This document shows positions 1-64,000 of a stretch of 64,000 nucleotides of DNA, piece after piece. The position numbers and the translations under genes are program-made. Below the pieces are notes generated by a model that had not been told where the DNA came from, ran no database searches, and saw nothing but the letters and a program-made list of their open reading frames with translations. The stretch comes from Candidatus Aminicenantales bacterium (GTDB lineage: Bacteria; Acidobacteriota; Aminicenantia; Aminicenantales; UBA4085). The stretch lies in assembly GCA_049697115.1 (NCBI GenBank), contig JBAVVD010000095.1, positions 15,797-79,796 of the forward strand, read 5' to 3'. How positions within the stretch are numbered: the stretch's first letter is position 1; the number at the start of each line of letters is the position of its first letter.

Positions 1-1
1 T

Positions 2-979
2 TACACAAAGCAAGCTAGGGCCTTGAATAACGCATTCCGGGGCCAGGTCCATTTCGCCCTCGAAAGGTTGTACTTCCAGGCCGGCGGAGGATTGATAAAC
101 GCCAAGGAACGCATTAGCACGGAATTGAACATCCCCGTCCGGCGCAAGCAGAACGACCTCGCGGGACAGGCTTTTTGGCAGATTTCCGAAGGGTCGGCAG
201 TCGCATTACAATACAGGTCATTCACCTTTGAATACGAGAACCCTACAGACGGAAGTATCAATCTTCGGGAGAACCTCAACAGAAAGTCAAGTTACATTAA
301 CTTCGCGGCCTACCTCCAGCTTGTCTCGGGGACGAGGTTTTACCTGGACGCAGAATACGGGTCATTTGTTTTTAGGGAACCCATATCGAGCTTCAAAGAC
401 TCCCGGAGCTACAGCATCTTCGGGGGGGTCGAATTCTTGCCGGCACAGGCGGACAAAGAACAAATAAGAGGTATCCAGGGGAGAATCAATCTGGGATACA
501 AGAGCTTTGATATCCTCGACCCCCAGCTAAAAGACTACAAAGGTCTGGTCGGTAATACGAGTATCGCCATAAATATTATTAAATTTACAACGCTCCGCGG
601 AGTATTTGCCCGGGATATCCAATTCTCCGTCTATTCAGACATCCCTTATTATATCCAAACAGTCTACGGGGCGGGTTTTTCTCGCGCCTTCACGAGCAGA
701 ATCAATTTAACCTATGACCTCTCCTTCAGCCGGAATGATTATGCGCAACTTGAAGACAACGGATCTAGGGGAGCAAGGCTGGATAAGTATATAACCCATG
801 TTTTTGGACTCGGCTTCAAGCTGAGGAAAGATCTCGAACTCAACTTGATGGCGAGCCTCAGCACGAGGAGCTCGAATCTTGTCGAGGAGGTCAATCACCG
901 CAACTTTATCGGTTTCAATCTGACATACGGCTATTCCCCTGGCGGCATTTCCATGCTTGCGAGCCCATTTTCTCGATAG
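2..979 (+). CDS. Outer-membrane beta-barrel protein (5'-partial), likely partner of the downstream short OPX/Wza exporter
   Basis: ORF open to the window edge (track start 23 is an internal TTG). The sequence shows amphipathic alternating-residue beta-strand character and a C-terminal aromatic residue near the end. Its stop overlaps the start region of the Wza-like gene. Confidence 0.4.
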   Translation, partial: YTKQARALNNAFRGQVHFALERLYFQAGGGLINAKERISTELNIPVRRKQNDLAGQAFWQISEGSAVALQYRSFTFEYENPTDGSINLRENLNRKSSYINFAAYLQLVSGTRFYLDAEYGSFVFREPISSFKDSRSYSIFGGVEFLPAQADKEQIRGIQGRINLGYKSFDILDPQLKDYKGLVGNTSIAINIIKFTTLRGVFARDIQFSVYSDIPYYIQTVYGAGFSRAFTSRINLTYDLSFSRNDYAQLEDNGSRGARLDKYITHVFGLGFKLRKDLELNLMASLSTRSSNLVEEVNHRNFIGFNLTYGYSPGGISMLASPFSR

Positions 980-1080
980 ACGTGATCCCTTTGGGCTTGA
1001 CTCAAAGTCCCGCCTGAGTTACGATAGAAAGGATTATTTTATAATGTTTATTAAAGCAAGAAGTCGAAGAGAAATTCTCA

Positions 1081-1964
1081 TGAGAAAACTACAGGAGAAG
1101 GCGAAAAAATCGAGATATACCATCCCAAGCACCATTCTTGTAATTTTGATAATCTTCCTTATTTCTTCAGTTTCACAGGGAGAAATCCTCGGCCTTCAGC
1201 AAGAAAGCACGCTTCCTGTCTCGGATTATAGAATCGGATCCAAGGACCTGCTGGAGATCAAGGTTTTCGAGCTGCCCGAACTCAATCAGACTGTCCGCGT
1301 CTCCGAAGACGGCTCGATCAGCCTTTCCTTGCTCGGCAAGGTGGATGTCGCGGGGCTGACTGCCCAGGAGCTGGAAAAGAAGCTGGCTTCGATCCTGGAT
1401 CAAAAATATACGAAGGCCGGCCATGTCACGGTTTTTATCAAGGAATATCAGAAAGTATCGATTATGGGTGCTATAGGGAGACCCGGCAACTACGAATTGG
1501 TCGGGCCTACGACTCTTCTTCAAGTCATTTTACAAGCCGGAGGATTGACGGCCCAGGCCATGAGCGAGCTCTATGTCTATAGACGGGAGAAAGACGGCCG
1601 GAAAACCAGAATCGCGGTCAACCTGGAAGATTTGATCAGCGGGAACCAAACCCTGAACATCGACCTTCAACCCAATGACGTGGTCAGCATTCCGATCGAT
1701 CAAATGCTCACCGTCTATGTGTATGGGGAGGTCAGGAATCCTGGCGCGATTCAATTCAAGCAGTCGAAAAAGATCACCTTGTTGCAGGCCATCGCCCAGG
1801 CAGGCGGGACGACGGAATGGGCATCGAAATCGCGCGTGATGATCAAACGAAAAGATAAAAAAACCGGGAAAGATATGAAGATTCGGGCGAACCTGAAATC
1901 TATAATCAGCGGAAAAACTTCCGACATCGTCCTCGAAGAAGGCGACATCGTGATTGTCCCTTAA
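1081..1964 (+). CDS. wza: Polysaccharide export protein, OPX/Wza family (Poly_export + SLBB domains), short form without a C-terminal membrane helix
   Basis: PGNYELVGPTTLLQVILQAGG and later QAIAQAGG-type SLBB motifs. An N-terminal signal-like stretch follows the ATG at about 1081 (track ORF begins at 957 TTG). The protein ends right after the second SLBB domain (…EEGDIVIVP). Confidence 0.8.
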
Positions 1965-4254
1965 GCTAACGGCTATTTTAAAAGAGACCATGATGGCTGA
2001 ACATAACATTGAAACCAAAAAAAGGCCTATAGCACAAGTCCAGCAGTATTGGCGCGATATTCTCAAATGGAAATGGACTGGCTTGATTTTCTTTTTCACG
2101 GTCGTCACGGGCGCGACTCTTTACAGCCTCTTGACAACGCCGATATACACGGCCAGCGGCAGCGTTTGGATCGAGGATGTGCCCAAGATCCTGCCCTTCG
2201 AAGAGATCCAGGCGCTCGATGCCGGCACTAACCTGCCGAGTCACGCACGATTGCTTCAGAGCCGGGCCCTGGCTGCCAAAATTATCGAAAAACTCAAGCT
2301 TTACGAGAATCCAGAATTCGTCGGGAAGGTAGCTAAAGGGAAAGGATCCATCGATGCTTCGGACCCGATATTCAGGGAGGGGCTTATTGAGAGCTTTTTG
2401 AGGAGTATCGCCGTCGCGCCGGTCGTGGGGACCCGATTGGTGGATGTTAAATTCAGCAATCGCAACCCGAGGCTTGCTGCCGAGATCTTGAACGCTCTTT
2501 TTGACGGATTCATCGATATGATCGTCAGGAAGAGGTACATGACGTCGGAACAAGCCACGGAATTCTTGAACACCCAGGTCGCGACACTCCGGACCGAGAT
2601 CGAAGAGCTCGAGAAAAAGTTCAACGAATATGGGTCGGAGAAGGATATTCTCCCACTCACCGCCGCGGAAGCCCCGGCCGTCACCAGGCTGTCGGAAGTC
2701 AATAGAGCCCTGACGAACGCGACGATCGACCGAATCAACAAACTTAATTATTATAACCAACTCAAGTCGGCCCCTCTGGGAGAAATTCCTGATGCCCCGG
2801 CGGGCACCCTCATCCAGAGACTACGCGAGCAATTTGCGACGCTCAGCCGAGAGTATGCCAGAAGGCTGGCCACCATAAGGCCGGAGTACCCGGAGATGCA
2901 GCGTCTTAAATCCGAGCTCGACGCGGCTAGCGATGCTCTCCAGAAAGAAACCCAAAACTTTGTCGGTACCGCTTATGCCGATTATCAGGCCGCACTCAGG
3001 AAGGAATGGTCCCTCCAGAATCTGCTCGAAGATTTAAAGAACGAAGCGTACAAGGCCAACAGCAATTCCATCCTCTACAACAGCCTGCGGATTGAGCTCG
3101 CAAACAAAAAAATTCTTCTCGAGGCTCTTTTTAAGAGACAGAGCGAAGCCAATGTGTCCTCACGGCTCAAGGGTTTAGAGGCCGTAAATGTCTGGATCGT
3201 GGACAAAGCACGTTATCCCCTGAGGCCTTCATTCCCGAATAAGCGAAAGATCGTCCTCATCGGCCTTCTGATCGGCCTAATAGGGGGAGTGGGTTTGGCC
3301 CTTGGCCTCGAATATTTGAATCAAACGGTCAAGACATCGAAAGACGTGGCGATCTCCACGGGATTCCCCATCCTAGGGGTCATCCCCTCTTTCGACGCAG
3401 AGACGAAATCGAAAGGCCCCAGGTCCGAGTTCACGAGGCTCGTCAACATTATCAGAGGTGGCGGCGGGGCGAAGGAGAGGGAGAATAAATCCGCGCTACG
3501 GAAAGCAGACACCAGCATTCTGAGAGCGTCCCCTCACCGCCCGGACATCGCCGACGAAGAGCGCCGAAGAAACACGATCGAGCTCATCGCCTCGTGCAAG
3601 CCCCAATCGATACACTCGGAAAGCTACCGCTCGATCCGAACCACTCTACTTATCTCCTACCCCCCGGGGAAAATCAAGTCCATCCTCTTCACGAGCCCGC
3701 TGGCCCGGGAAGGGAAATCCTCAACGGTCTCTAATTTGGGTATCACTCTGGCCGAGGCCAACATGCGTGTCGTGATCGTGGATTCCGACCTTCGGAAACC
3801 GAAACAGAGCCAAATTTTCGGCTCAGATAACGGTCCGGGCTTGACACGGTTCCTGAGTTCTTATGTCGACCCGACGGACCTCGCGAAGCCCACCCAGATC
3901 CCGAACCTCTGCCTTATTAACAGCGGGCCTCTCCCCGCCAACCCCCTCGAACTTCTCACGTCGGAGAAGATGAGTGAACTCGTCGCATTCCTGAAACGGA
4001 ATTTCGAATATATCCTCTTCGATACCCCTCCAATCCTGGCGGTTTCCGACGCCTTGGCCCTGGCCCCCATGGCCGACGGGATTATCCTCATCGCCCGTGG
4101 AGGGCACACGCCGATGCAAGCCATGAAGCAGACCAAGCAGAAGCTCGACGCCCACAAGCTCAAGTGCCTCGGCGTTATTCTTAACGGCGTCAACCTGATC
4201 GAGCAGGACGGCTATTACGCCCGGCAATACTATCACTATTCCAAATCGGACTGA
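1954..4254 (+). CDS. wzc: Polysaccharide co-polymerase / bacterial tyrosine kinase (Wzc/PCP-2a family)
   Basis: N-terminal Wzz-like region with a TM segment, long coiled coil and second TM (IGLLIGLIGGVGLALGL). C-terminal P-loop kinase domain: Walker A SPLAREGKSST, Walker B-like DTPPIL. C-terminal tyrosine cluster YYARQYYHY. Overlaps wza by 11 nt. Confidence 0.85.
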   Translation: MSLKLTAILKETMMAEHNIETKKRPIAQVQQYWRDILKWKWTGLIFFFTVVTGATLYSLLTTPIYTASGSVWIEDVPKILPFEEIQALDAGTNLPSHARLLQSRALAAKIIEKLKLYENPEFVGKVAKGKGSIDASDPIFREGLIESFLRSIAVAPVVGTRLVDVKFSNRNPRLAAEILNALFDGFIDMIVRKRYMTSEQATEFLNTQVATLRTEIEELEKKFNEYGSEKDILPLTAAEAPAVTRLSEVNRALTNATIDRINKLNYYNQLKSAPLGEIPDAPAGTLIQRLREQFATLSREYARRLATIRPEYPEMQRLKSELDAASDALQKETQNFVGTAYADYQAALRKEWSLQNLLEDLKNEAYKANSNSILYNSLRIELANKKILLEALFKRQSEANVSSRLKGLEAVNVWIVDKARYPLRPSFPNKRKIVLIGLLIGLIGGVGLALGLEYLNQTVKTSKDVAISTGFPILGVIPSFDAETKSKGPRSEFTRLVNIIRGGGGAKERENKSALRKADTSILRASPHRPDIADEERRRNTIELIASCKPQSIHSESYRSIRTTLLISYPPGKIKSILFTSPLAREGKSSTVSNLGITLAEANMRVVIVDSDLRKPKQSQIFGSDNGPGLTRFLSSYVDPTDLAKPTQIPNLCLINSGPLPANPLELLTSEKMSELVAFLKRNFEYILFDTPPILAVSDALALAPMADGIILIARGGHTPMQAMKQTKQKLDAHKLKCLGVILNGVNLIEQDGYYARQYYHYSKSD

Positions 4255-4296
4255 ATCCCTTTTTAGCACACCGGGGCAGGAGGGATTCCCTTTTCA
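4254..4296 (+). terminator. Possible intrinsic terminator after wzc (7-bp stem aatccct/agggatt, about 20-nt loop, then cccttttc)
   Basis: Inverted repeat directly after the TGA stop followed by a T-rich tract. The loop is long, so this is weak. Confidence 0.25.
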
Positions 4297-4574
4297 GGGC
4301 TAGAGGCTGTGTTTGATCCCTCCCCCCGGGCTCTTTTTCCGCCTAACGCCCCCTCAAGGCTCGGTAAGCCCGCCCAAGCGCCATGTGGCTGGTCTTCGGG
4401 CTCGAGGCGGGCGCCTGCGCGATCCGGATCCGGGCGAAGGTTTTCGACCTGACGCTCCTGGACGATCGGATCGACCGGGAGAACAAGGATATCTCCTTCG
4501 TCTCATCATATCCGGTTCAACGTAATCGGATGGAAGGAATCCGTTTGATAAATGTGCGTCAACGGACTAACCGA

Positions 4575-6092
4575 TTACAGCCTTGCTTCGGTGCGATGTC
4601 TGACGTAGTTCACTCTATATTTCATTTCTTTTAACAGCGAGTAAATCCCTATTTCTTTCAAACACTTGGCGACTTTATCCTGCAACTTGTATGGAGGATT
4701 GATCGGCCACCTCGTCAATTCTGGCCACATTTTGCGGATCATCTCTCTAAAAATCACGGGTTTATAGTAATTGGTATACCTATCATCAACACCTAAAAAG
4801 ATCTCGTAAAGCTTATGGCTGTCATATGGGTCAATCTCTTCAATCGCGATATCGGATTCCGAATTTCCAGTTGCCCCCCAATTTCCAAGCCAATGTTCCC
4901 AGTACAGAAGTGTTAACACATTTAAACCGTACTCTCTGCCCACGGGCAGCAACTCAGCCACTATACTTTCGCCTTGCGTTATCGCGTAGCGGCCTTCTTT
5001 ATATCCCATTTTATAGGCAATTCTGTAACTGTTCAAGTTCTTCGGCTCTTTCCCAAACCGTATGCGACCTATTTCTCCAATGCCCAGAATGTTGACTTTC
5101 TCTGAATGGTCTTTGAAATAAATGTTGTAAATTGTAGGCAGGATTCGTTCCGATGCAAAAAATGTGTTGCTTAAAAAGATTTGCCGGAATTCATCATCAA
5201 CATCGTTCGGTACATCGTGAATATGAAATGGAACCCTGATACTCTCAAAAATCTTTTTTGGAACTGAAATGTCAGGATGACTAGGACCTAAGCCCTGGCT
5301 ATTAATAAAATAATATATTTTATCCTGGATGTCTCTAGTCGCCGCAAGCAGAGTTCTGCTATCCGTTCCTGCGGTCACGGCCATCATGACCGAGTGCCGA
5401 TTCGCCACTGCTCTGATACTTCCCTGCAGAAACGAACAGCTCTTGGACACTGCCTCTTCTAAATCTAACTGTTTTATGGGTTCATTCGGCCAATAACGCC
5501 GAGCTTCACATCTGTTTATATCGAGATAGTGATTGGGCAGGAGGTGTTTGATACCCTCGTAGTATGTTTCATCACCGATCCATTTACAATAGGGGTTCCA
5601 TTTTGAATTCTTCGAATGCGTTGTGTAGTATTCTAAAAAGTCGGGATCGCTTCTCGGTAGTATTTTAGGTTTTGCGAATTTGATCAGCAGATTGGGCTGG
5701 GATCCGCATATGATCTGGTTTTCTTTTGAACAATAGTATATTTCCCTCAAAGCAAGAGCATCATGCAGGATAACAGTTTTCTTATCATCTTTGTATAACA
5801 GCGCATAACTCCCTGCATATCGCTTGATCCATGAAAATAAACCTTCCATGTTGCATGTGCTGACAAATATGTCTTTTAAAATATCGGTGTTTCCCTTTTC
5901 AGGTTCAGCTGGACTAAAAATACTTCCAATTAGCACAATGTTCTTCCTTAAATCCGTAACTCGATTGACCTCAAGATCAGGATGAGCATGAAGATAGTAT
6001 CGGCCTATCTGTAAACACTTCCAGTCGACAAGCGATGTGATAGGAGCCCTACAAAAAAGAAATTGTCGCCGGAACTGAAGCTTTTCGTACAT
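4575..6092 (-). CDS. Asparagine-synthetase-like PP-loop protein (possible sugar amidotransferase), function uncertain
   Basis: 505 aa with an internal VMMAVTAGTDSR motif resembling the SGGxDS PP-loop. No N-terminal Cys nucleophile. Sits inside the polysaccharide locus in the lower-GC block. Confidence 0.3.
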   Translation of the reverse strand: MYEKLQFRRQFLFCRAPITSLVDWKCLQIGRYYLHAHPDLEVNRVTDLRKNIVLIGSIFSPAEPEKGNTDILKDIFVSTCNMEGLFSWIKRYAGSYALLYKDDKKTVILHDALALREIYYCSKENQIICGSQPNLLIKFAKPKILPRSDPDFLEYYTTHSKNSKWNPYCKWIGDETYYEGIKHLLPNHYLDINRCEARRYWPNEPIKQLDLEEAVSKSCSFLQGSIRAVANRHSVMMAVTAGTDSRTLLAATRDIQDKIYYFINSQGLGPSHPDISVPKKIFESIRVPFHIHDVPNDVDDEFRQIFLSNTFFASERILPTIYNIYFKDHSEKVNILGIGEIGRIRFGKEPKNLNSYRIAYKMGYKEGRYAITQGESIVAELLPVGREYGLNVLTLLYWEHWLGNWGATGNSESDIAIEEIDPYDSHKLYEIFLGVDDRYTNYYKPVIFREMIRKMWPELTRWPINPPYKLQDKVAKCLKEIGIYSLLKEMKYRVNYVRHRTEARL

Positions 6093-6137
6093 CTATTGTC
6101 CTTCCATAAGCCAGAGTAAAATATCATGTTTTCATTG

Positions 6138-6980
6138 TCATTGAAGAACCTTGAGGGCCCGATTCTTTATGAAACGAACAACGTCATAATTTCCATAAAC
6201 TCTCGCTCTAAACACTCGCCCAGGCATTGAGGCTCCGGTAAGCTCCCTATGTAACAGGTATGGGCTCGACCTGACACTGTTGAAGCCAGGTACCGTAGTC
6301 ACCGCTCCCTTGTATCCCAAGTCTTTCAGCACTTCTGCCAGATTTATCTCAGGATTGTAATACACCCCAGATGGGTACGCAAAGTATTTAATCTTTACGC
6401 CGGTTACTTTCTCCAATCTCATCTTGTCCTCGGCAATTTCGTATCTTGCTTGAGCGCTATCCCGAAGCTTTCCCAGATTGCAGTGATTCAAGGTGTGCCC
6501 ACCAATGGTAAAACCTTCCTCAACAATCCTTCTCACATCTTCAAAGTTAAAACCTCTCGTTATTCTCCCGGGACCCAGTGTTAAGAACAGTTTCGACCGT
6601 AGAAAATCGGCCTCATCATCCTTTGAGATACCGACAAAACCGGACGTCACGAAAAATGTCGCTGGCAATCCAAGCTCCTTCAGGACTGGTACTGCGTGGG
6701 TGAGCCAACTTTTGTACCCGTCATCGAAAGTAATGACTACATTGATTTTCTTTGATGATAATCTGCCTGCGAAAAAATCTTCGAGGCTTACAACATTCGT
6801 GCTTCGTTTCAGAAAGTAAATATTAGCCTTGAAATTACTGAAGGTCTCGGGCAGTATGTCATGGAAAGTCACGAACCTTGTTACTGGTTGACGCTGAAGG
6901 CGGAGGACTAAATTTCTGATTCTGGAATATCCCAGGTAGTAAAGTAATAAAACACAGAGATCCTGACTACGTATCATCAT
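6138..6980 (-). CDS. Polysaccharide deacetylase (NodB-homology domain)
   Basis: VVITFDDGYKSW…HTLNH motifs typical of carbohydrate esterase family 4. Confidence 0.8.
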   Translation of the reverse strand: MMIRSQDLCVLLLYYLGYSRIRNLVLRLQRQPVTRFVTFHDILPETFSNFKANIYFLKRSTNVVSLEDFFAGRLSSKKINVVITFDDGYKSWLTHAVPVLKELGLPATFFVTSGFVGISKDDEADFLRSKLFLTLGPGRITRGFNFEDVRRIVEEGFTIGGHTLNHCNLGKLRDSAQARYEIAEDKMRLEKVTGVKIKYFAYPSGVYYNPEINLAEVLKDLGYKGAVTTVPGFNSVRSSPYLLHRELTGASMPGRVFRARVYGNYDVVRFIKNRALKVLQ

Positions 6981-7094
6981 GTTTCTACACTTCGAGTAAA
7001 AATCACGGGTGTTAGTAACTCCAGTATGTTTCTAAAACATGCCATGTTGCGAGAAGTCTTACTTATCCTGAATTTCCCTCGTTTTAGGGGCATA

Positions 7095-7225
7095 AGAATT
7101 TCTTTTTAGCCTTCACGCTGGAACGCCCTTCGTTAAGCTCGGAATCGATACCTCCCACCACGAAATGATGATATTCCCGGCCGCGGGTCGCTGTCAAGAA
7201 CAAGGAAATGGCCTGAACAGGCGCC
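7095..7225. repeat. Copy A (truncated, about 130 bp) of an intergenic repeat family shared with copies B and C
   Basis: ttt(c/t)ttttagccttc…cgttaagctcggaatcgatacctccca…atgatgatatt…gtcaag…ggaaatggcc aligns with 11519-11640 and 17836-17960 at roughly 80-85% identity by eye. Confidence 0.7.
7168..7197 (-). promoter_or_regulatory. Sigma-70-like promoter module inside repeat copy A: TTGACA(-35) N18 TATCAT(-10), facing the deacetylase gene
   Basis: Minus-strand TTGACA at 7197-7192 and TATCAT at 7173-7168 with an 18-nt spacer. The identical arrangement is kept in copies B and C. Confidence 0.4.
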
Positions 7226-7539
7226 GATTTGCTGACCGTCGAACGGTTTCATTTACTTTTTCCATAGCGGTTGAGCCAGTTGAAGGAGCACAAGGCCGGC
7301 GGGGGCAGATGATCTTGGCGGAATCGCGGCGAGATGACGATTTGAGATTGAAGGATGGGCCAGAGAAGCAATCCGACGGAGAGATAGGATAGACGCGGCC
7401 CCTTGGTTTTCGAAGGCGGCCGGATCGATGGATGCCCGTCGGCGACGGCATGGCCGACGGCGGTGAGTAGAAGACGGCGAGACCGATCTGGAGGACGCCT
7501 GCTGGAAAGTGCTTCACTTCAGCCTCCACTCCCATCGCG

Positions 7540-8556
7540 TTACAGCCATTTATCATGTTTTTTTCTAAATAGGCCAGGGAATAAAACAGCTGCGCGACAA
7601 ACATAATGAAACGCCAAACTTTTTGCTCCATAATACCAAAGCCATTCTTTCCAGGTGAATGTCTTTTTCCTACTTCGCACTTCATCAGCCAATTCTCTGT
7701 TTCTTGTATGAAAAGCAAGCCGTAATGAACAATCGTTCCAAAAATCTTCTTGCTTGTCTTTAATATGTTGCGGAAGATTGTATTTATTACAGAGGTAAAG
7801 AATAAGTTCTGCGTCGGAAAGTGTGTGTCGCAATACCTTTTTAATATCCTTGCTTCTGGTAGCTGATTCGTCCGTGATGTTATGAGTGGCCATAGACTCA
7901 GGAATATAGTGCAGTTGGGCTTTTGTTGCCATCTCCGCCCAGAGTTGTGTATCACCCATTAGAAAATGGTCACTTTGGTGAAGGTGGGGATCCGATTCAA
8001 TAATCTGCTCACAGAGAGCATGTCGAACCATAACAGCACAAGTTATAATACCACGCGAAAAGTCACCTTTGTTTTCACAAAAGTCAAATATATCCGGGTT
8101 TTTAGGCATCTCCAACTTTCGGTGTTTGATAAAGTCTTTTATCAGTTTCCCGGATTCGACATGATAAACATCGTAACTGGAATACACCAACCCGCATTCC
8201 GGATGGCTTTCCATATAATCCACCTGTTTTTGTAGTTTATCCGGATGAGGCCAGTAATCATCCCCTTCGCAAAAGGCACTGTACTTCCGCTTGTAAGCTT
8301 TCATAGTGCGATAAGTATTTTTCTTCATCCCGACATTTTTATCTGATGTGATCACTCGAATGATATCCGGGTACTTTTTTTGATATTGAAAAACAATCTC
8401 TCGTGTTCCGTCGGTGGAACAGTCCTCACCAATTACCAGCTCAAAAAGAAAGTTCGTTTTCTGCTGTAAAACCCCTTCGATCGCCTGGGCGATAAAAGGG
8501 GCATGATTGTAAGTAATCATCTTGACGCTGACCAAGGGCTCTGTCATATCAAGCAA
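7540..8556 (-). CDS. Glycosyltransferase family 2
   Basis: N-terminal VSVKMITYNHAPFIAQAIEGVLQQ…IGEDCSTDGT and a CEGDDYW (DXD-like) motif. Confidence 0.85.
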   Translation of the reverse strand: MLDMTEPLVSVKMITYNHAPFIAQAIEGVLQQKTNFLFELVIGEDCSTDGTREIVFQYQKKYPDIIRVITSDKNVGMKKNTYRTMKAYKRKYSAFCEGDDYWPHPDKLQKQVDYMESHPECGLVYSSYDVYHVESGKLIKDFIKHRKLEMPKNPDIFDFCENKGDFSRGIITCAVMVRHALCEQIIESDPHLHQSDHFLMGDTQLWAEMATKAQLHYIPESMATHNITDESATRSKDIKKVLRHTLSDAELILYLCNKYNLPQHIKDKQEDFWNDCSLRLAFHTRNRELADEVRSRKKTFTWKEWLWYYGAKSLAFHYVCRAAVLFPGLFRKKHDKWL

Positions 8557-8590
8557 CTCCTATAAGGATCAAACTTAATTATTTATTTTA

Positions 8591-10057
8591 TTATCTGGCG
8601 GTGCCATCTCTCGAAAAAGGTATTCTCTTCCATACCACTTGCCACAGCTCCATAAATGCCGTTAGCCGAAACAGCCTGCATATGCAAACATATAGAACAA
8701 TTCCAATGGGAATTTGTACTACAAGCATGATCCAATGGTTGGGAAATGGCAGCAGTCCGGCCGCATATATTGCGATGCCCATCAGCACGGCCATGATCAG
8801 ATAGGAGAACACGTCACGCATCTGCTCCCATATCGAATATCCGATCAGAACACCCGCATAATAACTATTCAGATAGTAAGCGATGAGGGACATCGCAATC
8901 ATACCATAAATCATCGCGGATATGCCCCATCGCCATGTGACGGCAATGTTGATGACAATCAAAGCCTTCTTGATAATCTCAAGGCGTAAAAATAAATCTG
9001 AACGTCCCAAAGCCATCAGTAAATTTAAATTTATCACGTGTAAAGAATACAGCACGCCGGCAACACAAAATAGCTGCAAATAGGGAATACAAGGAGCCCA
9101 CTTTTCCGTCAACATCACCAGCACCAATGGACGGGCGACTACTGCAAGGCCGATCATCATTGGGAAATTCACGAGGACCAGCACAGTCAACGCCTTTTTC
9201 AATCCCTTTTTCAATCGAGCCGGATCATCCTGGATGCTGGAGAAAACAGGAAAAGTGACCCGGCCGACTATCCCAGCTAATGTATTCTGGGGAATCTCCT
9301 GGAAGGTCTTGGCGCGTGTAAAAAAACCCAGATCAGTCGCCGAGAACAGCTTGCCGATGACCAATAAATAGATATTGTCAAATAGTCGGTTAAGCAAATC
9401 TGAAAACAAGAGGCGCGAGCCAAAACCAAACATTTTCCGTAGGGCGCTAAAGCTGAAGATCATTGCCGGCCGCCAGGAACTGAAAAACCAGAGACAAATA
9501 GTCCGGAAAAGCGCTCGGGATACTTGCTGGACAACCAGGCTCCATACGCCAAAACCAACGGTGGCCAGGGCAACCCCGAGTAAGCCGGACAGTGTGCTGG
9601 CTATCAGGCTTACCTTGGTCAGGATCTTGAAGTTGAGTTGCTTTGTGAAAATGACGCCTTGGATCAAACCAAAGGAATTGATCACGATCTCCAGCGACAG
9701 AGCCCGCGTCAGGGGAGTCAGGATTGGCTGTTTATAGAAAGCAGCAATCCAGGGAGCAACCAGGCACAATAGGCCCGCAGCCGCCAGCCCTACCACGATG
9801 TTGAAATAAAAAATCGAACAGGTGTCGAGTTGTGTGACGTCGCGTTTCTGAATCAGGGCGGCCCCGAACCCACTATCGAGGAATGACTGCGCCAAAGCCA
9901 TGAAGATCATCAGCATCCCGATCAGACCGAACTGCTCCGGAAATAACAGCCGCGCCAGGACGATTCCGATGATAAACCGCACTCCTTGGAGCCCTACAGA
10001 CTCAAGAAAACTCCAGGAAAGAGCATGAAGGGTTTTGGATCTTAGAGAATCGGCCAC
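8591..10057 (-). CDS. wzx: Polysaccharide flippase (Wzx-like, MOP superfamily polysaccharide biosynthesis protein)
   Basis: 488 aa, highly hydrophobic with about 12-14 predicted TM helices. Conserved N-terminal LSWSFLESVGLQGVRFIIGIVLARLL pattern of the O-antigen/EPS flippase family. Confidence 0.75.
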   Translation of the reverse strand: MADSLRSKTLHALSWSFLESVGLQGVRFIIGIVLARLLFPEQFGLIGMLMIFMALAQSFLDSGFGAALIQKRDVTQLDTCSIFYFNIVVGLAAAGLLCLVAPWIAAFYKQPILTPLTRALSLEIVINSFGLIQGVIFTKQLNFKILTKVSLIASTLSGLLGVALATVGFGVWSLVVQQVSRALFRTICLWFFSSWRPAMIFSFSALRKMFGFGSRLLFSDLLNRLFDNIYLLVIGKLFSATDLGFFTRAKTFQEIPQNTLAGIVGRVTFPVFSSIQDDPARLKKGLKKALTVLVLVNFPMMIGLAVVARPLVLVMLTEKWAPCIPYLQLFCVAGVLYSLHVINLNLLMALGRSDLFLRLEIIKKALIVINIAVTWRWGISAMIYGMIAMSLIAYYLNSYYAGVLIGYSIWEQMRDVFSYLIMAVLMGIAIYAAGLLPFPNHWIMLVVQIPIGIVLYVCICRLFRLTAFMELWQVVWKRIPFSRDGTAR

Positions 10058-10222
10058 GATGTTTTATTCCTGTACATGCTAAATAATCCTAAGAATCGCA
10101 ACTTCCGCCTAACGCAAATCAAGCCCTTTCATTAATGAGCATTTCAACCATACTACAATCAACTGTTCCGCGTTTCTTGGGAAATATCGATTTAAAACCA
10201 ATTTACGAAACAAAGAATTATC

Positions 10223-11350
10223 CTATCCCTTCTGAAGAGACAAAATGATGTCACAAATGGTCTCGACTTCAGAAAGTTCCAGGCCATCGTAAATCGGCAA
10301 TGTCAGTATGCGGTCAGCAACGCGACGGGCGACGGTCAAGGGATCCTTTATCGAAACACTTCGGTAGCAGGCGTAATCGCAAATTAAGGGGTAAAAATAT
10401 CGGCGAGAAAATACGTTGTATTGTTTGAGAGCCTCATATAATGCATCCCGGCTCATTCCAAACTCTTGTTCGTCCACTTCGACAGGCATGTAAACATGGT
10501 TGTGCTTGATATCAGGAGATAGAGCTGGTAGAAGATGAATACCCGGTATTTCCTTGAGGCGCTGCCGATATAAATCAGTGATCTTACCTCGCTTGAGAAT
10601 TATTTCTTCCAGATATTTTAGAACCAGACTTCCCATTAAGGATTGCATTTCGTTCATTTTGGCATTGGTGCCGGGCATGACCACTTCGAGCTCGTTTTTG
10701 AAACCGAAGTTCTTTAAATAGTCGAATAATCCTTTGAGCCCTGACTCTTTGAATGTGAGCAGTCCACCCTCGATGGAGTGGAACGACTTGGTCGCGTGAA
10801 AGCTGAACATACTCAGATCGCCAAAATGAGCGATAGACTTGTTGCCGATTTTTACGCCGAAAGCGTGAGCGGCATCATATATAAGCTTCAAATTATGCCG
10901 TCTTGCAATATCGGCTAATGCATTGAGTTTACAAGGGTAACCGTAAACGTGAACTGCCAAAATGGCTGTTGTCCAGGGGGTGATTGCCGCTTCGACCTTT
11001 TCCGGGTCAATGGTGCAATAATCTGGTTCGATGTCCACAAAGACGGGCCTGATCTTGTTCCAAAACAACGCGTGGGTTGTTGCCACAAACGTAAAAGGAG
11101 TGGTGATAACCTCTCCCGAGATTCCCATCCCCTGCAATGCGATTTGAAGAGCCAGGGTCCCGTTGTTAAAAAGACAGATATTGTCAGTCTCGAAAAAGCT
11201 GGACAATTCATGAGTAAACCGCTGTAAAATGGGCCCATTGTTTGTTAACCATCCTGTCTCCCAGATTTCGTTAAGTCCCTGGCAAAATTCCTCCACCGGT
11301 GGTAAAAAGGGCCTAGTTACAAAAATAGGTTTCTCAAAAGGTTTTATCAT
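10223..11350 (-). CDS. DegT/DnrJ/EryC1/StrS-family PLP-dependent sugar aminotransferase
   Basis: DAAHAFG…GDLSMFSFHATKSFHSIEGG (PLP lysine) and a C-terminal LTLPIYDGLELSEVETI motif. Confidence 0.85.
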   Translation of the reverse strand: MIKPFEKPIFVTRPFLPPVEEFCQGLNEIWETGWLTNNGPILQRFTHELSSFFETDNICLFNNGTLALQIALQGMGISGEVITTPFTFVATTHALFWNKIRPVFVDIEPDYCTIDPEKVEAAITPWTTAILAVHVYGYPCKLNALADIARRHNLKLIYDAAHAFGVKIGNKSIAHFGDLSMFSFHATKSFHSIEGGLLTFKESGLKGLFDYLKNFGFKNELEVVMPGTNAKMNEMQSLMGSLVLKYLEEIILKRGKITDLYRQRLKEIPGIHLLPALSPDIKHNHVYMPVEVDEQEFGMSRDALYEALKQYNVFSRRYFYPLICDYACYRSVSIKDPLTVARRVADRILTLPIYDGLELSEVETICDIILSLQKG

Positions 11351-11511
11351 AAATCTCCTTTATACATATTATGACTACTATTAAGATTCAGTTCCACCTT
11401 AAGAAAGGCTACAGGCACAAATACACTTTCTCGGTTTCTCCCCATCACCGCGCCTCCGCTTCAGTCTTTTTTATCCACTTCACCATACACCCTACACCGT
11501 GCTTTAGTAGA

Positions 11512-11845
11512 TGATTAAGGGTATTTCCTTTTAGCCTTCGCGCAGAAACGCTCTTCGTTAAGCTCGGAATCGATACCTCCCATAACAAAATAATGATATT
11601 ATCGGCCTGGGATCAATGTCAAGGAAATGGCCGCGAAGAGGGTCATCCGGCCGCATCATCGTTCCGGACGACTACGAAATCCCCCAAAAGACGATAGCCC
11701 TCCCTCCCCCTCTTGAAATCACCTGTCCTTAATAATATTCCCCGCTCTCCTCGGCCGCCATCAAGGCGACCGGCTCGAAGACATGCGACGGAGGCGGCTT
11801 CTCGGCAACAAATGTCAACTTCAGAGAATCGATCACGGGTAGCGT
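11512..11845. repeat. Copy B (about 330 bp) of the intergenic repeat family
   Basis: Near-colinear match to 17830-18165 across the whole length (…gccgcatcatcg(t/g)tccggacga…cttgaaatcacctgt…ccccgctctcctc(a/g)gccgccatcaaggcgacc…acatgcgacggaggcggcttctcgg…) and to copy A over the first about 130 bp. Confidence 0.75.
11593..11622 (-). promoter_or_regulatory. Sigma-70-like promoter module in repeat copy B (TTGACA N18 TATCAT), facing the aminotransferase/flippase operon
   Basis: Minus-strand TTGACA at 11622-11617 and TATCAT at 11598-11593, 18-nt spacer. About 235 nt upstream of the start at 11350. Confidence 0.4.
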
Positions 11846-12066
11846 TATTCGCGGGGAAATGTTAATATCAACAGGTTGGAAGACTTCTGGAGCTATGCGA
11901 AAGAACGGTCGACAAAGTTTCGCAGTCTGTCGGCGGAGAAGTTACTTCCATATCACATAGAAATGGAATTTCAATATAAGATAGGAGAGGAAGCATCTCC
12001 ACCAGGCTCATTCAGAATCTCTACGATTTCGCGTAAAAATCATTTAAAATTCTCTAAAAATAACTA

Positions 12067-12984
12067 ATGTCTCAAAAGCATCACATTTGCGTGTGCATCT
12101 GCACATACAAAAGGCCTAAACAGCTCGATCGCTTGCTGTGGAAACTGGAAAAACAGGAAACCGGAGGTATTTTTGACTACTCGATCGTCATTGTGGATAA
12201 CGACAGGTCTGAATCTGCGCGGCTGACCGTGGAATCCCATGCGGGTCAATCAAATATTGCGATCAGCTATCATGTGGAGCCGCAACAAAACATCGCTTTG
12301 GCGAGGAACAGAACCATAGAGAATGCCAACGGTGATTTTCTTGGTTTCATTGATGACGATGAGTGGCCGGACTCGAGGTGGCTTTTCAATCTCTTCGGGG
12401 CGATCAATCGCTATAAATCGGACGGGATTTTGGGCCCGGTCTTACCCTGCTTTGAAAAAGAGCCACCCCAATGGGTATTAAAAGGACGCTTCTTTGATAG
12501 ACCCGCTCACCCGACAGGACATGTTCTGGAGTGGAAGAATACACGGACAGGAAATGCGCTGTTAAGAAGAGACATCTTTAAAGATGATCGTGAGTGGTTT
12601 CATCCTCGATTTGGCAGAGGAGGTGAAGACCGCGATTTCTTTAGGAGAAAAATTGGAGAAGGACATGTTTTCGTTTGGTGCGACGAGGCCCCCGTTTTTG
12701 AGACGGTGCCGCCGGAACGCTGGGGACAAAAAGTCCTGATGAAAAGGGCGCTCTTGAGAGGGAAAATGGCCCTCCTTTCCTCAGAATCTGGTCCCCAGAG
12801 TATTCTGATCTCGGTGGGAGCCGTGGCCATTTATTCTGTTTGTTTGCCGCTTCTCTTTGTTCTTAGCCCTATTATCGGTTATGACGTTTTCATGAAATAT
12901 CTGATCAAGAATTGTGACCACCTCGGTAAAATATTAGCGTTTCTAAAAATCGATTTGGTGAGAACAAAATACGTCAGTTTATGA
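12067..12984 (+). CDS. Glycosyltransferase family 2
   Basis: ICVCICTYKRPKQLDRLLWKL…SIVIVDNDRSE and FIDDDEW (DXD) motifs. Confidence 0.8.
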   Translation: MSQKHHICVCICTYKRPKQLDRLLWKLEKQETGGIFDYSIVIVDNDRSESARLTVESHAGQSNIAISYHVEPQQNIALARNRTIENANGDFLGFIDDDEWPDSRWLFNLFGAINRYKSDGILGPVLPCFEKEPPQWVLKGRFFDRPAHPTGHVLEWKNTRTGNALLRRDIFKDDREWFHPRFGRGGEDRDFFRRKIGEGHVFVWCDEAPVFETVPPERWGQKVLMKRALLRGKMALLSSESGPQSILISVGAVAIYSVCLPLLFVLSPIIGYDVFMKYLIKNCDHLGKILAFLKIDLVRTKYVSL

Positions 12985-13374
12985 CGAGGAGGTGAAAGTG
13001 TACGCTAGCCTGCGTAACATGACCCTCTACAAATAGAGTCTCTATCCTCCCTGCGAATAATAATGTACATTCCTGGGTGAAGTGCCCCCCAAAACCTTGC
13101 CCGATCAGCGACAGGTGCTATATGCAAAGTCAAGTGATTTTAAATAGTATTTGAAAGTATCCGTTGGCGGCACGGTGGCGTTCGCGGGCCGCCATAGGAA
13201 ACGATGCTCATGGGCCCCAGGGAAGGGCGTCCTTCGAGTTTCTCGCATGGTCGCCCTGCAGTTCATATCTCTCGTGATTATATGTCATTATTTGCACGCT
13301 GACTTTCATGCAAGCAACTTTGAAATCGGGCAAATTGGAGACGAATGGCTCCTCTAGACTCTGTACCCTTGTCT

Positions 13375-14427
13375 TTACTTGTTCGGCGGTTTGCTTTCGA
13401 TGATTGCCCAATTAGGTTTTCTCCCGCTGTAAATGCGGGTTGGCTCAAACGGAATGATCGCGGTGAGTTGCAAGCCGGCCATCGCCAGTAAAGCCCGATA
13501 CTCTGCTTCGGTGCGTTCCCGACCACGTGTGAGCAACAGCATGCTCAAATCGCTGCTGACCGTTACTGGAGCATCGACAACACGCTCCGGCATAATCTCC
13601 TCAATCAGCAAGAGTGTGCTGTCATCTCGCATCGCGGCGCGGCAGTTGCGCAGGATTTGCGCTGCGCGCTCATCATCCCAATCGTGAATGATGTTGGACA
13701 TGAGATAGAGCGCGCCACCCGGAGGAACGGTGTCGTGAAAGAAATCTCCAGCTATTGTTTGACAGCGATCCGCCACACCATTTTGGGCGAGATAATGCTG
13801 GGCTTCAACCACCACCTTGGGCATATCAAAGATAATACCCCGAAGATGGGGATGGGCGCGCAAAATGGCGATGAGCAGCGCGCCATTTCCTCCACCCACA
13901 TCAACGATGGTGCTGGCCCTAGAGAAATCATAAGCTGCGACGACGCCCGCTACGCGATCATCAATCCCCCGGCTCAAAAGATCGTTGAAGAGGGCGCCAA
14001 TGTGAGGATGTTGTGCAAAATAATCAAAGAAGGACATCCCAAAGATGTGATCAAAAGCAGGTTCGCCTTTCTGAACGGCGTGGAGCATCCCTTGCGCTGC
14101 ACGATAGTTCACTTCACCAATATAGAGAATTCGGTTACGCATCGAGTCAGGATGATCGGAGCGAAGGAGGTCGCCCAGAGGCGAGAGCCGAAAGCCTCCC
14201 TCGTTTTCCTGGACCAGCAAGTTCAGCACGACCATCATTCGAAGAAACCGATAAAGTGCCTGTGGAGACGCGTTCACTGCCTGGGCCAGCTCGTGTGCTT
14301 GTTTGGGGCCATTCGCCAAGTGATCGGCAACCCCAAGTTTCACAGCCGTATACAGCACCTGGGTGAGTGAAAATCCGCCAGCCATCTGGCGTAAGGTGTC
14401 AGTTAGTGATTCTTGAGTAGAAGGCAT
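13375..14427 (-). CDS. SAM-dependent O-methyltransferase (class I, COMT-like with N-terminal dimerisation domain)
   Basis: VVDVGGGNGALLIAIL…IIFDMP motif I region and overall O-methyltransferase family-2 architecture. Confidence 0.75.
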   Translation of the reverse strand: MPSTQESLTDTLRQMAGGFSLTQVLYTAVKLGVADHLANGPKQAHELAQAVNASPQALYRFLRMMVVLNLLVQENEGGFRLSPLGDLLRSDHPDSMRNRILYIGEVNYRAAQGMLHAVQKGEPAFDHIFGMSFFDYFAQHPHIGALFNDLLSRGIDDRVAGVVAAYDFSRASTIVDVGGGNGALLIAILRAHPHLRGIIFDMPKVVVEAQHYLAQNGVADRCQTIAGDFFHDTVPPGGALYLMSNIIHDWDDERAAQILRNCRAAMRDDSTLLLIEEIMPERVVDAPVTVSSDLSMLLLTRGRERTEAEYRALLAMAGLQLTAIIPFEPTRIYSGRKPNWAIIESKPPNK

Positions 14428-14505
14428 CGTTTTGTCTCCGGTTAGATAGTTTTATCTTGGCAAAATAGAGGCATGAGCAGCACAACTCCTTTTTCATCCG
14501 ACCTC

Positions 14506-14844
14506 CTATAAAACCGACCGAGGTGAAGCTAGTCCGCACATGTCTTCACTCGTGTAAGATAACAGTCTCTCTCTAACTTCCTGCCCATGCTCAACCACAA
14601 AGCGAATGATCCGACAAATTTTGCCGACCTCTTCTGACCCGACCGCTGTGCCCGTGGGTAGGGACATCACACCTTGCACCAGCTTTTCCGTTTCAGACAG
14701 CATGAGCCCTGCATGGGGAAAATAGGAACGATAAGGCTCCATATGATGATAAGCTGGATAAAAGTAGCGCCGGGCCAGGACGTTTTCAGCATGCAGAACT
14801 TGAACTAGTCGAGTTCGAGAGCTCTTAAGTATACAAATTCCAAT
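14506..14844 (-). pseudogene. 3' fragment of a DegT-family aminotransferase (C-terminal about 110 aa only)
   Basis: Translation …LHAENVLARRYFYPAYHH MEPYRSYFPHAGLMLSETEKLVQGVMSLPTGTAVGSEEVGKICRIIRFV matches the conserved C-terminus of DegT enzymes (compare RRYFYP…LTLP in the 10223-11350 gene). Upstream frame closes at a stop near 14845. No N-terminal part is present. Confidence 0.5.
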
Positions 14845-14928
14845 TTATTACCTCCTCGCATGCTTGCATTCGTCTCATTCAGACGGATCGTGGAACAAGC
14901 TCTTCGCCATGATCCGCATGTAGCCTTA

Positions 14929-15834
14929 TTATCCCATTTCGCCACTCCTATATGCCGGAAAGTAATCTGTCCTGGGAATAGCCTTTGCATCCACAAGTGC
15001 TGTGTATTTTGCCTGATCAAAAACCCTCCCGCACAAATAGGCCGTTCGAGTTCCAGTAGACCATCCGCGCTTGAATTGGCTCAAGCCATCCGTCCTGTCA
15101 TTTTGAACACCGGAGGTTCCGCCCCAATCGAGCCACCGGACTTTGCCAGAGAAGTACTGGAGGTTGGACCAGTACAGTGCATACGATACCCCCAATTTGT
15201 GACCGACTTCGCTGGCCCCCATCAGGTGACCATAGGCCACTTCCCCTTGCACAAAGCAAAGGGCTGTCCCAATTGTCGTGTTCTGATGGAAGGCGCGGAA
15301 CATTACGAGTCCCGGAATACTAAGTTGCTTGAGAAAAGCCGCTCTCGAAAACGTCCTGAGTCCCCTGACGTTATGTCTGTCAGTCAAAGTAGCGTAAAGG
15401 GCCGTCCATTCGTCAATGTGCTGCCTTGGGTCCTCACACGTTTCTGTACGAATAATCTCTAACGCTTTTCGACTGTAATAGCGATGATGCCGGGAGACAA
15501 TCTCATTTATGGGACGATGAAGGTCAGCGACATAGTGTTCCTTGAAAGAGATGACGACATCAAAGCAGCGATGCAGACAGGCCTCATCATATTCTCCAAA
15601 AGGGTCAGCGACCAGGGCCAGACTTACCAGATCGTCTCCTAGACCGTCCAAATCAGCGGCAAGCTGAGACCAGTCCTGACAAGCAAATAAAGGGTAACAC
15701 CCCATGGCATCACGGTAGGGAAACCCCGGTATCGGGCGCTCCAAGATCCACCCCCCGCAACGAGGCAATTCGCGCGGGGTGCCGAACTCGCTCAATGATT
15801 CTGCGTATTGAGGGTGCAAGTATCCCGTCACCAT
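14929..15834 (-). CDS. FemAB/CelD-like (Acetyltransf_6 / GNAT-fold) acyltransferase
   Basis: About 300 aa with …TTIGTALCFVQGEVAYGHLMGASEVGHKLGVSYALYW…WLDWGG pattern typical of BioF2-like/FemAB-type N-acyltransferases in polysaccharide loci. Overlaps the upstream gene by 7 nt. Confidence 0.4.
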   Translation of the reverse strand: MVTGYLHPQYAESLSEFGTPRELPRCGGWILERPIPGFPYRDAMGCYPLFACQDWSQLAADLDGLGDDLVSLALVADPFGEYDEACLHRCFDVVISFKEHYVADLHRPINEIVSRHHRYYSRKALEIIRTETCEDPRQHIDEWTALYATLTDRHNVRGLRTFSRAAFLKQLSIPGLVMFRAFHQNTTIGTALCFVQGEVAYGHLMGASEVGHKLGVSYALYWSNLQYFSGKVRWLDWGGTSGVQNDRTDGLSQFKRGWSTGTRTAYLCGRVFDQAKYTALVDAKAIPRTDYFPAYRSGEMG

Positions 15835-16859
15835 TCCAGTGCCTCTGCAACCAGCCGAGCCATCCGCTCCATATCGTCGCCATCATATCTTTGGTCACAG
15901 GGTAAGGTCATGATCTCGGATGCCAGCTTATGACTGTCGCTGTACTCTTCGGGAACCACTCCCTGAATTGACCAATGAACAGGAGGATAGATCTCGTGGG
16001 CAAATAACGCTTGCCTGACTTTATCACGTTCTTTCGTGCGGATCGGAAATCCAAGCGGAACGATCTGATCAGGTAGACAGGGAAAGAGTGCCAAGCTGCC
16101 CAATTTGTCAGCCAGGGCCTGATAGTTGTCCACTCGCCTCTGGGTGATCGTCGAGTAGTCAAAGCTATTCAGCAATAGCATCTTGGAGAGTTCGCTCATA
16201 GCGAAGGGTCCGATGGGAGAATTCGGCTCAGTCTTTTGAAACAGTTCAAACCACTTCCGTGTTCCTCCATGAACATCGAATTCCCTTCGTAAGAGAGAGG
16301 CTAAAAAGGCACTCAGCCACCACTCTGGGGACGGGGTTTCAAAATCAACACCTTGAAAATGGATATCACGATTGATACGCAGAATCCCACCATCCGGTAC
16401 GCCTACAAACTTTCGAGGACTGAACAGGACGAAATCGGAAAACTGGCCCACATTTCCGGATAGAAGGGCCTGGCCTGCGTCTTCCAAAACCCAGGCCCCA
16501 CGCTCTCTTGCTTGAACCGCACATGTTGAATCGCAGCTAAAACCAAAATAATCTATCAATATCACCAGGTCGCCTTGCTGCACCTGGTTAAGCCAATCAA
16601 ACGAGGGAATCGCCAAATCACAGTTGACCTGATAGAATCTTACACTTGTCATACTGTTTTTGGCGGCATCCAGTATTGTATGACACAAGTACGACGGGCA
16701 CCAGACTTGTTGAGGGGATAGCTGATACACCAGAAGCCAAATGCCGGATCGCGCATTGACCAGGTAAATGCTTCGGTTGGATAGAAAGGGCGGCGTGCTT
16801 GCGTCCGAGTCCGGCGTTGCTTGTAGGCCGAACATGCCGCCGATGATTTTTGTCGTCAT
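15828..16859 (-). CDS. DegT-like PLP-dependent aminotransferase (divergent)
   Basis: EDAGQALLS…FSPRKFVGVPDGG (PLP-Lys region) and C-terminal MTLPCDQRYDGDDMERMARLV. 4-nt overlap with the downstream glycosyltransferase. Confidence 0.6.
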   Translation of the reverse strand: MTTKIIGGMFGLQATPDSDASTPPFLSNRSIYLVNARSGIWLLVYQLSPQQVWCPSYLCHTILDAAKNSMTSVRFYQVNCDLAIPSFDWLNQVQQGDLVILIDYFGFSCDSTCAVQARERGAWVLEDAGQALLSGNVGQFSDFVLFSPRKFVGVPDGGILRINRDIHFQGVDFETPSPEWWLSAFLASLLRREFDVHGGTRKWFELFQKTEPNSPIGPFAMSELSKMLLLNSFDYSTITQRRVDNYQALADKLGSLALFPCLPDQIVPLGFPIRTKERDKVRQALFAHEIYPPVHWSIQGVVPEEYSDSHKLASEIMTLPCDQRYDGDDMERMARLVAEALEW

Positions 16860-17617
16860 GCCTTTTTCTTGAATTCCAAGGACCGACTCTCCCCGAGTCT
16901 CAGACTCTCTTTAAGCAACCTTTCTCTAGTCCACGATATCCACGCAGCGGCCAATCGCCTTCCCAAGATACCCTTGCGCTTGCGCCAAGTCCCCTCCATT
17001 AGATGAACACCATATTCCCCAAAGCGTCTCCATTTGGTAGGATCGCAGACATTTTTGGGAAAGAGCACTTTTATCTGGTTGGCAGCATCCGGATACTCTG
17101 CCATCGTCCTCGAAACTAATCCGGGCCCGGTTGTACAGAAGCCATAAAAATTTTTTCGATACATTCTTGGAATCGATCTCATCATTGCTTGCGCCCACTT
17201 CGGGCTCTTCTGCGCTCTCACGCAATTTTTAATGATCGCATCGATAAAGGGGTGCCCTGCCGCTGCGCCAAACGCATAGTTACCAATTTCCCAGTCCATC
17301 CCATACTGCTGGCGCAAGAACTTATATATCGTTAACTCTTCGAAGGGAAATACGCAACCGAAGTCCGATAGATCCGCCAGACTAGACGCCAGGAACACAT
17401 CAAGGTCGAGGTAAAACCCACCGAAGTGATAAACCGCCAAATACCGGAAGAAATCGTACCGCTGGATATGAACGTGAAACGAATCGAATACGCTCCGGTA
17501 TTCCGGAAAATGCATATCGATGAATTCTTCAACTTGCGTATCATCGAAAAACAAGTATTCGAAATCAGGATTGAGTAGTCTTACATTTACGACAGCAGCT
17601 TTCGCTTGCAGAGGCAA
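16856..17617 (-). CDS. Glycosyltransferase with DXD sugar-binding region (GT32/OCH1-like)
   Basis: DFFRYLAVYHFGGFYLDLDVF motif characteristic of the Gly_transf_sug family. Confidence 0.65.
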   Translation of the reverse strand: MPLQAKAAVVNVRLLNPDFEYLFFDDTQVEEFIDMHFPEYRSVFDSFHVHIQRYDFFRYLAVYHFGGFYLDLDVFLASSLADLSDFGCVFPFEELTIYKFLRQQYGMDWEIGNYAFGAAAGHPFIDAIIKNCVRAQKSPKWAQAMMRSIPRMYRKNFYGFCTTGPGLVSRTMAEYPDAANQIKVLFPKNVCDPTKWRRFGEYGVHLMEGTWRKRKGILGRRLAAAWISWTRERLLKESLRLGESRSLEFKKKA

Positions 17618-17829
17618 ATCCAGACTCTTACCCGTCTGGATGATACGCCTTGGGATTCTTGAATTCAGAAATTATCTCCCTTTGAGTATCTATCGGCCGG
17701 CTGCCAACGCCATTGGCCATTCAGACAAACAGATCCGCGCATCACGGTCTTCTCCCCGTAAGCCTTCTCAAGGCCCTAGACAGCCGCGCGTCGGATTGCG
17801 AGACACGTAAAGTCTCAATCTCGCGGCTA

Positions 17830-18165
17830 GGGTATGGGAATTTCCTTTTAGCCTTCGAGTAGGAACGCTCTTCGTTAATCTCGGAATCGATATCTCCCAT
17901 TACGAGATAATGATATTCGCGGACTGGGATCGATGTCAAGTACACGGAAATGACCACGAAGAAGGCCATCCGGCCGCATCATCGGTCCGGACGAACAAGA
18001 AATCCCCCTCAATAAAACCCCATCCGCTCTTGAAATCACCTGTTAAAAATACTCCCCGCTCTCCTCAGCCGCCATCAAGGCGACCTTGGTGAAGACATGC
18101 GACGGAGGCGGCTTCTCGGTCACAAATTGCAAGCGGCTGTTTTTATTGAGGACTGGAGAAGTGAA
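17830..18165. repeat. Copy C (about 335 bp) of the intergenic repeat family
   Basis: See copies A and B. Track ORFs inside it (17742-17969 -, 17910-18092 +, 18043-18243 -) are most likely non-coding, because copies differ by indels and mostly non-synonymous changes. Confidence 0.75.
17910..17939 (-). promoter_or_regulatory. Sigma-70-like promoter module in repeat copy C (TTGACA N18 TATCAT), facing the GT32-like/DegT/FemAB/OMT operon
   Basis: Minus-strand TTGACA at 17939-17934 and TATCAT at 17915-17910, 18-nt spacer. Confidence 0.4.
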
Positions 18166-18411
18166 TATAACCGATGCCGGCCTCACAGCTCTCTGGGGGT
18201 ATATGCCACCGGCATCAGAGGCTGTTAGGCTTGAAAATGTCACTTTACAGGTGGTATATTAATGGGGGGGTAGGTCATCTTAGCGCCGGTGCTTTGGGCT
18301 TTAAGAAGATCTGAGATAAAAAGTTTGGGCAGACAAATAGCTCCTGAGGAACATGTTCCGGGCGGCCATGAGGGCGGCGGCTAAAAAAGCAGTTAAAAAA
18401 AGTATTAAATC

Positions 18412-19569
18412 GTGCAAGCACTATTGAATGATTACAGGCGCTTCCTTGGGGCCTTTTGTATTGCTATGACGATAGGGCTTCTTTTTGTGGGTCTTTGGCC
18501 CTTTGCCTTTTCTCCCAAGAATAGGGCTTATTGGTTTTCCGATGGAAAGGGCCTGTATTTTGATGGGAAGAAGAGGCACTGGAAGCTTTCGGTCGGAGGC
18601 ATCGCCTATTCACCTTCTCTAATAAGCTCATTGCAAATTCCACCGACGGAAAAGGGCTCATTCACCATCGCGATTCATCTTCAGCCGGCGGAGGAAGTGA
18701 CTGGAGGAGTCCCCCAGATTCTTTCTTTGGTGGAGAAATCGGGACATGAAGTGCTGCATCTGGGCCAATGGAAGCAATCCCTGATTGTGCGATGGTTCAG
18801 CTCCGAACAAGGGGGGAGAAGGAAGTTGCGAGAAATAGGCGTCGGCGGGGCGCTATTAAAAGAGAAAGCCCGATGGCTGACAATTGCGTCGGATCAAGCG
18901 GGCACGACCATCTATGTGGACGGTGAAGTAGCGAAGCGTTTTCAAGGGACAGCGTTGCTGGCTAAAGGAAGCTCAATCAGAGGCTATTATGTTGTGTTAG
19001 GCAATTCGCCGGAGGCGAAGAGCCCCTGGACGGGCACTATCATGGCTTTGGCCCTGTACGAACGGTCTTTAAGTGAAGGGAAAGTTTTTGAGAGTTGGAA
19101 ACGATCAAAAGAGAGTTTCAATGATTCGAATATCGCTCATGATGGATTGATATCGGCTTTTAATTTTAAAGAAGGGGAGGGGACGCGTGTTTCTGACCTT
19201 TCCGGAAATGGAAACGCCATCGTGGTTCCGGCGCGTATTGCTTTCAAGAGCAGGATGCTCGAGTGGCCTGATAAAAGGTTCCGATCCAGCGCTTCGATGG
19301 TGGAAGACATGGTCGCTAATGTTTTTGGGTTTGTGCCTTTTGGGTTTGTCTTTTTATTGTGGCTCAGGGGTACAAAGCGATGGAATCGCAGGCGTTCTTA
19401 TCTATTTGTCATTCTGATAGGAGGATTGATCGGCCTGGGGATCGAGATGGCGCAGGCTTTCATCCCAGCCCGCGATTCGTCTCTGGCTGATGTCATCTGC
19501 AACACGGTGGGCACTATGCTGGGTGTCATGGGCTTTCATTTCTTCTGCGGTTCCAAATGGGGGCAATAA
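18412..19569 (+). CDS. Membrane protein with LamG/concanavalin-like lectin domain and C-terminal VanZ-like domain
   Basis: N-terminal TM segment, then a central …TIYVDGEVAKRF…YYVVLGN (LamG-like) region. C-terminal polytopic segment LLWLRG…LIGLGIEMAQAFIPARDSSLADVICNTVG typical of VanZ. Confidence 0.55.
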   Translation: MQALLNDYRRFLGAFCIAMTIGLLFVGLWPFAFSPKNRAYWFSDGKGLYFDGKKRHWKLSVGGIAYSPSLISSLQIPPTEKGSFTIAIHLQPAEEVTGGVPQILSLVEKSGHEVLHLGQWKQSLIVRWFSSEQGGRRKLREIGVGGALLKEKARWLTIASDQAGTTIYVDGEVAKRFQGTALLAKGSSIRGYYVVLGNSPEAKSPWTGTIMALALYERSLSEGKVFESWKRSKESFNDSNIAHDGLISAFNFKEGEGTRVSDLSGNGNAIVVPARIAFKSRMLEWPDKRFRSSASMVEDMVANVFGFVPFGFVFLLWLRGTKRWNRRRSYLFVILIGGLIGLGIEMAQAFIPARDSSLADVICNTVGTMLGVMGFHFFCGSKWGQ

Positions 19570-19657
19570 TAGTTGTCGTACGCTCTTATAAAATCCATTT
19601 CCGGCCTCTTTAACTCAGCCATTGCATGACGGAGGATAATATGAATAAACGCATCGC

Positions 19658-20395
19658 GTGCATCCTGTTTTTACTTATAGCGGCGATCCCCACGAAAAAG
19701 TGGACCTCGCTTTCATCGCCGAGGGCTACGCGGCCGAGGATAAAGATAAGTTCAAAACCGACACGGACCGGTTCGCGGGATATCTCTTCGGTATCGAACC
19801 CTATAAAAGCGCCCGGGACAAGTTCAACGTCTATGGCGTATTACGTCCGTCCCCGGAACGGGCGATGGACGAGCCGCGCCAGGGCGTTTACAAGAAAACC
19901 GTCCTCAATGCCTCGTTCAACGCTTTCGACCTCGACCGTTATATGCTCATTGAGAAAGACCACCGGCTGCACGAGATCACAGCCCGGGTGCCGTACGACG
20001 CCATCATCGTCCTCGTCAACAGCAAGCGCTACGGAGGAGGGAGCATTGGCTTCGATTACTGCGTGACCACGGTCGACCATGCCTCAAGCCGACGGGTCTT
20101 CGTTCACGAGCTCGGCCATTCCTTCGCCGGTTTGGCCGATGAGTACTATGCCTCGGAGGTCGCCTACAACGATTTCTATCCCAAGGGGGAACACCCATTC
20201 AATCCCATGAAGGAATTTGAGAGTCACGAACCGGGGAATAAAAAAGATGATCCAATCGGCTTTGAAGCCGCTATTAGAGGCTTATTCAGGGGCTTCGATG
20301 GTCTAGAAAGATTGAGTAAATTTGATAGATATCCAAATCTGACGGTATATCCATTAGCCGTTTTTCGCGATATTTATCCAAAAGGAAAGGTCTAA
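19658..20395 (+). CDS. Zinc metallopeptidase, M64 (IgA-peptidase-like) family catalytic domain; signal peptide lies in another frame upstream (see findings)
   Basis: KVDLAFIAEGY…VHELGHSFAGLADEY (HExxH) plus downstream Glu/Tyr context typical of Peptidase_M64. Confidence 0.75.
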   Translation: MHPVFTYSGDPHEKVDLAFIAEGYAAEDKDKFKTDTDRFAGYLFGIEPYKSARDKFNVYGVLRPSPERAMDEPRQGVYKKTVLNASFNAFDLDRYMLIEKDHRLHEITARVPYDAIIVLVNSKRYGGGSIGFDYCVTTVDHASSRRVFVHELGHSFAGLADEYYASEVAYNDFYPKGEHPFNPMKEFESHEPGNKKDDPIGFEAAIRGLFRGFDGLERLSKFDRYPNLTVYPLAVFRDIYPKGKV

Positions 20396-20502
20396 CAACA
20401 GCATCAACCTGACGCGGATTAGCCGCATCAGGTTTTTTGGCATCGGTGATTGCTCGCGCAGGTTATGCAAATCGTTAGAAGGCTGAAAGAGAAGTCTCAG
20501 TT

Positions 20503-21168
20503 ATGGACCAAAACATCGAACATACAGAGTTAATAAATAAACGCAAATGGGACTTAAGAGCAGCCACATTCAGCCAAAAGCGCTTTGATTACTTTCGCTG
20601 GATGCAGAAGAGGGCCATACGACTCATCGACTTAAGACCCGGCATCCATTTCCTCGACATTGGTTGCGGTACGGGGTGGGCTGTGCGTTACGTTGCCAGC
20701 CTTCTGCGGTATGAGGGTGAGTTCTACGGCATCGATATTTCCAAAGCCATGATTGAAATAGCTCGGGTTCAATCTCATAACTTTAGGAACGTGCATTTTT
20801 ATGGGGCTAATGCCGAGCAGCTTCCTCTCGATAGCGAATATGTTGACTGCGCCATTTGCACCAATTCTTTTCATCACTATTTGAATCCATCTAAAGCCTT
20901 GGCCGAGATTCACCGCGTCCTGGCAGCAGACAGCCGCATACATATCATGGATTTGACCACTGATGATTTTCTCATGAGATTCATTGACGACCTGTTCAGA
21001 AAGAAAGAGCGCGAACACGTTAAGTTCTATGGCAGTAAGGGATACCAGGATATGTTTGAGGCGGCACAGCTAAAATACCTAGGCAGTAAATTGCTTGTGT
21101 ACCCCATTAAAGTCCACATAGCAAAGAAACAATCGCCAACGTTGGTTCAACCTCAGCCGAGATATTAG
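20503..21168 (+). CDS. Class I SAM-dependent methyltransferase
   Basis: FLDIGCGTGW motif I and overall Methyltransf_11/25-like layout. Confidence 0.75.
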   Translation: MDQNIEHTELINKRKWDLRAATFSQKRFDYFRWMQKRAIRLIDLRPGIHFLDIGCGTGWAVRYVASLLRYEGEFYGIDISKAMIEIARVQSHNFRNVHFYGANAEQLPLDSEYVDCAICTNSFHHYLNPSKALAEIHRVLAADSRIHIMDLTTDDFLMRFIDDLFRKKEREHVKFYGSKGYQDMFEAAQLKYLGSKLLVYPIKVHIAKKQSPTLVQPQPRY

Positions 21169-21390
21169 GCTCGTCTACACCCTCAGAAGTGACAATGATG
21201 CCGAAAACGCTCTTTCGAGGGTGCCGCCGACTGGCTTCGTCTCGATGCGCTCGGCTCGCCTGCAGGTGAACCGCACTGTTCACCGAGAGAGAAAACTCAA
21301 AGCTATTTGATTATTCAGGTGAAATATATTTGATTTTGGCCAAATGTTCCATTAGTATTAAAATTCCTTTTTCATGGCCTGAAAAAAAAC

Positions 21391-22572
21391 GTGAGGAGGA
21401 ATTCCATGGAAAAGTTCATTTTTCTCGATAATGCCGCCACTTCCTTTCCAAAACCAGAAGAAGTCTATACATATATGGATCAATTTTATCGAAAATATGG
21501 AGTCAATCCGGGACGATCCGGATACGATATGTGCCTGGAAGTCGGAGAAATGGTGGAAGACACCCGGAAGATGCTGACGCGATTCTTTAACGGGAATGAT
21601 CCCAACCGGCTTTGTTTCTCTTACAATTCGACGGACGCCCTGAATCTCATCATTTTTGGAGTTCTCCAGCCCGGAGACCACGCCATCACAACCACTCTGG
21701 ATCATAATTCTGTCCTGAGACCTCTTTACCATTTGGAGAAATTCAACGGCGTGGAAGTCGACCACATCCCTTTCAACGGCCAGGGATTTGTCGATCCGGA
21801 CGACTTCCCCAAAAAATTCAAAAAAAACACAAAGCTTGTCATTATCAACCACGCTTCCAACGTAGTCGGCACGGTTCAACCCATCAAAGAAATCGGCCGG
21901 TACTGTCGGGAGCGAGGAATTATTTTTGCGATCGATGCCTCTCAATCATCAGGAAAAATTCCGATTGACATCGAAGAAGATTATATCGACATCCTGGCGT
22001 TCACCGGTCACAAATCCCTTCTTGGCCCTACGGGAATTGGAGGCCTTTATGTGAGAGAAGGCATTGAAATCAGGCATACTCGAGCCGGAGGCACAGGTGT
22101 CCGCTCCGCGGTCCGGACTCATCTTGAGGAGTATCCTTACCGGCTCGAATACGGAACGCTGAATGTCCTGGGTGTGGCGGGGCTTCATGCCGGCTTGAAA
22201 TGGATAGAAAACAAGGGTCTCACTGAAATCCATGCCTTGGAGATGAAGCTCCATATGCGGCTCGTCAGCGGGCTGAAAGAGATTGAGAATGTGACACTCT
22301 ACTGTCAGGAAGACCTCCGTGACCATATCAGCGTGATGTGCTTCAATATCAATTGATTAGAAGCCCGCGATACGGGCACTCTGCTCGATGTGGATTACTC
22401 TATTGCCAGTCGGACCGGCCTCCACTGCGCCCCTCTCATTCATGAGCAACTGGGGACGGATAAAATTCACGGCACCGTCAGATTTGGAGTGGGGCCGTTC
22501 AATACGGAAGAAGACATTTTCTCGGCCATCCAGGCTGTCAGGGAAATTGCCACTCTCAAATCGAAAAGTTAA
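21391..22572 (+). CDS. Class-V aminotransferase (cysteine desulfurase/SufS-CsdA-like), interrupted by an in-frame TGA at 22354-22356
   Basis: LDNAATSFPKP…, PLP region LAFTGHKSLLGPTGIGGLYV. The C-terminal SRTGLHCAPL…RFGVGPFNTEEDI continues in the same frame after the TGA (track ORF 22390-22572). A GAGGAGG RBS precedes the internal ATG near 21405. Confidence 0.7.
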
Positions 22573-22591
22573 GTTAATCCTCGCTATTGAC

Positions 22592-22912
22592 CTAGACACA
22601 CCCATCCGGTTTGGGAAGCCCGGCGACTTTACAAGCTCCTTTGGCCGGGCCTGAAGGGAAAAGGTTATAGATATATTTCAAGGCAAAGCCCGTTGTCTGA
22701 CAGATTTTTCTGACAATTGGCGCGAGGTCCTTTTCCAGATAATAATTTCTGATGTAATGGATAACGGCCCAATGGTCTTCAGTGAGCTGGTCGATACTCT
22801 CTTCCAGCCGTGCCAGGACCTCCGCGACATCTTTATTCCATTCTTCCGGACGGACTAAAAATCCCTCTGCGTTAATCTCAATCTTTTTATCTTTGACATC
22901 AATCTCCGGCAT
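22592..22912 (-). CDS. dsrC: DsrC/TusE-family sulfur-relay protein (two-cysteine DsrC type)
   Basis: 106 aa ending …LFPSGPAKGACKVAGLPKPDGCV. Conserved penultimate Cys plus a second Cys 10 residues upstream, the DsrC arrangement. TusE has Thr at the upstream position. Confidence 0.75.
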   Translation of the reverse strand: MPEIDVKDKKIEINAEGFLVRPEEWNKDVAEVLARLEESIDQLTEDHWAVIHYIRNYYLEKDLAPIVRKICQTTGFALKYIYNLFPSGPAKGACKVAGLPKPDGCV

Positions 22913-23096
22913 AGTTTTTCCTCTCTATGATGCAACTATAAGTTTTAACTTATATCACAGTGGGCGCTCCAAGGGCCAGTTATTTTCAGATTCCGTAAGC
23001 CAACTCATTAAAAATATAAGATCATTCGGCCAGGGGAATGTAGTGAAGAAGGTCGTAGGAAGGCGGAACATAAGCATCACTCAATAGGTGACCTTA

Positions 23097-23160
23097 GAGT
23101 TCCTGTGTATTCTCAACCAAATCCACCCGTCCCCCTGGGTTTTCGAACACACAGGAACTC
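23097..23160. repeat. Perfect 12-bp inverted repeat GAGTTCCTGTGT…(40 nt)…ACACAGGAACTC in the divergent intergenic region
   Basis: Read directly. Lies between dsrC (-) and the 23266 gene (+), upstream of a TGnTATAAT extended -10-like element near 23225-23236. Confidence 0.5.
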
Positions 23161-23265
23161 TCCAGGTCCCAAATGAATTTCTATCTGGTCTCTCCCATGA
23201 AGCATTAATGTCATTCCGGTAAAAATGTTATAATGCGGAGAGATTAAAAGTGGAGGTTTTTTCTG

Positions 23266-24015
23266 ATGAAAAAAATATGGACCTGGCGGCTATCAATGTT
23301 TCTGATCCTCATCTCCGCTTCCTTTCTTGTCTATACCCTTCACTATTCCATCTTCCATGACCTGCATCACATTTTTATCTATCTCATCGGTGATATCGGA
23401 TTTCTCTTTCTGGATGTCCTTCTGGTTATTCTGCTGATTGAACGCGTCCTGGCCCAGAGAGAAAAACGGGCGATCATGAAAAAGCTGAATATGGTGATCG
23501 GCACTTTCTTCAGCGAAGTGGGGCTGGAGTTCTTGAAGAAAATCTCTGAGTTCGTGCACAACTCGGAAAACCTCGCTCGAAGCCTCTCCATCAGCCCTCA
23601 CTGGGACAAAAGAGACTTTCAAAAAGCCATGCAGGCGGCCCAAAATTTCTCCTACGAGATTCGCGTCTCTCCACCCGAACTGCTCGCCCTTCGCCAGTTC
23701 CTCCATGAGCAAAGGCCTTTTTTGCTCCGCCTCTTGGAAAATCCGAATTTGCTCGAACACGACCGCTTCACGGACCTGCTCTGGGCCGTGTTCCATTTGG
23801 CCGAGGAACTGGACTTTCGCGGCGATCAACTGGAACACCTTCCCGAAAGCGATTCCCAGCATCTGGCCGGAGATCTCAAGCGGGCTTATTCTCAAATCAC
23901 AAGCGAATGGCTGGCCTACACAATGCACCTTAAACAGAGCTATCCCTTCCTGTTTTCACTGGCCGCCCGGATTAATCCTTTCAATCTCAGGCCATCTCCG
24001 ATTATCCAGTCCTGA
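23266..24015 (+). CDS. Hypothetical membrane-anchored protein
   Basis: Two N-terminal hydrophobic helices, remainder soluble. GGAGG RBS 8 nt upstream. No recognisable family motif. Confidence 0.35.
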   Translation: MKKIWTWRLSMFLILISASFLVYTLHYSIFHDLHHIFIYLIGDIGFLFLDVLLVILLIERVLAQREKRAIMKKLNMVIGTFFSEVGLEFLKKISEFVHNSENLARSLSISPHWDKRDFQKAMQAAQNFSYEIRVSPPELLALRQFLHEQRPFLLRLLENPNLLEHDRFTDLLWAVFHLAEELDFRGDQLEHLPESDSQHLAGDLKRAYSQITSEWLAYTMHLKQSYPFLFSLAARINPFNLRPSPIIQS

Positions 24016-24277
24016 AAAGCCGGAACTCTTATGCGGTGCGGAGGCCGCCACATCCGGCGTTCCAACAGGGCCGGTTGTCGGAGGATATTTTTTATCTTCC
24101 GACTCCGCTTCCCGCGCAGAAGTTCAATTTGCGGACAAAAAAGATCCATCCAAATCCGTGATATCTGAAGGGCTAGGAGTATGTGGCGAAGAAGGCCTTG
24201 CAAAAAAGATCATTTGGCAGATGGGGATGTCTCAATTATAATAGATTTTCTAATAAGATTCTTTAAAGGAGGACGCC

Positions 24278-25354
24278 TTGGTTATACGCCATCTCAAACA
24301 TCTTGTTCTTGGCCTTTTCTCTTTAGCTCTGGCTTCTTCTCTGACGGCCCGACAGGCCCAGGCGCCGGCGGCGCTCTCTCTCAAGGAACTTATAGAGAAA
24401 AACATCCAGTTTTCCGGAGGTAGGGAAAAGATTGCCCAAATCCAGAATTTCTCATTCCGAACAGGACCGGCGGCTTATACCTGCACTCCCAGAGGCCAGT
24501 TGAAGATTGTTATCGGCAGAGAACCCGTAATCACAGAAGTGATCCTAGTCAATCCGGATCAAGTGCAGCGCAACTACTTTCATGAAACGAGCGAGATCTT
24601 AGGTCTTCAGGGCGCCATCTTACAGGCCCAGGCCAGGCTTTACAGTGGACTTTTCACCCTTCTGCAATTTGAAAATGATTTGCAATATTCAGGTTTGAAA
24701 ACATTTGGCCCGGAGAAATTCCATCACCTGGAGACAAAAATCGGAGAACTCAATATCGGTTTCTATCTCCTTCCGGATAACTTTGCTCTCAAAAGAGCCG
24801 TTTTCCAGAGCGTATCCTCTGAAGGAAACAAACTGGAGATAAACTGTGACTTTGGCCCTTTTGAAGAAATCGAGGGCTTTAAAATGCCGCTCTCCTGGTT
24901 CAGCTCTCAGGTTGGAACGCGCGGTATCCTCTATGAGGTGACAGGCTTGAAATTCAATCAACCGCTGGAAGAGGATTTTTTTACTAAACTCGAAGTCCAG
25001 GTGGGCGAAGTGGAAACCGGCCCCGGCCTATTGAAAGGAAATGTCCTGGCTTTCAATACCCAGCGGAACATCCTGTCTATCTCAACAAACTGGAGAAAAA
25101 GTGATGCAGAAAGAGCCGGCCTGAAAACCCATGACGCATTGGTCCTCAGTATCGAGGGTACGGAGACAGAGCTTGTCTTCTACGCCTCACCCAATGAACT
25201 CCCGTCACAGAGCGAAATGGCCGGAGGCGCTCAAATGATGTATTTCAACCCGCGCGGCTTGGAGACCTACGTCATTACTTTCTTTGCGACGGATTTCTCT
25301 CCAATATCCGAAAAACTCAAATCCCTGGGGCCTATTCAAGTAAAGAAAAAATAA
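24278..25354 (+). CDS. Hypothetical secreted protein
   Basis: Signal peptide (…LALASSLTARQAQA). No recognisable catalytic motif. Confidence 0.4.
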   Translation: MVIRHLKHLVLGLFSLALASSLTARQAQAPAALSLKELIEKNIQFSGGREKIAQIQNFSFRTGPAAYTCTPRGQLKIVIGREPVITEVILVNPDQVQRNYFHETSEILGLQGAILQAQARLYSGLFTLLQFENDLQYSGLKTFGPEKFHHLETKIGELNIGFYLLPDNFALKRAVFQSVSSEGNKLEINCDFGPFEEIEGFKMPLSWFSSQVGTRGILYEVTGLKFNQPLEEDFFTKLEVQVGEVETGPGLLKGNVLAFNTQRNILSISTNWRKSDAERAGLKTHDALVLSIEGTETELVFYASPNELPSQSEMAGGAQMMYFNPRGLETYVITFFATDFSPISEKLKSLGPIQVKKK

Positions 25355-25368
25355 AAAAGGAGAAACAC

Positions 25369-26556
25369 ATGTCTCGATTAAATAGAAGAAACTTTATCGC
25401 CGCCTTCACATCCGGTGTTGTCGGACTGGGGCTGCCTAAAAGTATCAAAGCAGAGACAACAAAACTCGCTTCTCTCCAGAACCAGACCTCAACTCCCAGG
25501 ATCCGGAAGTTCAATCTCCTCGGAACAACCGGCCTGAAGATCTCTGATGTGAGCTGCGGCGCTATATCCCTTTTTGAGCCCAATGTCCTGAGGTATGCCT
25601 ATGAGTGCGGAGTAAACTATTTTGACACGGCCGAGGGCTATCTCCGGATGAAGGGCGAAGTTTACGTCAGCCAGGGATTGAAAGAGGTCAGAGACAAGGT
25701 CATCATCACCACCAAACATCCTTATGACTTCGACCAAAAAATTGATAAGGCCTCCATCCTCCGCCGGGTGGAAGCCAGTCTCAAGCGCCTCCAGACCGAT
25801 ACTGTTGATATCGCCATGGTCCATAACATCTCCGACCTTTCTCCCCTCCTCCAGAGTGAGGAAATGCTTTCCGCCTACGCACAGCTCAAACAGGAAGGCA
25901 AAATTCGCTTCACTGGATTCTCCACCCACAACCCCAAGCTCACGCTCAGGCAGGCCCTGGAAACAGACTTTGCCCAGGTCATCCTGTTTATTTACAGCCA
26001 TATGGAAGGCAGGGAAATCGAGCCACTGATCAAGGCCGTCCGGCAAAAAGGAATCGGCACTGTGGCCATGAAAATTTTTGCCGGAGGCATGCAGGACAAT
26101 CTCAAGGCTTTTATCAGCCCGGAAGTCAGCTATTCCCAGGCGGCCATTCGGTGGGTGATGACGAATCCGGATGTGGACTGCTGCATTCCCACCATGAGTA
26201 GCTATTCCCATGTGGAGGAGTATGTGGCGGCCTCAGGTCAATCGCTGAAAAGAGCGGATTTAAATGCTATTGCCAGCTATAGGAAACAGGCCGGACCTCT
26301 CTACTGCCGCGTGAGCTGCCAGAAATGCCTGCCCGCCTGCCCGCATCAGGTCGCCATCAATGAAGTCCTCCGCTATGCCATGTACTTTGAAAACTACAAG
26401 ATGGAAAAGGATGCCGTCAGCCACTATGCGGATCTCGACAACAGCCGGAAACCCTTGATCTGCTCTTCCTGTTCCGGCTACTGCGAGAGCTCCTGCCCTT
26501 ACGGGCTTAAAATCAAGCAGCGGCTCATCCATTCCCACGAGATTCTCACGGGATAA
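25369..26556 (+). CDS. Tat-exported aldo/keto reductase with C-terminal Fe-S (ferredoxin-like) cysteine cluster
   Basis: Twin-arginine motif RRNFIAA, an AKR core (…GVNYFDTAEGY…), and a C-terminal tail CRVSCQKCLPACP…CSSCSGYCESSCPYG. Confidence 0.7.
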   Translation: MSRLNRRNFIAAFTSGVVGLGLPKSIKAETTKLASLQNQTSTPRIRKFNLLGTTGLKISDVSCGAISLFEPNVLRYAYECGVNYFDTAEGYLRMKGEVYVSQGLKEVRDKVIITTKHPYDFDQKIDKASILRRVEASLKRLQTDTVDIAMVHNISDLSPLLQSEEMLSAYAQLKQEGKIRFTGFSTHNPKLTLRQALETDFAQVILFIYSHMEGREIEPLIKAVRQKGIGTVAMKIFAGGMQDNLKAFISPEVSYSQAAIRWVMTNPDVDCCIPTMSSYSHVEEYVAASGQSLKRADLNAIASYRKQAGPLYCRVSCQKCLPACPHQVAINEVLRYAMYFENYKMEKDAVSHYADLDNSRKPLICSSCSGYCESSCPYGLKIKQRLIHSHEILTG

Positions 26557-26600
26557 ACGGCCGATGAATGGGTGGGATAGATTCTCGAGCTGGAGAAATA

Positions 26601-27338
26601 ATGGTTAAAATGACTTTTCCTTTTTGGCTCATAACCATCGGGCTTACTCTTCTGGGAGCCCGTCTCCAGGCCTTTGAGGAAGACATCATTTCAACCAGCC
26701 AAGGCGACCTGAGAATAACGCTCATCGGTCACGCAACGGTGATGTTCACATTCGGAGGTAAGACTATTTATGTGGACCCCATTTCAAGTCTGGCCGACTA
26801 TTCTCAATTCCCCAAGGCCAACCTCATCCTTATCACTCATGACCACGGAGACCATCTGGATCCGAAAGCCATCCAGACTCTGCGCATGCCGGAATCAAGC
26901 CTCATCTACTCAGAGAAATGCGCTGAAAAAGTCCCGAATGGAATCATCATGAAAAACGGCGATAAAAAGACCCTTCAGGGTATTGTTATAGAAGCCGTGC
27001 CCGCCTACAACATCGTCCACATGAGAAGCGAGCGCGTCCCTTACCATCTCAGGGGACTGGGGAATGGATATGTCCTCACTTTCGCTGATAAAAGAGTCTA
27101 TGTGGCCGGCGACACGGAAAACATCCCTGAGATGAAAGAGATCAAGAATATTGATGTGGCTTTTCTTCCGATGAACCTCCCTTATACCATGTCGCCGGAA
27201 ATGGCGGCGGATGCAGCCAGGATGATCCGGCCAAAGGTCCTCTACCCTTATCACTATGGCAACACAAACACCTCCACGCTGGTGGAGTTGCTCAAGGACA
27301 CAAAAGAAATCGAGGTTCGGATCCGGAAAAGGAAATAA
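26601..27338 (+). CDS. Secreted MBL-fold metallo-hydrolase
   Basis: Signal peptide, HxHxDH motif ILITHDHGDHLD. Start taken at ATG 26601 with a GGAG RBS (track ORF begins at 26568). Confidence 0.7.
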   Translation: MVKMTFPFWLITIGLTLLGARLQAFEEDIISTSQGDLRITLIGHATVMFTFGGKTIYVDPISSLADYSQFPKANLILITHDHGDHLDPKAIQTLRMPESSLIYSEKCAEKVPNGIIMKNGDKKTLQGIVIEAVPAYNIVHMRSERVPYHLRGLGNGYVLTFADKRVYVAGDTENIPEMKEIKNIDVAFLPMNLPYTMSPEMAADAARMIRPKVLYPYHYGNTNTSTLVELLKDTKEIEVRIRKRK

Positions 27339-27416
27339 TTTTTCGAAATCCCAGAGATCTCGCTCTGTTTGCTTTTTACAAATTTCTTTGGTATATATTT
27401 CATTTCCAAATTAAAG

Positions 27417-27962
27417 ATGTCGAACTCAGTCAAAAAAACCATTTCGTGCCGCCATAAATGGGAAATTGTGAACATGCGCAGCGGATATCTGGTGATTGAG
27501 GGATGTTTCCACTGCCGGAACCGAATTTCTTTCTTTTCGGAAGAGCCGGTTCCTCCCATTGATGATTATCAAGAAGGGGAGCATTTTTGGAGCTACCTGA
27601 GCAGTTATCAGGCATCCAAGTTCGACCTTAAATGCAAAAAATGTGCGAAAGACGTCCGCCTCCCTGACGTTATGGCCATTATGTTGTGTCAAAGTTGTAA
27701 TCCCGAGTGCGGCGTTTTCCAATTGGGCGCGCAGCCGCAGAATCAGAAGGCATGGATCTATGTGGCTCTCTGCGCGAATTCCTCTCATGCATCCGGACAC
27801 TGTATCTCGACAGAAGGGATTCATGCCTTGAACGAATATTTCAATTACGGTCTGCGAGATCCTTTAAAGAAAATCATCGTTGCCCCCTGCCGGCTGCGCA
27901 AATCCGTCGATACATGTCATGGAATTATTCTCGCGGATGTCGGATTGACAGAGTTATATTGA
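27417..27962 (+). CDS. Cysteine-rich hypothetical protein (two zinc-ribbon-like CxxC pairs)
   Basis: CRHKW…CFHCRN and CKKCAK…CQSCNPEC. No family assignment. Confidence 0.35.
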   Translation: MSNSVKKTISCRHKWEIVNMRSGYLVIEGCFHCRNRISFFSEEPVPPIDDYQEGEHFWSYLSSYQASKFDLKCKKCAKDVRLPDVMAIMLCQSCNPECGVFQLGAQPQNQKAWIYVALCANSSHASGHCISTEGIHALNEYFNYGLRDPLKKIIVAPCRLRKSVDTCHGIILADVGLTELY

Positions 27963-28092
27963 AGAAAAGCCCATTGATGTGCTGTTCAGCCGCCGTTATG
28001 GCTGATCGATGATATATAGTGCGGATGATCATTGGAAGCCGAATGCATCATAGGATCTTTAGGATTATTATTCCAAAAAAGGAAAGGACATC

Positions 28093-28419
28093 ATGAAAAT
28101 CTCCGAACTTGTCGAAAAGGCCGGCCTCAAGGCATTTAACGAATCCAGCGATAAGGACATCCTTGGAGTTTACATCTCCGATATGGTGAGTGACATCATC
28201 AACATCACGGAAGGAAATCTGCTGGTGACCTTGCAGATGCACAAGAATATCATTGCGGCGGCAAATCTTGTCGATGTCGCGGCCATCGTATTTTGCCGGA
28301 GCAAGACGCCGCCAGACGATGTGGTCGCGCTCGCCAATAAAGCCGGTATCGAGTTACTGGGATTCGACGGAGACACCTGGACGCTGGCGAAGAAGCTTTA
28401 TGAGCTCGGATTAAGGTAG
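28093..28419 (+). CDS. Small DRTGG-domain-like protein (accessory protein typical of hydrogenase/NuoEF-type operons)
   Basis: 108 aa. The pattern …GNLLVTLQMHKNIIAAANLVDVAAIVFCRSKTPPDDVVALANKAGIELLGF resembles DRTGG-domain proteins. A paralogue sits at 33449-33793. Confidence 0.4.
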   Translation: MKISELVEKAGLKAFNESSDKDILGVYISDMVSDIINITEGNLLVTLQMHKNIIAAANLVDVAAIVFCRSKTPPDDVVALANKAGIELLGFDGDTWTLAKKLYELGLR

Positions 28420-28492
28420 CGATTTGCTCTTCCATTCCTGTCCATCTCTACAGAGAGGGCAGGAAAATTCTAGGAATTATCAAGGTTAAACC

Positions 28493-31003
28493 ATGGCGCG
28501 AACAGAACCACGAACACTGGCAATGATGATGAACCACCGAAAGGTGTATTTTCCGGAAGGCGTCACCGTCCTCCGGACGGCCGAGCTGAACGGCGTGGAC
28601 ATTCCCTCTCTCTGTTCCCACAAAGATCTTTCCCCCTACGGCGGATGCCGATTGTGTATGGTGGAAATCGAGGGAATGCGCGGCTATCCTTTAGCCTGCA
28701 ACACGATAGCTCAGGAAGGAATGAAAGTCCTGACAGATACAGATATGCTGCGGGAACTCCGGAAAGAAATCTTGAAACTTATCCTCTGCGAGCATCCCTC
28801 GAGCTGCCTGGTGTGCGGAGAAAAAACCGAGTGTCAGGATTATCAAGGAACGATCCGGAAGACCGGCGTAACGACGGCGTGTCGATTTTGCCCAAATGAC
28901 GGCCAATGCGAACTGCAGAGCCTGGTTGAAAAAATCGGTGTGACGGAAATCGACCATCCCATACTTTATCATGGCTATGAGCCTGAGCACGACGATCCCT
29001 TTTACGACAGGGACTACAATATCTGTATTCTCTGCGGCCGGTGTGTTCGGATGTGTCAGGAAGTTCGGGGGACCGCGGTGCTTGCCTTCACCTCGCGGGG
29101 TCCTCAGGTCAAGATTGCCCCGGCCTTTGGCCGAAGCCATCGGGAAGCGGGATGCGAATTCTGCGGGGCATGCGTGGATGTCTGCCCGACAGGCGCCCTT
29201 GTGGATAAGGCCTCCAAGTGGGACGGCCGGCCGGATGGATTTCATGTTTCCACATGTCCGTTCTGTGCGCTGGGATGTCAGATTGAGCTGTTTTATAAAA
29301 ACCGCAGGCTGTCCAAAGCCAAAGCCCATATGGATCCGGAAGTCAATGACGGACAGCTCTGTGTGAAAGGACGCTTCTGTCTGCCGGAAGTCACTCACCA
29401 TTTCGAACGGGCAAAAAAGCCCATGCTCCAAAAAGGGGATTATTTCCGGGAAGTCTCCTGGGAGGAAGCCTTGGAAAAAGTGGCCGAAGAGCTCAAAGGA
29501 ATTCAATCGGATGAGTTTCTCATGCTGGTTTCTCCGGATCTCACCAACGAGAGTTTGTATGCCGCTCAAAAATTCGTTCGGGACGGCCTGGAAAGTCCGA
29601 ACATCGACTCCACGGCGAGACTGGAACTTGCAGGCGGATTGGGATTTTGGTCAAAACTGTTCTCATTGCCCATCTCCATCAAGAATATCGCCAGAGCCGA
29701 TGTGATCCTTGCCGTCGGACTCGACAGCCGGTTCAATTTTTCGGTGGTCGGGACAAAGGTTCGTCGAGCGCTCGATGTGGGTGCCCAATTGGTGACCATC
29801 GATCCTCTCGACAGCAATCTGGCCCGCTATACCGATCACTGGCTCCGTCCTGTGCCGGGCCAGGAAGGACGGCTTCTGAAGTTTTTCGCCGATCGTCTGG
29901 CCGGCCGAAACAACAATCCTTCCTCTGTCGCTCAAGAAACATCCGTGGATATTCCACTTTTGGAACGGGCGTTCGCAATTCTTTCTTCCGGCGACGATTT
30001 GACGGTGATTATCGGCCCCCGGATATTTCATTATGAAAACAGCGAATCTTTCGTGGACGGATTAATGAGCCTGGCCAAACGCCCGAATACGAATTTCATT
30101 CCCCTTTTCTTCGGCGCCAATACGCGCGGGGCCCTTGAGTTGGGCGTATTTCCGGAACTCGGTTCAGATGGAACTTCCCGCTTTGGGAAGGGATCAGGTT
30201 TGTCCGAAATAATCAACGGATCAAAGCGTTATAAAGTGATCTATCTGGTCGGCGATGTCCCGTTTTTTGAAAGGCCGAACTGCGATTTCTTAATCGTTCA
30301 GGATATTTATCTGCCGCCCTTCAAAGTCGATGCATTTCTTCCGGCATCCTCTTTTGCGGAGGCCGGTGGGACTTTTGTGAATATTGAAGGACGGATTCAG
30401 GAGATCGTCCAGATCGAAGATCCGCCCGAAGGCCAGGTAACGGGATTTATGCGTCCCGATTGGCTGATCTTTTCTGAGCTGGCCAATGTTCTCAATGTTC
30501 ATCCGCTGAATTACAAAACTTGGAAGGATGTCTTCAAGGAAATTCAAAAATCCATGCCGAATTTTCCAGAACGGATCAACCGGAAGCCCCGACGGATGAA
30601 CGCTTTCGATGATCCGGCCATCCACAAATCAACCGATGGACAAAAGCCGGACGGAGATTTCTGGATGGTGGCCGAACCGGGCGGCTACCGCCATCGAGGG
30701 ATCGATATCTCGTCGAAAGTCGGAGGTTTGAGCGAATTGGCCCTGGAAGAAGGATTCCGAATGCACCCCGAAGACATCGAGTCCCTTGGTTTGAAAAGCG
30801 GCGATCCGATCACTCTATCGCTCGGCAAGAGTAAGCGGCGCGTCACGGGCACTGTCAAATCAGACATCGAATGTCCGAAAGGGGCAATTTTCTTCTCCCG
30901 GCCAGTTATCTTGGGCGGTCTGAAACATCGACGTGAACTTCTTCCCTTATACATTCTCCAAAAAAATCCGATCCGCGTTCACATCTTGAAGACGGCGACC
31001 TGA
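28493..31003 (+). CDS. NuoG/formate-dehydrogenase-alpha-like Fe-S and molybdopterin-fold subunit lacking the catalytic Sec/Cys-His pair
   Basis: N-terminal 2Fe-2S (CSHKDLSPYGGCRLC), a His-x3-Cx2Cx5C cluster (HPSSCLVCGEKTEC) and two further Cx2Cx2Cx3CP motifs. The FDH-like domain begins TCPFCALGCQIELF…DGQLCVKGRF. At the position aligned to E. coli FdhF …ARVUHGP the sequence is …ARLELAG (no Cys/Sec or His). A C-terminal molybdopterin-dinucleotide-binding-like barrel follows. Confidence 0.7.
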   Translation: MARTEPRTLAMMMNHRKVYFPEGVTVLRTAELNGVDIPSLCSHKDLSPYGGCRLCMVEIEGMRGYPLACNTIAQEGMKVLTDTDMLRELRKEILKLILCEHPSSCLVCGEKTECQDYQGTIRKTGVTTACRFCPNDGQCELQSLVEKIGVTEIDHPILYHGYEPEHDDPFYDRDYNICILCGRCVRMCQEVRGTAVLAFTSRGPQVKIAPAFGRSHREAGCEFCGACVDVCPTGALVDKASKWDGRPDGFHVSTCPFCALGCQIELFYKNRRLSKAKAHMDPEVNDGQLCVKGRFCLPEVTHHFERAKKPMLQKGDYFREVSWEEALEKVAEELKGIQSDEFLMLVSPDLTNESLYAAQKFVRDGLESPNIDSTARLELAGGLGFWSKLFSLPISIKNIARADVILAVGLDSRFNFSVVGTKVRRALDVGAQLVTIDPLDSNLARYTDHWLRPVPGQEGRLLKFFADRLAGRNNNPSSVAQETSVDIPLLERAFAILSSGDDLTVIIGPRIFHYENSESFVDGLMSLAKRPNTNFIPLFFGANTRGALELGVFPELGSDGTSRFGKGSGLSEIINGSKRYKVIYLVGDVPFFERPNCDFLIVQDIYLPPFKVDAFLPASSFAEAGGTFVNIEGRIQEIVQIEDPPEGQVTGFMRPDWLIFSELANVLNVHPLNYKTWKDVFKEIQKSMPNFPERINRKPRRMNAFDDPAIHKSTDGQKPDGDFWMVAEPGGYRHRGIDISSKVGGLSELALEEGFRMHPEDIESLGLKSGDPITLSLGKSKRRVTGTVKSDIECPKGAIFFSRPVILGGLKHRRELLPLYILQKNPIRVHILKTAT

Positions 31004-31063
31004 AAAATAAGAATATATATTCATGGAAACGCGATGGGTTCGGCCGATGGATGGAGGACAGGA

Positions 31064-31897
31064 ATGTATGAAATCATTGAACGACGGATGATTGTTCCGA
31101 ATTTGCACGAATTCAAAGTGAAGGCTCCGGCCGTTGCCGAAACCGTGAAACCCGGCCACTTCATCATCGTCCGGGCGGATCAATATGGCGAGCGTATTCC
31201 TTTGTCCGTCGCGGACTGGGATCAGGAAGCCGGCACGGTGACATCCATTTTTATGCAGGTGGGCGGATCCACCGGCAAGCTGGCTCGTCTGAAATCCGGC
31301 GATACCATTCCAACATATGTTGGGCCTTTGGGGAAAGAAACCGTGATCGATAATTTCGGCACGGTTCTTTGCATCGGCGGATGCTACGGGATCGGATCGA
31401 TCTACCCCATCGCACGGGCGCTGAAGGAAGCCGGGAATAAAGTTTATGTCCTGCTGGAAGCCCGAAGTTCGTTTCTCCTGTACTGGCAGAAGAGGTTCAC
31501 CGGAGTCTCGGATGAAGTATTTGTTATCACCCGGGATGGCACTGCGGGGGAAAAAGGTCATGTGAGCAAGATCCCTGAGTTGATTGAACACGCAGGAATC
31601 ATTCCCCATCTGGTCATCGTGAACGGGTGCACGTTCCTGATGATGCGGGTTTCTCAGGTGACAAAGCCTTTTGGATGGAAAACGATCGTCAATATGAATC
31701 CGATAATGATCGATGGAACGGGGATGTGCGGAGTCTGTCGACTCTCGGTCGGAGGAAAAATGAAGTTCGCCTGCGTCGATGGGCCCGATTTTAACGGCCA
31801 TGAAATCGATTGGGCAGAATTCCTGGCGCGGCGCAAGAGTTACAACCCGGAAGAGGTCGATCCGCTCCGCCGTTCGAGCTGCCGGTCTCATTTCTGA
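31064..31897 (+). CDS. NfnA/SudB/PyrK-like FAD plus 2Fe-2S oxidoreductase subunit
   Basis: Ferredoxin-NADP-reductase-like fold with C-terminal CGVCRLSVGGKMKFACVDGPDF. Start placed at ATG 31064 after a GGAGG RBS (track ORF begins at 31034). Confidence 0.7.
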   Translation: MYEIIERRMIVPNLHEFKVKAPAVAETVKPGHFIIVRADQYGERIPLSVADWDQEAGTVTSIFMQVGGSTGKLARLKSGDTIPTYVGPLGKETVIDNFGTVLCIGGCYGIGSIYPIARALKEAGNKVYVLLEARSSFLLYWQKRFTGVSDEVFVITRDGTAGEKGHVSKIPELIEHAGIIPHLVIVNGCTFLMMRVSQVTKPFGWKTIVNMNPIMIDGTGMCGVCRLSVGGKMKFACVDGPDFNGHEIDWAEFLARRKSYNPEEVDPLRRSSCRSHF

Positions 31898-31935
31898 TTC
31901 GATGGAAGACGCCCGCGCAGAGGAGGTTGGCCAGA

Positions 31936-33354
31936 GTGAGTGAGGAAAAACAGGAAAAGAAAAAATTGGATCTGAATCGTCGGTCCATGCCGAAACAGAA
32001 TCCATGGGAGCGGGTCAAGAATTTTGACGAAGTCGCCCTGGGATACTCCGCCGCGGTCGCTGTGGAAGAAGCCCGTCGCTGTTTGCAATGTCCGAAGCCG
32101 CTCTGCAATCAAGGGTGTCCAGTAGGGATTGATATCCCCGCATTCATTAAATGTATTGTCGACGGGGACTTCGGCTCCGGAATCAAAAAAATCAAGGAGA
32201 CCAATGCCCTTCCGGCGATTTGCGGCCGGGTCTGTCCTCAAGAAGAGCAGTGCGAAAAGACGTGCGTCCTGGCCAAAAAGAAGGCCCCGATCGCCATCGG
32301 CCGGCTGGAGCGGTTTCTTGCCGATTGGGAAGCGGCGGAAGGAAAAATCGAAGTTCCGGATATGGCTCCCAAAACCGGGAAGAAGGTAGCTGTCGCCGGA
32401 GCGGGCCCCGCAGGCATAACCGTCGCCAACGACCTCATCATCCTCGGACATGATGTGACCATCTTCGAAGCTCTGCATGAATGCGGCGGCGTCTTGATTT
32501 ACGGCATTCCGGAGTTCAGGCTTCCCAAAGCCATCGTGAACCGTGAAGTGGAATACGTCAAGAGCCTGGGAGTGAAAATCCATACGGATTTCGTCGTGGG
32601 AAAAACCAAGTCCGTCGACCGACTCCTTGAGGAATACGATGCCCTCTTTATCGGCTCGGGCGCCGGACTTCCCTGGTTCATGGAAATCCCCGGCGAAAAC
32701 CTCAATGGCGTCTTTTCGGCCAACGAATACCTCACCCGGGTGAATTTGATGAAGGGTTTTCGATTTCCGGAGTATGAGACGCCCGTGAAACGTCCCCCTC
32801 GAGTGGCGGTTATCGGAGGCGGTAACGTGGCCATGGACTCGGCGCGAACAGCCGTCCGGCTGGGCGCTGATGAGGCCCATTTGGTCTACCGCCGCAACAA
32901 GACGGAATTGCCCGCGCGCGCCGAGGAAGTGGAGAATGCGGAAGAAGAAGGAGTGATTTTCGATCTTCTCACATTGCCTGTGCGTCTCATCGGCGATGCC
33001 AACGGCTGGATCAAAGAGATGGAATGCCTGAAAATGGAATTGGGGGAACCCGATGAATCGGGACGGCGAAGACCGGTTCCCATTAAAGGGTCAAATTTTC
33101 TCATGCCGTTTGATGCGGTCGTCATCGCCATCGGTAACAGCCCGAATCCGATGATTCCCATGACCACTCCTGGATTGGAGATCAGCAAAAAAGGGGGCAT
33201 CGTGACTCATCCGGAGACGGCCCGGACCTCAAGACCAGATATCTGGGCCGGCGGGGATATTGTCAGAGGCGCGGCGACGGTGATCAGCGCGATGGGTGAT
33301 GGGAGGATTGCCGCGTCATCCATACATAAATGTCTCATAAACAAAGGAATTTAG
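31936..33354 (+). CDS. NfnB/SudA/GltD-like NAD(P)H-dependent oxidoreductase subunit (2x[4Fe-4S] + FAD + NAD(P)-binding)
   Basis: CLQCPKPLCNQGCPVGIDIP and CGRVCPQEEQCEKTC clusters, then GxGxxG VAVAGAGPAGI and a second dinucleotide fold. Probable GTG start at 31936 after GAGGAGG (track ORF begins at 31810 and overlaps nfnA). Confidence 0.8.
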   Translation: MSEEKQEKKKLDLNRRSMPKQNPWERVKNFDEVALGYSAAVAVEEARRCLQCPKPLCNQGCPVGIDIPAFIKCIVDGDFGSGIKKIKETNALPAICGRVCPQEEQCEKTCVLAKKKAPIAIGRLERFLADWEAAEGKIEVPDMAPKTGKKVAVAGAGPAGITVANDLIILGHDVTIFEALHECGGVLIYGIPEFRLPKAIVNREVEYVKSLGVKIHTDFVVGKTKSVDRLLEEYDALFIGSGAGLPWFMEIPGENLNGVFSANEYLTRVNLMKGFRFPEYETPVKRPPRVAVIGGGNVAMDSARTAVRLGADEAHLVYRRNKTELPARAEEVENAEEEGVIFDLLTLPVRLIGDANGWIKEMECLKMELGEPDESGRRRPVPIKGSNFLMPFDAVVIAIGNSPNPMIPMTTPGLEISKKGGIVTHPETARTSRPDIWAGGDIVRGAATVISAMGDGRIAASSIHKCLINKGI

Positions 33355-33448
33355 GCCGCATGGAACTTATGGTTATATGCTTATTAACGATGTTCAGGAC
33401 AGGCCAAAAGTCTGGCTCATGGATTTCATGCGCAGCTCAGGAGCACAC

Positions 33449-33793
33449 ATGACATTGCACGAGATCAAAGAGATTCTCCAATGTGAGGTTCTTGCCGGAG
33501 AAGAGAATCTTGCGATAGACGTCCAACAGGTCGTGGCCTCAGATGGAATGAGTGAAATCCTGGCGTTTGCCAGATCCAAAGAGCTGATGATTACCGGTCT
33601 GACCAACATCCAATCCATCCGGACGGCGGATGTCGCCGGCGTCAGCGCCGTCATTTATTGTCGAGGAAAACGTCCCGATAAGGCCGTGATCGAATATGCC
33701 AAAAAGAAAGCGATTCCGATCCTGATGACGAAGATGGTCATGTTTGATATCTGCGGAATTCTTTATGCCAGAGGCCTCAAGGGCGTCTCATAA
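33449..33793 (+). CDS. Small DRTGG-domain-like protein (second copy)
   Basis: MTLHEIKEILQCEVLAGEENL…MITGLTNIQSIRTADVAGVSAVIYCRGKRPDKAVIEYAKKKAIPIL is colinear with the 28093 protein. Start chosen at the internal ATG with a GGAG RBS (track ORF begins at 33377). Confidence 0.4.
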   Translation: MTLHEIKEILQCEVLAGEENLAIDVQQVVASDGMSEILAFARSKELMITGLTNIQSIRTADVAGVSAVIYCRGKRPDKAVIEYAKKKAIPILMTKMVMFDICGILYARGLKGVS

Positions 33794-34230
33794 TGGTCAT
33801 GGAACTACTACGAGAACGATTCGAAATTCAGGGAAGGAATTTCGATAAGGCCGGCGAGATCGCCACCGAAATCAAAGTGATTCTTAAAGATCTCGGCATT
33901 CACGCCGCGAATATCCGGCGTTCCGTGGTCGTGGCGTTTGAGGCCGAGATGAATGTGGTCATGTTTGCCGACCGGGGAACACTGACCCTCATCCTGACCG
34001 ATGAAGAAGTCTGCCTGGAGATTACAGACGAGGGGCCGGGAATCCCGGACATTGAGCTGGCGTTTCAGCCCGGATATTCCACGGCCTCAGACGAAATGCG
34101 CTTAATGGGTTTTGGCTTTGGTATGGGACTGCCGAATATGAAAAAGAACTCCGACGCGTTTCAAATCGAATCAGAGGTAGGAAAGGGGACGTCGGTCTTT
34201 GCCAGAATAAAATTAAATGCCAATGACTGA
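33793..34230 (+). CDS. Histidine-kinase-like ATPase (anti-sigma-factor/Ser-kinase-like, HATPase_c) small protein
   Basis: G1 box EITDEGPGIPD and G2-like GFGFGMGLP. About 145 aa, as in accessory genes of NADH-dependent hydrogenase operons. Confidence 0.6.
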   Translation: MVMELLRERFEIQGRNFDKAGEIATEIKVILKDLGIHAANIRRSVVVAFEAEMNVVMFADRGTLTLILTDEEVCLEITDEGPGIPDIELAFQPGYSTASDEMRLMGFGFGMGLPNMKKNSDAFQIESEVGKGTSVFARIKLNAND

Positions 34231-35512
34231 ATTAAAGCACGGATTTAAAATCGACACGGACAAGTGCACAGGAAGAATGCACTGCATGCGCGCCTGTCCG
34301 ACGCGGGCCATCCGGGTGAAAAACGGCAAAGCGCGTCTGATCCAGGCGCTCTGCATCGACTGCGGCTCATGTCTGCAGGCATGCCCCACGGGAGCCATCA
34401 CGGCAACGACGATCACCTTTGCCGAACTGGACAGGTTTAAGTTCAAGGTTGCGGTGGCCTCGCCAGCGCTGTTCACCCAATTCGGTATCCATATTTCACC
34501 CGCCCAAGTCGGCAGAGCTCTGTTGGACCTTGGATTTGACGCCGTCTGGGAATACGCCGTCGACATTGAGCTGATCGACCAGGCGATTATGGATTCCGTC
34601 AAGAAATGGCCCGGCCCATTTCCCCTGATCTCCAGCTCCTGTCCCGTTGTCGTCCGATTGGTCCAGGTCGCGTACCCCAGTATGGTCGAACAGCTCATTC
34701 CTATCGAATCCCCGCGAGAAATTGCCGGCCGGGAACTGAAACGGAAATACTCCCAGGAGTTGGGCCTGGATCCGGAAGACATTGCCGCGATATATATCAC
34801 GCCCTGCCAGGCTAAAACGATTTCCATCCTTCAACCCGCTGAGGGCGTAGAAAGTTATCTGGATGGATCGGTCGGCATTTCTGAAATTTATAATGACATT
34901 CTTTATAAACTGCGAAAAGATGCGCATAATCAAGAATCCCCGAAAGACTTTTCCATCTCCGGCGAATTGTTTCACGGAGGAGTGATGGAAGGGGAATTTC
35001 CCCGCCTGTCCCGGGAGCATTATCTTCCGCTGACCGGCCTGACGGATATCATTAAAGTTTTCGACGACATTGAAATGGGAAAAATCAGAAATATTGAATT
35101 TTTGGAATGCCATGCCTGCCAGGGGGGATGCATCGGGGGAAACCTGACGGTCGAAAATCTTTATGTGGCGCGCAGCAAAAATCTCCATTTGATCGCCAGT
35201 ATCACGCCGCCCGATTCGACCTTCAAGAATGAGGTTGAACGGCGTTATGCCATTGAAAATTTTTCATTAAGACGACCTTTGAAACCCCGGATCATTGAAG
35301 AGGGCGTCTCGGAACTGCGCGAGCGCGTCACAAGACGAAAGAGAGCGGATGAACTTTTGAAAAGCCTTCCCCTGCTGAATTGCGGCTTGTGCGGCGCCCC
35401 GACGTGCAAGAACCATGCCGAAGACGTGGCCGCTCTCAGGGCGGACTTGAGGGAATGCGTTTTTCTCTCGCCCGACCGGATTGACCAATTGAGAAGAATC
35501 CATAAAAAATAA
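34217..35512 (+). CDS. [FeFe]-hydrogenase H-cluster-domain protein of the putative sensory/regulatory type (HydS-like, no PAS domain)
   Basis: Two N-terminal ferredoxin motifs (CTGRMHCMRACP, CIDCGSCLQACP). H-domain motifs L1 SSSCPVVV (single Cys instead of TSCCPxW), L2 TPCQAK, L3 EFLECHACQGGCIGG. C-terminal Cx2Cx4Cx16C (CGLCGAPTCKNHAEDVAALRADLREC). Confidence 0.75.
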   Translation: MPMTELKHGFKIDTDKCTGRMHCMRACPTRAIRVKNGKARLIQALCIDCGSCLQACPTGAITATTITFAELDRFKFKVAVASPALFTQFGIHISPAQVGRALLDLGFDAVWEYAVDIELIDQAIMDSVKKWPGPFPLISSSCPVVVRLVQVAYPSMVEQLIPIESPREIAGRELKRKYSQELGLDPEDIAAIYITPCQAKTISILQPAEGVESYLDGSVGISEIYNDILYKLRKDAHNQESPKDFSISGELFHGGVMEGEFPRLSREHYLPLTGLTDIIKVFDDIEMGKIRNIEFLECHACQGGCIGGNLTVENLYVARSKNLHLIASITPPDSTFKNEVERRYAIENFSLRRPLKPRIIEEGVSELRERVTRRKRADELLKSLPLLNCGLCGAPTCKNHAEDVAALRADLRECVFLSPDRIDQLRRIHKK

Positions 35513-35537
35513 TCGCTCCACGAAGGAGAAGAAAGAG

Positions 35538-36038
35538 ATGACGGCTAAGTTATCACGCGGAGGTCCGGACAACACCCATGAGAGGCGAAAGGATCTGATT
35601 CCTCTTTTACAAAAGGTCCAGAAGACGGATGGATATCTCTCTCCGGAATCCGTAGAGACCATTTCCCGGAAGCTCAAGGTTTCGGAAAATGAAATTTACG
35701 GAGTGGCCACATTCTACGCGCAATTCCGATTTCAACCTCCGGGGAAGTACAATATCAAAGTTTGCCTGGGGACTGCTTGCCATGTCGGAGGCGGCCATAA
35801 TTTTATGGAGGTCATGAAAATAGATAAGAACATCGGCCACGGGGAGACAACGCCGGACGGGACATTCAGCCTTGAACGAGTCGCCTGTTTGGGTTGTTGT
35901 GCCCTGGCTCCGGTGGTCGTCGTCAACAACGAGGTCCATGGAAAAATGAACCGTGTCACATTTATGAAACTCCTGGAATCCCTGGACCCTTCCCGGAAGG
36001 TTGAAGAACCGCCGGAAACATCGAAATCGCCGGAATGA
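35538..36038 (+). CDS. NuoE/HndA-like thioredoxin-fold [2Fe-2S] subunit
   Basis: CLGTACHVGGG…CLGCCALAP signature of the 24-kDa subunit family. Confidence 0.8.
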   Translation: MTAKLSRGGPDNTHERRKDLIPLLQKVQKTDGYLSPESVETISRKLKVSENEIYGVATFYAQFRFQPPGKYNIKVCLGTACHVGGGHNFMEVMKIDKNIGHGETTPDGTFSLERVACLGCCALAPVVVVNNEVHGKMNRVTFMKLLESLDPSRKVEEPPETSKSPE

Positions 36039-36136
36039 CTCACCGGCCGTAACCGTATACCGATGAGCACATCAATGCCAGTCAGAAAAAGTCAAGCGGA
36101 TCGGAGGCGTATCAGAGATCCGATTAAGGAGCGGCC

Positions 36137-38005
36137 ATGAGCAGTGATCATCCGAAAATCGACACACGGCCCGGAGGAGACGGCAGGGAGGCGACCCTTG
36201 GGAATAAAATCCGGGTTCTTGTCTGCGAAGGCACCGGATGTGTGTCTTCGAAATCGCCGGACATTCGAGCCGCTCTCGAAAAGGCCGTGCGTCAAATCGG
36301 CTTGAGTGAAAAGATTGAAGTGGGATTTACCGGCTGCCACGGCTTCTGCCAGATAGGCCCTATCGTGGTCGTCGAACCCGAGGGGATTTTCTATTGCAAA
36401 GTGAACCCCAGGGATGCCAAAGATATTGCCGAATCCCACCTCGTCGGCGGGGAACCGGTCAAACGCCTTTTTTACCGCCACCCGGTGACCAAAGAGAGTG
36501 TCCCTTATTATCGGGACATCATGTTCTATAAAAAACAGCAGCGAGTGATCCTGCGCAACTGCGGCAAGATCAACCCGGAAAAAATATCGGATTATGAAGC
36601 TCTGGGCGGTTATCAAGCGCTCCGAAAAGCCGTTCTCAAGATGGGCCCTGAACAGGTTATCGAAGAGGTTCGTCGTTCCGGCCTGCGCGGACGCGGCGGG
36701 GCCGGCTTCCCAACCGGAGTCAAATGGAATTTTTGCCGGAAGCAGCCCGGGGACATCAAGTATGTCATTTGCAATGCCGACGAAGGCGATCCTGGAGCCT
36801 TTATGGATCGCAGTATTCTTGAGGCCGATCCCCATACGGTAATTGAAGGGCTTATTATCCTTGGCTTTGCCATCAACGCCCGCCGGGGTTTTTTCTACTG
36901 CCGCGCGGAATACCCTTTGGCCGTCAAAAGGGTAGGCATCGCCCTTGAGCAGGCGCGCCATAAAGGCTTTCTGGGGAAAAACATCTTCGGATCGGGCTTC
37001 GATTTCGATGTCGAAATATTTGAAGGAGCCGGGGCGTTCGTCTGCGGAGAAGAAACCGCTCTGATCCGTTCCATCGAGGGTTCAAGGGGAATGCCGCGCA
37101 GCCGCCCGCCCTTTCCGGCCGAAAAAGGACTCTGGGGGAGGCCCACTGTCATCAACAACGTCAAGACTCTGGCTTCCGTCCCCGTCATTATCAATCAGGG
37201 AGCCGACTGGTTTGCATCCATCGGGACGGAAACCAGTAAAGGAACGGCCGTCTTTGCGCTGACGGGAAAGATCGCCAATTCCGGACTCGTCGAAGTGCCA
37301 ATGGGGGCTCCCCTGTCACACATCATTTACGATATCGGAGGAGGAATTCCTAATAAGAAAACCTTCAAAGCCGTCCAGACCGGCGGGCCGTCGGGAGGAT
37401 GTCTGCCGGCCACACAGCTCGAACTTCCGATTGATTTCGATTCCTTGCAGAAAGCGGGTTCGATGATGGGCTCCGGAGGTCTGGTTGTGATGGATGATGA
37501 TACGTGCATCGTGGATGTGGCGCGGTTCTTCCTCTCCTTCATCCAGAGCGAATCATGCGGCAAATGCGTCCCCTGCCGGATTGGCACTCGTCTTATGGTG
37601 GACATTTTGGAGAAAATCATGGCCGGAAAGGGAACGGAACAGGACCTGGTGCGACTTGAAAAGCTGGCTAACCTGGTGAAGTTCGGCTCACTCTGCGGCC
37701 TCGGACAGACCGCTCCCAATCCCGTCCTCACAGCGCTCCGATACTTCCGGTCCGAATTTATCGCCCATATCGTCGACAAACGATGCCCGGCGGCCGTCTG
37801 CCGCGAACTCGTCACGTTTCGCGTGATTCCAGAACGGTGCACGGGCTGTCAGTTGTGCGTTAAGGTCTGTCCGACGAAAGCCATTTCCGGACCCCGATCT
37901 CAACCGCATAATCTCGACCAGACCAAATGCATCAAATGCCGCGCGTGTTATGAAATTTGTCGGTTCGATGCCATCGCCGGCGAGGCCATCGTCATCGTAT
38001 CTTAG
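36137..38005 (+). CDS. NuoF/HndC-like NAD(P)H-binding flavoprotein subunit with N-terminal 2Fe-2S domain and C-terminal 2x[4Fe-4S]
   Basis: GLRGRGGAGFPTGVKW (FMN/NADH site), the 4Fe-4S N3-type CxxCxxC…C region, and C-terminal CTGCQLCVKVCP / CIKCRACYEICRF ferredoxin motifs. Confidence 0.85.
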   Translation: MSSDHPKIDTRPGGDGREATLGNKIRVLVCEGTGCVSSKSPDIRAALEKAVRQIGLSEKIEVGFTGCHGFCQIGPIVVVEPEGIFYCKVNPRDAKDIAESHLVGGEPVKRLFYRHPVTKESVPYYRDIMFYKKQQRVILRNCGKINPEKISDYEALGGYQALRKAVLKMGPEQVIEEVRRSGLRGRGGAGFPTGVKWNFCRKQPGDIKYVICNADEGDPGAFMDRSILEADPHTVIEGLIILGFAINARRGFFYCRAEYPLAVKRVGIALEQARHKGFLGKNIFGSGFDFDVEIFEGAGAFVCGEETALIRSIEGSRGMPRSRPPFPAEKGLWGRPTVINNVKTLASVPVIINQGADWFASIGTETSKGTAVFALTGKIANSGLVEVPMGAPLSHIIYDIGGGIPNKKTFKAVQTGGPSGGCLPATQLELPIDFDSLQKAGSMMGSGGLVVMDDDTCIVDVARFFLSFIQSESCGKCVPCRIGTRLMVDILEKIMAGKGTEQDLVRLEKLANLVKFGSLCGLGQTAPNPVLTALRYFRSEFIAHIVDKRCPAAVCRELVTFRVIPERCTGCQLCVKVCPTKAISGPRSQPHNLDQTKCIKCRACYEICRFDAIAGEAIVIVS

Positions 38006-38035
38006 GACAGGCAACAAAGAATCTTACTTTATTTA

Positions 38036-38193
38036 TTGAGTGAGAAAAGAGCTTCAGTCGAAGAAATCAGACAGAAGCTCAAATTGGTGAGAAGAACAGT
38101 TCGGCGCGATCTATCAAGATTATGTGATTTAGGCCTATCAAAAGAGATAGTTAAGAGCAAAACAGATCCGACAAAATCTTACGAGTTAGTGTG
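38036..38193 (+). CDS. Possible mini winged-HTH protein (DeoR-like helix-turn-helix only, about 52 aa, TTG start)
   Basis: Translation LSEKRASVEEIRQKLKLVRRTVRRDLSRLCDLGLSKEIVKSK… resembles the DeoR N-terminal HTH (…TVRRDL…L…GL). Below the track length cutoff; no ATG. Confidence 0.2.
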
Positions 38194-38245
38194 ACATTTT
38201 ATTGTGACAACACTGCGACATATATTGTGACAGGTTACTGTGACA
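38190..38245. repeat. Array of five direct heptamer repeats TGTGACA (one TGCGACA) spaced 11-13 bp
   Basis: Copies at about 38190, 38203, 38214, 38226 and 38239. Starts at the stop codon of the mini-HTH ORF, about 125 bp from the 3' end of tRNA-Asn. Confidence 0.6.
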
Positions 38246-38370
38246 CAATATGAACCAGGGAGTTCCTGCGGGACGGTTGTTGGATGGGGAGCGAGTTCTC
38301 CGAGCGGAAAAGGGCGAGGCAGACGAGCGAACATGCGCCTCTTTTATGTGTTTGAAAAAATTATTCAGAA

Positions 38371-38446
38371 TGGCTCCTCGGGCAGGACTCGAACCTGCAA
38401 CCTATTGGTTAACAGCCAACCGCTCTGCCAATTGAGCTACCGAGGA
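38371..38446 (-). tRNA. tRNA-Asn (anticodon GTT), CCA encoded
   Basis: Reverse complement folds as a canonical cloverleaf: acceptor TCCTCGG/CCGAGGA, D-arm GCTC-AATTGGCA-GAGC, anticodon stem GTTGG/CCAAT with loop CTGTTAA, T-arm GCAGG-TTCGAGT-CCTGC, discriminator G, then CCA. Very close to E. coli tRNA-Asn. Confidence 0.85.
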
Positions 38447-38553
38447 GCAAATCGGTCTCAATTTAGCATGATTCAAAAAAAATATCAATAGAACCGCATT
38501 GACCGGCGGTTCTCCGGCTCTCGGGTAAAAAAAGAAAAAATGTCTTTTAAGAA

Positions 38554-39066
38554 TTAAAGATCTGGGGAAATCTTTTTAAGAAAAGGGAGGGACTCAGGAA
38601 AGAGGTCTTCCAGGCCGATTTCTTCCCACTCCCCATAAAAAATCCGCCAGCGGGCATCCGTTTTTCGCAATTTCAGCCGGAAACGATAAAAACTTCCCGC
38701 CAGGCGGACAAGCTTCCGGAAGATTTCCGCCCCGCCTGAAGACAAAACCACTTCTGTCCGGATGGATGCCTCGAAATCCTGGAGATCGTCGAATCTGGTG
38801 CTCAGAATATGGATGACGATACCCCTATAATCCCTGAAATAACTTTGAATCAGATCTTCTGTCTCTCCCCTGCCCCGGCCTTCGAAATCCGTATAGTCTT
38901 CTTCCACAAGCTCCATGAGACCTGAAACATTTTTCTTGGCTGCAAGGTCCTCTACTTGATCCATCATCTCCAGAATCAAATCCCGGTCTGTTTTCCGGCT
39001 GCAGGAACAGATGAAAAAAGCAGGAAGAACGACCAGGAAAATGAAATAATAAAAATTATTCTTCAT
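38554..39066 (-). CDS. Hypothetical lipoprotein
   Basis: MKNNFYYFIFLVVLPAFFICSCS signal with a lipobox-like Cys. No family motif recognised. Confidence 0.4.
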   Translation of the reverse strand: MKNNFYYFIFLVVLPAFFICSCSRKTDRDLILEMMDQVEDLAAKKNVSGLMELVEEDYTDFEGRGRGETEDLIQSYFRDYRGIVIHILSTRFDDLQDFEASIRTEVVLSSGGAEIFRKLVRLAGSFYRFRLKLRKTDARWRIFYGEWEEIGLEDLFPESLPFLKKISPDL

Positions 39067-39157
39067 TCTACAGGATAAAATTATAAACAAAAAATGACAT
39101 TTGACCAGGATTTTTTTGTTATACTATAAAATTAGGTTATGCCGGATGAAATAAACC

Positions 39158-40948
39158 ATGGCGACACCGCTTGAAAAATGGGTCGAAGAACAGGCCCGTC
39201 TCCTTCAGCCAAAAAGAATATACTGGTGCGACGGTTCCGAAGGTGAAGCCCGCCGGATGATCGAAATGGGATTGAAAGAAGAAGGAATCGGGGAGTACGG
39301 CATTTTCCATGAGCTCAACCATAAATCCTGGCCCAAATCCTATCTCCATCGCAGCCATCCCACGGATGTCGCCCGCACAGAACATCTCACCTTTGTCTGC
39401 CATCCGAACCGGGAGACCACAGGTCCCAACAACAACTGGATGGATCCACGGGAAGCCAAAGAGCTTCTGACAAAGCTCTCCACCGGCAGTATGAGCGGAA
39501 AAACAATGTACGTCCTCCCCTACATGATGGGCCATCCGGACTCTCCCTATGCCAAGGCCTGCGTCCAGTTGACAGATATTTCCTATGTGGCTGTGAGCAT
39601 GAGAATCATGACCCGGATGGGCAAAAATATCACGAAAAAAATCGGAAGCCGGGAAGATTTCGTTAAAGGCATTCATTCGGTCGGAAATTTCGATCCCAAC
39701 AAGCGCTTCATCATGCATTTTCCCGAGGACAGCCTTGTCTGGAGCATCGGCTCCGGCTATGGCGGGAACGCCCTGTTGGGAAAGAAGTGCTTTTCTCTGC
39801 GGATCGCCTCATGTCTGGGACTCAAACAGGGCTGGCTGGCCGAACACATGGTTATCATGGGCATCGAGGATGTGAAGGGAAATGTTACCTATGTCACGGC
39901 GTCCATGCCTTCGGCCTGCGGCAAGACAAACCTAGCCATGCTGGAATCGGCCCTTCCCGAATACAAGGTCTGGACGGTCGGCGATGATATTGCCTGGCTC
40001 AACATCGGTCCGGACGGCCGCCTGTATGCCATCAATCCGGAAGCCGGTTTCTTCGGGGTGGCTCCGGGGACATCGATGCAGACAAATCCCAATATGATAA
40101 GGACATTGAGGGCCTCGAATTTTTATCCCACGCTATTCACCAACACGGCCCTGGATCTGGATACAAATGAGCCGTGGTGGGAAGGGCTGGATGGCTCCCT
40201 GCCCATGAATCTTCTGGACTGGCAGGGCCGGCCGTGGGACAGCACTCTCAACACCAGGGCGGCACACCCGAACTCCCGTTTCACGGTCTCCCTGTATAAT
40301 TGCCCCACGCTCTCCAAAGAGTTTGACAATCCCCAAGGCGTTCCCATCTCCGCCATCATTCTCGGCGGACGCCGGTCCAGACTCATTCCTCTGGTCACAG
40401 AGGCCTTCCATTGGGACCATGGAGTATTTATGGGCGCAAGGACGGGCTCAGAGACAACGGCTGCGGCGGCAGGCAAGACTGGCGTTCTACGCCGAGATCC
40501 GATGGCCATGATTCCGTTCTGCGGCTACAATATGGGAGATTATTTCCGCCACTGGATCAACATGGGCAGGCTGCTTACACGCCCGCCGAGGATTTACACC
40601 TGGAATGCCTTCAGGGTTAATGAAGAAGGAAAATATCTCTGGCCGGGATTTGGCGAAAACATCCGGATCTTGAAGTGGATTATGGACAGAGTAAACGGCC
40701 GTGCCGGTGCCCAGGAAACCCCTTTAGGACTGATTCCGGACCTCAAAGATTTTAACGTGGACGGTCTGAGCATCCCAAAAGAGAACCTAAAAAATTTATT
40801 CGAGGTCAATCCTTCGGAGTGGCATGAAGAACTGAAGGAAATAAAAAATTTTCTGGGCCAATTCGGACGGCATCTTCCCTATGAAGTCCGGGATGAGTTC
40901 CACAGGCTTGCCCAGCGCCTGGCTCCAGAAAAGAATCTTTCCCTCTAA
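39158..40948 (+). CDS. pckG: Phosphoenolpyruvate carboxykinase (GTP)
   Basis: Full-length match to the GTP-PEPCK family, including the kinase-1a P-loop SACGKTNLAML and many family-specific blocks. Confidence 0.9.
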   Translation: MATPLEKWVEEQARLLQPKRIYWCDGSEGEARRMIEMGLKEEGIGEYGIFHELNHKSWPKSYLHRSHPTDVARTEHLTFVCHPNRETTGPNNNWMDPREAKELLTKLSTGSMSGKTMYVLPYMMGHPDSPYAKACVQLTDISYVAVSMRIMTRMGKNITKKIGSREDFVKGIHSVGNFDPNKRFIMHFPEDSLVWSIGSGYGGNALLGKKCFSLRIASCLGLKQGWLAEHMVIMGIEDVKGNVTYVTASMPSACGKTNLAMLESALPEYKVWTVGDDIAWLNIGPDGRLYAINPEAGFFGVAPGTSMQTNPNMIRTLRASNFYPTLFTNTALDLDTNEPWWEGLDGSLPMNLLDWQGRPWDSTLNTRAAHPNSRFTVSLYNCPTLSKEFDNPQGVPISAIILGGRRSRLIPLVTEAFHWDHGVFMGARTGSETTAAAAGKTGVLRRDPMAMIPFCGYNMGDYFRHWINMGRLLTRPPRIYTWNAFRVNEEGKYLWPGFGENIRILKWIMDRVNGRAGAQETPLGLIPDLKDFNVDGLSIPKENLKNLFEVNPSEWHEELKEIKNFLGQFGRHLPYEVRDEFHRLAQRLAPEKNLSL

Positions 40949-41178
40949 CATTCAATATGATCCAATTTTCTTAATATTCTCATAATTCTCTTCTACAGTT
41001 GATGTATGAGTACTAGTAAAGCAAAATACACAAGTATGAGAATCTTTCAATAACAAGAAGTGAAACTTTTTATTGTTTTCTGCCTGGAGCCGAACGTTAA
41101 AGGATTGAAGCAAGCATAACTCATTGGGAATAGAGCATGAAATTACACTTAGTCCGAGAATAGGGAGCTTCGAGTTTG

Positions 41179-41952
41179 TTAAAACCTGTAGGAAGCTTGC
41201 TTGGCGACTTTTCGATAGTCTTCCCCCTGCATCTCGACGACCTTGCACATTTCATAGATTCGCGACCGCAACCGGATGCCGATCCGGTCCACGAGCGAGT
41301 CCTCACCTCTTTTGACAAAATCAGTCTTTTTGAAATACGTCTGCCTGGTATCCTCTTCTTCCTCACCTCTGTCCAGGTAATTGGAAGTAAAAATGGTCAG
41401 CTTCTTGTGATTGTAGCGGTGGTTGATGACGTAAGAAATCGTTTCTTCCACCCAGGCCGAGGACCTCTTGGCGCCGAGCTCGTCCAGCACCAGAACCGCG
41501 CTTTCAAAAATCGGGCTCAGCACATCCGATTCGGTGATCGCAGAATCCGGTGTGAAGGTGTTCTGGATGTCCCGGATGAGGTCACGGAAATCGTAAAAAA
41601 CACAGGGCACTTTCTTTTTCTGTATGAACTCACGGATGACGGCCACGGCCAGATGGGTCTTTCCCACTCCGCAGGGGCCAATAAAAAGAAGCCCGATTTC
41701 CTGTTCAGGAAAGTTGGCGATGAACTTCTTGGAAATCTTCAGCGCATCCCGATGAGAATCGTTGTGGACTTCAAAATTCATGAGAGAGCAGCTCTGGTAC
41801 CGTTTGGGAATGCCGGCCTTTTCCATGAGAATCTGGGCCTGCCTGTTGTGAAAGCACTGGCATCTTTTGGCCAGAGAACTTCCTCGGGCTTCCTCCAGAA
41901 TCCAGCCCGTCCCTTTACAGATGGAACATTCTTTCTCTGGCATCTTCTTCAA
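41179..41952 (-). CDS. DnaC/IstB-like AAA+ ATPase (helicase-loader-like) with N-terminal Cys4 zinc motif
   Basis: CSICKGTGW…CQCF zinc ribbon, Walker A GPCGVGKTHLA, Walker B VLVLDELG. Confidence 0.55.
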   Translation of the reverse strand: MKKMPEKECSICKGTGWILEEARGSSLAKRCQCFHNRQAQILMEKAGIPKRYQSCSLMNFEVHNDSHRDALKISKKFIANFPEQEIGLLFIGPCGVGKTHLAVAVIREFIQKKKVPCVFYDFRDLIRDIQNTFTPDSAITESDVLSPIFESAVLVLDELGAKRSSAWVEETISYVINHRYNHKKLTIFTSNYLDRGEEEEDTRQTYFKKTDFVKRGEDSLVDRIGIRLRSRIYEMCKVVEMQGEDYRKVAKQASYRF

Positions 41953-42038
41953 ACCTTTAAGGTCTCACCGGACTTTCCTTTTAAAACAGACGCAAACTGG
42001 TCTTCACGGTTCGCGCCCACCGTTTCGGCCGTCCGACA

Positions 42039-42881
42039 TCAGTTCAGATATCCTCTCAACTGCTGGAGCCTTCGAGATCGCGACAGCTTGCCCATGGCTT
42101 TCTGTTCGATCTGCCTGATCCGCTCTCTCGTCAGATGGAGCTGGTCGCCGATCTCCTGAAGGGTGCGCGGCTGGTCGTCATCCAGGCCGAATCTTAATTT
42201 TAACACAAGGGACTCTTTCTCATCCAATTCATCCAGCATTTCCCTGATCTGATGCTGGATGGAAGATTTGATGATCTGGTACTCGACTGAAGGAGAAATG
42301 GGGTCTGTAATCTTTTCCTCCATCTCCATATCGTCTTCATTATATTTATCGCTCAGGGAAATATTTTTTTCTTCAAGCATTTCCATATCTTCCACATCCT
42401 CCACAGAAATGCCCATGTTCCTGGCGATTTCCTCCCTTGTCGGCTCCCTCCCCAATTCTGCCTTCAGTTGAGCGATTTTTCGCTTCTTCTGCTGGATCTG
42501 GTCGGAGAGCTTCTGAGGGATATGATAGATGCGCGAGTATTGGGTTAGGGCATGAACGATGGCCTGCCGGATCCACCAGATGGCATAGGAGATGAATTTG
42601 ACATTCCGCGTGGGATCGAACCTTTTGGCGGCTTCAATCAGCCCCAGGTTTCCTTCATTGATCAGGTCGAGCATACTCATTCCCATTCCCTGGTATTTCT
42701 TGACAGCCGAGACGACAAAGCGCAGGTTGGACTCGATCATCTTCCTCAAGGAATCTTTGTCTCCCTTCTGGATGAGCTCACCAAGCTTCTTTTCCTCTTC
42801 TTCGGAATTGAGAGGAAACTGGGAGATTTCCTCCAGATAGTGCCTCAGGTTTTTGGACTCAAAATAATCCTTGTAGTTCAT
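42039..42881 (-). CDS. RNA polymerase sigma factor, sigma-70 family (RpoD/RpoS-like, no region 1.1)
   Basis: Region 2 IESNLRFVVSAVKKYQGMGMSMLDLINEGNLGLIEAAKRFDP, region 3, and region 4.2 LTRERIRQIEQKAMGKL. Confidence 0.8.
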   Translation of the reverse strand: MNYKDYFESKNLRHYLEEISQFPLNSEEEEKKLGELIQKGDKDSLRKMIESNLRFVVSAVKKYQGMGMSMLDLINEGNLGLIEAAKRFDPTRNVKFISYAIWWIRQAIVHALTQYSRIYHIPQKLSDQIQQKKRKIAQLKAELGREPTREEIARNMGISVEDVEDMEMLEEKNISLSDKYNEDDMEMEEKITDPISPSVEYQIIKSSIQHQIREMLDELDEKESLVLKLRFGLDDDQPRTLQEIGDQLHLTRERIRQIEQKAMGKLSRSRRLQQLRGYLN

Positions 42882-42884
42882 CGT

Positions 42885-43295
42885 TCATTCTGCTTTTTCA
42901 ATTTTCACGATTTTGGAAGGAGCGATGGGAACAAGGCTGTCTTTTTTGACCTCGAATTCCTCTTCGCGCCCCTTGAAGAATTCTTTTCGGATGTATTCCA
43001 AAAACTCATTCACTCCGGCCTCCATCTGCTCCATCTTTTTCCTCATGTTCAGAATGACTTCAACGCCGGCCAGATTGACTCCCAGATCGCGGACAAGATT
43101 AAGTATCAATTCCAACTGTCTGAGGTCCTCATCCGTATACAGCCGCGTATTCCCTTCACTCCGGGAGGGTTTGAGAAGGCCTTCTCTTTCATAAAGCCTG
43201 ATCGTCTGGGGATGAATGTTGTACTTCCGGGACACACTGCTGATATGGTAGTAAGTTTTGGTCTCTTTCTGTTTCGCTTCTCTGGATTTTCTCAT
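42885..43295 (-). CDS. hspR: MerR-family heat-shock repressor HspR
   Basis: MerR HTH YYHISSVSRKYNIHPQTIRLYEREGLL. Lies immediately downstream of dnaJ in the dnaK operon. Confidence 0.7.
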   Translation of the reverse strand: MRKSREAKQKETKTYYHISSVSRKYNIHPQTIRLYEREGLLKPSRSEGNTRLYTDEDLRQLELILNLVRDLGVNLAGVEVILNMRKKMEQMEAGVNEFLEYIRKEFFKGREEEFEVKKDSLVPIAPSKIVKIEKAE

Positions 43296-43296
43296 G

Positions 43297-44403
43297 TCAA
43301 TGCTCCATCATCTTGTCACGGGGATTCTCGCCCGCAATTTTCTCCAGCTCCTTCATCAGCTCCCTCACTCTCTGGTCATGGAATGGGGGAGGAACAATTG
43401 TCACTTCAATAAACTCATCTCCCCGAACACGCTTCCCGGGATGCGGAACGCCCTGTTCTCGCAGTCTGAATTTCTGTCCGGATTTTGTCCCGGGAGGGAT
43501 TCGGATCGTCGTCCTTCCGTCCAGTGTAGGGACTTCAATTTTGCCGCCCAGAGTGGCCTCGGAGACGGTGATAGGGACTTTCACATAGAGGTTCGAACCT
43601 TCTCTCCGGAAAAGCGAATGGGGTGTGACTTCGATGGTAATGTAGAGGTCCCCCGGAGGGCCTCCATTCATTCCGGCATTTCCTTTTTCAGGAATTCGGA
43701 CTCTGGAGCTCGTGTCCACTCCGGCGGGAATCCTGACATTGATCAATTCCGTCTTTTGGACCAGGCCTTGCCCTCGGCAATTTGCACAGCCTTCCCCGCG
43801 CACAACACCGCTTCCACCGCAGGTGGGACAGGTCGATGAAAATTTCATAAAACCTCTCTGCAGGAAAGAACGTCCGCTTCCGCCGCATGAAGAACAAACC
43901 CGCTGTCCTCCCTTCTGTGATGCGCCCGACCCCTGACATTCTGAACAACTCACCATCCGAATGAGCCGGATTTTCGTCTGCAGTCCGTGAACGGCATCCT
44001 CAAAGCCCACTTTCATTGTATAAATCAGGTCTTCGCCTTTCTCGGGCCTTGGCGGCGTCGGCTTTGACCGGCCGCCAAAGAGGTCATTAAAAAAATCTCC
44101 GAAAGAAGACGTCCCAAAATCAGAGAAATCAAAGCCCTCAAATCCGGAGGCCTGGGGTCTCGGGTCTCTGGCTCCTGGAGGAAAGTCTCCAATAAAGCCA
44201 AACTGGTCATACTGGCTTCTTTTTTTTGGATCGCTGAGGACGGAATAGGCTTCCTGAATTTCTTTAAATTTTGCCTCTGCGGCCTTGTCTCCCGGATTCA
44301 AGTCAGGGTGGTACTTCCGGGCAAGCTTCCGATAAGCTTTTTTTATTTCCACAACCGAAGCTTTTCGGTCTACTCCAAGGATTTTATAATAATCCTTCTC
44401 CAT
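43297..44403 (-). CDS. dnaJ: Molecular chaperone DnaJ
   Basis: J-domain with HPD (KYHPDLNP), a Gly/Phe-rich linker and four CxxCxGxG zinc-finger repeats. Confidence 0.9.
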
Positions 44404-44514
44404 CCTGTCTCCTTGCTCCCCTGGGGAAGAAACTGGAAAAATCGGTTTCCTTTATATTCTCGTTTCCCGCTCTTTCTGAGGAGAGGCGAAACTTTACAGT
44501 CGATTTTATAATAT

Positions 44515-46452
44515 TCAGCTCTTCTTGTCTTTGTCTTCGTCCACAACCTCGGCATCTATGACATCGCCCTCGGCCGTGTCCGAAGAGCGACTGGCTTCCT
44601 GGTTCTGAGAGGAAGATTGCTGCTGGGCTTCACTCTGTTGGGCCTGCTGCTGAGAAGCTTGCTGGTACATGATTTCCGTCAGTTTATGCGAAGCCTGAGA
44701 GAGAGACTCCATGGCTTTCTTGATTTTCTCGAGGTCTTCACTCTCTATCGCCTTTTTTGTATTTTCAATCTCTGCCTTTACGCGATCAGCCTCCTGTTGG
44801 GGAATCTTGTCCTTGTTTTCCTTGAGGAGTTTCTCCAGGCTGTAGACGAGCTGATCGGCCTGGTTCTTGGCATCAATGACTTCCCTTCTCTTTTTGTCTT
44901 CTGAGGCGTGAGCTTCAGCCTCTTTGACCATCCCATCTATTTCTTTATCATCCAGGCCGCTGTGGCCGGTGATGGTGATGGCCTGGTGTTTTCCAGTGCC
45001 AATGTCCTTGGCCGAGACATGGAGAATCCCATTGGCATCAATGTCAAAGGTCACTTCAATCTTGGGGACTCCGCGCGGGGCAGGTGGAATGCCGTCGAGA
45101 TGGAACCGCCCCAGAGTCCGGTTATACGAAGCCATCTCTCTTTCGCCCTGAAGGACATGGATTTCAACGCTCGGTTGGTTGTCCGAAGCTGTGGAAAAAA
45201 TTTCCGCCTTCTTTGTCGGAATGGTTGTATTTCGGGGGATCATCTTGGTAAAAACTCCGCCCAATGTTTCAATGCCAAGAGTGAGCGGCGTAACATCCAG
45301 AAGAAGGACATCCTTGACATCCCCGGCCAAAACAGCTCCCTGTATGGCGGCTCCGACAGCCACCACTTCATCCGGATTGACTCCCTTGTGAGGCTCCCTG
45401 CCGAAAAGCTCCTTGACCAACTGATGAATTTTTGGCATGCGGGTCTGTCCGCCGACAAGAATCACCTCATCGATGTCTTCAGGTTTCATATTGGCATCGG
45501 CCAAAGCCTGCTTGCAGGGTGTCATTGACCTCTGAATAAGTTTTTCCGTCAGCTGCTCCAATTTGGCTCTGGTCAGCTTCATCAAGAGATGTTTGGGCCC
45601 AGAAGCATCGGCTGTGACAAAGGGGAGGTTAATCTCCGTCTCCATAGTTGTGGAAAGCTCAATTTTAGCCTTTTCAGCGGCCTCTTTGAGCCTCTGCAGA
45701 GCCATTTTATCTTTGGTCAGGTCAATCCCTGATTCTTTTTTGAACTCGGCCACAATCCAGTCCTGAACGAGCTGGTCGATGTCGTCACCTCCCAGATGGG
45801 TATCCCCATTTGTGGACTTAACCTCAACCACGCCTTCTCCGACTTCCAGAATAGAGATATCAAATGTCCCGCCGCCAAAGTCATAAACGGCGATTCTCTG
45901 GTCTTTCTTTTTATCCATCCCGTAGGCCAGGGCTGCAGCGGTCGGCTCGTTGATTATTCTCACCACCTCCAGCCCGGCAATAGTTCCGGCGTCTTTGGTG
46001 GCTTTCCGCTGGCTGTCGTTGAAATAGGCCGGCACTGTAATCACGGCCTTTTCGACTTTCTCTCCCAGATAATCTTCAGCCGCTTTTTTGAGTTTCTGAA
46101 GGATCATAGCCGAAATTTCGGGAGGTGAATACTTTTTTCCCAGAGCTTCGATCCGGACATCTCCATTGGAATCTTCGTTGACCTTGAATGGCACCTGTTT
46201 GATTTCCCCTGGAACTTCCTTGTAGCGACGCCCCATGAATCTTTTTATCGAATAAATAGTATTTTCAGGATTGGTAATTCTCTGTCTCTTGGCAACCTGT
46301 CCAACCAGTCTTTCACCCTTGGGAGTAAACGCCACAACTGAAGGTGTAGTCCTGCCCCCTTCTTCATTGGGGATAACAACAGGATTATCGCCATCCATCA
46401 AAGCGACAACTGAGTTTGTTGTACCCAGGTCAATTCCTATTATTTTAGCCAT
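44515..46452 (-). CDS. dnaK: Molecular chaperone DnaK (Hsp70)
   Basis: [18 protein letters not shown] and the complete Hsp70 architecture. Confidence 0.95.
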
Positions 46453-46543
46453 TTTTGCCTCCTATTTTAGTCATCTAATAATATATTATTTGAGTATAGC
46501 TTTGTCAACTATATTTTAATAATTCATCTATACTGAAGAAAAA

Positions 46544-47182
46544 TTACCTGGAAGGGATAATCAAGCAACCCTTTTTTTCCAGAAAAGACCAAAACAAGGC
46601 TTTGGCATCCTTTTCGCTGGCCATAAGCACGTCTATTTCCGTGAATTTTCTCTTCTTTGCGGACTGCCAGAGTGTCTTTAAAGGCAAGAATGCATACCAT
46701 CTCACATTCTTTCCGAAATTTCTCAGCTTTGAGAAAAAATTCGATGTCTTCTGCCTTATTGAAATCCGAATGCCCTCCTCCAGAGAAATAATGTATGAAG
46801 AAGGCATGTCTTTCAGCTCGAATACATCCAGTTCAAAAGACTTTTTTTCGTCATTTTTGCCGGGCATAATTTTCTTTCTTTTGGGCGGGAACCAGGCGCT
46901 TTTTTTGATCAAAGAATACGGCTGACATGAGAGAGGGTCTCCCCAGAATTTAATTCTACTGATTTCCCATTTCCTGAGGACCAGACCTTTCGCCTTAATT
47001 TGTATACTCTTTTCGTCCAGGTCAAATACAACGTATGTGGAAGTTCTTCTCGCCAGGAGAAGCTCGGCTTCGAGTAATTGATTCCCCCTGATTATTTCTC
47101 CCCTTTCCATTTCAAAGGCGGACATTCCGGCCGCGAGCGTCATCCACAGACCAAAAAATATTATAATGGACTTAATGCGCAT
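46544..47182 (-). CDS. Hypothetical secreted protein
   Basis: N-terminal signal peptide. No family motif. Confidence 0.3.
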   Translation of the reverse strand: MRIKSIIIFFGLWMTLAAGMSAFEMERGEIIRGNQLLEAELLLARRTSTYVVFDLDEKSIQIKAKGLVLRKWEISRIKFWGDPLSCQPYSLIKKSAWFPPKRKKIMPGKNDEKKSFELDVFELKDMPSSYIISLEEGIRISIRQKTSNFFSKLRNFGKNVRWYAFLPLKTLWQSAKKRKFTEIDVLMASEKDAKALFWSFLEKKGCLIIPSR

Positions 47183-47189
47183 TGGAAGA

Positions 47190-47837
47190 TTAATAAATAA
47201 AAACCTTTGTCCCTATGGTCGTCATCCGAAAGATATACTTTAAATCTTCATCACAGACACGAATACAGCCATGAGTCACATTTCTCCCCAGAAGCCGCGT
47301 ATACAGTGTGCCATGAATGAAATATCCTTCACCAAAACCCAGGGCAAAATCTCCCAGTGAGTCATAGTCAATCCTCTCATCATATTTTTTTGGAAGCTCC
47401 TCTCCCTCTTCTATGAACGCCCAATCGGGCTTGATCCAGGTGGGATCGACCAATTTTGATCGGATTATAAATTCTCCCCGGGGAGTATCAAAGACCCATT
47501 TTCTTTTGCCTCCCGGCTCTTCAAGGACATCCCCACTCCCGCAGGAAACTACCGCTTCCCGAAGGACGTGACTTCCCTTTTTGATATATATTTTATTTTC
47601 TCCTGTATCAATGACAAGATATATTCCTCTGGGAGAAAGGACTTTCATTCTGTTTTTCAAAGTGCGGTTCTTTGTTTTCAGGGCTTTCATGCTAAAATCC
47701 GCCATTTCCTGGCTGAGGACAGGATTCTTCCATTGAAAAATCTTCTGTCTGCCGATGAGATATCCAACCGTCTCTATGGCAAAAAATATGAGAACTGCTC
47801 CTGAAAACAGGATCAGCCGTCTCTTTCTGGCCATCAC
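47190..47837 (-). CDS. L,D-transpeptidase (YkuD domain)
   Basis: Catalytic HGT…THGCIRV motif. N-terminal TM/signal. Confidence 0.7.
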   Translation of the reverse strand: MMARKRRLILFSGAVLIFFAIETVGYLIGRQKIFQWKNPVLSQEMADFSMKALKTKNRTLKNRMKVLSPRGIYLVIDTGENKIYIKKGSHVLREAVVSCGSGDVLEEPGGKRKWVFDTPRGEFIIRSKLVDPTWIKPDWAFIEEGEELPKKYDERIDYDSLGDFALGFGEGYFIHGTLYTRLLGRNVTHGCIRVCDEDLKYIFRMTTIGTKVFIY

Positions 47838-48941
47838 TCAAAAATCTTTAAGATCCGTCAAGATCGAGTTATCAACGGTCAGTGCTCCAACGATAGTCAC
47901 AGAGGTTCCCACATCCACAAGTCGGAAAAGTTCATCCATGACCTCATTCTCAACAGCAATACATCCTTGAGTCAGGCTGTCCTTTCCTCCTCCATGGATC
48001 TCTATCAGACCGCCAATGCTTGCCTGAGCCGGAAGCAGCCCGTTCTTTTTTGCCCGGGCAAAATTTTTTATGTCTTCTTGATTAGGATAGTTGATCAACA
48101 AAGCTTTGTAATACCGGCTATTATATATTTTTTTTATTATCTTATAGTTACCCTCAGGAGTGGCGTCATCTCCCGAATTCAGTTTATCCGATAATCCGTA
48201 TCGTCCCAAACCGATCTCGTAGGCGGCAATCGGTTCTCCTCCTCTGTAAAGGGTGAGTTTCCTCTCCAGTTTATTCACAATAATGACCAGGCTCTTTTTC
48301 CGTTTGGATTCCAGAATTGTGTCCATGGCCCAAGTTTGCCACTTCTCCAGTTGGCGCCTGTCCATATATCGATTGAGAACTAAAAGAAAGGCCTCTTCCG
48401 CCTGTCTGATGTATACATCGGCAGCAGCAATACCGGCAGCCGCAAGATTAAATTCTTCTTTCACCACCAATGTCTCTGCCTCTTTAATTTTGACTTCAGC
48501 CTGGGAAAGATTTTTCCGGATCAACTGACTTTCGTTGATGGATAAAGTGGCTTCCTTGAGCGTGAGGACTCTCTTTCTCAGTGCGGTAATCTGCGCATAA
48601 AGACGGTTTTCGATGTTGTTTTTTTGTTTTCTGATGGATTCAAGTATTTTCCTTCCCTTTTCAAGAGTCTTCCGGAGATTTTCCTGGAGGGGACGGTAAT
48701 TCCTGAACCAGCCGAATCTTGCCTTTTCTCTGCCAAGATGTATTTTAGCTTCTTTAAGAAGGGCTCTATACCCGTCATATTCCTCGGCGGCGTAGAGAGA
48801 AGCGCCGGCCCTCCAGAGGATATCCTCAAGGTCAACCGCCTCCTGGAACTCTGAAGGGACCGGCGGAACTTTACATCCAGCAAGAATGAGGCTCAACAGA
48901 AACAGCAGAATCCAGTGTCTTGTCAAAATCCGCTTCAACAA
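47838..48941 (-). CDS. L,D-transpeptidase-family protein with N-terminal coiled-coil region
   Basis: C-terminal IEIHGGG…TQGCIAVEN YkuD catalytic motif. Signal peptide. Confidence 0.7.
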   Translation of the reverse strand: MLKRILTRHWILLFLLSLILAGCKVPPVPSEFQEAVDLEDILWRAGASLYAAEEYDGYRALLKEAKIHLGREKARFGWFRNYRPLQENLRKTLEKGRKILESIRKQKNNIENRLYAQITALRKRVLTLKEATLSINESQLIRKNLSQAEVKIKEAETLVVKEEFNLAAAGIAAADVYIRQAEEAFLLVLNRYMDRRQLEKWQTWAMDTILESKRKKSLVIIVNKLERKLTLYRGGEPIAAYEIGLGRYGLSDKLNSGDDATPEGNYKIIKKIYNSRYYKALLINYPNQEDIKNFARAKKNGLLPAQASIGGLIEIHGGGKDSLTQGCIAVENEVMDELFRLVDVGTSVTIVGALTVDNSILTDLKDF

Positions 48942-48983
48942 AAAAGCTTTCGCTTCACGGATTTGTTCGGACTCTCAGCTCGT

Positions 48984-49574
48984 TTATTTTTTCTTAATTT
49001 TTTCGATGGCGGCCTTGACCTGGTCGCTGATGGCCACTGCTTTTTCCTTAATCGTATTGGCTTTTCCAGCCGCTCCGATATAATCCTGGGAATCAATGGC
49101 CGTTTGAATCTCAGCGAACGCCGCTTCAACACCCGAAAGGTCAGCTGTCAGAGCTTCGATGTCCTTCTTTGTTCCTTTGCCCTTGGGAGCCTGCTCCAGC
49201 AGAGCCTTGGCCTCGGCAATCGCCGCTTGGGCTTCTGACTGGAGGGTGATGGCATTATTTTTGGCGGCTTCAATTTTCGCCGGCAGAGCGGCTTTCATGG
49301 CTTCGGCATCGGCTTTCACCGCAGCCAGTATTTCTTTAGATTTCCCGAATTTCTTGAAAAATTTTTGATCCTGAGTATTGACCTCATCTAGAGCTACCGT
49401 CAAGTCATCATTCAGCTTCTTGAGCTCTTCAACAGCGTAGAGGTCCGCTCCGGCCTTGGTCACGTCATTGACAGCCGCTTTGGCTTCGTCCATCATTTTA
49501 GTGGGCTGTTTACAGCCAGAAAAAACAAGGGCAATCGCCAAAAGCAAAACAAGATTTTTCAAAGTCCCTTTCAT
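48984..49574 (-). CDS. Alanine/lysine-rich alpha-helical lipoprotein (DUF4398-like)
   Basis: Lipobox LVFSGC after the internal start MKGTLKN (track ORF begins at 49610). Repetitive A/K/E-rich helices. Confidence 0.45.
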   Translation of the reverse strand: MKGTLKNLVLLLAIALVFSGCKQPTKMMDEAKAAVNDVTKAGADLYAVEELKKLNDDLTVALDEVNTQDQKFFKKFGKSKEILAAVKADAEAMKAALPAKIEAAKNNAITLQSEAQAAIAEAKALLEQAPKGKGTKKDIEALTADLSGVEAAFAEIQTAIDSQDYIGAAGKANTIKEKAVAISDQVKAAIEKIKKK

Positions 49575-49812
49575 TGATTTCCTCTCCTTTCTGTTTATAT
49601 TTATTTCCATCAGATCTCTCTGCCAGTCTAAGTATTCTGGCGATTCTCACCTCCTTTTTCACTCGATGCACGAATACCCGTATTCAATCATCTGGAAATA
49701 CTATTTTTGCTGTGATGAATGCTTTCGTTTATTCGGATGCCTCTGTTATCTCTCTATACTCACCAATTCTTGAAATTCTGCCGGCTCGACTTCTTTTGCT
49801 TTTCTCCTCTTT

Positions 49813-51159
49813 TTATGCGTCAGGATCAATGATGTATTTTTCTTCCATTAACATCCGGACTTGTTCTCTGGACTGCTTGATTATAGATTCGGCCAGCTTG
49901 AATCGCTCCTCGGCCGTAGCTTTTTTTCTGGCCACGCCCTGCTCAATCCCCTTTGATCCCACTGCAACCGCCTCTCTCGTAAAGACTTCCCATTCGTCCA
50001 TATTGGGGATAATATATTCCTCATGAATGCCTTTGTCCTGGGCCACCTTGGCCAATTCATTGGCCGCTTCGATGCACATCTCATCTGTAATTTGAATGGC
50101 CCGAATATCAAGAGCACCCCTGAAAATTCCGGGGAATCCCAGCGAATTATTGACCTGATTCGGGAAATCCGACCGGCCGGTGGCCACAATCCGCGCTCCG
50201 GCTTCTTTGGCTTCCCAGGGCCAGATTTCAGGGACCGGATTGGCCTGGGCAAAGACAATCGCATCTTTGGCCATGGTTTTCACCCATTCCTTCTTGATTA
50301 TTCCAGGGCCCGGCTTTGAAGCGGAAATCAGTACATCCGCGCCATTAAGGGCATCCGGAATATCCCCTTTGATCTGTTGCGCATTGGTCGTCAAGCAGAG
50401 GTTCCATTTCTCCTTGTAGCGGGTCTGGAGAGTCTCGCGGTCTCCCCTGTCGCGGTGAAGAATCCCTCTTGAATCAACGGCAATGATATTGCCCGGTGTT
50501 GCTCCGGCTGTTATCAGCAGCCTGGAAATGGCGATATTGGCAGCTCCGGCCCCCACCTGAACAATTTTGACATCTTTCATCTTTTTATTGACAATTTTCA
50601 AAGCATTGATCAAGCCGGCCACAGTGACACAGGCTGTGCCCTGCTGGTCGTCATGCCAGACTGGAATTTCACATTCTTTCCTCAGCGTGTCCAGAATGTG
50701 AAAGCATTTGGGATGGGATATATCCTCCAGGTTGATACCGCCGAAAGTGGGCTGGAGGGCTTTGACGATATAGATGAACTTTTCCGGGTCCTTTTCACTA
50801 AGGCAGATGGGGAAGGCATCCACGCCCCCTAAATACTTATAGAGAAGGGCCTTGCCTTCCATGACGGGAAGGCCCGCCTCAGGGCCAATGTCTCCCAGTC
50901 CCAGGACTCTTGAACCGTCAGAAATCACGGCCACGAAATTCCACTTGTTGGTCATTTCATAGGCCTTTTCCTTGTCTTTTTGAATCTCCTTGCAGACAGC
51001 GGCCACACCCGGCGTATACCAGATGGCAAAGTCATTGAAATCTCTGATCCGGCACTTGAGTGTGACACCGACTTTTCCTTTATAATACGCATGAAGACGA
51101 AGAGCATCTTTCGAAGGTTGTTCAGCTTTGGCCAACAACTCTTCTACTGAAACTTTCAT
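49813..51159 (-). CDS. NAD(P)-dependent malic enzyme
   Basis: Malic enzyme N-domain plus NAD-binding GAGAANIAI Rossmann motif. About 450-aa short form. Confidence 0.85.
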   Translation of the reverse strand: MKVSVEELLAKAEQPSKDALRLHAYYKGKVGVTLKCRIRDFNDFAIWYTPGVAAVCKEIQKDKEKAYEMTNKWNFVAVISDGSRVLGLGDIGPEAGLPVMEGKALLYKYLGGVDAFPICLSEKDPEKFIYIVKALQPTFGGINLEDISHPKCFHILDTLRKECEIPVWHDDQQGTACVTVAGLINALKIVNKKMKDVKIVQVGAGAANIAISRLLITAGATPGNIIAVDSRGILHRDRGDRETLQTRYKEKWNLCLTTNAQQIKGDIPDALNGADVLISASKPGPGIIKKEWVKTMAKDAIVFAQANPVPEIWPWEAKEAGARIVATGRSDFPNQVNNSLGFPGIFRGALDIRAIQITDEMCIEAANELAKVAQDKGIHEEYIIPNMDEWEVFTREAVAVGSKGIEQGVARKKATAEERFKLAESIIKQSREQVRMLMEEKYIIDPDA

Positions 51160-51338
51160 AATATATTACCTCCTTCTTATCAAAAAACATTATTATATTC
51201 TTTTCCCCTACAAAGTCAACGACGATTCATTCCTGAGTCAACCTTGGAGACAGACCTTCCGCACCCGAGAAAAAAGAAAAAAATGCATGAGCCCTTCTGT
51301 TTTTGATTTTTGCCTGAACTTATCTGGAAACTGTTCCC

Positions 51339-52196
51339 TTATGGCTTTGAAAGGGGCTGGAACTCGTATTTATTGGCCGCTTTCCGGACACGGCCGAAAT
51401 AATGAGCCGAATCGTGCACAAAGGCCATCACCCAGTCTTCCTCAATCGCTTGGTCGTAGAACCGTTTTTTAGTCTTCAGGGTTTCCAGAGGGTAAAGGTC
51501 GTAGCTCATGACATAGGCCAGGCGGACATGGGCCGATGTGGGAACCAGGTCACCGAGATAAAAAAGGACCCTTCCCATGGATTTGATCTTGACGCACTGG
51601 TGATGGGCGGTGTGGCCCGGAGACAGAACAACCTCCACTCCATCGGCGATTTCCGTATCGCCATCAACCAGAAGGAGCTGGCCGGCTTTCTCCAGAGGGA
51701 GAAAATTCTCCCGGATGTAACTGGCCTTGTCCCGCTCATTGGGATTGAGGGCATCCTCCCATTCCCCTTTCTGGATGACATACCGAGCCTGAGGGAAAGT
51801 GGGGACGATTATCCCATCCTCGCCCTTCATCGTGTTCCCGCCGCTGTGGTCAAAATGGAGATGGGTGTTGACGACGAGGTCGATATCTTCCGGCCGGACT
51901 CCGAGCTCGCGGAGAGACGGAACCAGCCCGGGCTCCTGTTCCACGGAATACAGGCCTGAAAACTTCTGGCCGAATTTGGACCCTATGCCTGTTTCAATAA
52001 GAATCAAGTCTTTGGGCGTCCGTATAAGAAGGGAATTCAGAGCCAGCCGGATTCTGTTGGCACTGTCCGAGGGATACTTCTTTTCCCACAGGATTTTGGG
52101 CACAACACCGAACATGGCTCCCCCATCCAGGTGGAAATAACCGTCGCTGATTCCATAGACTTTCAGGTCCCCCAGAGAGAATTCTTCGATTCTCAT
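51339..52196 (-). CDS. MBL-fold metallo-hydrolase
   Basis: HxHxDH motif NTHLHFDHSGGN. Start overlaps the nuoI stop by 4 nt. Confidence 0.7.
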   Translation of the reverse strand: MRIEEFSLGDLKVYGISDGYFHLDGGAMFGVVPKILWEKKYPSDSANRIRLALNSLLIRTPKDLILIETGIGSKFGQKFSGLYSVEQEPGLVPSLRELGVRPEDIDLVVNTHLHFDHSGGNTMKGEDGIIVPTFPQARYVIQKGEWEDALNPNERDKASYIRENFLPLEKAGQLLLVDGDTEIADGVEVVLSPGHTAHHQCVKIKSMGRVLFYLGDLVPTSAHVRLAYVMSYDLYPLETLKTKKRFYDQAIEEDWVMAFVHDSAHYFGRVRKAANKYEFQPLSKP

Positions 52197-52711
52197 TTCA
52201 GGAGTCTGTCAAGGTCGAGCACCAGGTCCGGACGGGAATATTGGGCCAGTTCGATAGTTCCCGTATCCATCCGGATGGCATCCTCCGGACAGGCCTCCAC
52301 GCAGAAACCGCAAAAACAGCACCGGCTGATGTCGATCGTAAACCGGGCGGGATACTTCTGGATTTCGGGGTCAGGATCTTCGACCGCTTCCACATAGATG
52401 CATTCCGAAGGACAGACCGTGACGCAAAGCATGCAGCAGACGCAGCGGGGCTTGCCGTCGTCTCTCTTCATGAGTCGGTGAAGGCTCCTGTGCCTGGAAG
52501 CCAGCTCCTTCTTCTGTTCGGGATACTGAATGGTCACGGCGCCTTTCCTTTTTGTCTTGATGCCGAAGACATTCAGCGTGTGAAAGAACATGTTGACGAA
52601 AAAATGCCTGGCGGTGATCCAGCTTCCCCTGATGAGTTCCAGAAAATATCCGAGTGCTTTGAACATGTTATCTCGCCAATAAAATAATTCCTGTTCCGAT
52701 AATATTGACAA
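52193..52711 (-). CDS. nuoI: NADH-quinone oxidoreductase subunit I
   Basis: Two Cx2Cx2Cx3CP motifs (CVCCMLCVTVCP, CCFCGFCVEACP). Confidence 0.85.
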   Translation of the reverse strand: MSILSEQELFYWRDNMFKALGYFLELIRGSWITARHFFVNMFFHTLNVFGIKTKRKGAVTIQYPEQKKELASRHRSLHRLMKRDDGKPRCVCCMLCVTVCPSECIYVEAVEDPDPEIQKYPARFTIDISRCCFCGFCVEACPEDAIRMDTGTIELAQYSRPDLVLDLDRLLK

Positions 52712-53744
52712 GGCTCAGCGGGACGAGCAGCTTCCAGCCGAGATCCATGAGCTGGTCGTAGCGGAGCCTGGGATAGGTCCACCGGATGAGCACCTGAAGC
52801 CAGCAGAAAAAGAACACCTTAAGATTGAACGCCGCGACTTGAAGCCCCACGACAAGCCATCGGGCCATCAGCCACTCTCCTCCCCAGGGAAAATGAAATC
52901 CGTCAGAACAGAGCCATGGCACCTGCCAGCCTCCGAAAAAGAGCGTTGTCAGAAGCGTGGAGATGATGATGATTTCCATGAAATCCGTCATCATAAAAAG
53001 GCCCCATTTAAGACCTCCGTACTCGGCGAAGAAGCCGATGATTTCCGACTCCCCCTCGGGAAGGTCAAAGGGGACTCTCTTGGTCTCCGCCAGGGCGGCA
53101 AACAGAAAAATGAGGAATCCAAGAGGCTGGAGGAAAATTCCCCACTTGGGGAGGAAGCCAAAGAGCAGGTTTCCTTGCGCCTGAACGATCTGGGAGAGCT
53201 TCAGGGAGGGATATACCATGATCAGCCCGATAAGCGAAAGGCCCAAGGCCACTTCATAGGAAATGAGCTGGGCCGCACCCCGGATTCCGCCCAGAAGAGT
53301 GAACCTGTTGTTGGAAGCCCAGCCGCTGATTATGATGCCGTAGATCCCCAGCGACAGCATGGCCAGCACAAAAAGCAGTCCCACATGAAAGTCCAGAATC
53401 TGGAGAGCGATGGCGCGGCCGCCGATGTGAATCGTGTCGCCGAAAGGAATGGCGGAAATGGTCACAGCCACGAAAAAGAACGATAGGAATGGAGCGAGCG
53501 TATGCAGGAATTTCCTGGAAAAGGTCGGCACAAAATCCTCTTTAAAAATCATTTTAATGGCATCGGCGAACGGCTGAAACAGACCCAGAATGCGAATACC
53601 TAAAATGGAGGCCCGGTTGGCGCCGATGCGGTCCTGAATAACCGCGCTCTCCTTTCTCTCCACCCACGTCAAGTAGAGGGTGAGGGTTAAAAACCAGACC
53701 AGGGCCAGAATGATCTTGATCAGAATGATGACGACGTCAATCAT
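52668..53744 (-). CDS. nuoH: NADH-quinone oxidoreductase subunit H
   Basis: Polytopic membrane protein with conserved NuoH/ND1 blocks (…RIGANRASILG…, GWASNN…). Confidence 0.85.
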   Translation of the reverse strand: MIDVVIILIKIILALVWFLTLTLYLTWVERKESAVIQDRIGANRASILGIRILGLFQPFADAIKMIFKEDFVPTFSRKFLHTLAPFLSFFFVAVTISAIPFGDTIHIGGRAIALQILDFHVGLLFVLAMLSLGIYGIIISGWASNNRFTLLGGIRGAAQLISYEVALGLSLIGLIMVYPSLKLSQIVQAQGNLLFGFLPKWGIFLQPLGFLIFLFAALAETKRVPFDLPEGESEIIGFFAEYGGLKWGLFMMTDFMEIIIISTLLTTLFFGGWQVPWLCSDGFHFPWGGEWLMARWLVVGLQVAAFNLKVFFFCWLQVLIRWTYPRLRYDQLMDLGWKLLVPLSLVNIIGTGIILLAR

Positions 53745-55296
53745 TGGTCTCGCTAAAAAAAGGAATCTCTCTTTGGAGAGCCTGGAATACCGCCTCCGGG
53801 TTTGAAAACCGTTGATAATACCTGAAATTGATTTTCAATTCCTTGGCTAAGGACGCCAGCATCTCCCATTCCGGCCGACTTTCCGAGCGGGGATCGAGCG
53901 CGGCGGAAAACCTCTGGATAATTCCCTTTGTATTGGTCAGAGAGCCGCTCTTCTCTGTAATGAGGGCTGTGGGACATACGAAATCCACCACGGACTCAAG
54001 GCCGCTGAGATGGGAAGTAAACAGAAATTTCGACCCGATTTGATCCAGGACCAAATGAAGATCCGTCAGGCGAAATGTGTCCGTGAGAAACGGGCCGAAG
54101 ATCAGGAGCAAATCTGTCTCATGGGCCAATGCTTCCAACCGGACCTCTTTTAAGTCGAATCCGATTTCTATCGCTCCCTTTCGATTCGGGCTGTGCTCGG
54201 CCTGGAGTAAAAACCCGTCGCTTGTTCCCGGCTTCGGGTCGGCAAAAAAGACTTTTTCCAGCTTCAGATCGTCCAGGAACAGCTTCTTGATAAGAAACAG
54301 CTCTTCATTGGAAAGCAAGGAGGTGAGGACCAGGCCGATCCGGGAGGTCTTTTTCATGAAGTGGAGCGTCCGGATTTTTTCGGTAAGCGCGCCCAGGATT
54401 TTCTCCCAGGTGAGGATCGTTTCTCCCTCCTCTTTGTTCATCACGAATTTCTCGCACCGGTTCTTCTCCAGATAGGCGGTATTGTACCGGCCGATGTCAC
54501 AGATCCAGTGGTCGTTAACATCCAGATTTTCACGGGCCCTGATCCGGTAGACTTTTTTTGTTTCCGGGAGACGCGGAAAGCCCGGATGGTGTTCGACGTA
54601 TATATTGCACCCGCGGCTGCAGAGAGGACAGATGGATTCGCCTTTGACCAGGAACCAGGACCGCGTTTTGAACCGGAAATCCGTGTCGGTGATGGCTCCT
54701 ACAGGACAGAGCTCAGCCAGATTCCCGGAATAATTGTTATCCACCAATGCTTCCTCGAGAGTTCCGATTTCAGAGTGGATTCCTCTTTCGAAGACGCCGA
54801 GCTCACGGGTTTTTGTGATACCGGCCAAGAACCTCACGCAGCGCGTGCACAGGATGCAGCGCTCCCTGTCCAGGAGCAGCCGTCTTCCGATCAGGATTTT
54901 CTTCTCTTTTTTCTCCTTGAGCTCCCTAAAGGCGCTTTCAAAAAGCCCGTATTCATCATAATAATCCTGAAGCTTGCACTCACCGGCCTTGTCGCAGATA
55001 GGGCAGTCCAGAGGATGCTCGGCCAAAAGGAACTCCAGAACGCTCTGCCGCGCCGAGCGCACGCGCTCGTTCTGTGTCGCAATCTTCATGCCCTCCCTGA
55101 CTACAGTGGCACAGGCCAGCTCAAGCTTGGGCATGCCTTCAATCTCGACCAGGCACAGCCGGCAGCTGCCTTCGGGAATGAAGGCCGGATGATAGCAGAG
55201 GTGAGGAATGAAAATCCCGGCCTGTTGGGCGGCATTAAGGACGGTTGCGCCCTCCTTAACCTGCAGGCCTATGTCATCTATGAAAATTTTAACCAT
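53737..55296 (-). CDS. nuoG: NADH-quinone oxidoreductase subunit G (short form, 519 aa)
   Basis: N-terminal 2Fe-2S (CYHPAFIPEGSCRLC), HxxxCxxCxxxxxC (HPLDCPICDKAGEC) and CILCTRCVRF clusters. The C-terminal domain is much reduced compared with about 900-aa NuoG proteins. Confidence 0.8.
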   Translation of the reverse strand: MVKIFIDDIGLQVKEGATVLNAAQQAGIFIPHLCYHPAFIPEGSCRLCLVEIEGMPKLELACATVVREGMKIATQNERVRSARQSVLEFLLAEHPLDCPICDKAGECKLQDYYDEYGLFESAFRELKEKKEKKILIGRRLLLDRERCILCTRCVRFLAGITKTRELGVFERGIHSEIGTLEEALVDNNYSGNLAELCPVGAITDTDFRFKTRSWFLVKGESICPLCSRGCNIYVEHHPGFPRLPETKKVYRIRARENLDVNDHWICDIGRYNTAYLEKNRCEKFVMNKEEGETILTWEKILGALTEKIRTLHFMKKTSRIGLVLTSLLSNEELFLIKKLFLDDLKLEKVFFADPKPGTSDGFLLQAEHSPNRKGAIEIGFDLKEVRLEALAHETDLLLIFGPFLTDTFRLTDLHLVLDQIGSKFLFTSHLSGLESVVDFVCPTALITEKSGSLTNTKGIIQRFSAALDPRSESRPEWEMLASLAKELKINFRYYQRFSNPEAVFQALQREIPFFSETND

Positions 55297-55302
55297 TGTC
55301 CG

Positions 55303-56565
55303 TCATTTGAATTGCGGCTGACCTGAGAGACTCGCCTCCAGCTCTTTTCTGAATTTCTGAACAAGGGAAAGGATGGGCATTGCCGCTGCGTCTCCCATCG
55401 GACAGAGAGTCTGGCCTTTGATATTCGCGGCGAGGCGATGGAGGGTTTCAATATCCCTGCTTTCTCCCTTGCCCTCGCTCATCCGGCTAACGATCTTTTT
55501 AATCCAGGAAGTCCCCACACGGCATGGCGTGCACTGCCCGCAGGACTCATGGGAATAGAATTTGGCCACTTTCTTCAGGACTTCCAGGATGGGAGTCTCT
55601 TCGTCGATGACGATGATCGCCGCCGAGCCCAGCATGGAACCGGCGCTGACCAGTGATTCACAGTCCATCCGGACATCCAACTCCTCGGCGGTGAGGACCG
55701 GCGCAGACATTCCGCCCGGGATGACGGCTTTGATCTTCCGGCCGGCCTTGAGCCCGCCGGCATGTTTGAAGATAATGTCCCGCAGGCTTGTGCCCACAGG
55801 AAGTTCATAAATTCCGGGTTTGATGACTGCTCCGCTGACTCCGAAAATCCTCATCCCTCCGTCTTTGGGCATGCCCCTCTCACAGAACCACTGCGCGCCT
55901 TTGAGGATGATGGCGGGAATATTGGCAAGGGTCTCCACATTGTTGATGACCGTTGGACACTGGAAAAGCCCCACGGCAGCCGGAAAGGGAGGCTTCAAGC
56001 GCGGATGGCCCCTTTTTCCTTCCAGGGATTCCAGCAGAGCGGTCTCTTCGCCGCAGATATAGGCGCCGGCTCCCCGATGGACAATGACATCCAGGTCGAA
56101 GCCGCTTTTAAGAATATCCTTGCCGAGATACCCGTTGTCATAAGCCTCAGAAATGACCTGTTCAAGCCTTAGGGCGACGGCTTCGTACTCTCCACGGATA
56201 TAGATAAAAGCCGTATGAATGCCGACACAGTAGCTGGCGATGATAATCCCCTCAAGGAGAAGATGGGGATTATGGCTCATAATATACCGGTCCTTGAATG
56301 TCCCGGGTTCCCCTTCATCGGCGTTGACACAGAGATAGCGGGGCTTTTTCACCTTCTGGGGAACAAAACTCCATTTGACTCCTGCGGGAAAGCCCGCTCC
56401 TCCTCTCCCCCTCAGGTTAGCCTTCTTGACTTCCTCCAGTATCTCCGTGGACGTCATTTCTTTCAGAGCCTTTTTAACCGCCTGATAGCCGCCCTGCTTG
56501 GCATAGATCCCGATTTTGTACAGGTTTTCCATGCCGAAATTTTTGGTTATCACTTTCTCTTCCAC
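55303..56565 (-). CDS. nuoF: NADH-quinone oxidoreductase subunit F
   Basis: ANLRGRGGAGFPAGVKW and a C-terminal 4Fe-4S motif. Confidence 0.9.
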   Translation of the reverse strand: MEEKVITKNFGMENLYKIGIYAKQGGYQAVKKALKEMTSTEILEEVKKANLRGRGGAGFPAGVKWSFVPQKVKKPRYLCVNADEGEPGTFKDRYIMSHNPHLLLEGIIIASYCVGIHTAFIYIRGEYEAVALRLEQVISEAYDNGYLGKDILKSGFDLDVIVHRGAGAYICGEETALLESLEGKRGHPRLKPPFPAAVGLFQCPTVINNVETLANIPAIILKGAQWFCERGMPKDGGMRIFGVSGAVIKPGIYELPVGTSLRDIIFKHAGGLKAGRKIKAVIPGGMSAPVLTAEELDVRMDCESLVSAGSMLGSAAIIVIDEETPILEVLKKVAKFYSHESCGQCTPCRVGTSWIKKIVSRMSEGKGESRDIETLHRLAANIKGQTLCPMGDAAAMPILSLVQKFRKELEASLSGQPQFK

Positions 56566-56569
56566 TTTA

Positions 56570-57043
56570 TTATTCCAGGCTCTTCAGCAGTTGATCTATC
56601 TTTTTTTTATCGAGGTTGCCGTAATAGTCCAAATTAACCATCATGCAGGGAGCCTGCTCACATGCGCCCAGACACTCCACTTCGGAGAGCGTGAATTTCC
56701 GGTCCGCTGTTGTCTCGCCGATCTCAATCCCCAGTTTTTCCTTCAAGTAATCGATGAGCCTCTCGGCTCCAAGAAGCGAACAGCTCAAGTTGGAGCAGAC
56801 CTGAATGTGGTATTTCCCGAGAGGCTTCTGATGAAGCATGGTGTAGAATGTCACCACTTCCCTGATTTGAATCGGCGGAATGCCCATCAGGCGAGCTACC
56901 CATTGTTCTTCTTCCGCGGATATCGATCCCTTTTCCCGCTGGACCAGATGGAGGACAGGGAGAAGCGCCGCTTCCTTTTCCGGATAGCGCGCGACAAGCT
57001 CTTCGACCTTTTTTTTCAATTCCGGAGAATATTCAGGGCTCAT
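56570..57043 (-). CDS. nuoE: NADH-quinone oxidoreductase subunit E
   Basis: CSNLSCSLLGAERL…CLGACEQAP 2Fe-2S signature. Confidence 0.85.
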   Translation of the reverse strand: MSPEYSPELKKKVEELVARYPEKEAALLPVLHLVQREKGSISAEEEQWVARLMGIPPIQIREVVTFYTMLHQKPLGKYHIQVCSNLSCSLLGAERLIDYLKEKLGIEIGETTADRKFTLSEVECLGACEQAPCMMVNLDYYGNLDKKKIDQLLKSLE

Positions 57044-58365
57044 CGGTCCAGTTCTCCTCCGATCATGTTCATCGAGCCAAATGTGGGGATGACATCCGCC
57101 ACATAGCGGCCTTTAATCAGCTCTTCCAGAGCCGCCACCACATGGAAACAGGGGGCTCTCAAATGGAGACGGTAGGGCTTGTCGCTCCCGTCGGAGACGA
57201 TGTAGAAGCCCAGCTCTCCGTTTCCGCCTTCCACGGAAAAATAGACCTCGCCTTTAGGAGGCCGGATACCGTGTCCCTTCATGAAGAATTTGAAATGCTG
57301 GATGAGCCCCTCGATAGATGTGTACGTGTCTTCTTTGGGCGGAATGATGGACCGGCGGTCATCCGCCAAAATCGCTTGGTAAACCTCTTTTTCTGATCCT
57401 TCCAGGCCGGGCGAAAGCCTGATGTTTTCTTCGGCTTTTTTGACCCGAGAGGTCTTGATGGCCGCGGACGGCTCAATCTCCGCGGCCGAGACGCGATGTG
57501 GAGACGCAGGGATTTTTTCCATACACTGTTCGATAATGCGCAGGCTCTGTTCCATCTCCTTCATCCGGACCATGTAGCGGTCGAAATTGTCGCCTCTCTC
57601 TCCAAGAGGGACTTCCCAGTTCAATCGGTCATAGACAAGGTAAGGGTGGGTTTTGCGGATATCATAATAAACTCCGGTGGACCTCAAACAGGGACCTGTC
57701 CAGCCGAAGGAAATGGCATTTTCAGGAGTCATCACGGCAATGTCCCTGGTCCGGTTCAGAAAAATCTTGTTTTTATCGAGCAGGCCATGGACATCTTTGA
57801 GAACTCTCTTCGTCTCCTGGATCGCTTTCGCGATGGCCTGCGGAGAATCGGGATGCAGGTCCGCTCTCACACCGCCGATACGGATGTATGATGTGGTCAT
57901 CCGTGCTCCGGTGGTGGCCTCGATGACATCCCAGATGAACTCACGGGCCTTCATTTTATAGAGAAACACCGTAAAGGCCCCGCATTCCATGGCCATGGCG
58001 GCCAAACAGGTCAGGTGGTCAGATATCCGTGACAGCTCGCTCATGATGACGCGGATATACTGGGCACGCTCCGGGGTTTCAATTCCCAGCATCTTCTCCA
58101 GGGTCATTACATAAGCAAGGTTGTTGATGAGAGGGGAAACGTAATTCAGCCGGTCCGTGTACGGAAGGAGGTTGAAGTAAGTCCGGTGTTCACAGATTTT
58201 CTCAAAACCGCGGTGTAAATAACCGACTTCGACTTCGGAATTAAGGATTTTCTCCCCGTCCAGCTCCAGCATGATGCGGATGGTCCCGTGCATAGCCGGA
58301 TGGGAAGGTCCCATGTTGATCAGAAGGCTTTCCGTCCTGGCTTCTCTCTGAATTCTTGTCGGCAT
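57040..58365 (-). CDS. nuoD: NADH-quinone oxidoreductase subunit D
   Basis: …INMGPSHPAMHGTIRI… and the full 49-kDa subunit architecture. Confidence 0.9.
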   Translation of the reverse strand: MPTRIQREARTESLLINMGPSHPAMHGTIRIMLELDGEKILNSEVEVGYLHRGFEKICEHRTYFNLLPYTDRLNYVSPLINNLAYVMTLEKMLGIETPERAQYIRVIMSELSRISDHLTCLAAMAMECGAFTVFLYKMKAREFIWDVIEATTGARMTTSYIRIGGVRADLHPDSPQAIAKAIQETKRVLKDVHGLLDKNKIFLNRTRDIAVMTPENAISFGWTGPCLRSTGVYYDIRKTHPYLVYDRLNWEVPLGERGDNFDRYMVRMKEMEQSLRIIEQCMEKIPASPHRVSAAEIEPSAAIKTSRVKKAEENIRLSPGLEGSEKEVYQAILADDRRSIIPPKEDTYTSIEGLIQHFKFFMKGHGIRPPKGEVYFSVEGGNGELGFYIVSDGSDKPYRLHLRAPCFHVVAALEELIKGRYVADVIPTFGSMNMIGGELDR

Positions 58366-58366
58366 T

Positions 58367-58852
58367 CTATTTCCTCAACGGAATCCGCGGCTGCCGCTTG
58401 CGCAGAGGATAGTCCTTGCGCAGCGGATGGCCCTCAAATCCATCATACATGAACAGCCGGCGCAGGTCCGGACGGCCATGAAAATGGACACCAAACATAT
58501 CGTAAACCTCTCTCTCCAGCCAGTCGGCATTTTTCCAGATGGAGGTTAAAGACGGCACACTAGGGTGCTTCTCGGAAAGGGGAATTTTTACCCTCAGCCG
58601 GCGGTTCATGGACAGAGAATAAAGGTGATAGACCATCTCAAAACGGTTCTCACGGTCCGGGTAGTCCACGCAGGTGAGGTCAAGGAGCATCGTGAATCCG
58701 TAGGGTTCTTTCCTCAGAAAATGGACAATATCCGGAAGAGCATCACCCGTGATGACCACCGTGTCATCGCCGAATGGTGAAGACGCCTCCCGTATTTCTT
58801 CCGGAAACTTGAGCGTCAGTTCGTCTAGTATTTTCTTCGTTTCCATCGCCAT
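58367..58852 (-). CDS. nuoC: NADH-quinone oxidoreductase subunit C
   Basis: 30-kDa subunit family pattern. Position between nuoB and nuoD. Confidence 0.85.
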
Positions 58853-59304
58853 TCATGCTCTTGTTTCTGAATTTTTTCCTGAAGCTTCAAGATTCCATCC
58901 AGAATGGTCTCTGGCCGCGGCGGGCAGCCGGGAATGTAGACATCCACCGGGATAATCTGGTCAATGCTTTGAACGACTGCATAGTTGTCGTAAATGCCTC
59001 CACTTACGGCACATGTCCCAACGGCAACGACCCACTTGGGCTCGGTCATCTGCTCATAGACGGTCCTGAGTACGGGAGCCAGTTTCTGTGTGATCGTGCC
59101 GACCACAAGGAGCATGTCGGATTGGCGGGGGGAAAAACGCGTCCAGCCGGCTCCAAAGCGGTCCAAATCGAAATGAGCGCAGGCCACCGACATGTATTCC
59201 ATTCCACAACAGGCTGTGATGTAGGGATATTGAAAGAGAGAAAATTTCCGGGCCCAGCCGAGCATTTCATTGAATTTCGTTGTGATAAAATGGCCGTTCA
59301 TCAT
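58825..59304 (-). CDS. nuoB: NADH-quinone oxidoreductase subunit B
   Basis: …[10 protein letters not shown]…GTCAVSGG…IPGCPPRP cluster-N2 ligand motifs. Confidence 0.85.
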
Positions 59305-59307
59305 CCT

Positions 59308-59691
59308 CTAGTCCCACTCAAAAGCACCCTTTTTCCAGGCATAGACAAACCCGATGACGAGCACGAACATGTAGACGAGCATCACCAGGAAAGCACTCTC
59401 CTTCATGCTCCTGAAAACAAGGGCCCATGGGAAGAAGAACACAACCTCGATGTCGAAGAGGAGAAAGAGAAAAGCCACCAGATAAAACTTGATCGGGAAG
59501 GGCTGGATGCTTTTCTGAAGATAAGGGCTTCCGCACTCAAAGGGCTGTTCTTTGGTCGGGTTTGACCTTTTCGGCCCGAGAAGCCAATTCATGGAGATTA
59601 ATACACCGCCGAGCAGGCCGAAAATCAAGAAGACCAGAAAAAGTTCGATCATTGGACGGCTGATTAAGGTGAATGATTTTATAAAAGTCAA
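59308..59691 (-). CDS. nuoA: NADH-quinone oxidoreductase subunit A
   Basis: Three TM helices with PFECGSP and FDIEVVFFFPWA motifs. The true start may be the internal ATG near 59652. Confidence 0.8.
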   Translation of the reverse strand: MTFIKSFTLISRPMIELFLVFLIFGLLGGVLISMNWLLGPKRSNPTKEQPFECGSPYLQKSIQPFPIKFYLVAFLFLLFDIEVVFFFPWALVFRSMKESAFLVMLVYMFVLVIGFVYAWKKGAFEWD

Positions 59692-59796
59692 AAGAAATTT
59701 GCAAACATTTTGACAATTTTTTTTTGTTTTTTCATAATAAATTCTTCTGGCCTCTATTCCTCAACTGGAATTATACTTCCTTAAAGGATAAAGAAT

Positions 59797-61440
59797 ATGA
59801 GCGAAACTTTTTTCCATAGGTCAAAATCCAGGCTGCCGATCCCCCTCTTTACCATTCTCTGTGCCTTCCTGTTAATCATTTCCTCCAATGGCTGCCGGAA
59901 AAAGCCCTCTCCCCGGAACTTCATTCTCATCACTCTGGATACACAGAGGGCCGACTTCGTGAGTTATGACTCCCCGGAGAATGCCCGAACGCCCCATCTC
60001 GACTTACTCGCCCAACAAGGGACCGTCTTTAAAAATTGCTACAGCCTCATTCCGATCACGCTCCCCTCCCATGCCTCAATATTCTACTCCGTTCCTCCTC
60101 ATATCATCAAAAATTACACCAACGGCCAAGTCATCCGGAACAAAAGAAGCCTTCCGTCTTTTGTCAATGTGTTCAAGAAAAACGGATTTACCACAGCCGC
60201 CTTCGTCTCCCTCGGAGTGCTCAAGTCCCAGTTCGGTCTGGAAAAAGGATTTGACCTCTATGTCGACAAATTCCCCGAAGGCCGCTGGTATCTTTATGCA
60301 GAGGAGGTCAACAGGAAGGTTTTTCCCTGGCTGGAAAAAAACCACAACAACCGATTCTTTCTATGGATTCATTATTCCGATCCCCATGATCCCTACGCTC
60401 CACCGGACACACCCGACGACTGTCAGCTCTTTTTCAACGGCAAGCGCGTCGCCGATTTTTGTTTGAACAAATACCTCATCAATGAAGTCGAGCTGATCCT
60501 GGAAAAAGGCCGGAATAAAATCATGCTGGAAGTGAATAATCCTTTCGACGAAAATCCCGATCATTACCAGGCCCGACTCGATAAGCTGGAGTTCAATCCG
60601 TCTCCTGGAGAAGACAACCTTCAGATTGAATTTGGCCGCGGATGGTTTATCCGCAGGGAAGAGCGAGACATCTACTTTTTCAAGAAGCAGGGATTCATTG
60701 AAATCCTTAATCCTGGAGCTCCTCGGCCGGTCAAAATTTCGTTCCGCGGTAAGCTCGTCATTCCCATTGAGGCCGCCAGAGACGCCTATAAGAGAGAGGT
60801 CGAATATATGGACAGTGAAATCGGCCGGCTCTGGAAGAAATTGGAAGAGTTCCGCCTTTTTGAAAACACGGCCATCCTCGTTGTGGGCGATCACGGCGAA
60901 GGTCTCGGAGACTTCTGGACGGACGTCGGGGATCCGCATATCGGACATATCCATTACCTTTACGGCGTTTACATGAAAGTCCCTTTCATTCTCTACAATC
61001 CTTTCTCGTCTCAAAGAGGTTCTATCCGGGAGGAACCCGTTACGCTTCTCGATGTGGCTCCCACGACCATGAACCTCATGGATTTTAAAAAATTATCCAG
61101 CTTTCAGGGGAGGGACCTCCTGAGGTTGAGAAAGGGAAAGCGCCTTGAGATTTTTGAGGAAACCTACAAACCGGAAGCATTCATGGATAAATTCGGTCTC
61201 CTCTCGTCTCCCTGGCATATCATCCTGACGCCCGAAGAAAAGAAATTCGAAATCTTCAACCTGCACACGGACCCGAAAGAAAGGACGGATGTTTTTCAGG
61301 ACACACAGAAATCCCCTGAGGTGGAATCCCTCAAGCGCCGTCTGGAGGAATTCGTCCGGCAAGTTCTGAAAGAAAAGGAAGAAGTGAAGATCGACAGGAA
61401 AACGGAAGAAATGCTCAGAGCCTTGGGCTATGTGAAGTAA
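59797..61440 (+). CDS. Sulfatase-like hydrolase/transferase (alkaline-phosphatase superfamily), probable lipoprotein
   Basis: Signal/lipobox-like …LLIISSNGC. ILITLDTQRADF metal-binding N-terminus. The sulfatase signature position reads TLPSH rather than C/S-x-P-x-R. Confidence 0.6.
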   Translation: MSETFFHRSKSRLPIPLFTILCAFLLIISSNGCRKKPSPRNFILITLDTQRADFVSYDSPENARTPHLDLLAQQGTVFKNCYSLIPITLPSHASIFYSVPPHIIKNYTNGQVIRNKRSLPSFVNVFKKNGFTTAAFVSLGVLKSQFGLEKGFDLYVDKFPEGRWYLYAEEVNRKVFPWLEKNHNNRFFLWIHYSDPHDPYAPPDTPDDCQLFFNGKRVADFCLNKYLINEVELILEKGRNKIMLEVNNPFDENPDHYQARLDKLEFNPSPGEDNLQIEFGRGWFIRREERDIYFFKKQGFIEILNPGAPRPVKISFRGKLVIPIEAARDAYKREVEYMDSEIGRLWKKLEEFRLFENTAILVVGDHGEGLGDFWTDVGDPHIGHIHYLYGVYMKVPFILYNPFSSQRGSIREEPVTLLDVAPTTMNLMDFKKLSSFQGRDLLRLRKGKRLEIFEETYKPEAFMDKFGLLSSPWHIILTPEEKKFEIFNLHTDPKERTDVFQDTQKSPEVESLKRRLEEFVRQVLKEKEEVKIDRKTEEMLRALGYVK

Positions 61441-61474
61441 TTCTCTCTGTTAAAGAAGGTCTCCTTTCTTTTCT

Positions 61475-61888
61475 TTAGTAATCCCACTTTTTCTCTTTGA
61501 CAATATGCCAAATTTTCCCCGGGATTTTAAGAAAGAGCCTGTTGAGAAAGCGAAACACAACGGGCTTTTTCGGCGGAGAAATGGAGCCGGATGAATGGCG
61601 TTTTTTTCTCGTCAAATATCTCTGAACAATCGGACAGCCCAGGCTTTCCAGGCAATATGCCGGAAGTTTTCCCCGCTTGAGCTGGCGCCGAATTCTCCGG
61701 AGATCTGGAGAATTCCAGGCTTCTTTCCAGTCTGTCATTGGAGCAATAATCGGATTCCCATAGCTGCAGGGTAGAATTCCTCGCCGAAGGATAAAATAGC
61801 TCTCCCAGGGCTCCCGGCAAAGAGGAAGCTGGGAAAATCCCAGTTCTTCTTCCCAGAGGGCGCTGGGCGCTTCCTTTTTTTCTTTCAT
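61475..61888 (-). CDS. Small Cys-containing hypothetical protein, translationally coupled to the radical-SAM gene
   Basis: ATGA start/stop overlap with the upstream gene. About 137 aa with scattered Cys (…LPCSY…, …LPAYCLESLGCPIV). An alternative overlapping frame (61527-61940) cannot be excluded. Confidence 0.2.
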   Translation of the reverse strand: MKEKKEAPSALWEEELGFSQLPLCREPWESYFILRRGILPCSYGNPIIAPMTDWKEAWNSPDLRRIRRQLKRGKLPAYCLESLGCPIVQRYLTRKKRHSSGSISPPKKPVVFRFLNRLFLKIPGKIWHIVKEKKWDY

Positions 61889-63471
61889 CCTGGTTTTTGC
61901 ACCTTTCCGAAATCAAACTGGCTGGAGACCTTGACCGCATACTTCAGCGACAATTCTTCACTTTTCTGAATAATGGCGTTGATCTCCGGACGGCTCAGAA
62001 GTTCCTTCTCATAGTCAAAAATGTACCCCCCTCTCTCGACTTTAATCTGAGGCTTCCAGATAAAAAGTAAAGGTCGAAGGACCAGGGTATCCGCCTCGAT
62101 TTTCCGGCAGAGACGAAAATACTCCTCCAGATCTCCTCTGTTGACCTTCATCGGCATAAAAACCATATAGAGCTTTGGAAGGTTACCCTGTTTTTTTCTC
62201 TCGGCATTGAGACGGATCAGGCTGGGGATAATTCCATCCCATGAATCGTTCCGAATCTTGGCATATGTCTCCTTTGTCGCCGCATCCAGAGAGACGTACA
62301 AATAGACTTGTTTGCCAGCTAGCGCTTGGATCGTCCGGGACGTAAAAGCCTGGCCGTTTGTGGAAATTTCCAGATATTTTCTATTTCTCTGGCAGAGCGC
62401 CAGGATTTCCGGAAACCGCGGATGAAGAAGAGGCTCGCCGAAGGAACAATTGATAATCGTCCGGGCAGAGTGAAAAAAAGGGCCGTAGCCTTCGAGGGTC
62501 CTTTCATCCACGACCTGATTCACATACGGGCCCTCCAGTTTCTTCATCCGCTCCCAGAGACAATAGACACACGGAGGATAAATATTGCATTTGGGATATA
62601 AATCCACTCCCAGATTAAGTGGATAAGATTTCAGAACGGTCCTTCCTTCTTTCATTTCTCGGAAATTCAAGAGGGCATTCCGGTGAAAAAAATGGGCATT
62701 CCGGTGGAGTTCGCTGTCACTGTGGAATTCCAGCGCTCCCATCCGGATGCCCAGATTCCGCGGATCATCTGGATGAAACCTTTCGGGGAAAAGCCTGTCG
62801 AGGGAAAAATGAAGTATGGGAATCGGTCCATGGCCCGATGCCTCAGAGAAAGAAAAACTGTAGTAATTCCATTTATTGAGAAGAGGAATTTCACCGAGAT
62901 TGGACTCCCCCAGAGACAGACGCAGCACTTGGCGCCCGCTCATAAACTCGGAATAGGCAAAAAAAGAAAAATACGCGCTGTCCCTCAGCCGAATCGAGGG
63001 GAAAATAATTTCCGCCTCCTGGGCCATCCAGTGGTAAGGAATCAGATCTCCCGGCTCCCAGTCGTACCAGCCCTCTCCATACAGGGGTTCGGTGTCTCCG
63101 GAAAGAGAATGGATTTTGATGTTCCGGACCATCATTCCCAGTTCTCTGGAGTCTGTGGGGATCTGGAAAGTCCGATTGAGACGGAGTTCGAAAATCCGCT
63201 CTCCTTCTGCGATGAAAGGGAAAATATAAGTGAAAAAAAAGGGGTGGATTTTTTTCTCTCCGATTTTCCGCCCGTTTACAAGGACTTCAAGAACAGGAAA
63301 GTGTTCGTCCTTGAGTGTGTGGGCGGCCGTGATCTGAAGAACTGTTGGGCCTGCCGCCATCCGATTTTTCAAAGCCAGGACGGCCTTTTTCCCCATCCAG
63401 CGGAAGGCCTGACATCTATCGCTCTCTTCAGGGTACCATCCTTTGCGGTAGGCAAAACCGAACTCTTCCAT
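61885..63471 (-). CDS. Radical SAM-domain protein with N-terminal domain of unknown function
   Basis: C-terminal half has CNIYPPCVYC (Cx5Cx2C variant of the radical SAM cysteine triad), GEPLLHP, ISTNG, YVSLDA. The N-terminal about 250 aa is unassigned. Confidence 0.55.
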   Translation of the reverse strand: MEEFGFAYRKGWYPEESDRCQAFRWMGKKAVLALKNRMAAGPTVLQITAAHTLKDEHFPVLEVLVNGRKIGEKKIHPFFFTYIFPFIAEGERIFELRLNRTFQIPTDSRELGMMVRNIKIHSLSGDTEPLYGEGWYDWEPGDLIPYHWMAQEAEIIFPSIRLRDSAYFSFFAYSEFMSGRQVLRLSLGESNLGEIPLLNKWNYYSFSFSEASGHGPIPILHFSLDRLFPERFHPDDPRNLGIRMGALEFHSDSELHRNAHFFHRNALLNFREMKEGRTVLKSYPLNLGVDLYPKCNIYPPCVYCLWERMKKLEGPYVNQVVDERTLEGYGPFFHSARTIINCSFGEPLLHPRFPEILALCQRNRKYLEISTNGQAFTSRTIQALAGKQVYLYVSLDAATKETYAKIRNDSWDGIIPSLIRLNAERKKQGNLPKLYMVFMPMKVNRGDLEEYFRLCRKIEADTLVLRPLLFIWKPQIKVERGGYIFDYEKELLSRPEINAIIQKSEELSLKYAVKVSSQFDFGKVQKPG

Positions 63472-63589
63472 TTTTTTATTTTAATCTCAGCTTTTCAGAT
63501 ATGTCAATGCAATCTTCGCCCAGGACATCCTTGACATCTTTTTGAATCGCGATCTATAATTCCCGAGATAAAAAAGCTCCTCGGTAGAT

Positions 63590-64000
63590 GATGACTACAC
63601 TTTTCCGATACATCTCCGACATCTTTTTTCTCTTCCGCCATTCTTATCTCAGCCGTCAGAGGATCCTGGAATATCAAGACCAGAAGCTGCGTCAGGTCAT
63701 TGACCACGCCTACAGGAAGGTGCCCTATTACAGAAACCTTTTTCAGAGAGCGGGGATTTTGCCACTGGATATTCGGACGGCTGCCGACCTCAAAAAAATT
63801 CCTTTAACGACAAAAAAAGAATTCAAAAACACGCCTCCGGATCAGTTGCTGTCCAGGCGAGCGAAAGAAGCAAGGCTGGGCGTTTTCAAGACTTCGGGAT
63901 CGACGGGCTTTCCGCTCGTGATCCGTCGTTCACGCCTTGAAGAAATCATATTTCATCTCTTCAGGCTGCGCGTATTAAACTCCTACGGCCTGAAAAGCCT
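63590..64000 (+). CDS. Phenylacetate-CoA-ligase/CapK-like adenylate-forming enzyme (5' part only, runs off the window)
   Basis: N-terminal …QDQKLRQVIDHAYRKVPYYRNLFQRAGILPLDIRTAADLKKIPLTTKKEF… matches the PaaK/F390-synthetase family N-terminus. Confidence 0.5.

Follow-up and report, generated by a model that had tools for sequence, protein, structure and literature searches.

In an uncultured Aminicenantes bacterium, a gene cluster in the 64-kb window (the whole stretch of DNA that was analysed) brings together a complete NfnAB pair, the subunits of a BfuABC-type enzyme and a group D [FeFe] hydrogenase. On the strength of their sequence features we read these genes, with moderate confidence, as encoding a split member of the Nfn-type BfuABC enzymes that carries NfnA, beside a putative H2-responsive control module. 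The enzyme would most likely have five subunits and shuttle electrons between NADPH, NADH and ferredoxin. Electron-bifurcating enzymes govern the NADH/NADPH/ferredoxin balance of anaerobes. The preliminary description had judged the genes not assignable to a described complex; they map instead onto the BfuABC family (Schut et al., 2022; PMC9304861), near Nfn-Bfu (Stn/NfnABC; Type 1 Bfu). Its own suggestion of a Stn/Nfn-like NADH/NADPH/ferredoxin enzyme emerged as the best reading, given a BfuBC-type subunit pair and a protein, g2, that is colinear with the BfuA of Nfn-Bfu enzymes. The parts are known; no description of such a five-subunit enzyme combined with sensor genes was found in the searchable literature.

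Gene content and boundaries of the cluster

Nine plus-strand open reading frames (g1 to g9), whose domains were assigned with Pfam and NCBIfam profiles, occupy positions 28093 to 38005. They are separated by gaps of 22-98 nt and include two overlapping pairs (g5/g6 and g6/g7). Reading frames, profile matches and spacing all agree with the nine close-packed, co-directional genes first described, and with the domains ascribed to them. Nine is nevertheless not the full number: a tenth conserved gene, g0 (27417 to 27962, plus strand), lies 130 nt ahead of g1 and accompanies it. NCBI gene calls place later starts in g3 (31064), g5 (33449) and g6, and a convergent tRNA-Asn gene at 38371-38446 closes the cluster. 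Public annotations of these genes are generic ('molybdopterin-dependent oxidoreductase', 'NuoF', 'ATP-binding protein'). The 64-kb window holds neither a second H-cluster protein nor an NfnAB paralogue. The sole paralogues in the window are the NuoE, NuoF and NuoG of a canonical complex I on the minus strand.

A bifurcating-type BfuBC core and an Fe-S wire

The last two genes encode a BfuC (NuoE/HydC-like) 2Fe-2S subunit (g8, 35538 to 36038; PF01257, 158 bits) and a BfuB (NuoF/HydB-like) FMN/NAD(H) subunit (g9, 36137 to 38005), and in all loci g8 adjoins g9 directly upstream. Pfam matches of g9 comprise Complex1_51K, NADH_4Fe-4S, 2Fe-2S_thioredx (residues 24-99) and Fer4 (residues 563-612), giving the protein an N-terminal 2Fe-2S and a C-terminal 2x4Fe-4S domain. 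Its best PDB match is the NiFe-HydB of A. mobile (7t2r_B, 858 bits, residues 25-614), followed by HydB, NfnB and StnB, and all top matches are demonstrated bifurcating enzymes. The BfuB of proven bifurcating enzymes aligns with g9 over its full length and with both cluster domains (858-680 bits), whereas non-bifurcating NuoF homologues match the core alone, at 417 bits at most. These matches bear out the bifurcating BfuBC type proposed for the NuoE/NuoF pair, and the domains and adjacency by which Schut et al. (2022) define BfuB and BfuC were found in g9 and g8.

The g2 protein (28493 to 31003) has the NuoG/FDH-alpha fold, with 2Fe-2S, NuoG-type 4Fe-4S, 4Fe-4S dicluster, molybdopterin Fe4S4 and Molybdopterin domains; its Pfam matches include Fer2_4, NADH-G_4Fe-4S_3 and Fer4_Nqo3, and PF01568 gave no match in Pfam. 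We located one 2Fe-2S site and four canonical 4Fe-4S sites, all of whose ligands are invariant, and an extra invariant motif, CxxCx5C (C130/C133/C139). As in the BfuA of Schut et al. (2022), 2Fe-2S and 4Fe-4S ferredoxin domains are encoded in the same cluster, and g2 scored 201 bits against A. mobile NiFe-HydA and 204 bits against Csac NfnA. We also considered, and rejected, a Mo/W formate dehydrogenase alpha subunit: the Cys386-His387 motif of R. capsulatus FdsA (CARVCHSPTG) aligns to TARL-ELAGG in g2, and the TIGR01591 score is 194 bits, with a cut-off of 666. At the Mo-ligand position none of 44 g2 homologues has Cys, and no other residue is conserved there instead. The FDH-like protein was therefore rightly described as lacking the catalytic Sec/Cys-His (...ARLELAG...), and the proviso that a correct alignment might restore a catalytic Cys is answered by the comparison with FdsA. 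Because its formate dehydrogenase-like domain has lost the metal site, g2 would be an Fe-S wire only. In Csac NfnA the pterin site is incomplete and pterin density is absent (PMC11829005).

Csac NfnA and g2 align in two parts, g2 residues 10-122 with NfnA 5-122 and g2 residues 133-301 with NfnA 568-735. Sov StnC follows the same two-part pattern, an NfnL-like insert of about 445 residues being missing from g2. That missing piece is where g4 aligns (Csac NfnA 100-497).

A canonical NfnAB pair

The g3 protein (31034 to 31897; probable true start 31064) is an NfnA (NfnS)-like FAD/NAD(H) subunit with a 2Fe-2S site, scoring 330 bits against PRK06222, 258 bits against the P. furiosus NfnI small subunit (5jca_S) and 223 bits against T. 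maritima NfnA (4ylf_A). Its DGTGMCGxCR motif is conserved, and across 43 sequences C232 and C235, both within this motif, and C247 (three of seven cysteines) are invariant together with C117 and C199. The adjacent g4 (31936 to 33354; start approximate, the reading frame opening at 31810) encodes an NfnB (NfnL)-like NADPH/FAD subunit with two 4Fe-4S sites. It scored 578 bits against TIGR01316, above the cut-off, 566 bits against T. maritima NfnB (4ylf_B) and 520 bits against P. furiosus NfnI-L, and only 268-333 bits against the NfnL-like domains of Nfn-Bfu proteins. All eight of its cluster cysteines are invariant across 38 sequences. Together, g4 and g3 have the cofactor domains that characterise the large and small subunits of NfnAB/NfnSL. 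One of the two NfnB 4Fe-4S sites is not conserved in StnC, according to Kremp et al. (PMC7483475). The NCBIfam names for both proteins are generic.

Conservation and modularity of the cluster

These genes cluster together at 55 loci in genomes and 80 in metagenomes, and the arrangement is therefore not due to chance. A survey of gene order in related genomes, as suggested in the preliminary description, thus found the clustering in 135 related loci and in two gene orders (A and B). Sediment and freshwater metagenomes commonly contain the cluster, as do MAGs of Aminicenantes, Planctomycetota and Actinomycetota. The cluster does not behave as a single nine-gene assembly, as had been assumed, and resolves into a five-gene enzyme module and a separable five-gene module that includes g0. 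The enzyme module (g8, g9, g2, g3 and g4) stays together in both orders and, in L038, L053 and L054, is present on its own. The putative regulatory module (g0, g1, g5, g6 and g7) moves as a block; in L040-L042 this block occupies the opposite strand, and in Actinomycetota its transcription is divergent.

Wherever the contig extends far enough past g2 without masked or poorly assembled stretches, g3 and g4 follow g2. The g2-g3-g4 order holds in both gene orders and under Aminicenantes, Planctomycetota, Actinomycetota, Chloroflexota and Desulfobacterota labels, although MAG taxonomy labels are unreliable and the phylum count is approximate. In close Aminicenantes relatives g9 identity is 54-60% in order B versus 69-84% in order A, and g2 identity is about 64-80% in both orders. 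The order-B BfuB of L001 scores highest in the PDB against the BfuB of Csac NfnABC (758 bits), with which it shares the lack of two N-terminal cysteines; by these features order-B BfuB resembles the Nfn type. The association of g2 with the Nfn genes survives when the BfuBC lineage changes. Between bfuA and bfuCB in the window stand nfnAB and the regulators, and Schut et al. applied 'sandwiched genes' reasoning likewise to Codh-Bfu (PMC9304861).

A split Nfn-type enzyme or two enzymes

If the cluster encodes a split Nfn-type enzyme, the third substrate of the BfuABC-type enzyme would be NADP(H). BfuB (g9) would provide FMN and an NAD(H) site and form, with BfuC (g8), the bifurcating core, which would also reduce or oxidise ferredoxin. 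The NfnL-like domain missing from g2 would be supplied in trans by the canonical NfnB (g4), accompanied as usual by NfnA (g3). NADPH would then deliver its electrons to the FAD of NfnB, from which they would leave through the two 4Fe-4S clusters of that subunit into g2, perhaps by way of the additional invariant Cys motif where the fusion once lay, and go on from g2 to the BfuBC core. Stn and Nfn are otherwise near mutually exclusive (PMC7483475; PMC9304861), and the presence of Stn-type and Nfn genes in one operon suggests partnership rather than redundancy. We infer the physical association of NfnAB with BfuABC, and the direction and stoichiometry of electron flow given here are likewise predictions.

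Against this assignment, g3 and g4 are much nearer to stand-alone NfnAB (258 and 566 bits) than to fused NfnL-like domains. They are bona fide NfnAB by sequence, with every ligand intact, and since they keep all cofactor ligands, including both NfnB 4Fe-4S sites, they could work alone with free ferredoxin. The cluster might accordingly encode two independent, co-expressed enzymes, a free NfnAB using soluble ferredoxin and a BfuABC-like enzyme with another third partner (a redox protein or a membrane complex) or with none. Separate but functionally related redox enzymes often share transcription, and membrane genes of the group-4 NiFe-hydrogenase/complex-I-like kind, which could supply an alternative partner, come after the core in L053, a Desulfocapsaceae locus. 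These membrane genes are, however, absent from its relative L054. Moreover, a BfuABC with a non-catalytic BfuA and no extra subunit would have no third substrate, and in the Bfu literature we found no stand-alone enzyme of this kind described. The adjacency of g2, g3 and g4 in every judgeable locus, in both orders and with two BfuBC lineages, also argues against separate enzymes, as does the colinearity of g2 with the Nfn-Bfu BfuA exactly around the NfnL fusion point. We therefore regard two independent enzymes as somewhat unlikely.

A bolder form of the single-complex reading takes NfnA into account. Because NfnA is also present, the FAD of NfnB might keep its own second exit to NAD+ through NfnA, and the complex could, speculatively, bifurcate twice, one step after the other. 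Instead of ending on free ferredoxin, the low-potential electrons of NfnB would travel via g2 to the Bfu core, where a second split would follow. The NfnB FAD and the BfuBC FMN/Fe-S 'flavobicluster' would thus act serially in one complex, whose activity H2 would set post-translationally via g7 and the GHKL, DRTGG and Cys-rich proteins. By our own arithmetic the net reaction would be approximately 4 NADPH + 3 NAD+ + Fd(ox) = 4 NADP+ + 3 NADH + Fd(red, 2e-). NADPH would then drive ferredoxin to an unusually low potential, or one ferredoxin would support four NADPH. The energy balance, which we calculated with potentials from PMC9304861, is awkward for NADPH production, and we consider this elaborate scheme quite unlikely.

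A group D [FeFe] hydrogenase in a putative regulatory module

The g7 gene (34217 to 35512) encodes a group D (M2e, TamHydS-like) putative sensory [FeFe] hydrogenase, with Pfam matches to 2x4Fe-4S, Fe_hyd_lg_C and a PF04060 FeS domain. The protein consists of an N-terminal 2x4Fe-4S domain, the H-domain and a C-terminal Cx2Cx4Cx16C motif, and has no PAS domain. It keeps the four H-cluster cysteines within the motifs SSSCP (C299->S), TPCQAK (M353->T) and ECHACQGGC (M497->H). A standard group A catalytic hydrogenase, which had been held open for this protein, was rejected: where group A has TSCCP, MPCxxKxxE and ExMxCxxGCxxG, g7 has SSSCP, TPCQAKTIS and ECHACQGGCIGG, and it scored 100 bits against TIGR02512, with a cut-off of 406. 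All published sequence features of group D (architecture, absence of Cys299, Met353 replaced by Ser or Thr; PMC8163306) are matched by g7, in keeping with the sensory type first proposed. No group C or D enzyme turned up among PDB entries in the g7 comparison. Residue T195 hardly varies across 11 diverse homologues; the position preceding the ligand Cys differs among g7 homologues (S/Y/T/M/N), and Cys299 of the proton path is absent. All 80 metagenome homologues (54-81% identity) with enough flank are located in this cluster, to which the g7 subfamily is dedicated. TamHydS shows slow H2 turnover, and its C-terminal cluster is unresponsive to H2 (PMC13104023). The sensor role of group D hydrogenases is putative and unproven.

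Among the other genes of the module, g0 encodes a Cys/His-rich conserved protein of 181 aa for which we found no known family or fold. Two DRTGG-domain proteins are encoded by g1 (28093 to 28419; 108 aa; PF07085, 28.4 bits), invariably next after g0 in either gene order, and by its distant paralogue (28% identity) g5 (33377 to 33793; probable true start 33449; PF07085, 34.8 bits). The g6 gene (33793 to 34230) encodes a stand-alone GHKL (histidine-kinase-like) ATPase of 145 aa (PF02518, 44.8 bits), and its translation shows the N box, the G1 box (DEGPG) and the G2 box (GFGFGMG). It appears closest to the SpoIIAB/RsbW type, the nearest NCBIfam model being TIGR01925 (anti-sigma F factor), at 53 bits; this is below the cut-off of 135, and family membership is not established. 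A two-component sensor histidine kinase was rejected for g6, which has HATPase_c only and no HisKA/DHp or His-phosphotransfer domain. Wherever g5, g6 and g7 are all detected they are contiguous, and no output domain, DNA-binding or other, was found in the genes of the module.

We infer a regulatory role for g0, g1, g5, g6 and g7, by a mechanism in which g7 would sense H2. The signal would be relayed by the stand-alone GHKL ATPase or serine-kinase-like protein, by the two DRTGG proteins and by the Cys-rich g0. With no DNA-binding domain recognisable in the module, its output may target proteins and not transcription. Roles as Fe-S wires or regulators had been offered as an alternative to the Stn/Nfn reading; the roles themselves stand, the FDH-like protein as a wire (BfuA) and the HydS-like protein as a likely regulator, but they are no alternative, and both readings hold together.

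Were g7 instead a catalytic subunit, the cluster would encode a Hyt/Hnd-like H2-linked enzyme acting on NAD(P)+ and ferredoxin, with g7 docked on a dead-end cluster branch of g2. The four H-cluster cysteines and the N-terminal 2x4Fe-4S relay are indeed invariant across phyla; the Mo-domain 4Fe-4S ligands of g2, which have no obvious use, are invariant too, and in the window g7 lies directly upstream of bfuC-bfuB. TamHydS turns over H2 (PMC8163306), and the FdhFeFe-Bfu (Hyt) complex has separate H-cluster subunits (PMC9304861). The core, however, does without g7 in L038, L053 and L054, and g7 is found on the opposite strand in L040-L042 and beside the GHKL ATPase and one DRTGG gene wherever those are detected. 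The missing proton-path Cys299, the variable residue before the ligand Cys and the M353-to-Thr exchange, as in low-activity group D enzymes, add to a picture in which a role of g7 as working catalytic subunit is very unlikely. A non-NADP(H) third substrate (polysulfide, sulfur or a glutamate-synthase-like reaction) for the NfnA/NfnB-like pair, with the Bfu core giving or taking the electrons, is highly improbable: family members were first described as sulfide dehydrogenase, the NADPH-dependent sulfur oxidoreductase NsoABC of T. litoralis is a Stn homologue (PMC7483475) and generic NCBIfam names leave room for it, but g4 matches the structurally and biochemically defined T. maritima NfnB at 566 bits and passes the TIGR01316 cut-off, and the cluster contains no glutamate synthase large subunit or sulfur-metabolism gene.

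Implications

If the split five-subunit complex is real, it would represent a new Bfu class whose third-substrate module is a complete canonical NfnAB. It would also follow Bam-Bfu as the second enzyme proposed to combine two different bifurcating devices. To our knowledge, the signalling partners of group D hydrogenases are not defined, and the sensor status of groups C and D is debated. The cluster offers a conserved, portable candidate signalling set (g0, two DRTGG proteins and the GHKL ATPase) together with a non-hydrogenase target, and thereby makes the sensory hydrogenase question testable. Control by H2, if true, would give a 'sensory' [FeFe] hydrogenase its first defined signalling pathway, with an enzyme other than a hydrogenase as the target. 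Metagenome surveys that score any Fe_hyd_lg_C protein as H2-evolving may overstate H2 production by these lineages.

Relation to known systems

The cluster shares with Stn/NfnABC of Sporomusa ovata, Caldicellulosiruptor saccharolyticus and Thermococcus sibiricus (PDB 8oh5, 9bov, 9n5u) the BfuBC domain set (g9 scoring 753, 738 and 728 bits), a BfuA that has a 2Fe-2S domain at its N-terminus and whose Fdh/NuoG-like domain lacks a pterin site, and an NfnL-type FAD/NADPH module that belongs to the gene cluster as well; the colinearity of g2 with NfnA/StnC extends to either side of the NfnL-like insert. Unlike in Stn/NfnABC, the NfnL module is not fused here and is a separate canonical NfnB with both 4Fe-4S sites. 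In place of a heterotrimer there are five conserved structural genes, with an added NfnA (NfnS) that has its own FAD and NAD(H) site; g2 has the extra invariant CxxCx5C, and a hydrogenase-type sensor module is in the cluster. The homologous g3 and g4 share conserved Fe-S ligands and flavin/nicotinamide domains with NfnAB/NfnSL of T. maritima (4ylf) and P. furiosus (5jca). Classical nfnAB, however, is a two-gene unit with a low-potential branch to free ferredoxin, whereas the pair here follows a BfuA-type wire and shares its cluster with BfuBC, a linkage of which we found no mention in the Bfu and Stn literature.

By description alone, the soluble NADPH-dependent Fe(III) reductase SfrAB of Geobacter sulfurreducens is similar in its unfused GltD/NfnB-like and NuoG/FDH-like subunits. 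These subunits reportedly purify together, in work of Kaufmann and Lovley from 2001, which would be a precedent for the binding of g4 to g2. Unlike the cluster, SfrAB has no BfuBC core and no NfnA; Kremp et al. cite SfrA and SfrB as homologues of the two halves of StnC (PMC7483475).

TamHydS, upstream of the bifurcating [FeFe] hydrogenase operon HydABC of Thermoanaerobacter mathranii (PMC8163306), has the sensor-type architecture of g7, a neighbouring histidine-kinase-like ATPase and a BfuBC-type enzyme downstream. In our cluster, by contrast, the sensor-linked enzyme is not a hydrogenase, and the place of an AraC regulator is taken by two DRTGG proteins together with the novel g0. The class II benzoyl-CoA reductase Bam-Bfu belongs to an unrelated metabolism, and the cluster differs from it in having no tungsten enzyme and in a second module that would be NfnSL and not HdrA. 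As proposed for Bam-Bfu by Schut et al. (PMC9304861), though, the Bfu core would here stand in series with a second, unrelated flavin-based bifurcating module.

Gene content of the cluster and its surroundings

The nine close-packed plus-strand ORFs of the preliminary description were confirmed at their positions, with gaps of 22-98 nt and overlaps of g5 with g6 and of g6 with g7 (genes are numbered g0 to g9 in window order). Pfam and NCBIfam assigned a DRTGG domain to g1 (28093-28419) and 2Fe-2S, NuoG-type 4Fe-4S, 4Fe-4S dicluster, molybdopterin Fe4S4 and molybdopterin domains to g2, the NuoG/FDH-like BfuA (28493-31003). These are followed by the NfnA-like g3 (31034-31897; PRK06222, 330 bits), the NfnB/GltD-like g4 (approximately 31936-33354; TIGR01316, 578 bits, above the cut-off), a second DRTGG gene, g5 (33377-33793), and g6 (33793-34230), for which HATPase_c was the only domain. 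The [FeFe] hydrogenase-like g7 (34217-35512) contains 2x4Fe-4S, Fe_hyd_lg_C and PF04060 domains, g8 (35538-36038) encodes the NuoE-like BfuC, and g9 (36137-38005) encodes BfuB, with a NuoF core, an N-terminal thioredoxin-like 2Fe-2S domain and a C-terminal 2x4Fe-4S domain. Directly upstream, g0 (27417-27962, plus strand) encodes a conserved Cys/His-rich protein of 181 aa. The NCBI product names for the cluster genes are generic only.

A minus-strand tRNA-Asn (GTT) gene at 38371-38446, convergent with g9 and 366 nt past its stop codon, was the sole Rfam or tRNA match within the window. Scanning 27300-39300 for promoters and terminators yielded about as many matches as expected from shuffled sequence and no useful boundary; the tRNA-Asn is the better 3′ marker of the cluster. 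Four close-packed co-directional genes lie 5′ of g0 (23266-27338, plus strand). Two are ORFs without a Pfam match; the others encode an aldo/keto reductase (25369-26556, plus strand), in which a 4Fe-4S dicluster domain matched only weakly, below threshold, and a protein of the MBL fold (26568-27338, plus strand). We considered the latter two as cluster members and rejected them because only the g0 family is conserved upstream in related loci; none of the four genes neighbours the cluster elsewhere in a conserved way. A GTP-dependent PEP carboxykinase gene (39158-40948, plus strand) lies just 3′ of the cluster and a malic enzyme gene (49813-51159, minus strand) about 12 kb away; both enzymes are tied to C3/C4 and NAD(P)H metabolism, and neither gene showed conserved linkage to the cluster in related loci.

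We found no second H-cluster protein and no NfnAB paralogue elsewhere in the window. The only paralogues of cluster genes are the short, non-bifurcating NuoE, NuoF and NuoG of a canonical minus-strand complex I run (52193-59304; NuoB, C, D, E, F, G, H and I-like), whose NuoF (420 aa) lacks extra cluster domains and whose NuoG is short (519 aa). The genome thus holds an ordinary NADH module besides the Bfu-type pair. No hydEFG-like gene, for the maturases on which the putative sensor g7 would depend, was found among the window ORFs scanned. A 528-aa protein encoded at the window edge (61885-63471, minus strand) has a weak radical SAM domain (39 bits) and no obvious likeness to HydE or HydG.

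Gene order separates an enzyme from a second block

To compare gene orders, the window proteins were mapped onto 55 loci from a genome scan with g2 and onto the best 80 loci from a search of metagenomes with an alignment of diverse g7 sequences. The order of the window (order A) is g0-g1-g2-g3-g4-g5-g6-g7-g8-g9, and the commoner order B is g0-g1-g8-g9-g2-g3-g4-g5-g6-g7. In three Actinomycetota loci (L040-L042) g8-g9-g2-g3-g4 occupy one strand and g0-g1-g5-g6-g7 run divergently on the other, and loci L038, L053 and L054 contain g8-g9-g2-g3-g4 only. Together, the two orders and the divergent and core-only loci identify g8, g9, g2, g3 and g4 as the enzyme genes, and g0, g1, g5, g6 and g7 are a separable, portable block. 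The earlier proposal of nine genes forming one assembly was therefore not borne out, and it had missed the tenth gene, g0.

Within the enzyme block, g3 and g4 directly follow g2 in every locus with enough contig past g2 and without masked or poorly assembled stretches. The loci that show this succession include both orders and bear the labels of at least five phyla. In L053, a Desulfocapsaceae MAG, the core is followed about 300 nt downstream on the same strand by group-4 NiFe-hydrogenase/complex-I-like genes (15206-21075), namely NuoH-like, NuoK-like, antiporter-like, fused NuoC-NuoD/NiFe-large-subunit-like and NuoB-like genes; such membrane genes were not seen in the related L054.

The NuoG/FDH-like subunit keeps its Fe-S ligands and lacks the molybdenum ligand

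The proposed loss of the FDH-like catalytic site in g2 held on alignment: Cys386-His387 of R. capsulatus FdsA (CARVCHSPTG) aligns to TARL-ELAGG in g2. The Mo-ligand position is never Cys in 44 g2 homologues from related loci, and the adjacent residues vary. At the aligned positions these homologues share no residue that could serve as an alternative metal ligand, which led us to reject the reading of g2 as an unusual Mo enzyme whose ligand is not Cys.

All Fe-S ligands of g2, in contrast to the Mo site, are invariant. They comprise one 2Fe-2S site, a His-type 4Fe-4S site (H101/C105/C108/C114), two ferredoxin-type motifs, the 4Fe-4S motif of the Mo domain and an extra CxxCx5C motif (C130/C133/C139). 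The NuoG-type motif is thereby doubled (residues 101-139, window 28790-28910), reading H101xxxC105xxC108x5C114 and then C130xxC133x5C139-ELQ. Both copies, and likewise H166 in EHDDPF, are invariant in the 44 homologues, whereas a single copy occurs in FdsA and in A. mobile HydA.

The top whole-length PDB matches of g2 were FdsA-type FDHs, followed by the fused BfuA subunit (NfnA) of C. saccharolyticus NfnABC and A. mobile NiFe-HydA. Residues 10-122 of g2 align to residues 5-122 of C. saccharolyticus NfnA and residues 133-301 to 568-735, and S. ovata StnC gives the same pattern. What g2 lacks, approximately 445 residues, corresponds to the NfnL-like domain of NfnA/StnC, to which g4 aligns (NfnA 100-497), and the second motif copy, a putative cluster site, is located where NfnA and StnC bear this insert. 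Judged by these alignments, g2 and g4 together probably correspond to the single fused BfuA chain of the Nfn-Bfu transhydrogenase already characterised. In the cryo-EM structure of C. saccharolyticus NfnABC the pterin-binding site in the Fdh-like part of NfnA is incomplete, density for a pterin is absent, and electrons pass along FAD-A7-A6-A3-A2-A1-B1 (PMC11829005).

NfnAB as a candidate module of the Bfu core

Full-length matches of g9 were to the BfuB subunits of experimentally proven bifurcating enzymes (A. mobile NiFe-HydB, 858 bits; A. woodii HydB, 798; C. saccharolyticus NfnB, 753; T. sibiricus NfnB, 738; S. ovata StnB, 728), whereas plain NuoF proteins matched the core alone. Related loci contain two BfuBC lineages. 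BfuB of order-A Aminicenantes is of the window type (69-84% identity to g9) with four N-terminal 2Fe-2S Cys; that of order-B Aminicenantes is 54-60% identical to g9 and lacks two of these Cys, as does C. saccharolyticus NfnB. The identity of g2 among Aminicenantes is about 64-80% in both orders alike. Window-type BfuB (76-77%) also occurs in some Planctomycetota order-B loci (L029, L044, L123, L124), which, given the divergent type in order-B Aminicenantes, suggests that the BfuCB pair was replaced or transferred. In two Phycisphaerae loci, L030 (970-4149) and L045, BfuB is a fusion protein (1059 aa; Complex1_51K, NADH_4Fe-4S, Fer4_20 and Pyr_redox_2) in which a GltD/NfnL-like C-terminal half replaces the usual 2x4Fe-4S tail, with g2, NfnA and NfnB still downstream.

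A BfuA without a catalytic domain implies that BfuABC requires extra subunits for its third substrate, and no candidate other than NfnAB is invariably present. Several observations link the two: the succession g2-g3-g4 recurs wherever the contig allows, across orders and phylum labels, and persists across both BfuBC lineages; BfuB of the order-B locus L001 (chromosome OY970261.1) best matches BfuB of C. saccharolyticus NfnABC, both lacking the two N-terminal Cys; and nfnAB sits between bfuA and bfuCB in the window, an argument from sandwiched genes that Schut et al. applied to Codh-Bfu and Mbh-Bfu (PMC9304861). A further link is that Stn and Nfn otherwise hardly ever occur together (PMC7483475; PMC9304861). 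We give an even chance to the reading of two modules with NfnAB as the third-substrate module of the Bfu core.

Against these links stands the possibility of an independent NfnAB beside an orphan Bfu core. By sequence, g3 and g4 are much nearer to stand-alone NfnAB than to the fused domains (g4, 566 bits to T. maritima NfnB against 268-333 bits to fused NfnL-like domains; g3, 258 bits to P. furiosus NfnI-S), and both proteins keep all ligands, so that they appear fully competent to work alone with ferredoxin. Given the synteny, we regard this alternative as possible but doubtful.

The second block resembles a sensor module

The preliminary assignment of g7 to the sensory type was correct, as g7 shows all group D sequence features. 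It keeps the four H-cluster Cys in the motifs SSSCP (Ser for the proton-path Cys299), TPCQAK (Thr for Met353) and ECHACQGGC (His for Met497), ends in an exact Cx2Cx4Cx16C and lacks a PAS domain. According to Land et al., such features define the M2e/group D 'putative sensory' hydrogenases, with TamHydS as the type (PMC8163306). The 145-aa GHKL ATPase g6 has N, G1 and G2 boxes, lacks a His-phosphotransfer domain and is weakly similar to serine kinases of the SpoIIAB type. The two DRTGG proteins, g1 and g5, are distantly related paralogues. The g0 gene is always directly 5′ of the first DRTGG gene, and its product had no Pfam, PDB-sequence or fold match. Its NCBI start is a later Met (162 aa), a choice that would remove C11/H13, which 35 of 36 homologues share. 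The family is apparently small (201 matches among 223 word-sharing candidates, all 'hypothetical').

The best 80 metagenome g7 homologues (54-81% identity), where flanks sufficed, all lie in this cluster type, showing that the g7 subfamily is dedicated to it. None of these 80 loci, collected by the g7-alignment scan, placed a group D sensor beside a true hydrogenase; the enzyme associated with g7 sensor genes here is not a hydrogenase. That g7 is instead the catalytic subunit of the enzyme is unlikely, being weakened by the core-only and divergent loci. We read the block as a putative H2-dependent control system for an enzyme that balances redox pools. Such control would suit a fermenter, in which the possibility of re-oxidising NADH and ferredoxin depends on H2 pressure. 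No output domain was evident in g0, g1, g5, g6 or g7, and the latest study of TamHydS found its C-terminal cluster unresponsive to H2 (PMC13104023). The A. mobile NiFe-Bfu operon has a 'hisK' gene outside the holoenzyme (PMC9304861).

Proposed electron flow

Gene content and synteny are observed; all that goes beyond them we infer. It is very unlikely that the NfnA/NfnB-like pair serves a third substrate other than NADP. With NfnAB as the third-substrate module of the Bfu core, NADPH would reduce the NfnB FAD, and electrons would exit through the two NfnB 4Fe-4S clusters to g2 and on to BfuBC. Bifurcation in that core would send electrons from the FMN to NAD+ and from the C-terminal clusters to ferredoxin; the flow could also be reversed. 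The extra Cys motif of g2 is a candidate entry cluster because of its location at the former fusion point. Since NfnA would open another way from the NfnB FAD to NAD+, the complex could conceivably bifurcate twice in series, with a balance, by our own arithmetic, of approximately 4 NADPH + 3 NAD+ + Fd(ox) = 4 NADP+ + 3 NADH + Fd(red). At physiological potentials of -380 (NADPH), -280 (NADH) and -500 mV (ferredoxin; Schut et al., PMC9304861), the serial case would favour NADPH oxidation and strong ferredoxin reduction over NADPH synthesis.

Comparison with known systems

A comparable series arrangement, with Bfu feeding HdrA, was proposed by Schut et al. for Bam-Bfu (PMC9304861). In their classification the sole Nfn-Bfu entry is Type 1, in which BfuA includes a fused NfnL; a class that keeps NfnA and NfnB as separate proteins is absent, and 17 BfuB clades have no assigned function (PMC9304861). 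We found no description of a Bfu plus NfnAB, NuoEFG plus NfnAB or DRTGG-hydrogenase cluster in the searchable literature, which leaves out most subscription journals; all families are known, and the combination and split architecture are new to that literature. A complete NfnAB and a hydrogenase-type sensor linked to a non-hydrogenase Bfu core would be unexpected to a specialist, and the cluster gives a tangible starting point for asking what role 'sensory' [FeFe] hydrogenases play. As the NfnL fusion that defines Type 1 is absent, the cluster should not be filed as Stn/NfnABC proper; we would class it as a putative Type 2/3-style 'NfnSL-Bfu'.

What the first reader, a model, noticed from the sequence alone, without database searches (positions are those of the whole stretch)
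34217..35512. Short sensory-type [FeFe]-hydrogenase-like protein: L1 motif with a single cysteine and a C-terminal Cx2Cx4Cx16C cluster, flanked by kinase-like and DRTGG-like genes
Read directly: L1 is SSSCP (canonical TSCCPxW, so one Cys is replaced by Ser and the Trp is lost). L2 TPCQAK and L3 ECHACQGGCIGG are intact. The tail carries CGLCGAPTCKNH…(16)…C, which is the extra [4Fe-4S] motif reported for putative sensory (HydS / group C-D) hydrogenases. Here there is no PAS domain. Immediately upstream is a histidine-kinase-like ATPase, and DRTGG-like proteins lie upstream and further upstream (33449-33793, 28093-28419). This suggests an H2- or redox-sensing regulatory module embedded in the redox operon rather than a catalytic enzyme.
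Basis: partly seen in the sequence, partly recalled or inferred. Interest (0 to 1): 0.6.

Follow-up and report, generated by a model that had tools for sequence, protein, structure and literature searches.

The report
Putative hydrogen-sensing [FeFe] hydrogenase module
This gene encodes an ordinary member of the already described "group D" family of slow, putatively hydrogen-sensing [FeFe] hydrogenases; it sits with a small kinase-like ATPase and two DRTGG proteins inside an operon for an electron-bifurcating NAD(P)H/ferredoxin enzyme.

Summary
ORF 34217-35512 (more likely starting at 34223, 429 aa) has two N-terminal ferredoxin motifs, an H-cluster domain and a C-terminal Cx2Cx4Cx16C cluster, with no PAS domain. 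L1 is SSSCP, so CpI Cys299 is replaced by Ser and the ligand Cys300 is kept.

These are the family norm of M2e / group D [FeFe] hydrogenases (TamHydS type), not a peculiarity. About 150 representative clusters share ISSxCP, [T/S]PCxAK and the C-terminal motif. The group-D glutamates (TamHydS E252 and E289) are conserved here as E260 and E297. The two methionines that flank the H-cluster are replaced by T195 and H299, so L2 and L3 are "intact" only for their cysteines.

Across 81 loci from many phyla, DRTGG, a SpoIIAB-like ATPase and HydS form a near-universal triad. The three are sometimes fused, and they sit next to NuoEF-type (Bfu) bifurcating enzymes of several catalytic types.

The window belongs to a sub-class with these features:
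- It is linked to NuoG-like + NfnAB rather than HydA.
- It has no PHP gene and instead carries a conserved Cys-rich protein.
- The distal ferredoxin motif has only three Cys.

A sensory or regulatory role is the best reading, but it is inferred. Verdict: a new member of a known kind, of moderate interest.

The parts
34217..35512 (+). HydS: group D (M2e) [FeFe]-hydrogenase-like protein, 431 aa as an ORF; the probable true start is ATG 34223 (429 aa)
34265..34300 (+). First ferredoxin motif, C17-TG-R20-MH-C23-MRA-C27-P. The second Cys of the canonical CxxCxxCxxxCP is Arg (codon 34274-34276), so the distal F-cluster has only three Cys ligands
   Evidence: 69/80 of the wider family have Cys; Arg in 108/116 close homologues
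34631..34645 (+). L1 motif S139-S-S141-C142-P143. S141 = CpI C299 / TamHydS A137; C142 = CpI C300, a [4Fe-4S]H ligand
   Evidence: numbering from PMC11803613
34799..34816 (+). L2 motif T195-P-C197-Q-A-K200. T195 = CpI M353 / TamHydS S191
34994..34996 (+). E260 in the 'EGE' stretch, equivalent to TamHydS E252, the proposed group-D proton relay to the azadithiolate amine
   Evidence: 121/121 in the close clade, 55/80 E plus 10 Q in the wide family; PMC10407848
35105..35140 (+). L3 motif E297-C-H299-A-C301-QGG-C305-IGG. E297 = TamHydS E289; H299 = CpI M497 / TamHydS L291
35381..35458 (+). C-terminal Cx2Cx4Cx16C motif (C389, C392, C397, C414), Pfam PF04060; binds the extra [4Fe-4S] cluster typical of groups C and D
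   Evidence: PMC8163306, PMC13104023
33793..34230 (+). 145-aa GHKL ATPase, SpoIIAB/RsbW-like (a serine-kinase-type protein, not a true histidine kinase). N, G1 and G2 boxes are intact; the gene is translationally coupled on both sides
33449..33793 (+). DRTGG protein B (114 aa), immediately upstream of the ATPase; its stop overlaps the ATPase ATG
28093..28419 (+). DRTGG protein A (108 aa). It is the orthologue of the DRTGG that follows HydS in most other loci; here it lies near the head of the operon
27417..27962 (+). Conserved Cys-rich protein of about 181 aa with no Pfam or NCBIfam match. It is found directly upstream of the first DRTGG gene in 12 related loci: 8 of the NuoG-like+NfnAB class, plus L009, L024, L050 and L062
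28493..31003 (+). BfuA/NuoG-like Fe-S subunit (836 aa): 2Fe-2S, 4Fe-4S clusters and a molybdopterin-like domain that lacks the Cys/Sec-His metal-ligand pair
31034..31897 (+). NfnA/SudB-like FAD/[2Fe-2S] subunit (287 aa)
31936..33354 (+). NfnB/GltD-like NADPH flavoprotein. The start is uncertain: the ORF opens at 31810 and homologues are about 470 aa
35538..36038 (+). BfuC/NuoE-like [2Fe-2S] subunit (166 aa)
36137..38005 (+). BfuB/HydB-like NuoF (622 aa) with an extra N-terminal 2Fe-2S domain and a C-terminal 2x[4Fe-4S] domain
   Evidence: 858 bits to 7t2r_B, 798 bits to A. woodii HydB

Best explanation
Identity. The gene encodes a group D (M2e, 'HydS'-type) [FeFe] hydrogenase. It has two N-terminal ferredoxin-type clusters (the distal one with only three Cys), an H-cluster domain and a third C-terminal [4Fe-4S] cluster. 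I put this identity at about 0.95.

Active site. The fast group-A proton pathway is absent: CpI C299/E279/S319/E282/R286 correspond to S141/A123/I161/D126/K130. It is replaced by the group-D glutamates E260 and E297. Both Met around the [2Fe] site are also replaced, by T195 and H299. In the characterised relative TamHydS, features of this kind go with slow turnover, high H2 affinity and inhibitor tolerance.

Most likely function (inferred). The protein binds and slowly oxidises H2. Its redox or conformational state is read out by two obligatory partners encoded beside it: a SpoIIAB-like ATPase / serine-kinase-type protein and small DRTGG proteins. Read-out would occur by phosphorylation or partner switching. 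The output would adjust the activity or assembly of the co-encoded Bfu-type electron-bifurcating enzyme. In this window that enzyme is NuoE/NuoF/NuoG-like plus NfnAB-like, which presumably links NADH, NADPH and ferredoxin. The effect would be to tune electron flow to the ambient H2 level.

Shown here: family membership, conserved ligands and signature residues, operon structure, and a triad that is conserved and sometimes fused.

Inferred: H-cluster insertion, H2 sensing, kinase activity, and the target of regulation.
For: Family membership:
- Domain architecture without PAS.
- Residue-level alignment to solved hydrogenases.
- ISSxCP / [TS]PCxAK / Cx2Cx4Cx16C are shared by almost all of the 150 nearest 50%-identity cluster representatives.
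- All H-cluster and C-terminal Cys are invariant in 80 diverse and 121 close homologues.
- E260 and E297, equivalent to TamHydS E252 and E289, are invariant in the close clade. The numbering offsets are consistent with published TamHydS A137/S191/L291.
- Scores are far below the group A and B1 cut-offs (113 vs 450 bits and 101 vs 406 bits).
- The model is confident and has the hydrogenase fold.

Conserved triad:
- In at least 67 of 77 loci with enough upstream DNA, the ~145-aa ATPase lies directly upstream of HydS (a few more were missed by my distance filter), with a DRTGG gene before it. The loci span Aminicenantes, Planctomycetota, Actinomycetota, Acidobacteriota, Bacteroidales, Bacillota, Atribacterota and others.
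- 11 of 150 representatives are HydS-DRTGG fusions and 1 is an ATPase-HydS fusion.
- The ATPase keeps invariant N/G1/G2 nucleotide-binding boxes over 65 orthologues. Its closest solved relative is SpoIIAB.

Operon:
- Start and stop codons overlap at DRTGG/ATPase/HydS.
- The triad accompanies Bfu operons of different catalytic type: group A HydA in 19 loci, HdrA-like in 10, NuoG-like+NfnAB in 12, BfuA-GltD in 1. This fits an accessory or regulatory part better than a catalytic subunit.

Against: - No experiment on any group D protein shows signalling.
- In TamHydS the C-terminal cluster did not respond to H2 (PMC13104023).
- TamHydS does catalyse H2 turnover, only slowly, so 'sensor' and 'slow enzyme' are not separated.
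- No DNA-binding protein, STAS protein or sigma factor is encoded in the operon, so the output is unknown.
- In this sub-class no other H-cluster protein is encoded in the operon, and the BfuA-like subunit has no catalytic site. That leaves room for HydS being the working hydrogenase module.
- HydE/F/G maturases were not found in the 64-kb window and could not be looked for in the rest of the genome.
- Two of the four proposed group-D proton-path residues differ here: S249 is Met and D265 is Thr.
Confidence: 0.55

Rival explanations
1. HydS is a working catalytic subunit. It docks onto the NuoE/F/G-like + NfnAB-like complex and makes it a slow H2-evolving or H2-oxidising NAD(P)H/ferredoxin-linked hydrogenase. 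This would be analogous to NiFe-HydABCSL, where BfuA lost its H-cluster and separate subunits supply the active site. The ATPase and DRTGG proteins would be assembly or control factors.
For: - The gene lies between nfnB and nuoE in one tightly packed, translationally coupled operon.
- The BfuA-like subunit has no H-cluster domain and no Mo-ligand Cys/His, and no other hydrogenase domain is in the operon.
- The same gene set is kept with a different order in a 78%-identical relative and in 12 loci.
- TamHydS is catalytically competent, though slow (PMC8163306).
- All H-cluster ligands, K200, E260 and E297 are invariant.
Against: - The same triad accompanies operons that already encode a group A HydA (19 loci) or an HdrA-like module (10 loci).
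- Its constant partners are a kinase-like ATPase and DRTGG proteins, not electron-transfer subunits.
- The group A proton pathway is absent.
- The surface-side F-cluster has lost a Cys ligand.
- According to PMC9304861, hisK and hydD of the NiFe-HydABCSL operon are not part of that purified holoenzyme. That paper says nothing about group D HydS.
Confidence: 0.2
2. It is a redox-pool sensor rather than an H2 sensor. The accessory Fe-S clusters (three-Cys distal cluster, C-terminal cluster) report the ferredoxin or NAD(P)H redox state to the kinase/DRTGG pair. The H-cluster site would be secondary, or serve only to equilibrate with H2.
For: - The module is attached to non-hydrogenase bifurcating enzymes (NfnAB-linked, HdrA-like), whose substrates are ferredoxin and pyridine nucleotides.
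- The C-terminal cluster and the charged residues around it are highly conserved (E402, D403; PMC13104023).
- DRTGG domains occur in nucleotide-regulated proteins such as CBS-pyrophosphatases, with weak matches here.
Against: - The four H-cluster Cys, the Lys of L2 and the two group-D glutamates are invariant, which argues that the [2Fe] site is used.
- TamHydS reacts with H2 with high affinity (PMC8163306).
- In TamHydS the C-terminal cluster was redox-unresponsive to H2 and dispensable for activity (PMC13104023). That says little either way about other reductants.
Confidence: 0.15
3. It is a hydrogenase-like Fe-S protein that no longer carries the [2Fe] subcluster (comparable to eukaryotic Nar1/Narf) and acts only as an electron-transfer or scaffold protein.
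For: No hydE/F/G genes in the window. The canonical proton-relay Cys and both Met are lost.
Against: The bridging Cys305, the other ligands, K200 and the proton-relay glutamates are invariant over hundreds of sequences. The characterised family member binds [2Fe]adt and turns over H2 (PMC8163306). Maturase genes are often unlinked from hydrogenase genes (my own knowledge).
Confidence: 0.05

Closest known systems
TamHydS, the group D (M2e) putative sensory [FeFe] hydrogenase of Thermoanaerobacter mathranii
   Same: - Same architecture: 2 ferredoxin motifs + H-domain + Cx2Cx4Cx16C, no PAS.
- C299 position is not Cys; the M353 position carries a hydroxyl residue.
- E252 and E289 are conserved (E260, E297).
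- The group A proton path is absent; K126 corresponds to K130.
- Conserved R30, K35, E392 and D393 correspond to R33, K38, E402 and D403.
- A kinase-like ATPase gene is adjacent, and the gene lies next to a NuoEF-type bifurcating enzyme.
   Different: - Only about 35% identity to a Thermoanaerobacteraceae orthologue (L034). The TamHydS sequence itself was not available.
- Ser rather than Ala at the C299 position; His rather than Leu at M497.
- S249 is Met, D265 is Thr, K58 is Ile, D378 is Asn.
- The second Cys of the first ferredoxin motif is Arg.
- The partner enzyme is NuoG-like + NfnAB, not HydABC.
- There is no PHP gene and no second ATPase; instead there is a Cys-rich 181-aa protein.
TmHydS / RaHydS / TsHfsB, group C (M2f) putative sensory [FeFe] hydrogenases
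   Same: F-domain, H-domain without the C299 relay, and the C-terminal Cx2Cx4Cx16C cluster (PMC8163306).
   Different: Group C proteins carry a C-terminal PAS domain. None is present here, nor in the 10 longer relatives tested, which carry DRTGG or HATPase fusions instead.
Group A [FeFe] hydrogenases (CpI, DdHydAB, HydA of HydABC)
   Same: Same fold (Foldseek TM about 0.65) and the same four H-cluster cysteines and Lys.
   Different: About 20% identity. The proton pathway and both Met are replaced, and there is an extra C-terminal cluster. Scores are below the NCBIfam group A cut-off.
SpoIIAB / RsbW partner-switching serine kinases (comparison for the 145-aa ATPase)
   Same: Same size, a single GHKL domain without a DHp domain, and the best PDB hits (E about 6e-9). 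The nucleotide-binding boxes are conserved.
   Different: 53 bits against a 135-bit cut-off for SpoIIAB. No STAS-domain antagonist or sigma factor is encoded alongside; DRTGG proteins occupy that place.
Regulatory [NiFe] hydrogenase HoxBC-HoxJ of Cupriavidus (functional analogue; from my own knowledge and PMC8163306)
   Same: A low-activity hydrogenase proposed or shown to act as an H2 sensor coupled to a kinase.
   Different: Unrelated metal site and fold. HoxJ is a PAS-containing histidine kinase with a known response regulator.
Bfu family of electron-bifurcating enzymes (HydABC, NfnABC/Stn, NiFe-HydABCSL; PMC9304861)
   Same: The NuoF-like protein matches BfuB end to end (858 bits to 7t2r_B). 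A NuoE-like BfuC and a NuoG-like BfuA are also present.
   Different: Here the NADPH module consists of separate NfnA-like and NfnB-like subunits rather than a GltD domain fused to BfuA. I did not find this composition described in the passages of that paper that I searched.

Membership tests
Group D (M2e) [FeFe] hydrogenase | H-domain (Fe_hyd_lg_C) with the four H-cluster cysteines and the L2 lysine | tested here: met
   Pfam E 1.7e-28. C142, C197, C301, C305 and K200 align to solved enzymes. The four Cys are invariant in 80 relatives; K200 is Lys in 60/80.
Group D (M2e) [FeFe] hydrogenase | [quoted passage not shown] | tested here: inconclusive
   The domain is present, but only 7 of 8 Cys are: the second Cys of motif 1 is Arg. 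The same holds in 108/116 close homologues, whereas 69/80 of the wide family have Cys.
Group D (M2e) [FeFe] hydrogenase | C-terminal Cx2Cx4Cx16C motif | tested here: met
   C389, C392, C397, C414; PF04060.
Group D (M2e) [FeFe] hydrogenase | No PAS domain (this separates D from C) | tested here: met
   No PAS hit at E<=0.01, and the protein ends 17 residues after the last Cys.
Group D (M2e) [FeFe] hydrogenase | CpI C299 not conserved, and the rest of the group A proton pathway missing | tested here: met
   S141, A123, I161, D126 and K130 at the positions of C299, E279, S319, E282 and R286. The 119-157 mapping is read directly from the sequence with a constant offset of +4.
Group D (M2e) [FeFe] hydrogenase | M353 replaced by Ser/Thr | tested here: met
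   T195; the family has T 43 and S 27 of 80.
Group D (M2e) [FeFe] hydrogenase | Alternative proton pathway E252, E289, S249, D265 (TamHydS numbering) | tested here: inconclusive
   E260 and E297 are present and invariant in the clade. S249 is M257 and D265 is T273. The two residues shown by mutagenesis to matter are kept; the two outer ones are not.
Group D (M2e) [FeFe] hydrogenase | Phylogenetic placement with TamHydS (HydDB or a tree) | not tested
   No TamHydS or TmHydS sequence and no HydDB were available. Indirect evidence: the same profile retrieves Thermoanaerobacteraceae orthologues with the TamHydS-type context (L034).
Group D (M2e) [FeFe] hydrogenase | Binds the [2Fe] subcluster; slow, high-affinity H2 turnover | not testable with these tools
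   Needs expression, maturation, FTIR/EPR and activity assays.
Group A / group B [FeFe] hydrogenase | Score above the curated family cut-offs; TSCCPxW and MPCxxK motifs | tested here: not met
   TIGR02512 gives 100.9 bits against 405.95; TIGR04105 gives 113.5 against 450. The motifs differ.
Group C (M2f) sensory [FeFe] hydrogenase | C-terminal PAS domain after the Cx2Cx4Cx16C cluster | tested here: not met
Two-component histidine kinase (neighbouring 145-aa protein) | DHp/HisKA domain with a phospho-accepting His in addition to the ATPase domain | tested here: not met
   Only HATPase_c and HATPase_c_2 were found in 145 aa.
SpoIIAB/RsbW-type serine kinase (neighbouring 145-aa protein) | Stand-alone GHKL domain of about 145 aa with N, G1 and G2 boxes; a STAS-domain substrate | tested here: inconclusive
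   Size, the conserved boxes and the best PDB match agree. The score is below the equivalog cut-off, and no STAS partner is present; DRTGG proteins are there instead.
Bfu-type electron-bifurcating enzyme (the surrounding operon) | BfuB (NuoF with extra 2Fe-2S and 2x4Fe-4S domains) plus BfuC (NuoE-like) core and a BfuA | tested here: met

The most novel reading that the evidence does not exclude
The DRTGG / SpoIIAB-like ATPase / HydS triad is a general H2-responsive post-translational governor of NuoEF-type (Bfu) electron-bifurcating enzymes. It would act not only on hydrogenases but also on NfnAB-linked and HdrA-linked enzymes. The DRTGG proteins, with their near-invariant Thr-Gly-Leu and Asp-x-Met-Ser motifs, would play the role that STAS proteins play for SpoIIAB, as phospho-acceptor or switch partner. 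There would be two flavours: one with a PHP phosphoesterase, and one, as in this window, with a Cys-rich protein instead. This would supply the missing signal-transduction route for PAS-less group D hydrogenases.
Probability: 0.3. Interest if true: 0.7.

Novelty: new member of a known kind. Interest (0 to 1): 0.4.

Why it matters
The protein itself adds one more sequence to a family that is already described and partly characterised.

The value lies in the context. How PAS-less group D hydrogenases would pass on a signal is an open question stated in the TamHydS papers. The comparative data gathered here point to two concrete partners: a SpoIIAB-like ATPase and DRTGG proteins, which are fused to HydS in some lineages. 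They also show that the module is attached to several kinds of bifurcating enzymes. In this window's lineage that enzyme is a NuoG-like + NfnAB-like complex with no hydrogenase subunit.

If H2 level really controls such enzymes, this would be a simple route by which fermenters and syntrophs match NADH/NADPH/ferredoxin balancing to H2 partial pressure. Two clade-specific features are natural variants of interest to people studying how the protein shell tunes the H-cluster:
- Ser and His at the positions of C299 and M497.
- A three-Cys distal cluster.

Tried and rejected
Sequences I could not obtain:
- I looked for the TamHydS sequence in the supplement of PMC8163306 and found none. A search of the PMC13104023 supplement failed on a term that was too short. 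Residue mapping was therefore done from published residue numbers and constant offsets.

- The genome scan with an 80-sequence profile failed because no stretch was conserved enough. It was repeated with 14 sequences.

Checks that came back negative:
- No PHP gene in the 64-kb window (profile search).
- No HydE/F/G. The only sizeable radical-SAM protein (61885-63471) does not match them. The other large ORFs are polysaccharide, complex I and housekeeping genes.
- No Rex operator: two 3-mismatch hits, fewer than expected by chance.
- No riboswitch or other Rfam element; only tRNA-Asn.
- Promoter and terminator scans were at chance level and were not used.
- Formate dehydrogenase was rejected for the 836-aa protein, because the Cys/Sec-His pair is missing.

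Literature: searches for DRTGG + hydrogenase, and for kinase/PHP + bifurcating hydrogenase, found nothing relevant beyond the TamHydS paper.

An idea tested and dropped: I asked whether the Cys-to-Arg change tracks the NfnAB context. It does not. It occurs in several non-Bacillota lineages, with either partner type.
Full report
**1. What is in the sequence**

The ORF at 34217-35512 (+) is real. Homologues are mostly 429 aa and start M-x-ELKH. The ATG at 34223 is therefore the likelier start. It overlaps the TGA of the upstream gene, and the stop of the DRTGG gene overlaps the ATG of that upstream gene (TAATG).

Pfam finds two 4Fe-4S ferredoxin motifs (residues 11-62), the [FeFe]-hydrogenase H-domain (78-308, E 1.7e-28) and the small 'FeS' domain PF04060 (384-416). 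It finds no PAS domain.

HMMER alignments to solved hydrogenases fix the register of the three H-cluster motifs:
- 'PLISSSCPVV' against 'PMFTSCCPAW'
- 'ITPCQAK' against 'VMPCTCK'
- 'FLECHACQGGCIGG' against 'FVEVMTCPEGCISG'

So S141 replaces CpI C299, the proton relay. C142 is the cluster ligand C300. The Trp is Val. CpI M353 is T195 and M497 is H299.

The tail is C389-x2-C392-x4-C397-x16-C414. Calling L2 and L3 'intact' holds only for the cysteines.

One feature was missed. The first ferredoxin motif reads C17-TG-R20-MH-C23-MRA-C27-P, so the second canonical Cys is Arg.

**2. It is a normal member of a large, known family**

A search of 1.84 billion cluster representatives gave 277 clusters at E<=1e-30. 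In the 150 best, L1 is almost always ISSxCP with x never Cys. L2 is [T/S]PCxAK, and the 26-residue Cx2Cx4Cx16C motif is nearly universal.

In an 80-sequence alignment the four H-cluster Cys, the four C-terminal Cys and seven of the eight ferredoxin Cys positions are conserved: six invariant, and C17 in 79 of 80.

This is the M2e subclass / group D of the literature, whose model enzyme is TamHydS (PMC8163306):
- two N-terminal clusters and a C-terminal Cx2Cx4Cx16C motif, without PAS;
- C299 and the rest of the group A proton pathway not conserved;
- M353 replaced by Ser/Thr, and M497 variable.

Published TamHydS residue numbers are A137=C299, S191=M353, L291=M497, E252/E289/S249/D265 for the alternative proton path, and F119/E122/K126/L157 for CpI E279/E282/R286/S319. 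They map onto the window protein with constant offsets (+4, +8, +10):

| TamHydS | Window protein |
|---|---|
| A137 | S141 |
| S191 | T195 |
| L291 | H299 |
| E252 | E260 |
| E289 | E297 |
| S249 | M257 |
| D265 | T273 |
| F119 | A123 |
| E122 | D126 |
| K126 | K130 |
| L157 | I161 |

The mapping rests and on direct reading of the sequence.

The two glutamates shown by mutagenesis to matter in TamHydS are present, and they are invariant in 121 close homologues. The outer two residues of that path are not conserved here.

NCBIfam scores for group A (101 bits against a 406 cut-off) and group B1 (113 against 450) are far below threshold.

An AlphaFold2 model built on the 80-sequence alignment is confident (pLDDT 93.4, pTM 0.92). 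In the PDB it matches only group A/B hydrogenases, at about 20% identity and TM about 0.65. No group C or D structure appears among the hits.

**3. Clade-specific traits**

Among 121 cluster representatives at >=70% identity, several of which sources name as Aminicenantes, the counts are:
- Ser at the C299 position: 116/121
- Thr at the M353 position: 112/121
- His at the M497 position: 104/121
- An extra Cys next to the L3 Glu: 117/121
- Arg in the first ferredoxin motif: 108/116

Loss of that Cys also occurs in Acidobacteriota, Planctomycetota, Ignavibacteria, Bacteroidales and other lineages, and it is independent of the partner enzyme.

By analogy with clostridial-type ferredoxin domains (my own knowledge), this Cys belongs to the cluster farther from the H-cluster. 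That site would then hold a [3Fe-4S] cluster or a cluster with a non-Cys ligand. This is inference.

**4. The neighbours**

The 145-aa upstream protein has only a GHKL ATPase domain. Its best solved relatives are the anti-sigma factor / serine kinase SpoIIAB (E about 6e-9, same length), although it scores below NCBI's SpoIIAB cut-off. Over 65 orthologues the N box (E-x-E-x-N), G1 (DxGxG) and G2 (GFGxGMGLPN) are essentially invariant. It is most likely a working nucleotide-binding protein, and it is not a canonical histidine kinase.

The proteins at 33449-33793 and 28093-28419 are DRTGG-domain proteins. The DRTGG orthologues upstream of the ATPase share near-invariant D32, M34-S35, T49-G50-L51, R58-T59 and R72-G73-K74-x-P76.

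**5. Comparative context**

A profile scan of one genome per species returned 80 loci from many phyla. I called ORFs in them and searched them with iterated HMMs built from the window's proteins.

In at least 67 of 77 loci with enough upstream DNA, the ATPase lies directly upstream of HydS; a few more were missed by my distance filter. A DRTGG gene comes before it.

Gene fusions give independent support. Of the 150 representatives, 11 are HydS-DRTGG fusions (9 C-terminal, 2 N-terminal) and one is an ATPase-HydS fusion. None of the ten long forms scanned has PAS.

The usual continuation, in Bacillota, Acidobacteriota and others, is:
- a second DRTGG gene;
- a PHP-domain protein (Pfam; present in 50 of 69 loci with enough downstream DNA);
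- then NuoE, a second ATPase of about 180 aa, a small Fe-S protein and NuoF;
- then either a group A HydA (19 loci) or a 2Fe-2S + HdrA-like protein (10 loci).

The window belongs to a second class of 12 loci, from Aminicenantes, Planctomycetota, Thermoleophilia, Bacteroidales and one unclassified MAG. In this class:
- The partner is NuoE, NuoF, a NuoG-like protein of 770-870 aa, and NfnA-like and NfnB-like subunits.
- There is no PHP and no second ATPase.
- A conserved Cys-rich protein of about 180 aa, with no family match, heads the cluster. In the window it lies at 27417-27962 and is 71% identical to L001:1044-1586.

In a 78%-identical relative the same genes occur in a different order and are followed by a membrane-bound group 4 [NiFe] hydrogenase cluster.

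The window's NuoF-like protein matches BfuB/HydB subunits end to end (858 bits to 7t2r_B). The NuoG-like protein aligns to formate dehydrogenase alpha subunits, but it has a gap and Glu where the Mo-ligand Cys and His sit. It is therefore an electron-transfer subunit, not a formate dehydrogenase.

The operon is thus a Bfu-type enzyme with an NfnAB-like NADPH module. The HydS triad is inserted between nfnB and nuoE.

**6. How it most likely works**

Shown here:
- family membership;
- conservation of all metal ligands and of the group-D glutamates;
- tight operon organisation;
- an evolutionarily conserved and sometimes fused triad;
- association with bifurcating enzymes of different catalytic types.

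Established elsewhere: TamHydS binds the [2Fe] cofactor, turns over H2 slowly with high affinity, and tolerates CO and O2 (PMC8163306).

Inferred: the protein reports H2 (or the redox state it sets) to the SpoIIAB-like ATPase and the DRTGG proteins, and these adjust the neighbouring Bfu enzyme.

The argument for an accessory or regulatory role rests on two points. The same triad accompanies operons that already have a catalytic HydA, and it accompanies operons that have no hydrogen chemistry at all.

The main rival is that in this sub-class HydS is the working hydrogenase module of the Bfu-Nfn complex. This cannot be excluded, because the operon contains no other H-cluster protein.

Two further points count against a simple picture. 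The C-terminal cluster of TamHydS did not respond to H2 (PMC13104023). And no output domain (DNA-binding, STAS, sigma factor) is encoded nearby.

**7. Novelty**

The protein class, its motif pattern, the missing PAS domain and the adjacent kinase-like ATPase are all published. The finding is a new member of a known kind.

Three things I did not find in the searchable literature:
- the regular presence of DRTGG proteins (and PHP, or the Cys-rich protein) in the module;
- the fusions;
- the attachment to NfnAB-linked and HdrA-like Bfu enzymes.

One genomic study does note sensory hydrogenases next to BfuABC genes, and HATPase_c fused to 'C1' hydrogenases (PMC11406978).

These points make the signalling question more testable. 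They come from the comparative work, not from anything unique to this window.

Noticed in passing
window 34274-34276 (codon R20 of HydS): The second Cys of the first ferredoxin motif is Arg (CxGRMxCMRACP). This is conserved in 108/116 close homologues and recurs in several non-Bacillota lineages, whereas 69/80 of the wider family have Cys. It implies a three-Cys cluster site, possibly [3Fe-4S].
   Followed up: partly
window 27417-27962 (+): A Cys-rich protein of about 181 aa with no Pfam or NCBIfam match. It is conserved directly upstream of the first DRTGG gene in 12 related loci and is 71% identical in L001. It occurs in loci that lack the PHP gene; the only exception is L018, which has two HydS copies.
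   Followed up: partly
window 28493-31003 (+): The NuoG/FdhA-like 836-aa protein has a molybdopterin-like domain, but it lacks the Cys/Sec-His metal-ligand pair ('ARL-ELAGG' against 'ARVCHSPTG'). It is therefore not a formate dehydrogenase.
   Followed up: yes
window ~52193-59304 (-): A separate complex I-type gene row (NuoB, C, D, E, F, G, H and a ferredoxin-like NuoI). The window therefore holds two different NuoE/F/G sets. The complex I NuoF is 420 aa, without the extra Fe-S domains of the 622-aa BfuB-type protein.
   Followed up: partly
L034:15695-17440, L035:15761-17485 and other group A HydA genes in related loci: The bifurcating-type HydA proteins next to HydS have L1 = 'TSCSPGW', i.e. 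Cys-Ser where CpI has Cys-Cys. The same appears in the A. woodii HydA1 chain 7q4v_A. I did not resolve how this fits the usual assignment of C300 as the cluster ligand.
   Followed up: no
L012, L013, L014, L016, L017, L019, L020, L021, L029, L051 (for example L016:15866-17629): In these loci the HydS module and NuoE/NuoF are followed by a protein of about 587 aa that fuses a NuoG-type 2Fe-2S/4Fe-4S N-terminus to an HdrA-like flavoprotein ('CSRVCCMY'). This looks like another Bfu-type enzyme with no hydrogenase domain.
   Followed up: partly
L001:11431-21290: In the 78%-identical relative, the HydS gene is followed directly by a membrane-bound group 4 [NiFe] hydrogenase / Mrp-like cluster and HycI. 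This links the module to H2 metabolism in that genome.
   Followed up: no
proteins P0130, P0204, P0143, P0148, P0184, P0233, P0160, P0171, P0198, P0203, P0264, P0163: Natural fusions of HydS with a DRTGG domain (N- or C-terminal) or with the HATPase domain (P0163).
   Followed up: yes
window 61885-63471 (-): A 528-aa radical-SAM protein. Its best, weak matches are to tungsten-cofactor and SPASM-type maturases, not to HydE/HydG.
   Followed up: partly
window 38371-38446 (-): A tRNA-Asn (GTT) gene lies just downstream of nuoF on the opposite strand and marks the end of the operon.
   Followed up: yes

Follow-up and report, generated by a model that had tools for sequence, protein, structure and literature searches.

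An orphan winged-helix module with its predicted cognate repeat array, probably left by a SoFic-type Fic gene, next to a tRNA-Asn gene

Introduction

The ability of wHTH-Fic proteins to bind DNA at their own locus is already known. CccR binds two inverted 10-bp boxes, placed 26 bp apart in its own promoter, and represses it (PMC9755527), while SoFic, an enzyme that AMPylates EF-Tu, binds, as a dimer, the 100 bp ahead of its gene (bioRxiv 10.64898/2026.07.09.737422). For CbFic2, DNA binding was reported to drive dimerisation and to switch AMPylation/deAMPylation (PMC10628234). The toxicity of the E. coli SoFic is neutralised by a downstream 47-codon region, "AS1", the protein product of which was never purified (PMC12249575).

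Here we analyze a locus within a 64-kb window (the term is used for the whole stretch of DNA under analysis, 64,000 nucleotides). We read positions 38006-38245 as an orphan C-terminal winged helix (wHTH) left by a SoFic-type defence gene, together with its cognate repeat array, the latter being the predicted binding site of the wHTH; the probability of this reading is estimated at about 0.7. The searchable literature yielded no description of a tandem array starting in the stop codon of the SoFic clade, of an array changing in step with the recognition helix, or of a joint exchange of wHTH and array.

Results and Discussion

A Fic C-terminus without its enzyme

The frame of interest is open from 38006 to 38191, beginning right after the TAG stop of the upstream NuoF-like gene and in the same frame as NuoF (Table 1), and its translation (DRQQRILLYLL...KSYELV, 62 residues) aligns by tblastn with residues 287-348 of the full-length reference of a 348-aa Fic family (65% identity). 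The 62-aa sequence matches the Pfam profiles HTH_11 (30.5 bits) and HTH_DeoR (30.1 bits), both above cut-off and both from profile position 1. An earlier note on this DNA had treated a 52-codon DeoR-like ORF as a gene in its own right, whereas that ORF is part of this longer frame. It begins at the first start codon, TTG 38036, which removes helix 1; since it enters the profile only at position 13 and stays below both Pfam cut-offs, the complete wHTH domain has no start codon. The candidate of a stand-alone DeoR-like regulator was accordingly abandoned, as the domain starts at 38006, after an in-frame TAG and with no whole-domain start of its own.

An exhaustive HMMER search among 1.8 billion representative proteins returned 16 matches to the 62-aa frame (E≤1e-10; identity of 51-72%). 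Where these proteins end normally, the match nearly always reaches the C-terminus or stops at most one residue short of it, and several of the 16 bear the N-terminal Fic_N signature HHSTHIEGT. On the contigs of the three closest proteins, Fic genes (or broken Fic genes) are found directly ahead of the HTH part, and the window wHTH is 62-77% identical to the C-termini of the family proteins. From these alignments, what the earlier note saw as a small HTH protein is not a gene but a fragment, the wHTH tail of a class II Fic AMPylase. Residues 287-348, one complete module, are all that remains of it: tblastn with the full-length reference detected no other Fic homology in the 64-kb window, and neither the catalytic motif HxFx(D/E)GNGRxxR nor the inhibitory-helix region (S/T)xxxE(G/N) is present there.

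The repeats adjoining this frame form an array of five 10-bp boxes with the stop codon (TGA, 38192-38194) inside the first heptamer, in agreement with the earlier claim that the array begins at the HTH stop. The five copies of TGTGACA described in the same note hold as five units, but only four of them are exact (38190, 38203, 38226 and 38239, all on the plus strand), the unit at 38214 being TGCGACA, and the start-to-start distances between heptamers are 13, 11, 12 and 13 bp. Exact TGTGACA occurs 11 times on both strands of the window compared to 3.7 expected (a count reached by none of 100 shuffles), so the packing of four of these copies into 56 bp of one strand is not attributable to chance. 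No promoter or terminator in the array scored above the shuffle expectation. A search of Rfam, at gathering as well as permissive thresholds, matched the tRNA alone and no family for either the array or the spacer that follows it.

The window copy departs from near-invariant residues of the family at two positions, Q33R (in the recognition helix) and A49V. A perfect 10-mer is found in just one of its five boxes, and the number of mismatches per unit is 1.0 as compared to 0.62 in intact loci. The catalytic part has been lost, the whole domain lacks a start codon, and extra substitutions have accumulated in the wHTH as well as in the boxes; this copy is therefore most likely a non-functional, decaying relic.

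Table 1. Positions of the features at the locus (coordinates of the 64-kb window)
Feature	Position	Strand	Remarks
NuoF-like subunit gene	36137..38005	+	Pfam Complex1_51K, NADH_4Fe-4S; last gene of hydrogenase/NuoEF-type operon
Orphan wHTH module, C-terminal part of a class II Fic gene (SoFic type)	38006..38194	+	62 codons + TGA
Array of five 10-bp boxes, family consensus TACTGTGACA	38187..38245	+	stop codon inside first box
Box 1, TAGTGTGACA	38187
Box 2, TATTGTGACA	38200
Box 3, CACTGCGACA	38211
Box 4, TATTGTGACA	38223
Box 5, TACTGTGACA	38236
G+C-richer spacer, 125 bp, unique to this genome	38246..38370	.	no similarity found
tRNA-Asn(GTT), ordinary housekeeping gene	38371..38446	-	ARAGORN; Rfam RF00005 71.8 bits (cut-off 29)

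Repeat arrays in the SoFic-type Fic family

Contigs first retrieved with the closest proteins contain the same repeats from the stop codon on, with no tRNA nearby. The wHTH alignment was scanned against metagenomes, which gave 76 loci with 65 non-redundant arrays to be counted. The full-length homologues are of a uniform length (348 aa) and architecture (Fic_N, Fic and a C-terminal wHTH), with HPFLDGNGRTAR as the Fic motif and STHIEG as the inhibitory-helix sequence, and they match the PADLOC model of SoFic (E 1.7e-68), which spans reference residues 11-338.

At least two tandem TACTGTGACA units are present in 63 of the 65 non-redundant loci (range 2-6, mostly 3 or 4). With at most one mismatch allowed per unit, four units were counted in 28 arrays, three in 24, five in 7 and two in 3, whereas six units, a single unit and no unit were each observed once. 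Units follow each other at 11 bp in 51 cases, at 12 bp in 58 and at 13 bp in 47; conservation is 88% or more at all ten core positions of the box, and the spacers of 1-3 nt are A/T-rich and unconserved. Intact members end with ...Y-E-L-L-stop and the arrays begin in the last two codons (GAA TTA CTG TGA CA, E-L-L-stop), such that TTA CTG TGA CA is itself the first 10-bp box. Every box has the orientation of its gene. No boxes were found upstream of the gene and no enrichment inside it, and the inverted upstream copy sought under a transposon-end model was not found either. An excess of 5'-truncated copies, considered as a sign of LINE-like or rolling-circle mobility, was attributed mainly to ascertainment bias, the search having used the C-terminus.

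The genes next to the family members encode HsdM, HsdS, HsdR, an AlbA_2 protein, IS66, IS200, DUF1016 and PolA (names assigned by reading the protein sequences rather than by HMM matches). As these neighbours are diverse and the upstream DNA is unconserved between the family loci, the gene with its array is a self-contained unit residing in defence islands and type I R-M operons. No conserved small ORF is found 3' of the array, and the downstream DNA is unrelated between contexts. The array belongs to the Fic gene family and not to the tRNA. No array follows the stop codon in distant Fic-wHTH genes on plasmids, nor was one seen in distant Fic proteins with other HTH types.

Signs of selection on the array

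In the codons that overlap the first box, synonymous sites are fixed. Among 29 intact genes, CTG is the last Leu codon in 25, although CTG makes up just 15% of the Leu codons in the remainder of these genes; the codon before the last is TTA or CTA in 26, and all 29 genes stop with TGA. In a divergent member with a different protein end (L160), the array is located ∼25 nt past the stop and consists of eight CT(G/A)TGAC(A) units. In the family loci (310 kb) 83 such arrays were counted, 54 of them after the stop of a long ORF, versus 17 in unrelated loci (984 kb), with 2 after a stop codon. On this evidence, selection acts on the array at the nucleotide level. Arrays are about equally intact beside decayed and intact genes, and the array could thus have a role independent of the Fic enzyme.

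Of 14 matches to the array in viral contigs, 8 are coding repeats for Thr-Pro-Thr-Val. The other 6 contigs, representing 4 distinct contexts, contain non-coding TACTGTGACA clusters beside terminase/primase genes and no Fic gene. We treated these clusters as an unrelated use of a similar box, which other proteins may also read.

Matching of the array motif to the recognition helix

Array-bearing genes for comparison were drawn from other wHTH-ended genes in the fetched loci and from Fic relatives in viral contigs (Table 2). A helix of the type ..LQR(D/E)L pairs with (T/C)(G/A)(T/C)GACA (e.g. TGTGACA or TACGACA), and a helix of the type ..T-x-T-RDL with (G/A)GGACA. The array motif thus follows the recognition helix, which is a correlation across about nine module types and not a proof.

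Table 2. Recognition helices of array-bearing genes and the motifs of the arrays that follow their stop codons
Recognition helix	Array motif	Locus
VRRTVQRDL	TACTGTGACA	main family
NRRSLQRDL	CTGTGACA / CTACGACA	L191
NRRSLQRDL	TTTACGACA	L193
NKRTLQREL	CTTATGACA, overlapping stop	L198
IKRTATRDL	AAGGGACA (AGGGACA)	L133, second Fic
IRRTATRDL	TAGGACA, 5 units	L194
NRRTLTRDL	TGGGACA, 5 units	L110, AlbA_2/HATPase_c_4-type protein (read from sequence)
ITRQAALKEL	TAGTTGTCATTT, 4 units	L089
ISRQAAHKEM	GAGTTGACGCAA, 3 units	L089 and L133 (fragment)
ISDTAARTET	ATTAACTTGGGG, 4 units	L195

The strongest single result of this analysis is a swap between two of the loci. Over residues 1-272, the Fic proteins of L089 and L133 share ∼99% identity, but only ∼35% in the wHTH. 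At the DNA level, an identity of 95% stops at codon 285 and resumes between units two and three of the TACTGTGACA array, the right-hand junction being thus inside the array; between these junctions L133 carries a different wHTH followed by an array of the GGGACA type. The wHTH and the array were thus exchanged as one piece. Such a joint exchange makes sense if wHTH and array have to match. Together, the helix-motif correlation and the swap lend indirect support to the part of the earlier note that suggested a protein-binding array cognate to the HTH.

Proposed function of the array

We infer that the wHTH binds the array next to it as its cognate site, because wHTH-Fic enzymes bind specific DNA and the box of this family, as that of CccR, is 10 bp long. 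Each box would accommodate a single wHTH from the product of the gene immediately upstream, in a head-to-tail arrangement such as that at OmpR/PhoB-type sites and in Rep-iteron pairs. Through binding, the toxic enzyme could be loaded onto its own locus or tethered there, with a DNA-dependent oligomerisation controlling its activity; alternatively, it might act as a roadblock over the stop codon, repressing the gene from its 3' end and limiting the amount of complete mRNA. That the target is DNA and not RNA, and what binding would bring about, is likewise inferred. Some features speak against a binding site of this kind. The 3' position would be unusual for an operator, both CccR and SoFic binding upstream, and the more distant Fic-wHTH genes on plasmids lack an array behind their stop. 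With distances of 11-13 bp, successive boxes do not stay on the same face of the helix, and this speaks against a rigid cooperative stacking. The equal intactness of arrays beside decayed genes and the Fic-less clusters of viral contigs count on the same side.

A broader and clearly more tentative proposal, which we would rate as possible but well short of even odds, is that of a clade of defence-island effectors with a self-addressing module, i.e. a C-terminal winged helix followed by its cognate boxes from the gene's own stop codon on, the array being a cis-acting DNA partner of the toxin. Besides SoFic-type Fic AMPylases, this clade would contain at least one protein of the AlbA_2/HATPase_c_4 type. 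The enzyme might be held at its coding locus by the array, or be made to oligomerise there; alternatively, the array might keep transcription from passing the stop codon. Diversification and swapping would keep the modules orthogonal wherever an island houses several such genes, and orphan modules such as that of the window would represent turnover debris or silent donors.

The leading alternative, in our view an unlikely one, is that the array acts as RNA, its UACUGUGACA units at the 3' end of the Fic mRNA binding the Fic protein or another factor and thereby regulating or neutralising the toxin, in loose analogy to the repeat RNAs that serve as antitoxins in type III toxin-antitoxin systems. 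The overlap with the stop codon makes co-transcription of the array a necessity, its orientation is always that of the gene, and the variable spacers of 1-3 nt would matter less if the units are read in single-stranded RNA. Moreover, the neutralisation of the E. coli SoFic by AS1, with no protein purified, leaves room for a nucleic-acid effect (PMC12249575). On the other hand, the putative partner is a classical DNA-binding winged helix whose relatives bind double-stranded DNA (PMC9755527; PMC10628234; bioRxiv 10.64898/2026.07.09.737422), and canonical arrays display no conserved RNA structure (z-scores of -0.45 and +0.28). Units of 11-13 nt are also far shorter than those of type III antitoxins, Fic is not an RNase, and the Rfam search mentioned above matched no family.

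Slightly less probable still is the view that the array is primarily a recombination site, a junction for the exchange of wHTH modules or cassettes, with the orphans as silent donors or scars. Several observations fit it: copies with 95-99% identity lose homology exactly past the last heptamer; in L133 the GGGACA array runs straight into the final two units of a TACTGTGACA array; L089 and L133 contain stacked relics made of a 3' wHTH fragment and an array; 11 of the 19 observable left ends of orphans fall within residues 279-299 (a ∼19-fold enrichment); and arrays stay intact in orphans. However, no recombinase travels with the modules, the neighbours of which are diverse, and the left junctions vary over ∼40 nt and hence are not site-specific. 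An end of homology at the edge of the array is expected in any case if gene and array form a conserved unit, and nowhere in the 64-kb window is there a Fic gene to make use of a donor cassette.

Genomic surroundings and the tRNA-Asn gene

ARAGORN and Rfam both bear out the tRNA-Asn(GTT) on the minus strand reported in the earlier note (Table 1), as well as the distance of 125 bp between its 3' end and the array; in total, 365 bp separate the NuoF stop from the tRNA 3' end. The two plus-strand ORFs across the tRNA (38240-38491 and 38250-38435) do exist and, as in the earlier note, we take them as spurious because they overlap it. The spacer between array and tRNA resembles neither any of the 76 related loci nor the sequence flanking the tRNA in relatives.

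The tRNA-Asn gene is the edge of a conserved block composed of tRNA-Asn, a 178-aa gene, PEPCK and a DnaK operon. The orphan segment is absent from all of the relatives compared, 14 of which were anchored on NuoF (L002-L006, L017, L029, L035, L163-L168) and 4 on PEPCK (L187-L190), and as none of these 18 has the segment, there is no indel-level alignment of the intergenic region. In relatives whose NuoF is 80-86% identical the upstream operon is preserved, the genes past the stop are different in each of them, and neither a tRNA nor a Fic gene follows the NuoF stop in any. In L187 (82% PEPCK identity) tRNA-Asn is located beside a 171-aa orthologue of the 178-aa gene (53% identity), the block from PEPCK to DnaK is also retained, and a Ser/Thr kinase gene occupies the 3' side of the tRNA. 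Synteny is thus broken on both sides, at the stop of NuoF and at the 3' end of the tRNA, and the orphan module sits at the seam that joins two conserved blocks, the NuoF operon and tRNA-Asn/PEPCK. The segment is probably a relic of horizontally moving DNA, a view supported by its absence from relatives. To this extent the relic of an integrated element suggested in the earlier note survives, but not its link to the tRNA. The refuting outcome named in the note did not arise on either count: the segment is not conserved in relatives, and the array recurs elsewhere, in 63 of the 65 homologous loci.

A reading centred on the tRNA, with the repeats as arm-type sites or iterons of an element integrated at the tRNA-Asn 3' end, is very improbable and largely refuted already. 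In its favor, the segment lies 125 bp from the tRNA 3' end, exactly at the synteny break, and two further family members lie just downstream of tRNA genes (tRNA-Met in L113 and tRNA-Leu in L117), as would fit tRNA-targeted islands. Yet a scan of 13 large ORFs in the interval from 28.5 to 49 kb detected no integrase, recombinase, Rep or transposase domain, and the tRNA 3' end has no second copy in the 64 kb beyond 10 exact bases (the best partial copies being those of 10 bases and one 13-base match with one mismatch), which leaves the arm-type site suggested in the earlier note, like an att site, unsupported. In addition, in L113 and L117, which along with the window copy are the three family members that adjoin tRNA genes, the tRNA is at the 5' side of the gene, opposite the array, and no tRNA faces the array in any other homologous locus; the array travels with the wHTH, not with an att site. 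The tRNA-Asn is a neighbour, not a partner, of the orphan module, and its adjacency agrees with a location of defence genes in variable regions, often close to tRNAs.

Finally, the view of the array as a functionless slippage by-product of coding-constrained last 12 nt, to which the variation of unit number among close relatives (3 in L092 vs 4 in L093; 4 in L115 vs 6 in L123) could point, such variation being typical of slippage, is hardly credible given that the synonymous sites in the terminal codons are themselves fixed to spell the box, that the array persists detached from the stop in L160, that the arrays of L195 and L089 are unrelated to the terminal codons, and that arrays are kept in 63 of 65 loci at 54-100% protein identity, far beyond neutral persistence.

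The window locus itself is an ordinary decaying fragment by a tRNA; the family behind it is of more interest. With respect to the silencing of SoFic-type toxins and their release during infection, the array offers a concrete cis element, and the naturally swapped pairs of the TGTGACA and GGGACA types are ready-made specificity controls. As a rule for annotation, when a short DeoR-like ORF in a variable region is followed by direct repeats of 11-13 bp, it probably represents the remaining tail of a defence gene that was lost, and not a regulator.

Comparison with known systems

The relics of tRNA-adjacent islands resemble the window locus in that a mobile defence-gene fragment is found at a variable junction beside a tRNA 3' end, but the latter has no integrase domain among the large ORFs scanned, no att duplication and no other island genes, and its array is not an att or arm site. 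Repeats of type III toxin-antitoxin systems are ∼34-40 nt long, form structured units and are placed upstream of an endoribonuclease gene, whereas the units described here are of 11-13 nt and located downstream of a Fic gene.

Another likeness is to OmpR/PhoB (pho boxes) and Rep-iteron systems, where winged helices likewise sit on direct repeats with a core of 7-10 bp and a short A/T-rich spacer, at about one helical turn, and where every protein recognises its own repeat specifically. The Rep-iteron case has the further similarity that the pairs co-diversify, avoiding cross-talk. In contrast to both, the present family has no receiver domain, promoter context, replication origin or rep gene; compared with plasmid iterons, its units measure 11-13 bp instead of 17-22 bp, and the neighbours at the window locus are chromosomal housekeeping genes. 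The term iteron-like used in the earlier note thus holds as an analogy and not as an indication of a replicon. Unlike in OmpR/PhoB and iteron systems, the array is placed at the 3' end of the very gene whose product is predicted to bind it.

The closest system is SoFic, as judged from the match to its PADLOC model (E 1.7e-68) and from the location of the genes in defence islands and type I R-M operons. The published wHTH-Fic proteins share with the family the binding of specific DNA near their own gene, which is predicted here. While the sites of CccR and SoFic are upstream, in the promoter, the predicted sites of the present family are 3-5 direct repeats that extend downstream from the last codons. 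The window copy has parted from its enzyme altogether, and in the family the array and the wHTH are swapped as one module.

The wHTH and box array beyond Fic enzymes

The combination of a C-terminal winged helix (wHTH) with a tandem box array starting at the stop codon extends beyond Fic enzymes, since the same arrangement is found in locus L110, in a gene that immediately precedes a SoFic gene. The L110 gene encodes a 495-aa protein of the AlbA_2/HATPase_c_4 type (as read from the sequence rather than from an HMM hit) that ends in a wHTH; from its stop codon onward come five GGGACA units and a single inverted copy. In several viral contigs, TACTGTGACA/TGTGACA boxes of either orientation form non-coding clusters, located at the terminase genes in L173 and adjoining a primase-helicase gene in L181; no Fic gene was found near the box clusters of these contigs.

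Coordinates of the features within each locus
Locus	Position	Feature
Window	38003-38008	NuoF/orphan wHTH junction
L089	1447-1670	stacked relic
L133	4156-4361; 7058-7255	stacked relics
L110	1201-2765	wHTH-ended non-Fic gene and its array
L125	100-232; 1320-1440	methylase-tail copies
L092	about 2005-2030	ATATACATTAT motif
L103, L091, L093		ATATACATTAT motif, downstream of arrays
L140	3995-4020	ATATACATTAT motif
L173, L177, L185	about 4381-4600	viral box cluster
L181	about 4350-4470	viral box cluster
L178	2410	viral box cluster
L186	6945	viral box cluster
L188	1250-1513 (minus)	group I intron
L187	1462-1537	tRNA-Asn(GTT)
L170	560-685	TTTAATTGG repeats

Relics, deletions and flanks of Fic genes

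In the Fic pair with swapped wHTH and array (L089 and L133), relics are stacked: the TACTGTGACA array is immediately followed by the 3' fragment of another wHTH (..ISRQAAHKEMKKLIGIDIIEAKGSGKAIYYVIK), itself accompanied by a three-unit GAGTTGACGCAA array, and L133 holds two copies of this 198-bp block (fragment plus GAGTTGACGCAA array). Four Fic genes (L113, L116, L129 and that of protein P0125) have independently undergone in-frame internal deletions that fuse Fic residues 1 to 28-31 with the wHTH, removing the catalytic core but leaving the native start and DNA-binding end in place.

At L125 the SoFic cassette lies between copies of a restriction-modification methylase's C-terminal tail (..KELERQIDQMVYKLYGLTEEEI..), as is also the case in L132 and L154; this arrangement suggests insertion of the cassette into the conserved tail, or recombination through it. 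A motif, (C)GA-N2-4-ATATACATTAT(G/A)T, recurs ∼60-70 nt past several arrays and, in L140, coincides exactly with the orphan module's left junction. This motif may represent a terminus of some other small mobile element.

NuoF and tRNA-Asn neighbors of the orphan module

In the window, the NuoF-like gene and the orphan wHTH share one reading frame and are separated solely by the TAG stop, whose read-through would yield a NuoF-wHTH fusion. The common frame is probably a coincidence (a one-in-three chance), and the C-terminus of NuoF in relatives is that seen in the window. In L188, a related Aminicenantes contig, a group I intron of 264 nt (Rfam RF00028, 92 bits, E 2e-24) splits the orthologous tRNA-Asn(GTT) within its anticodon loop; in the sister contig, L187, this tRNA is free of the intron.

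Repeats at a distant Fic-wHTH gene

A distant Fic-wHTH gene on a Stanieria plasmid (AP017376; L170) shows four TTTAATTGG direct repeats directly before its start codon and lacks them past the stop, which is the conventional, promoter-side arrangement.
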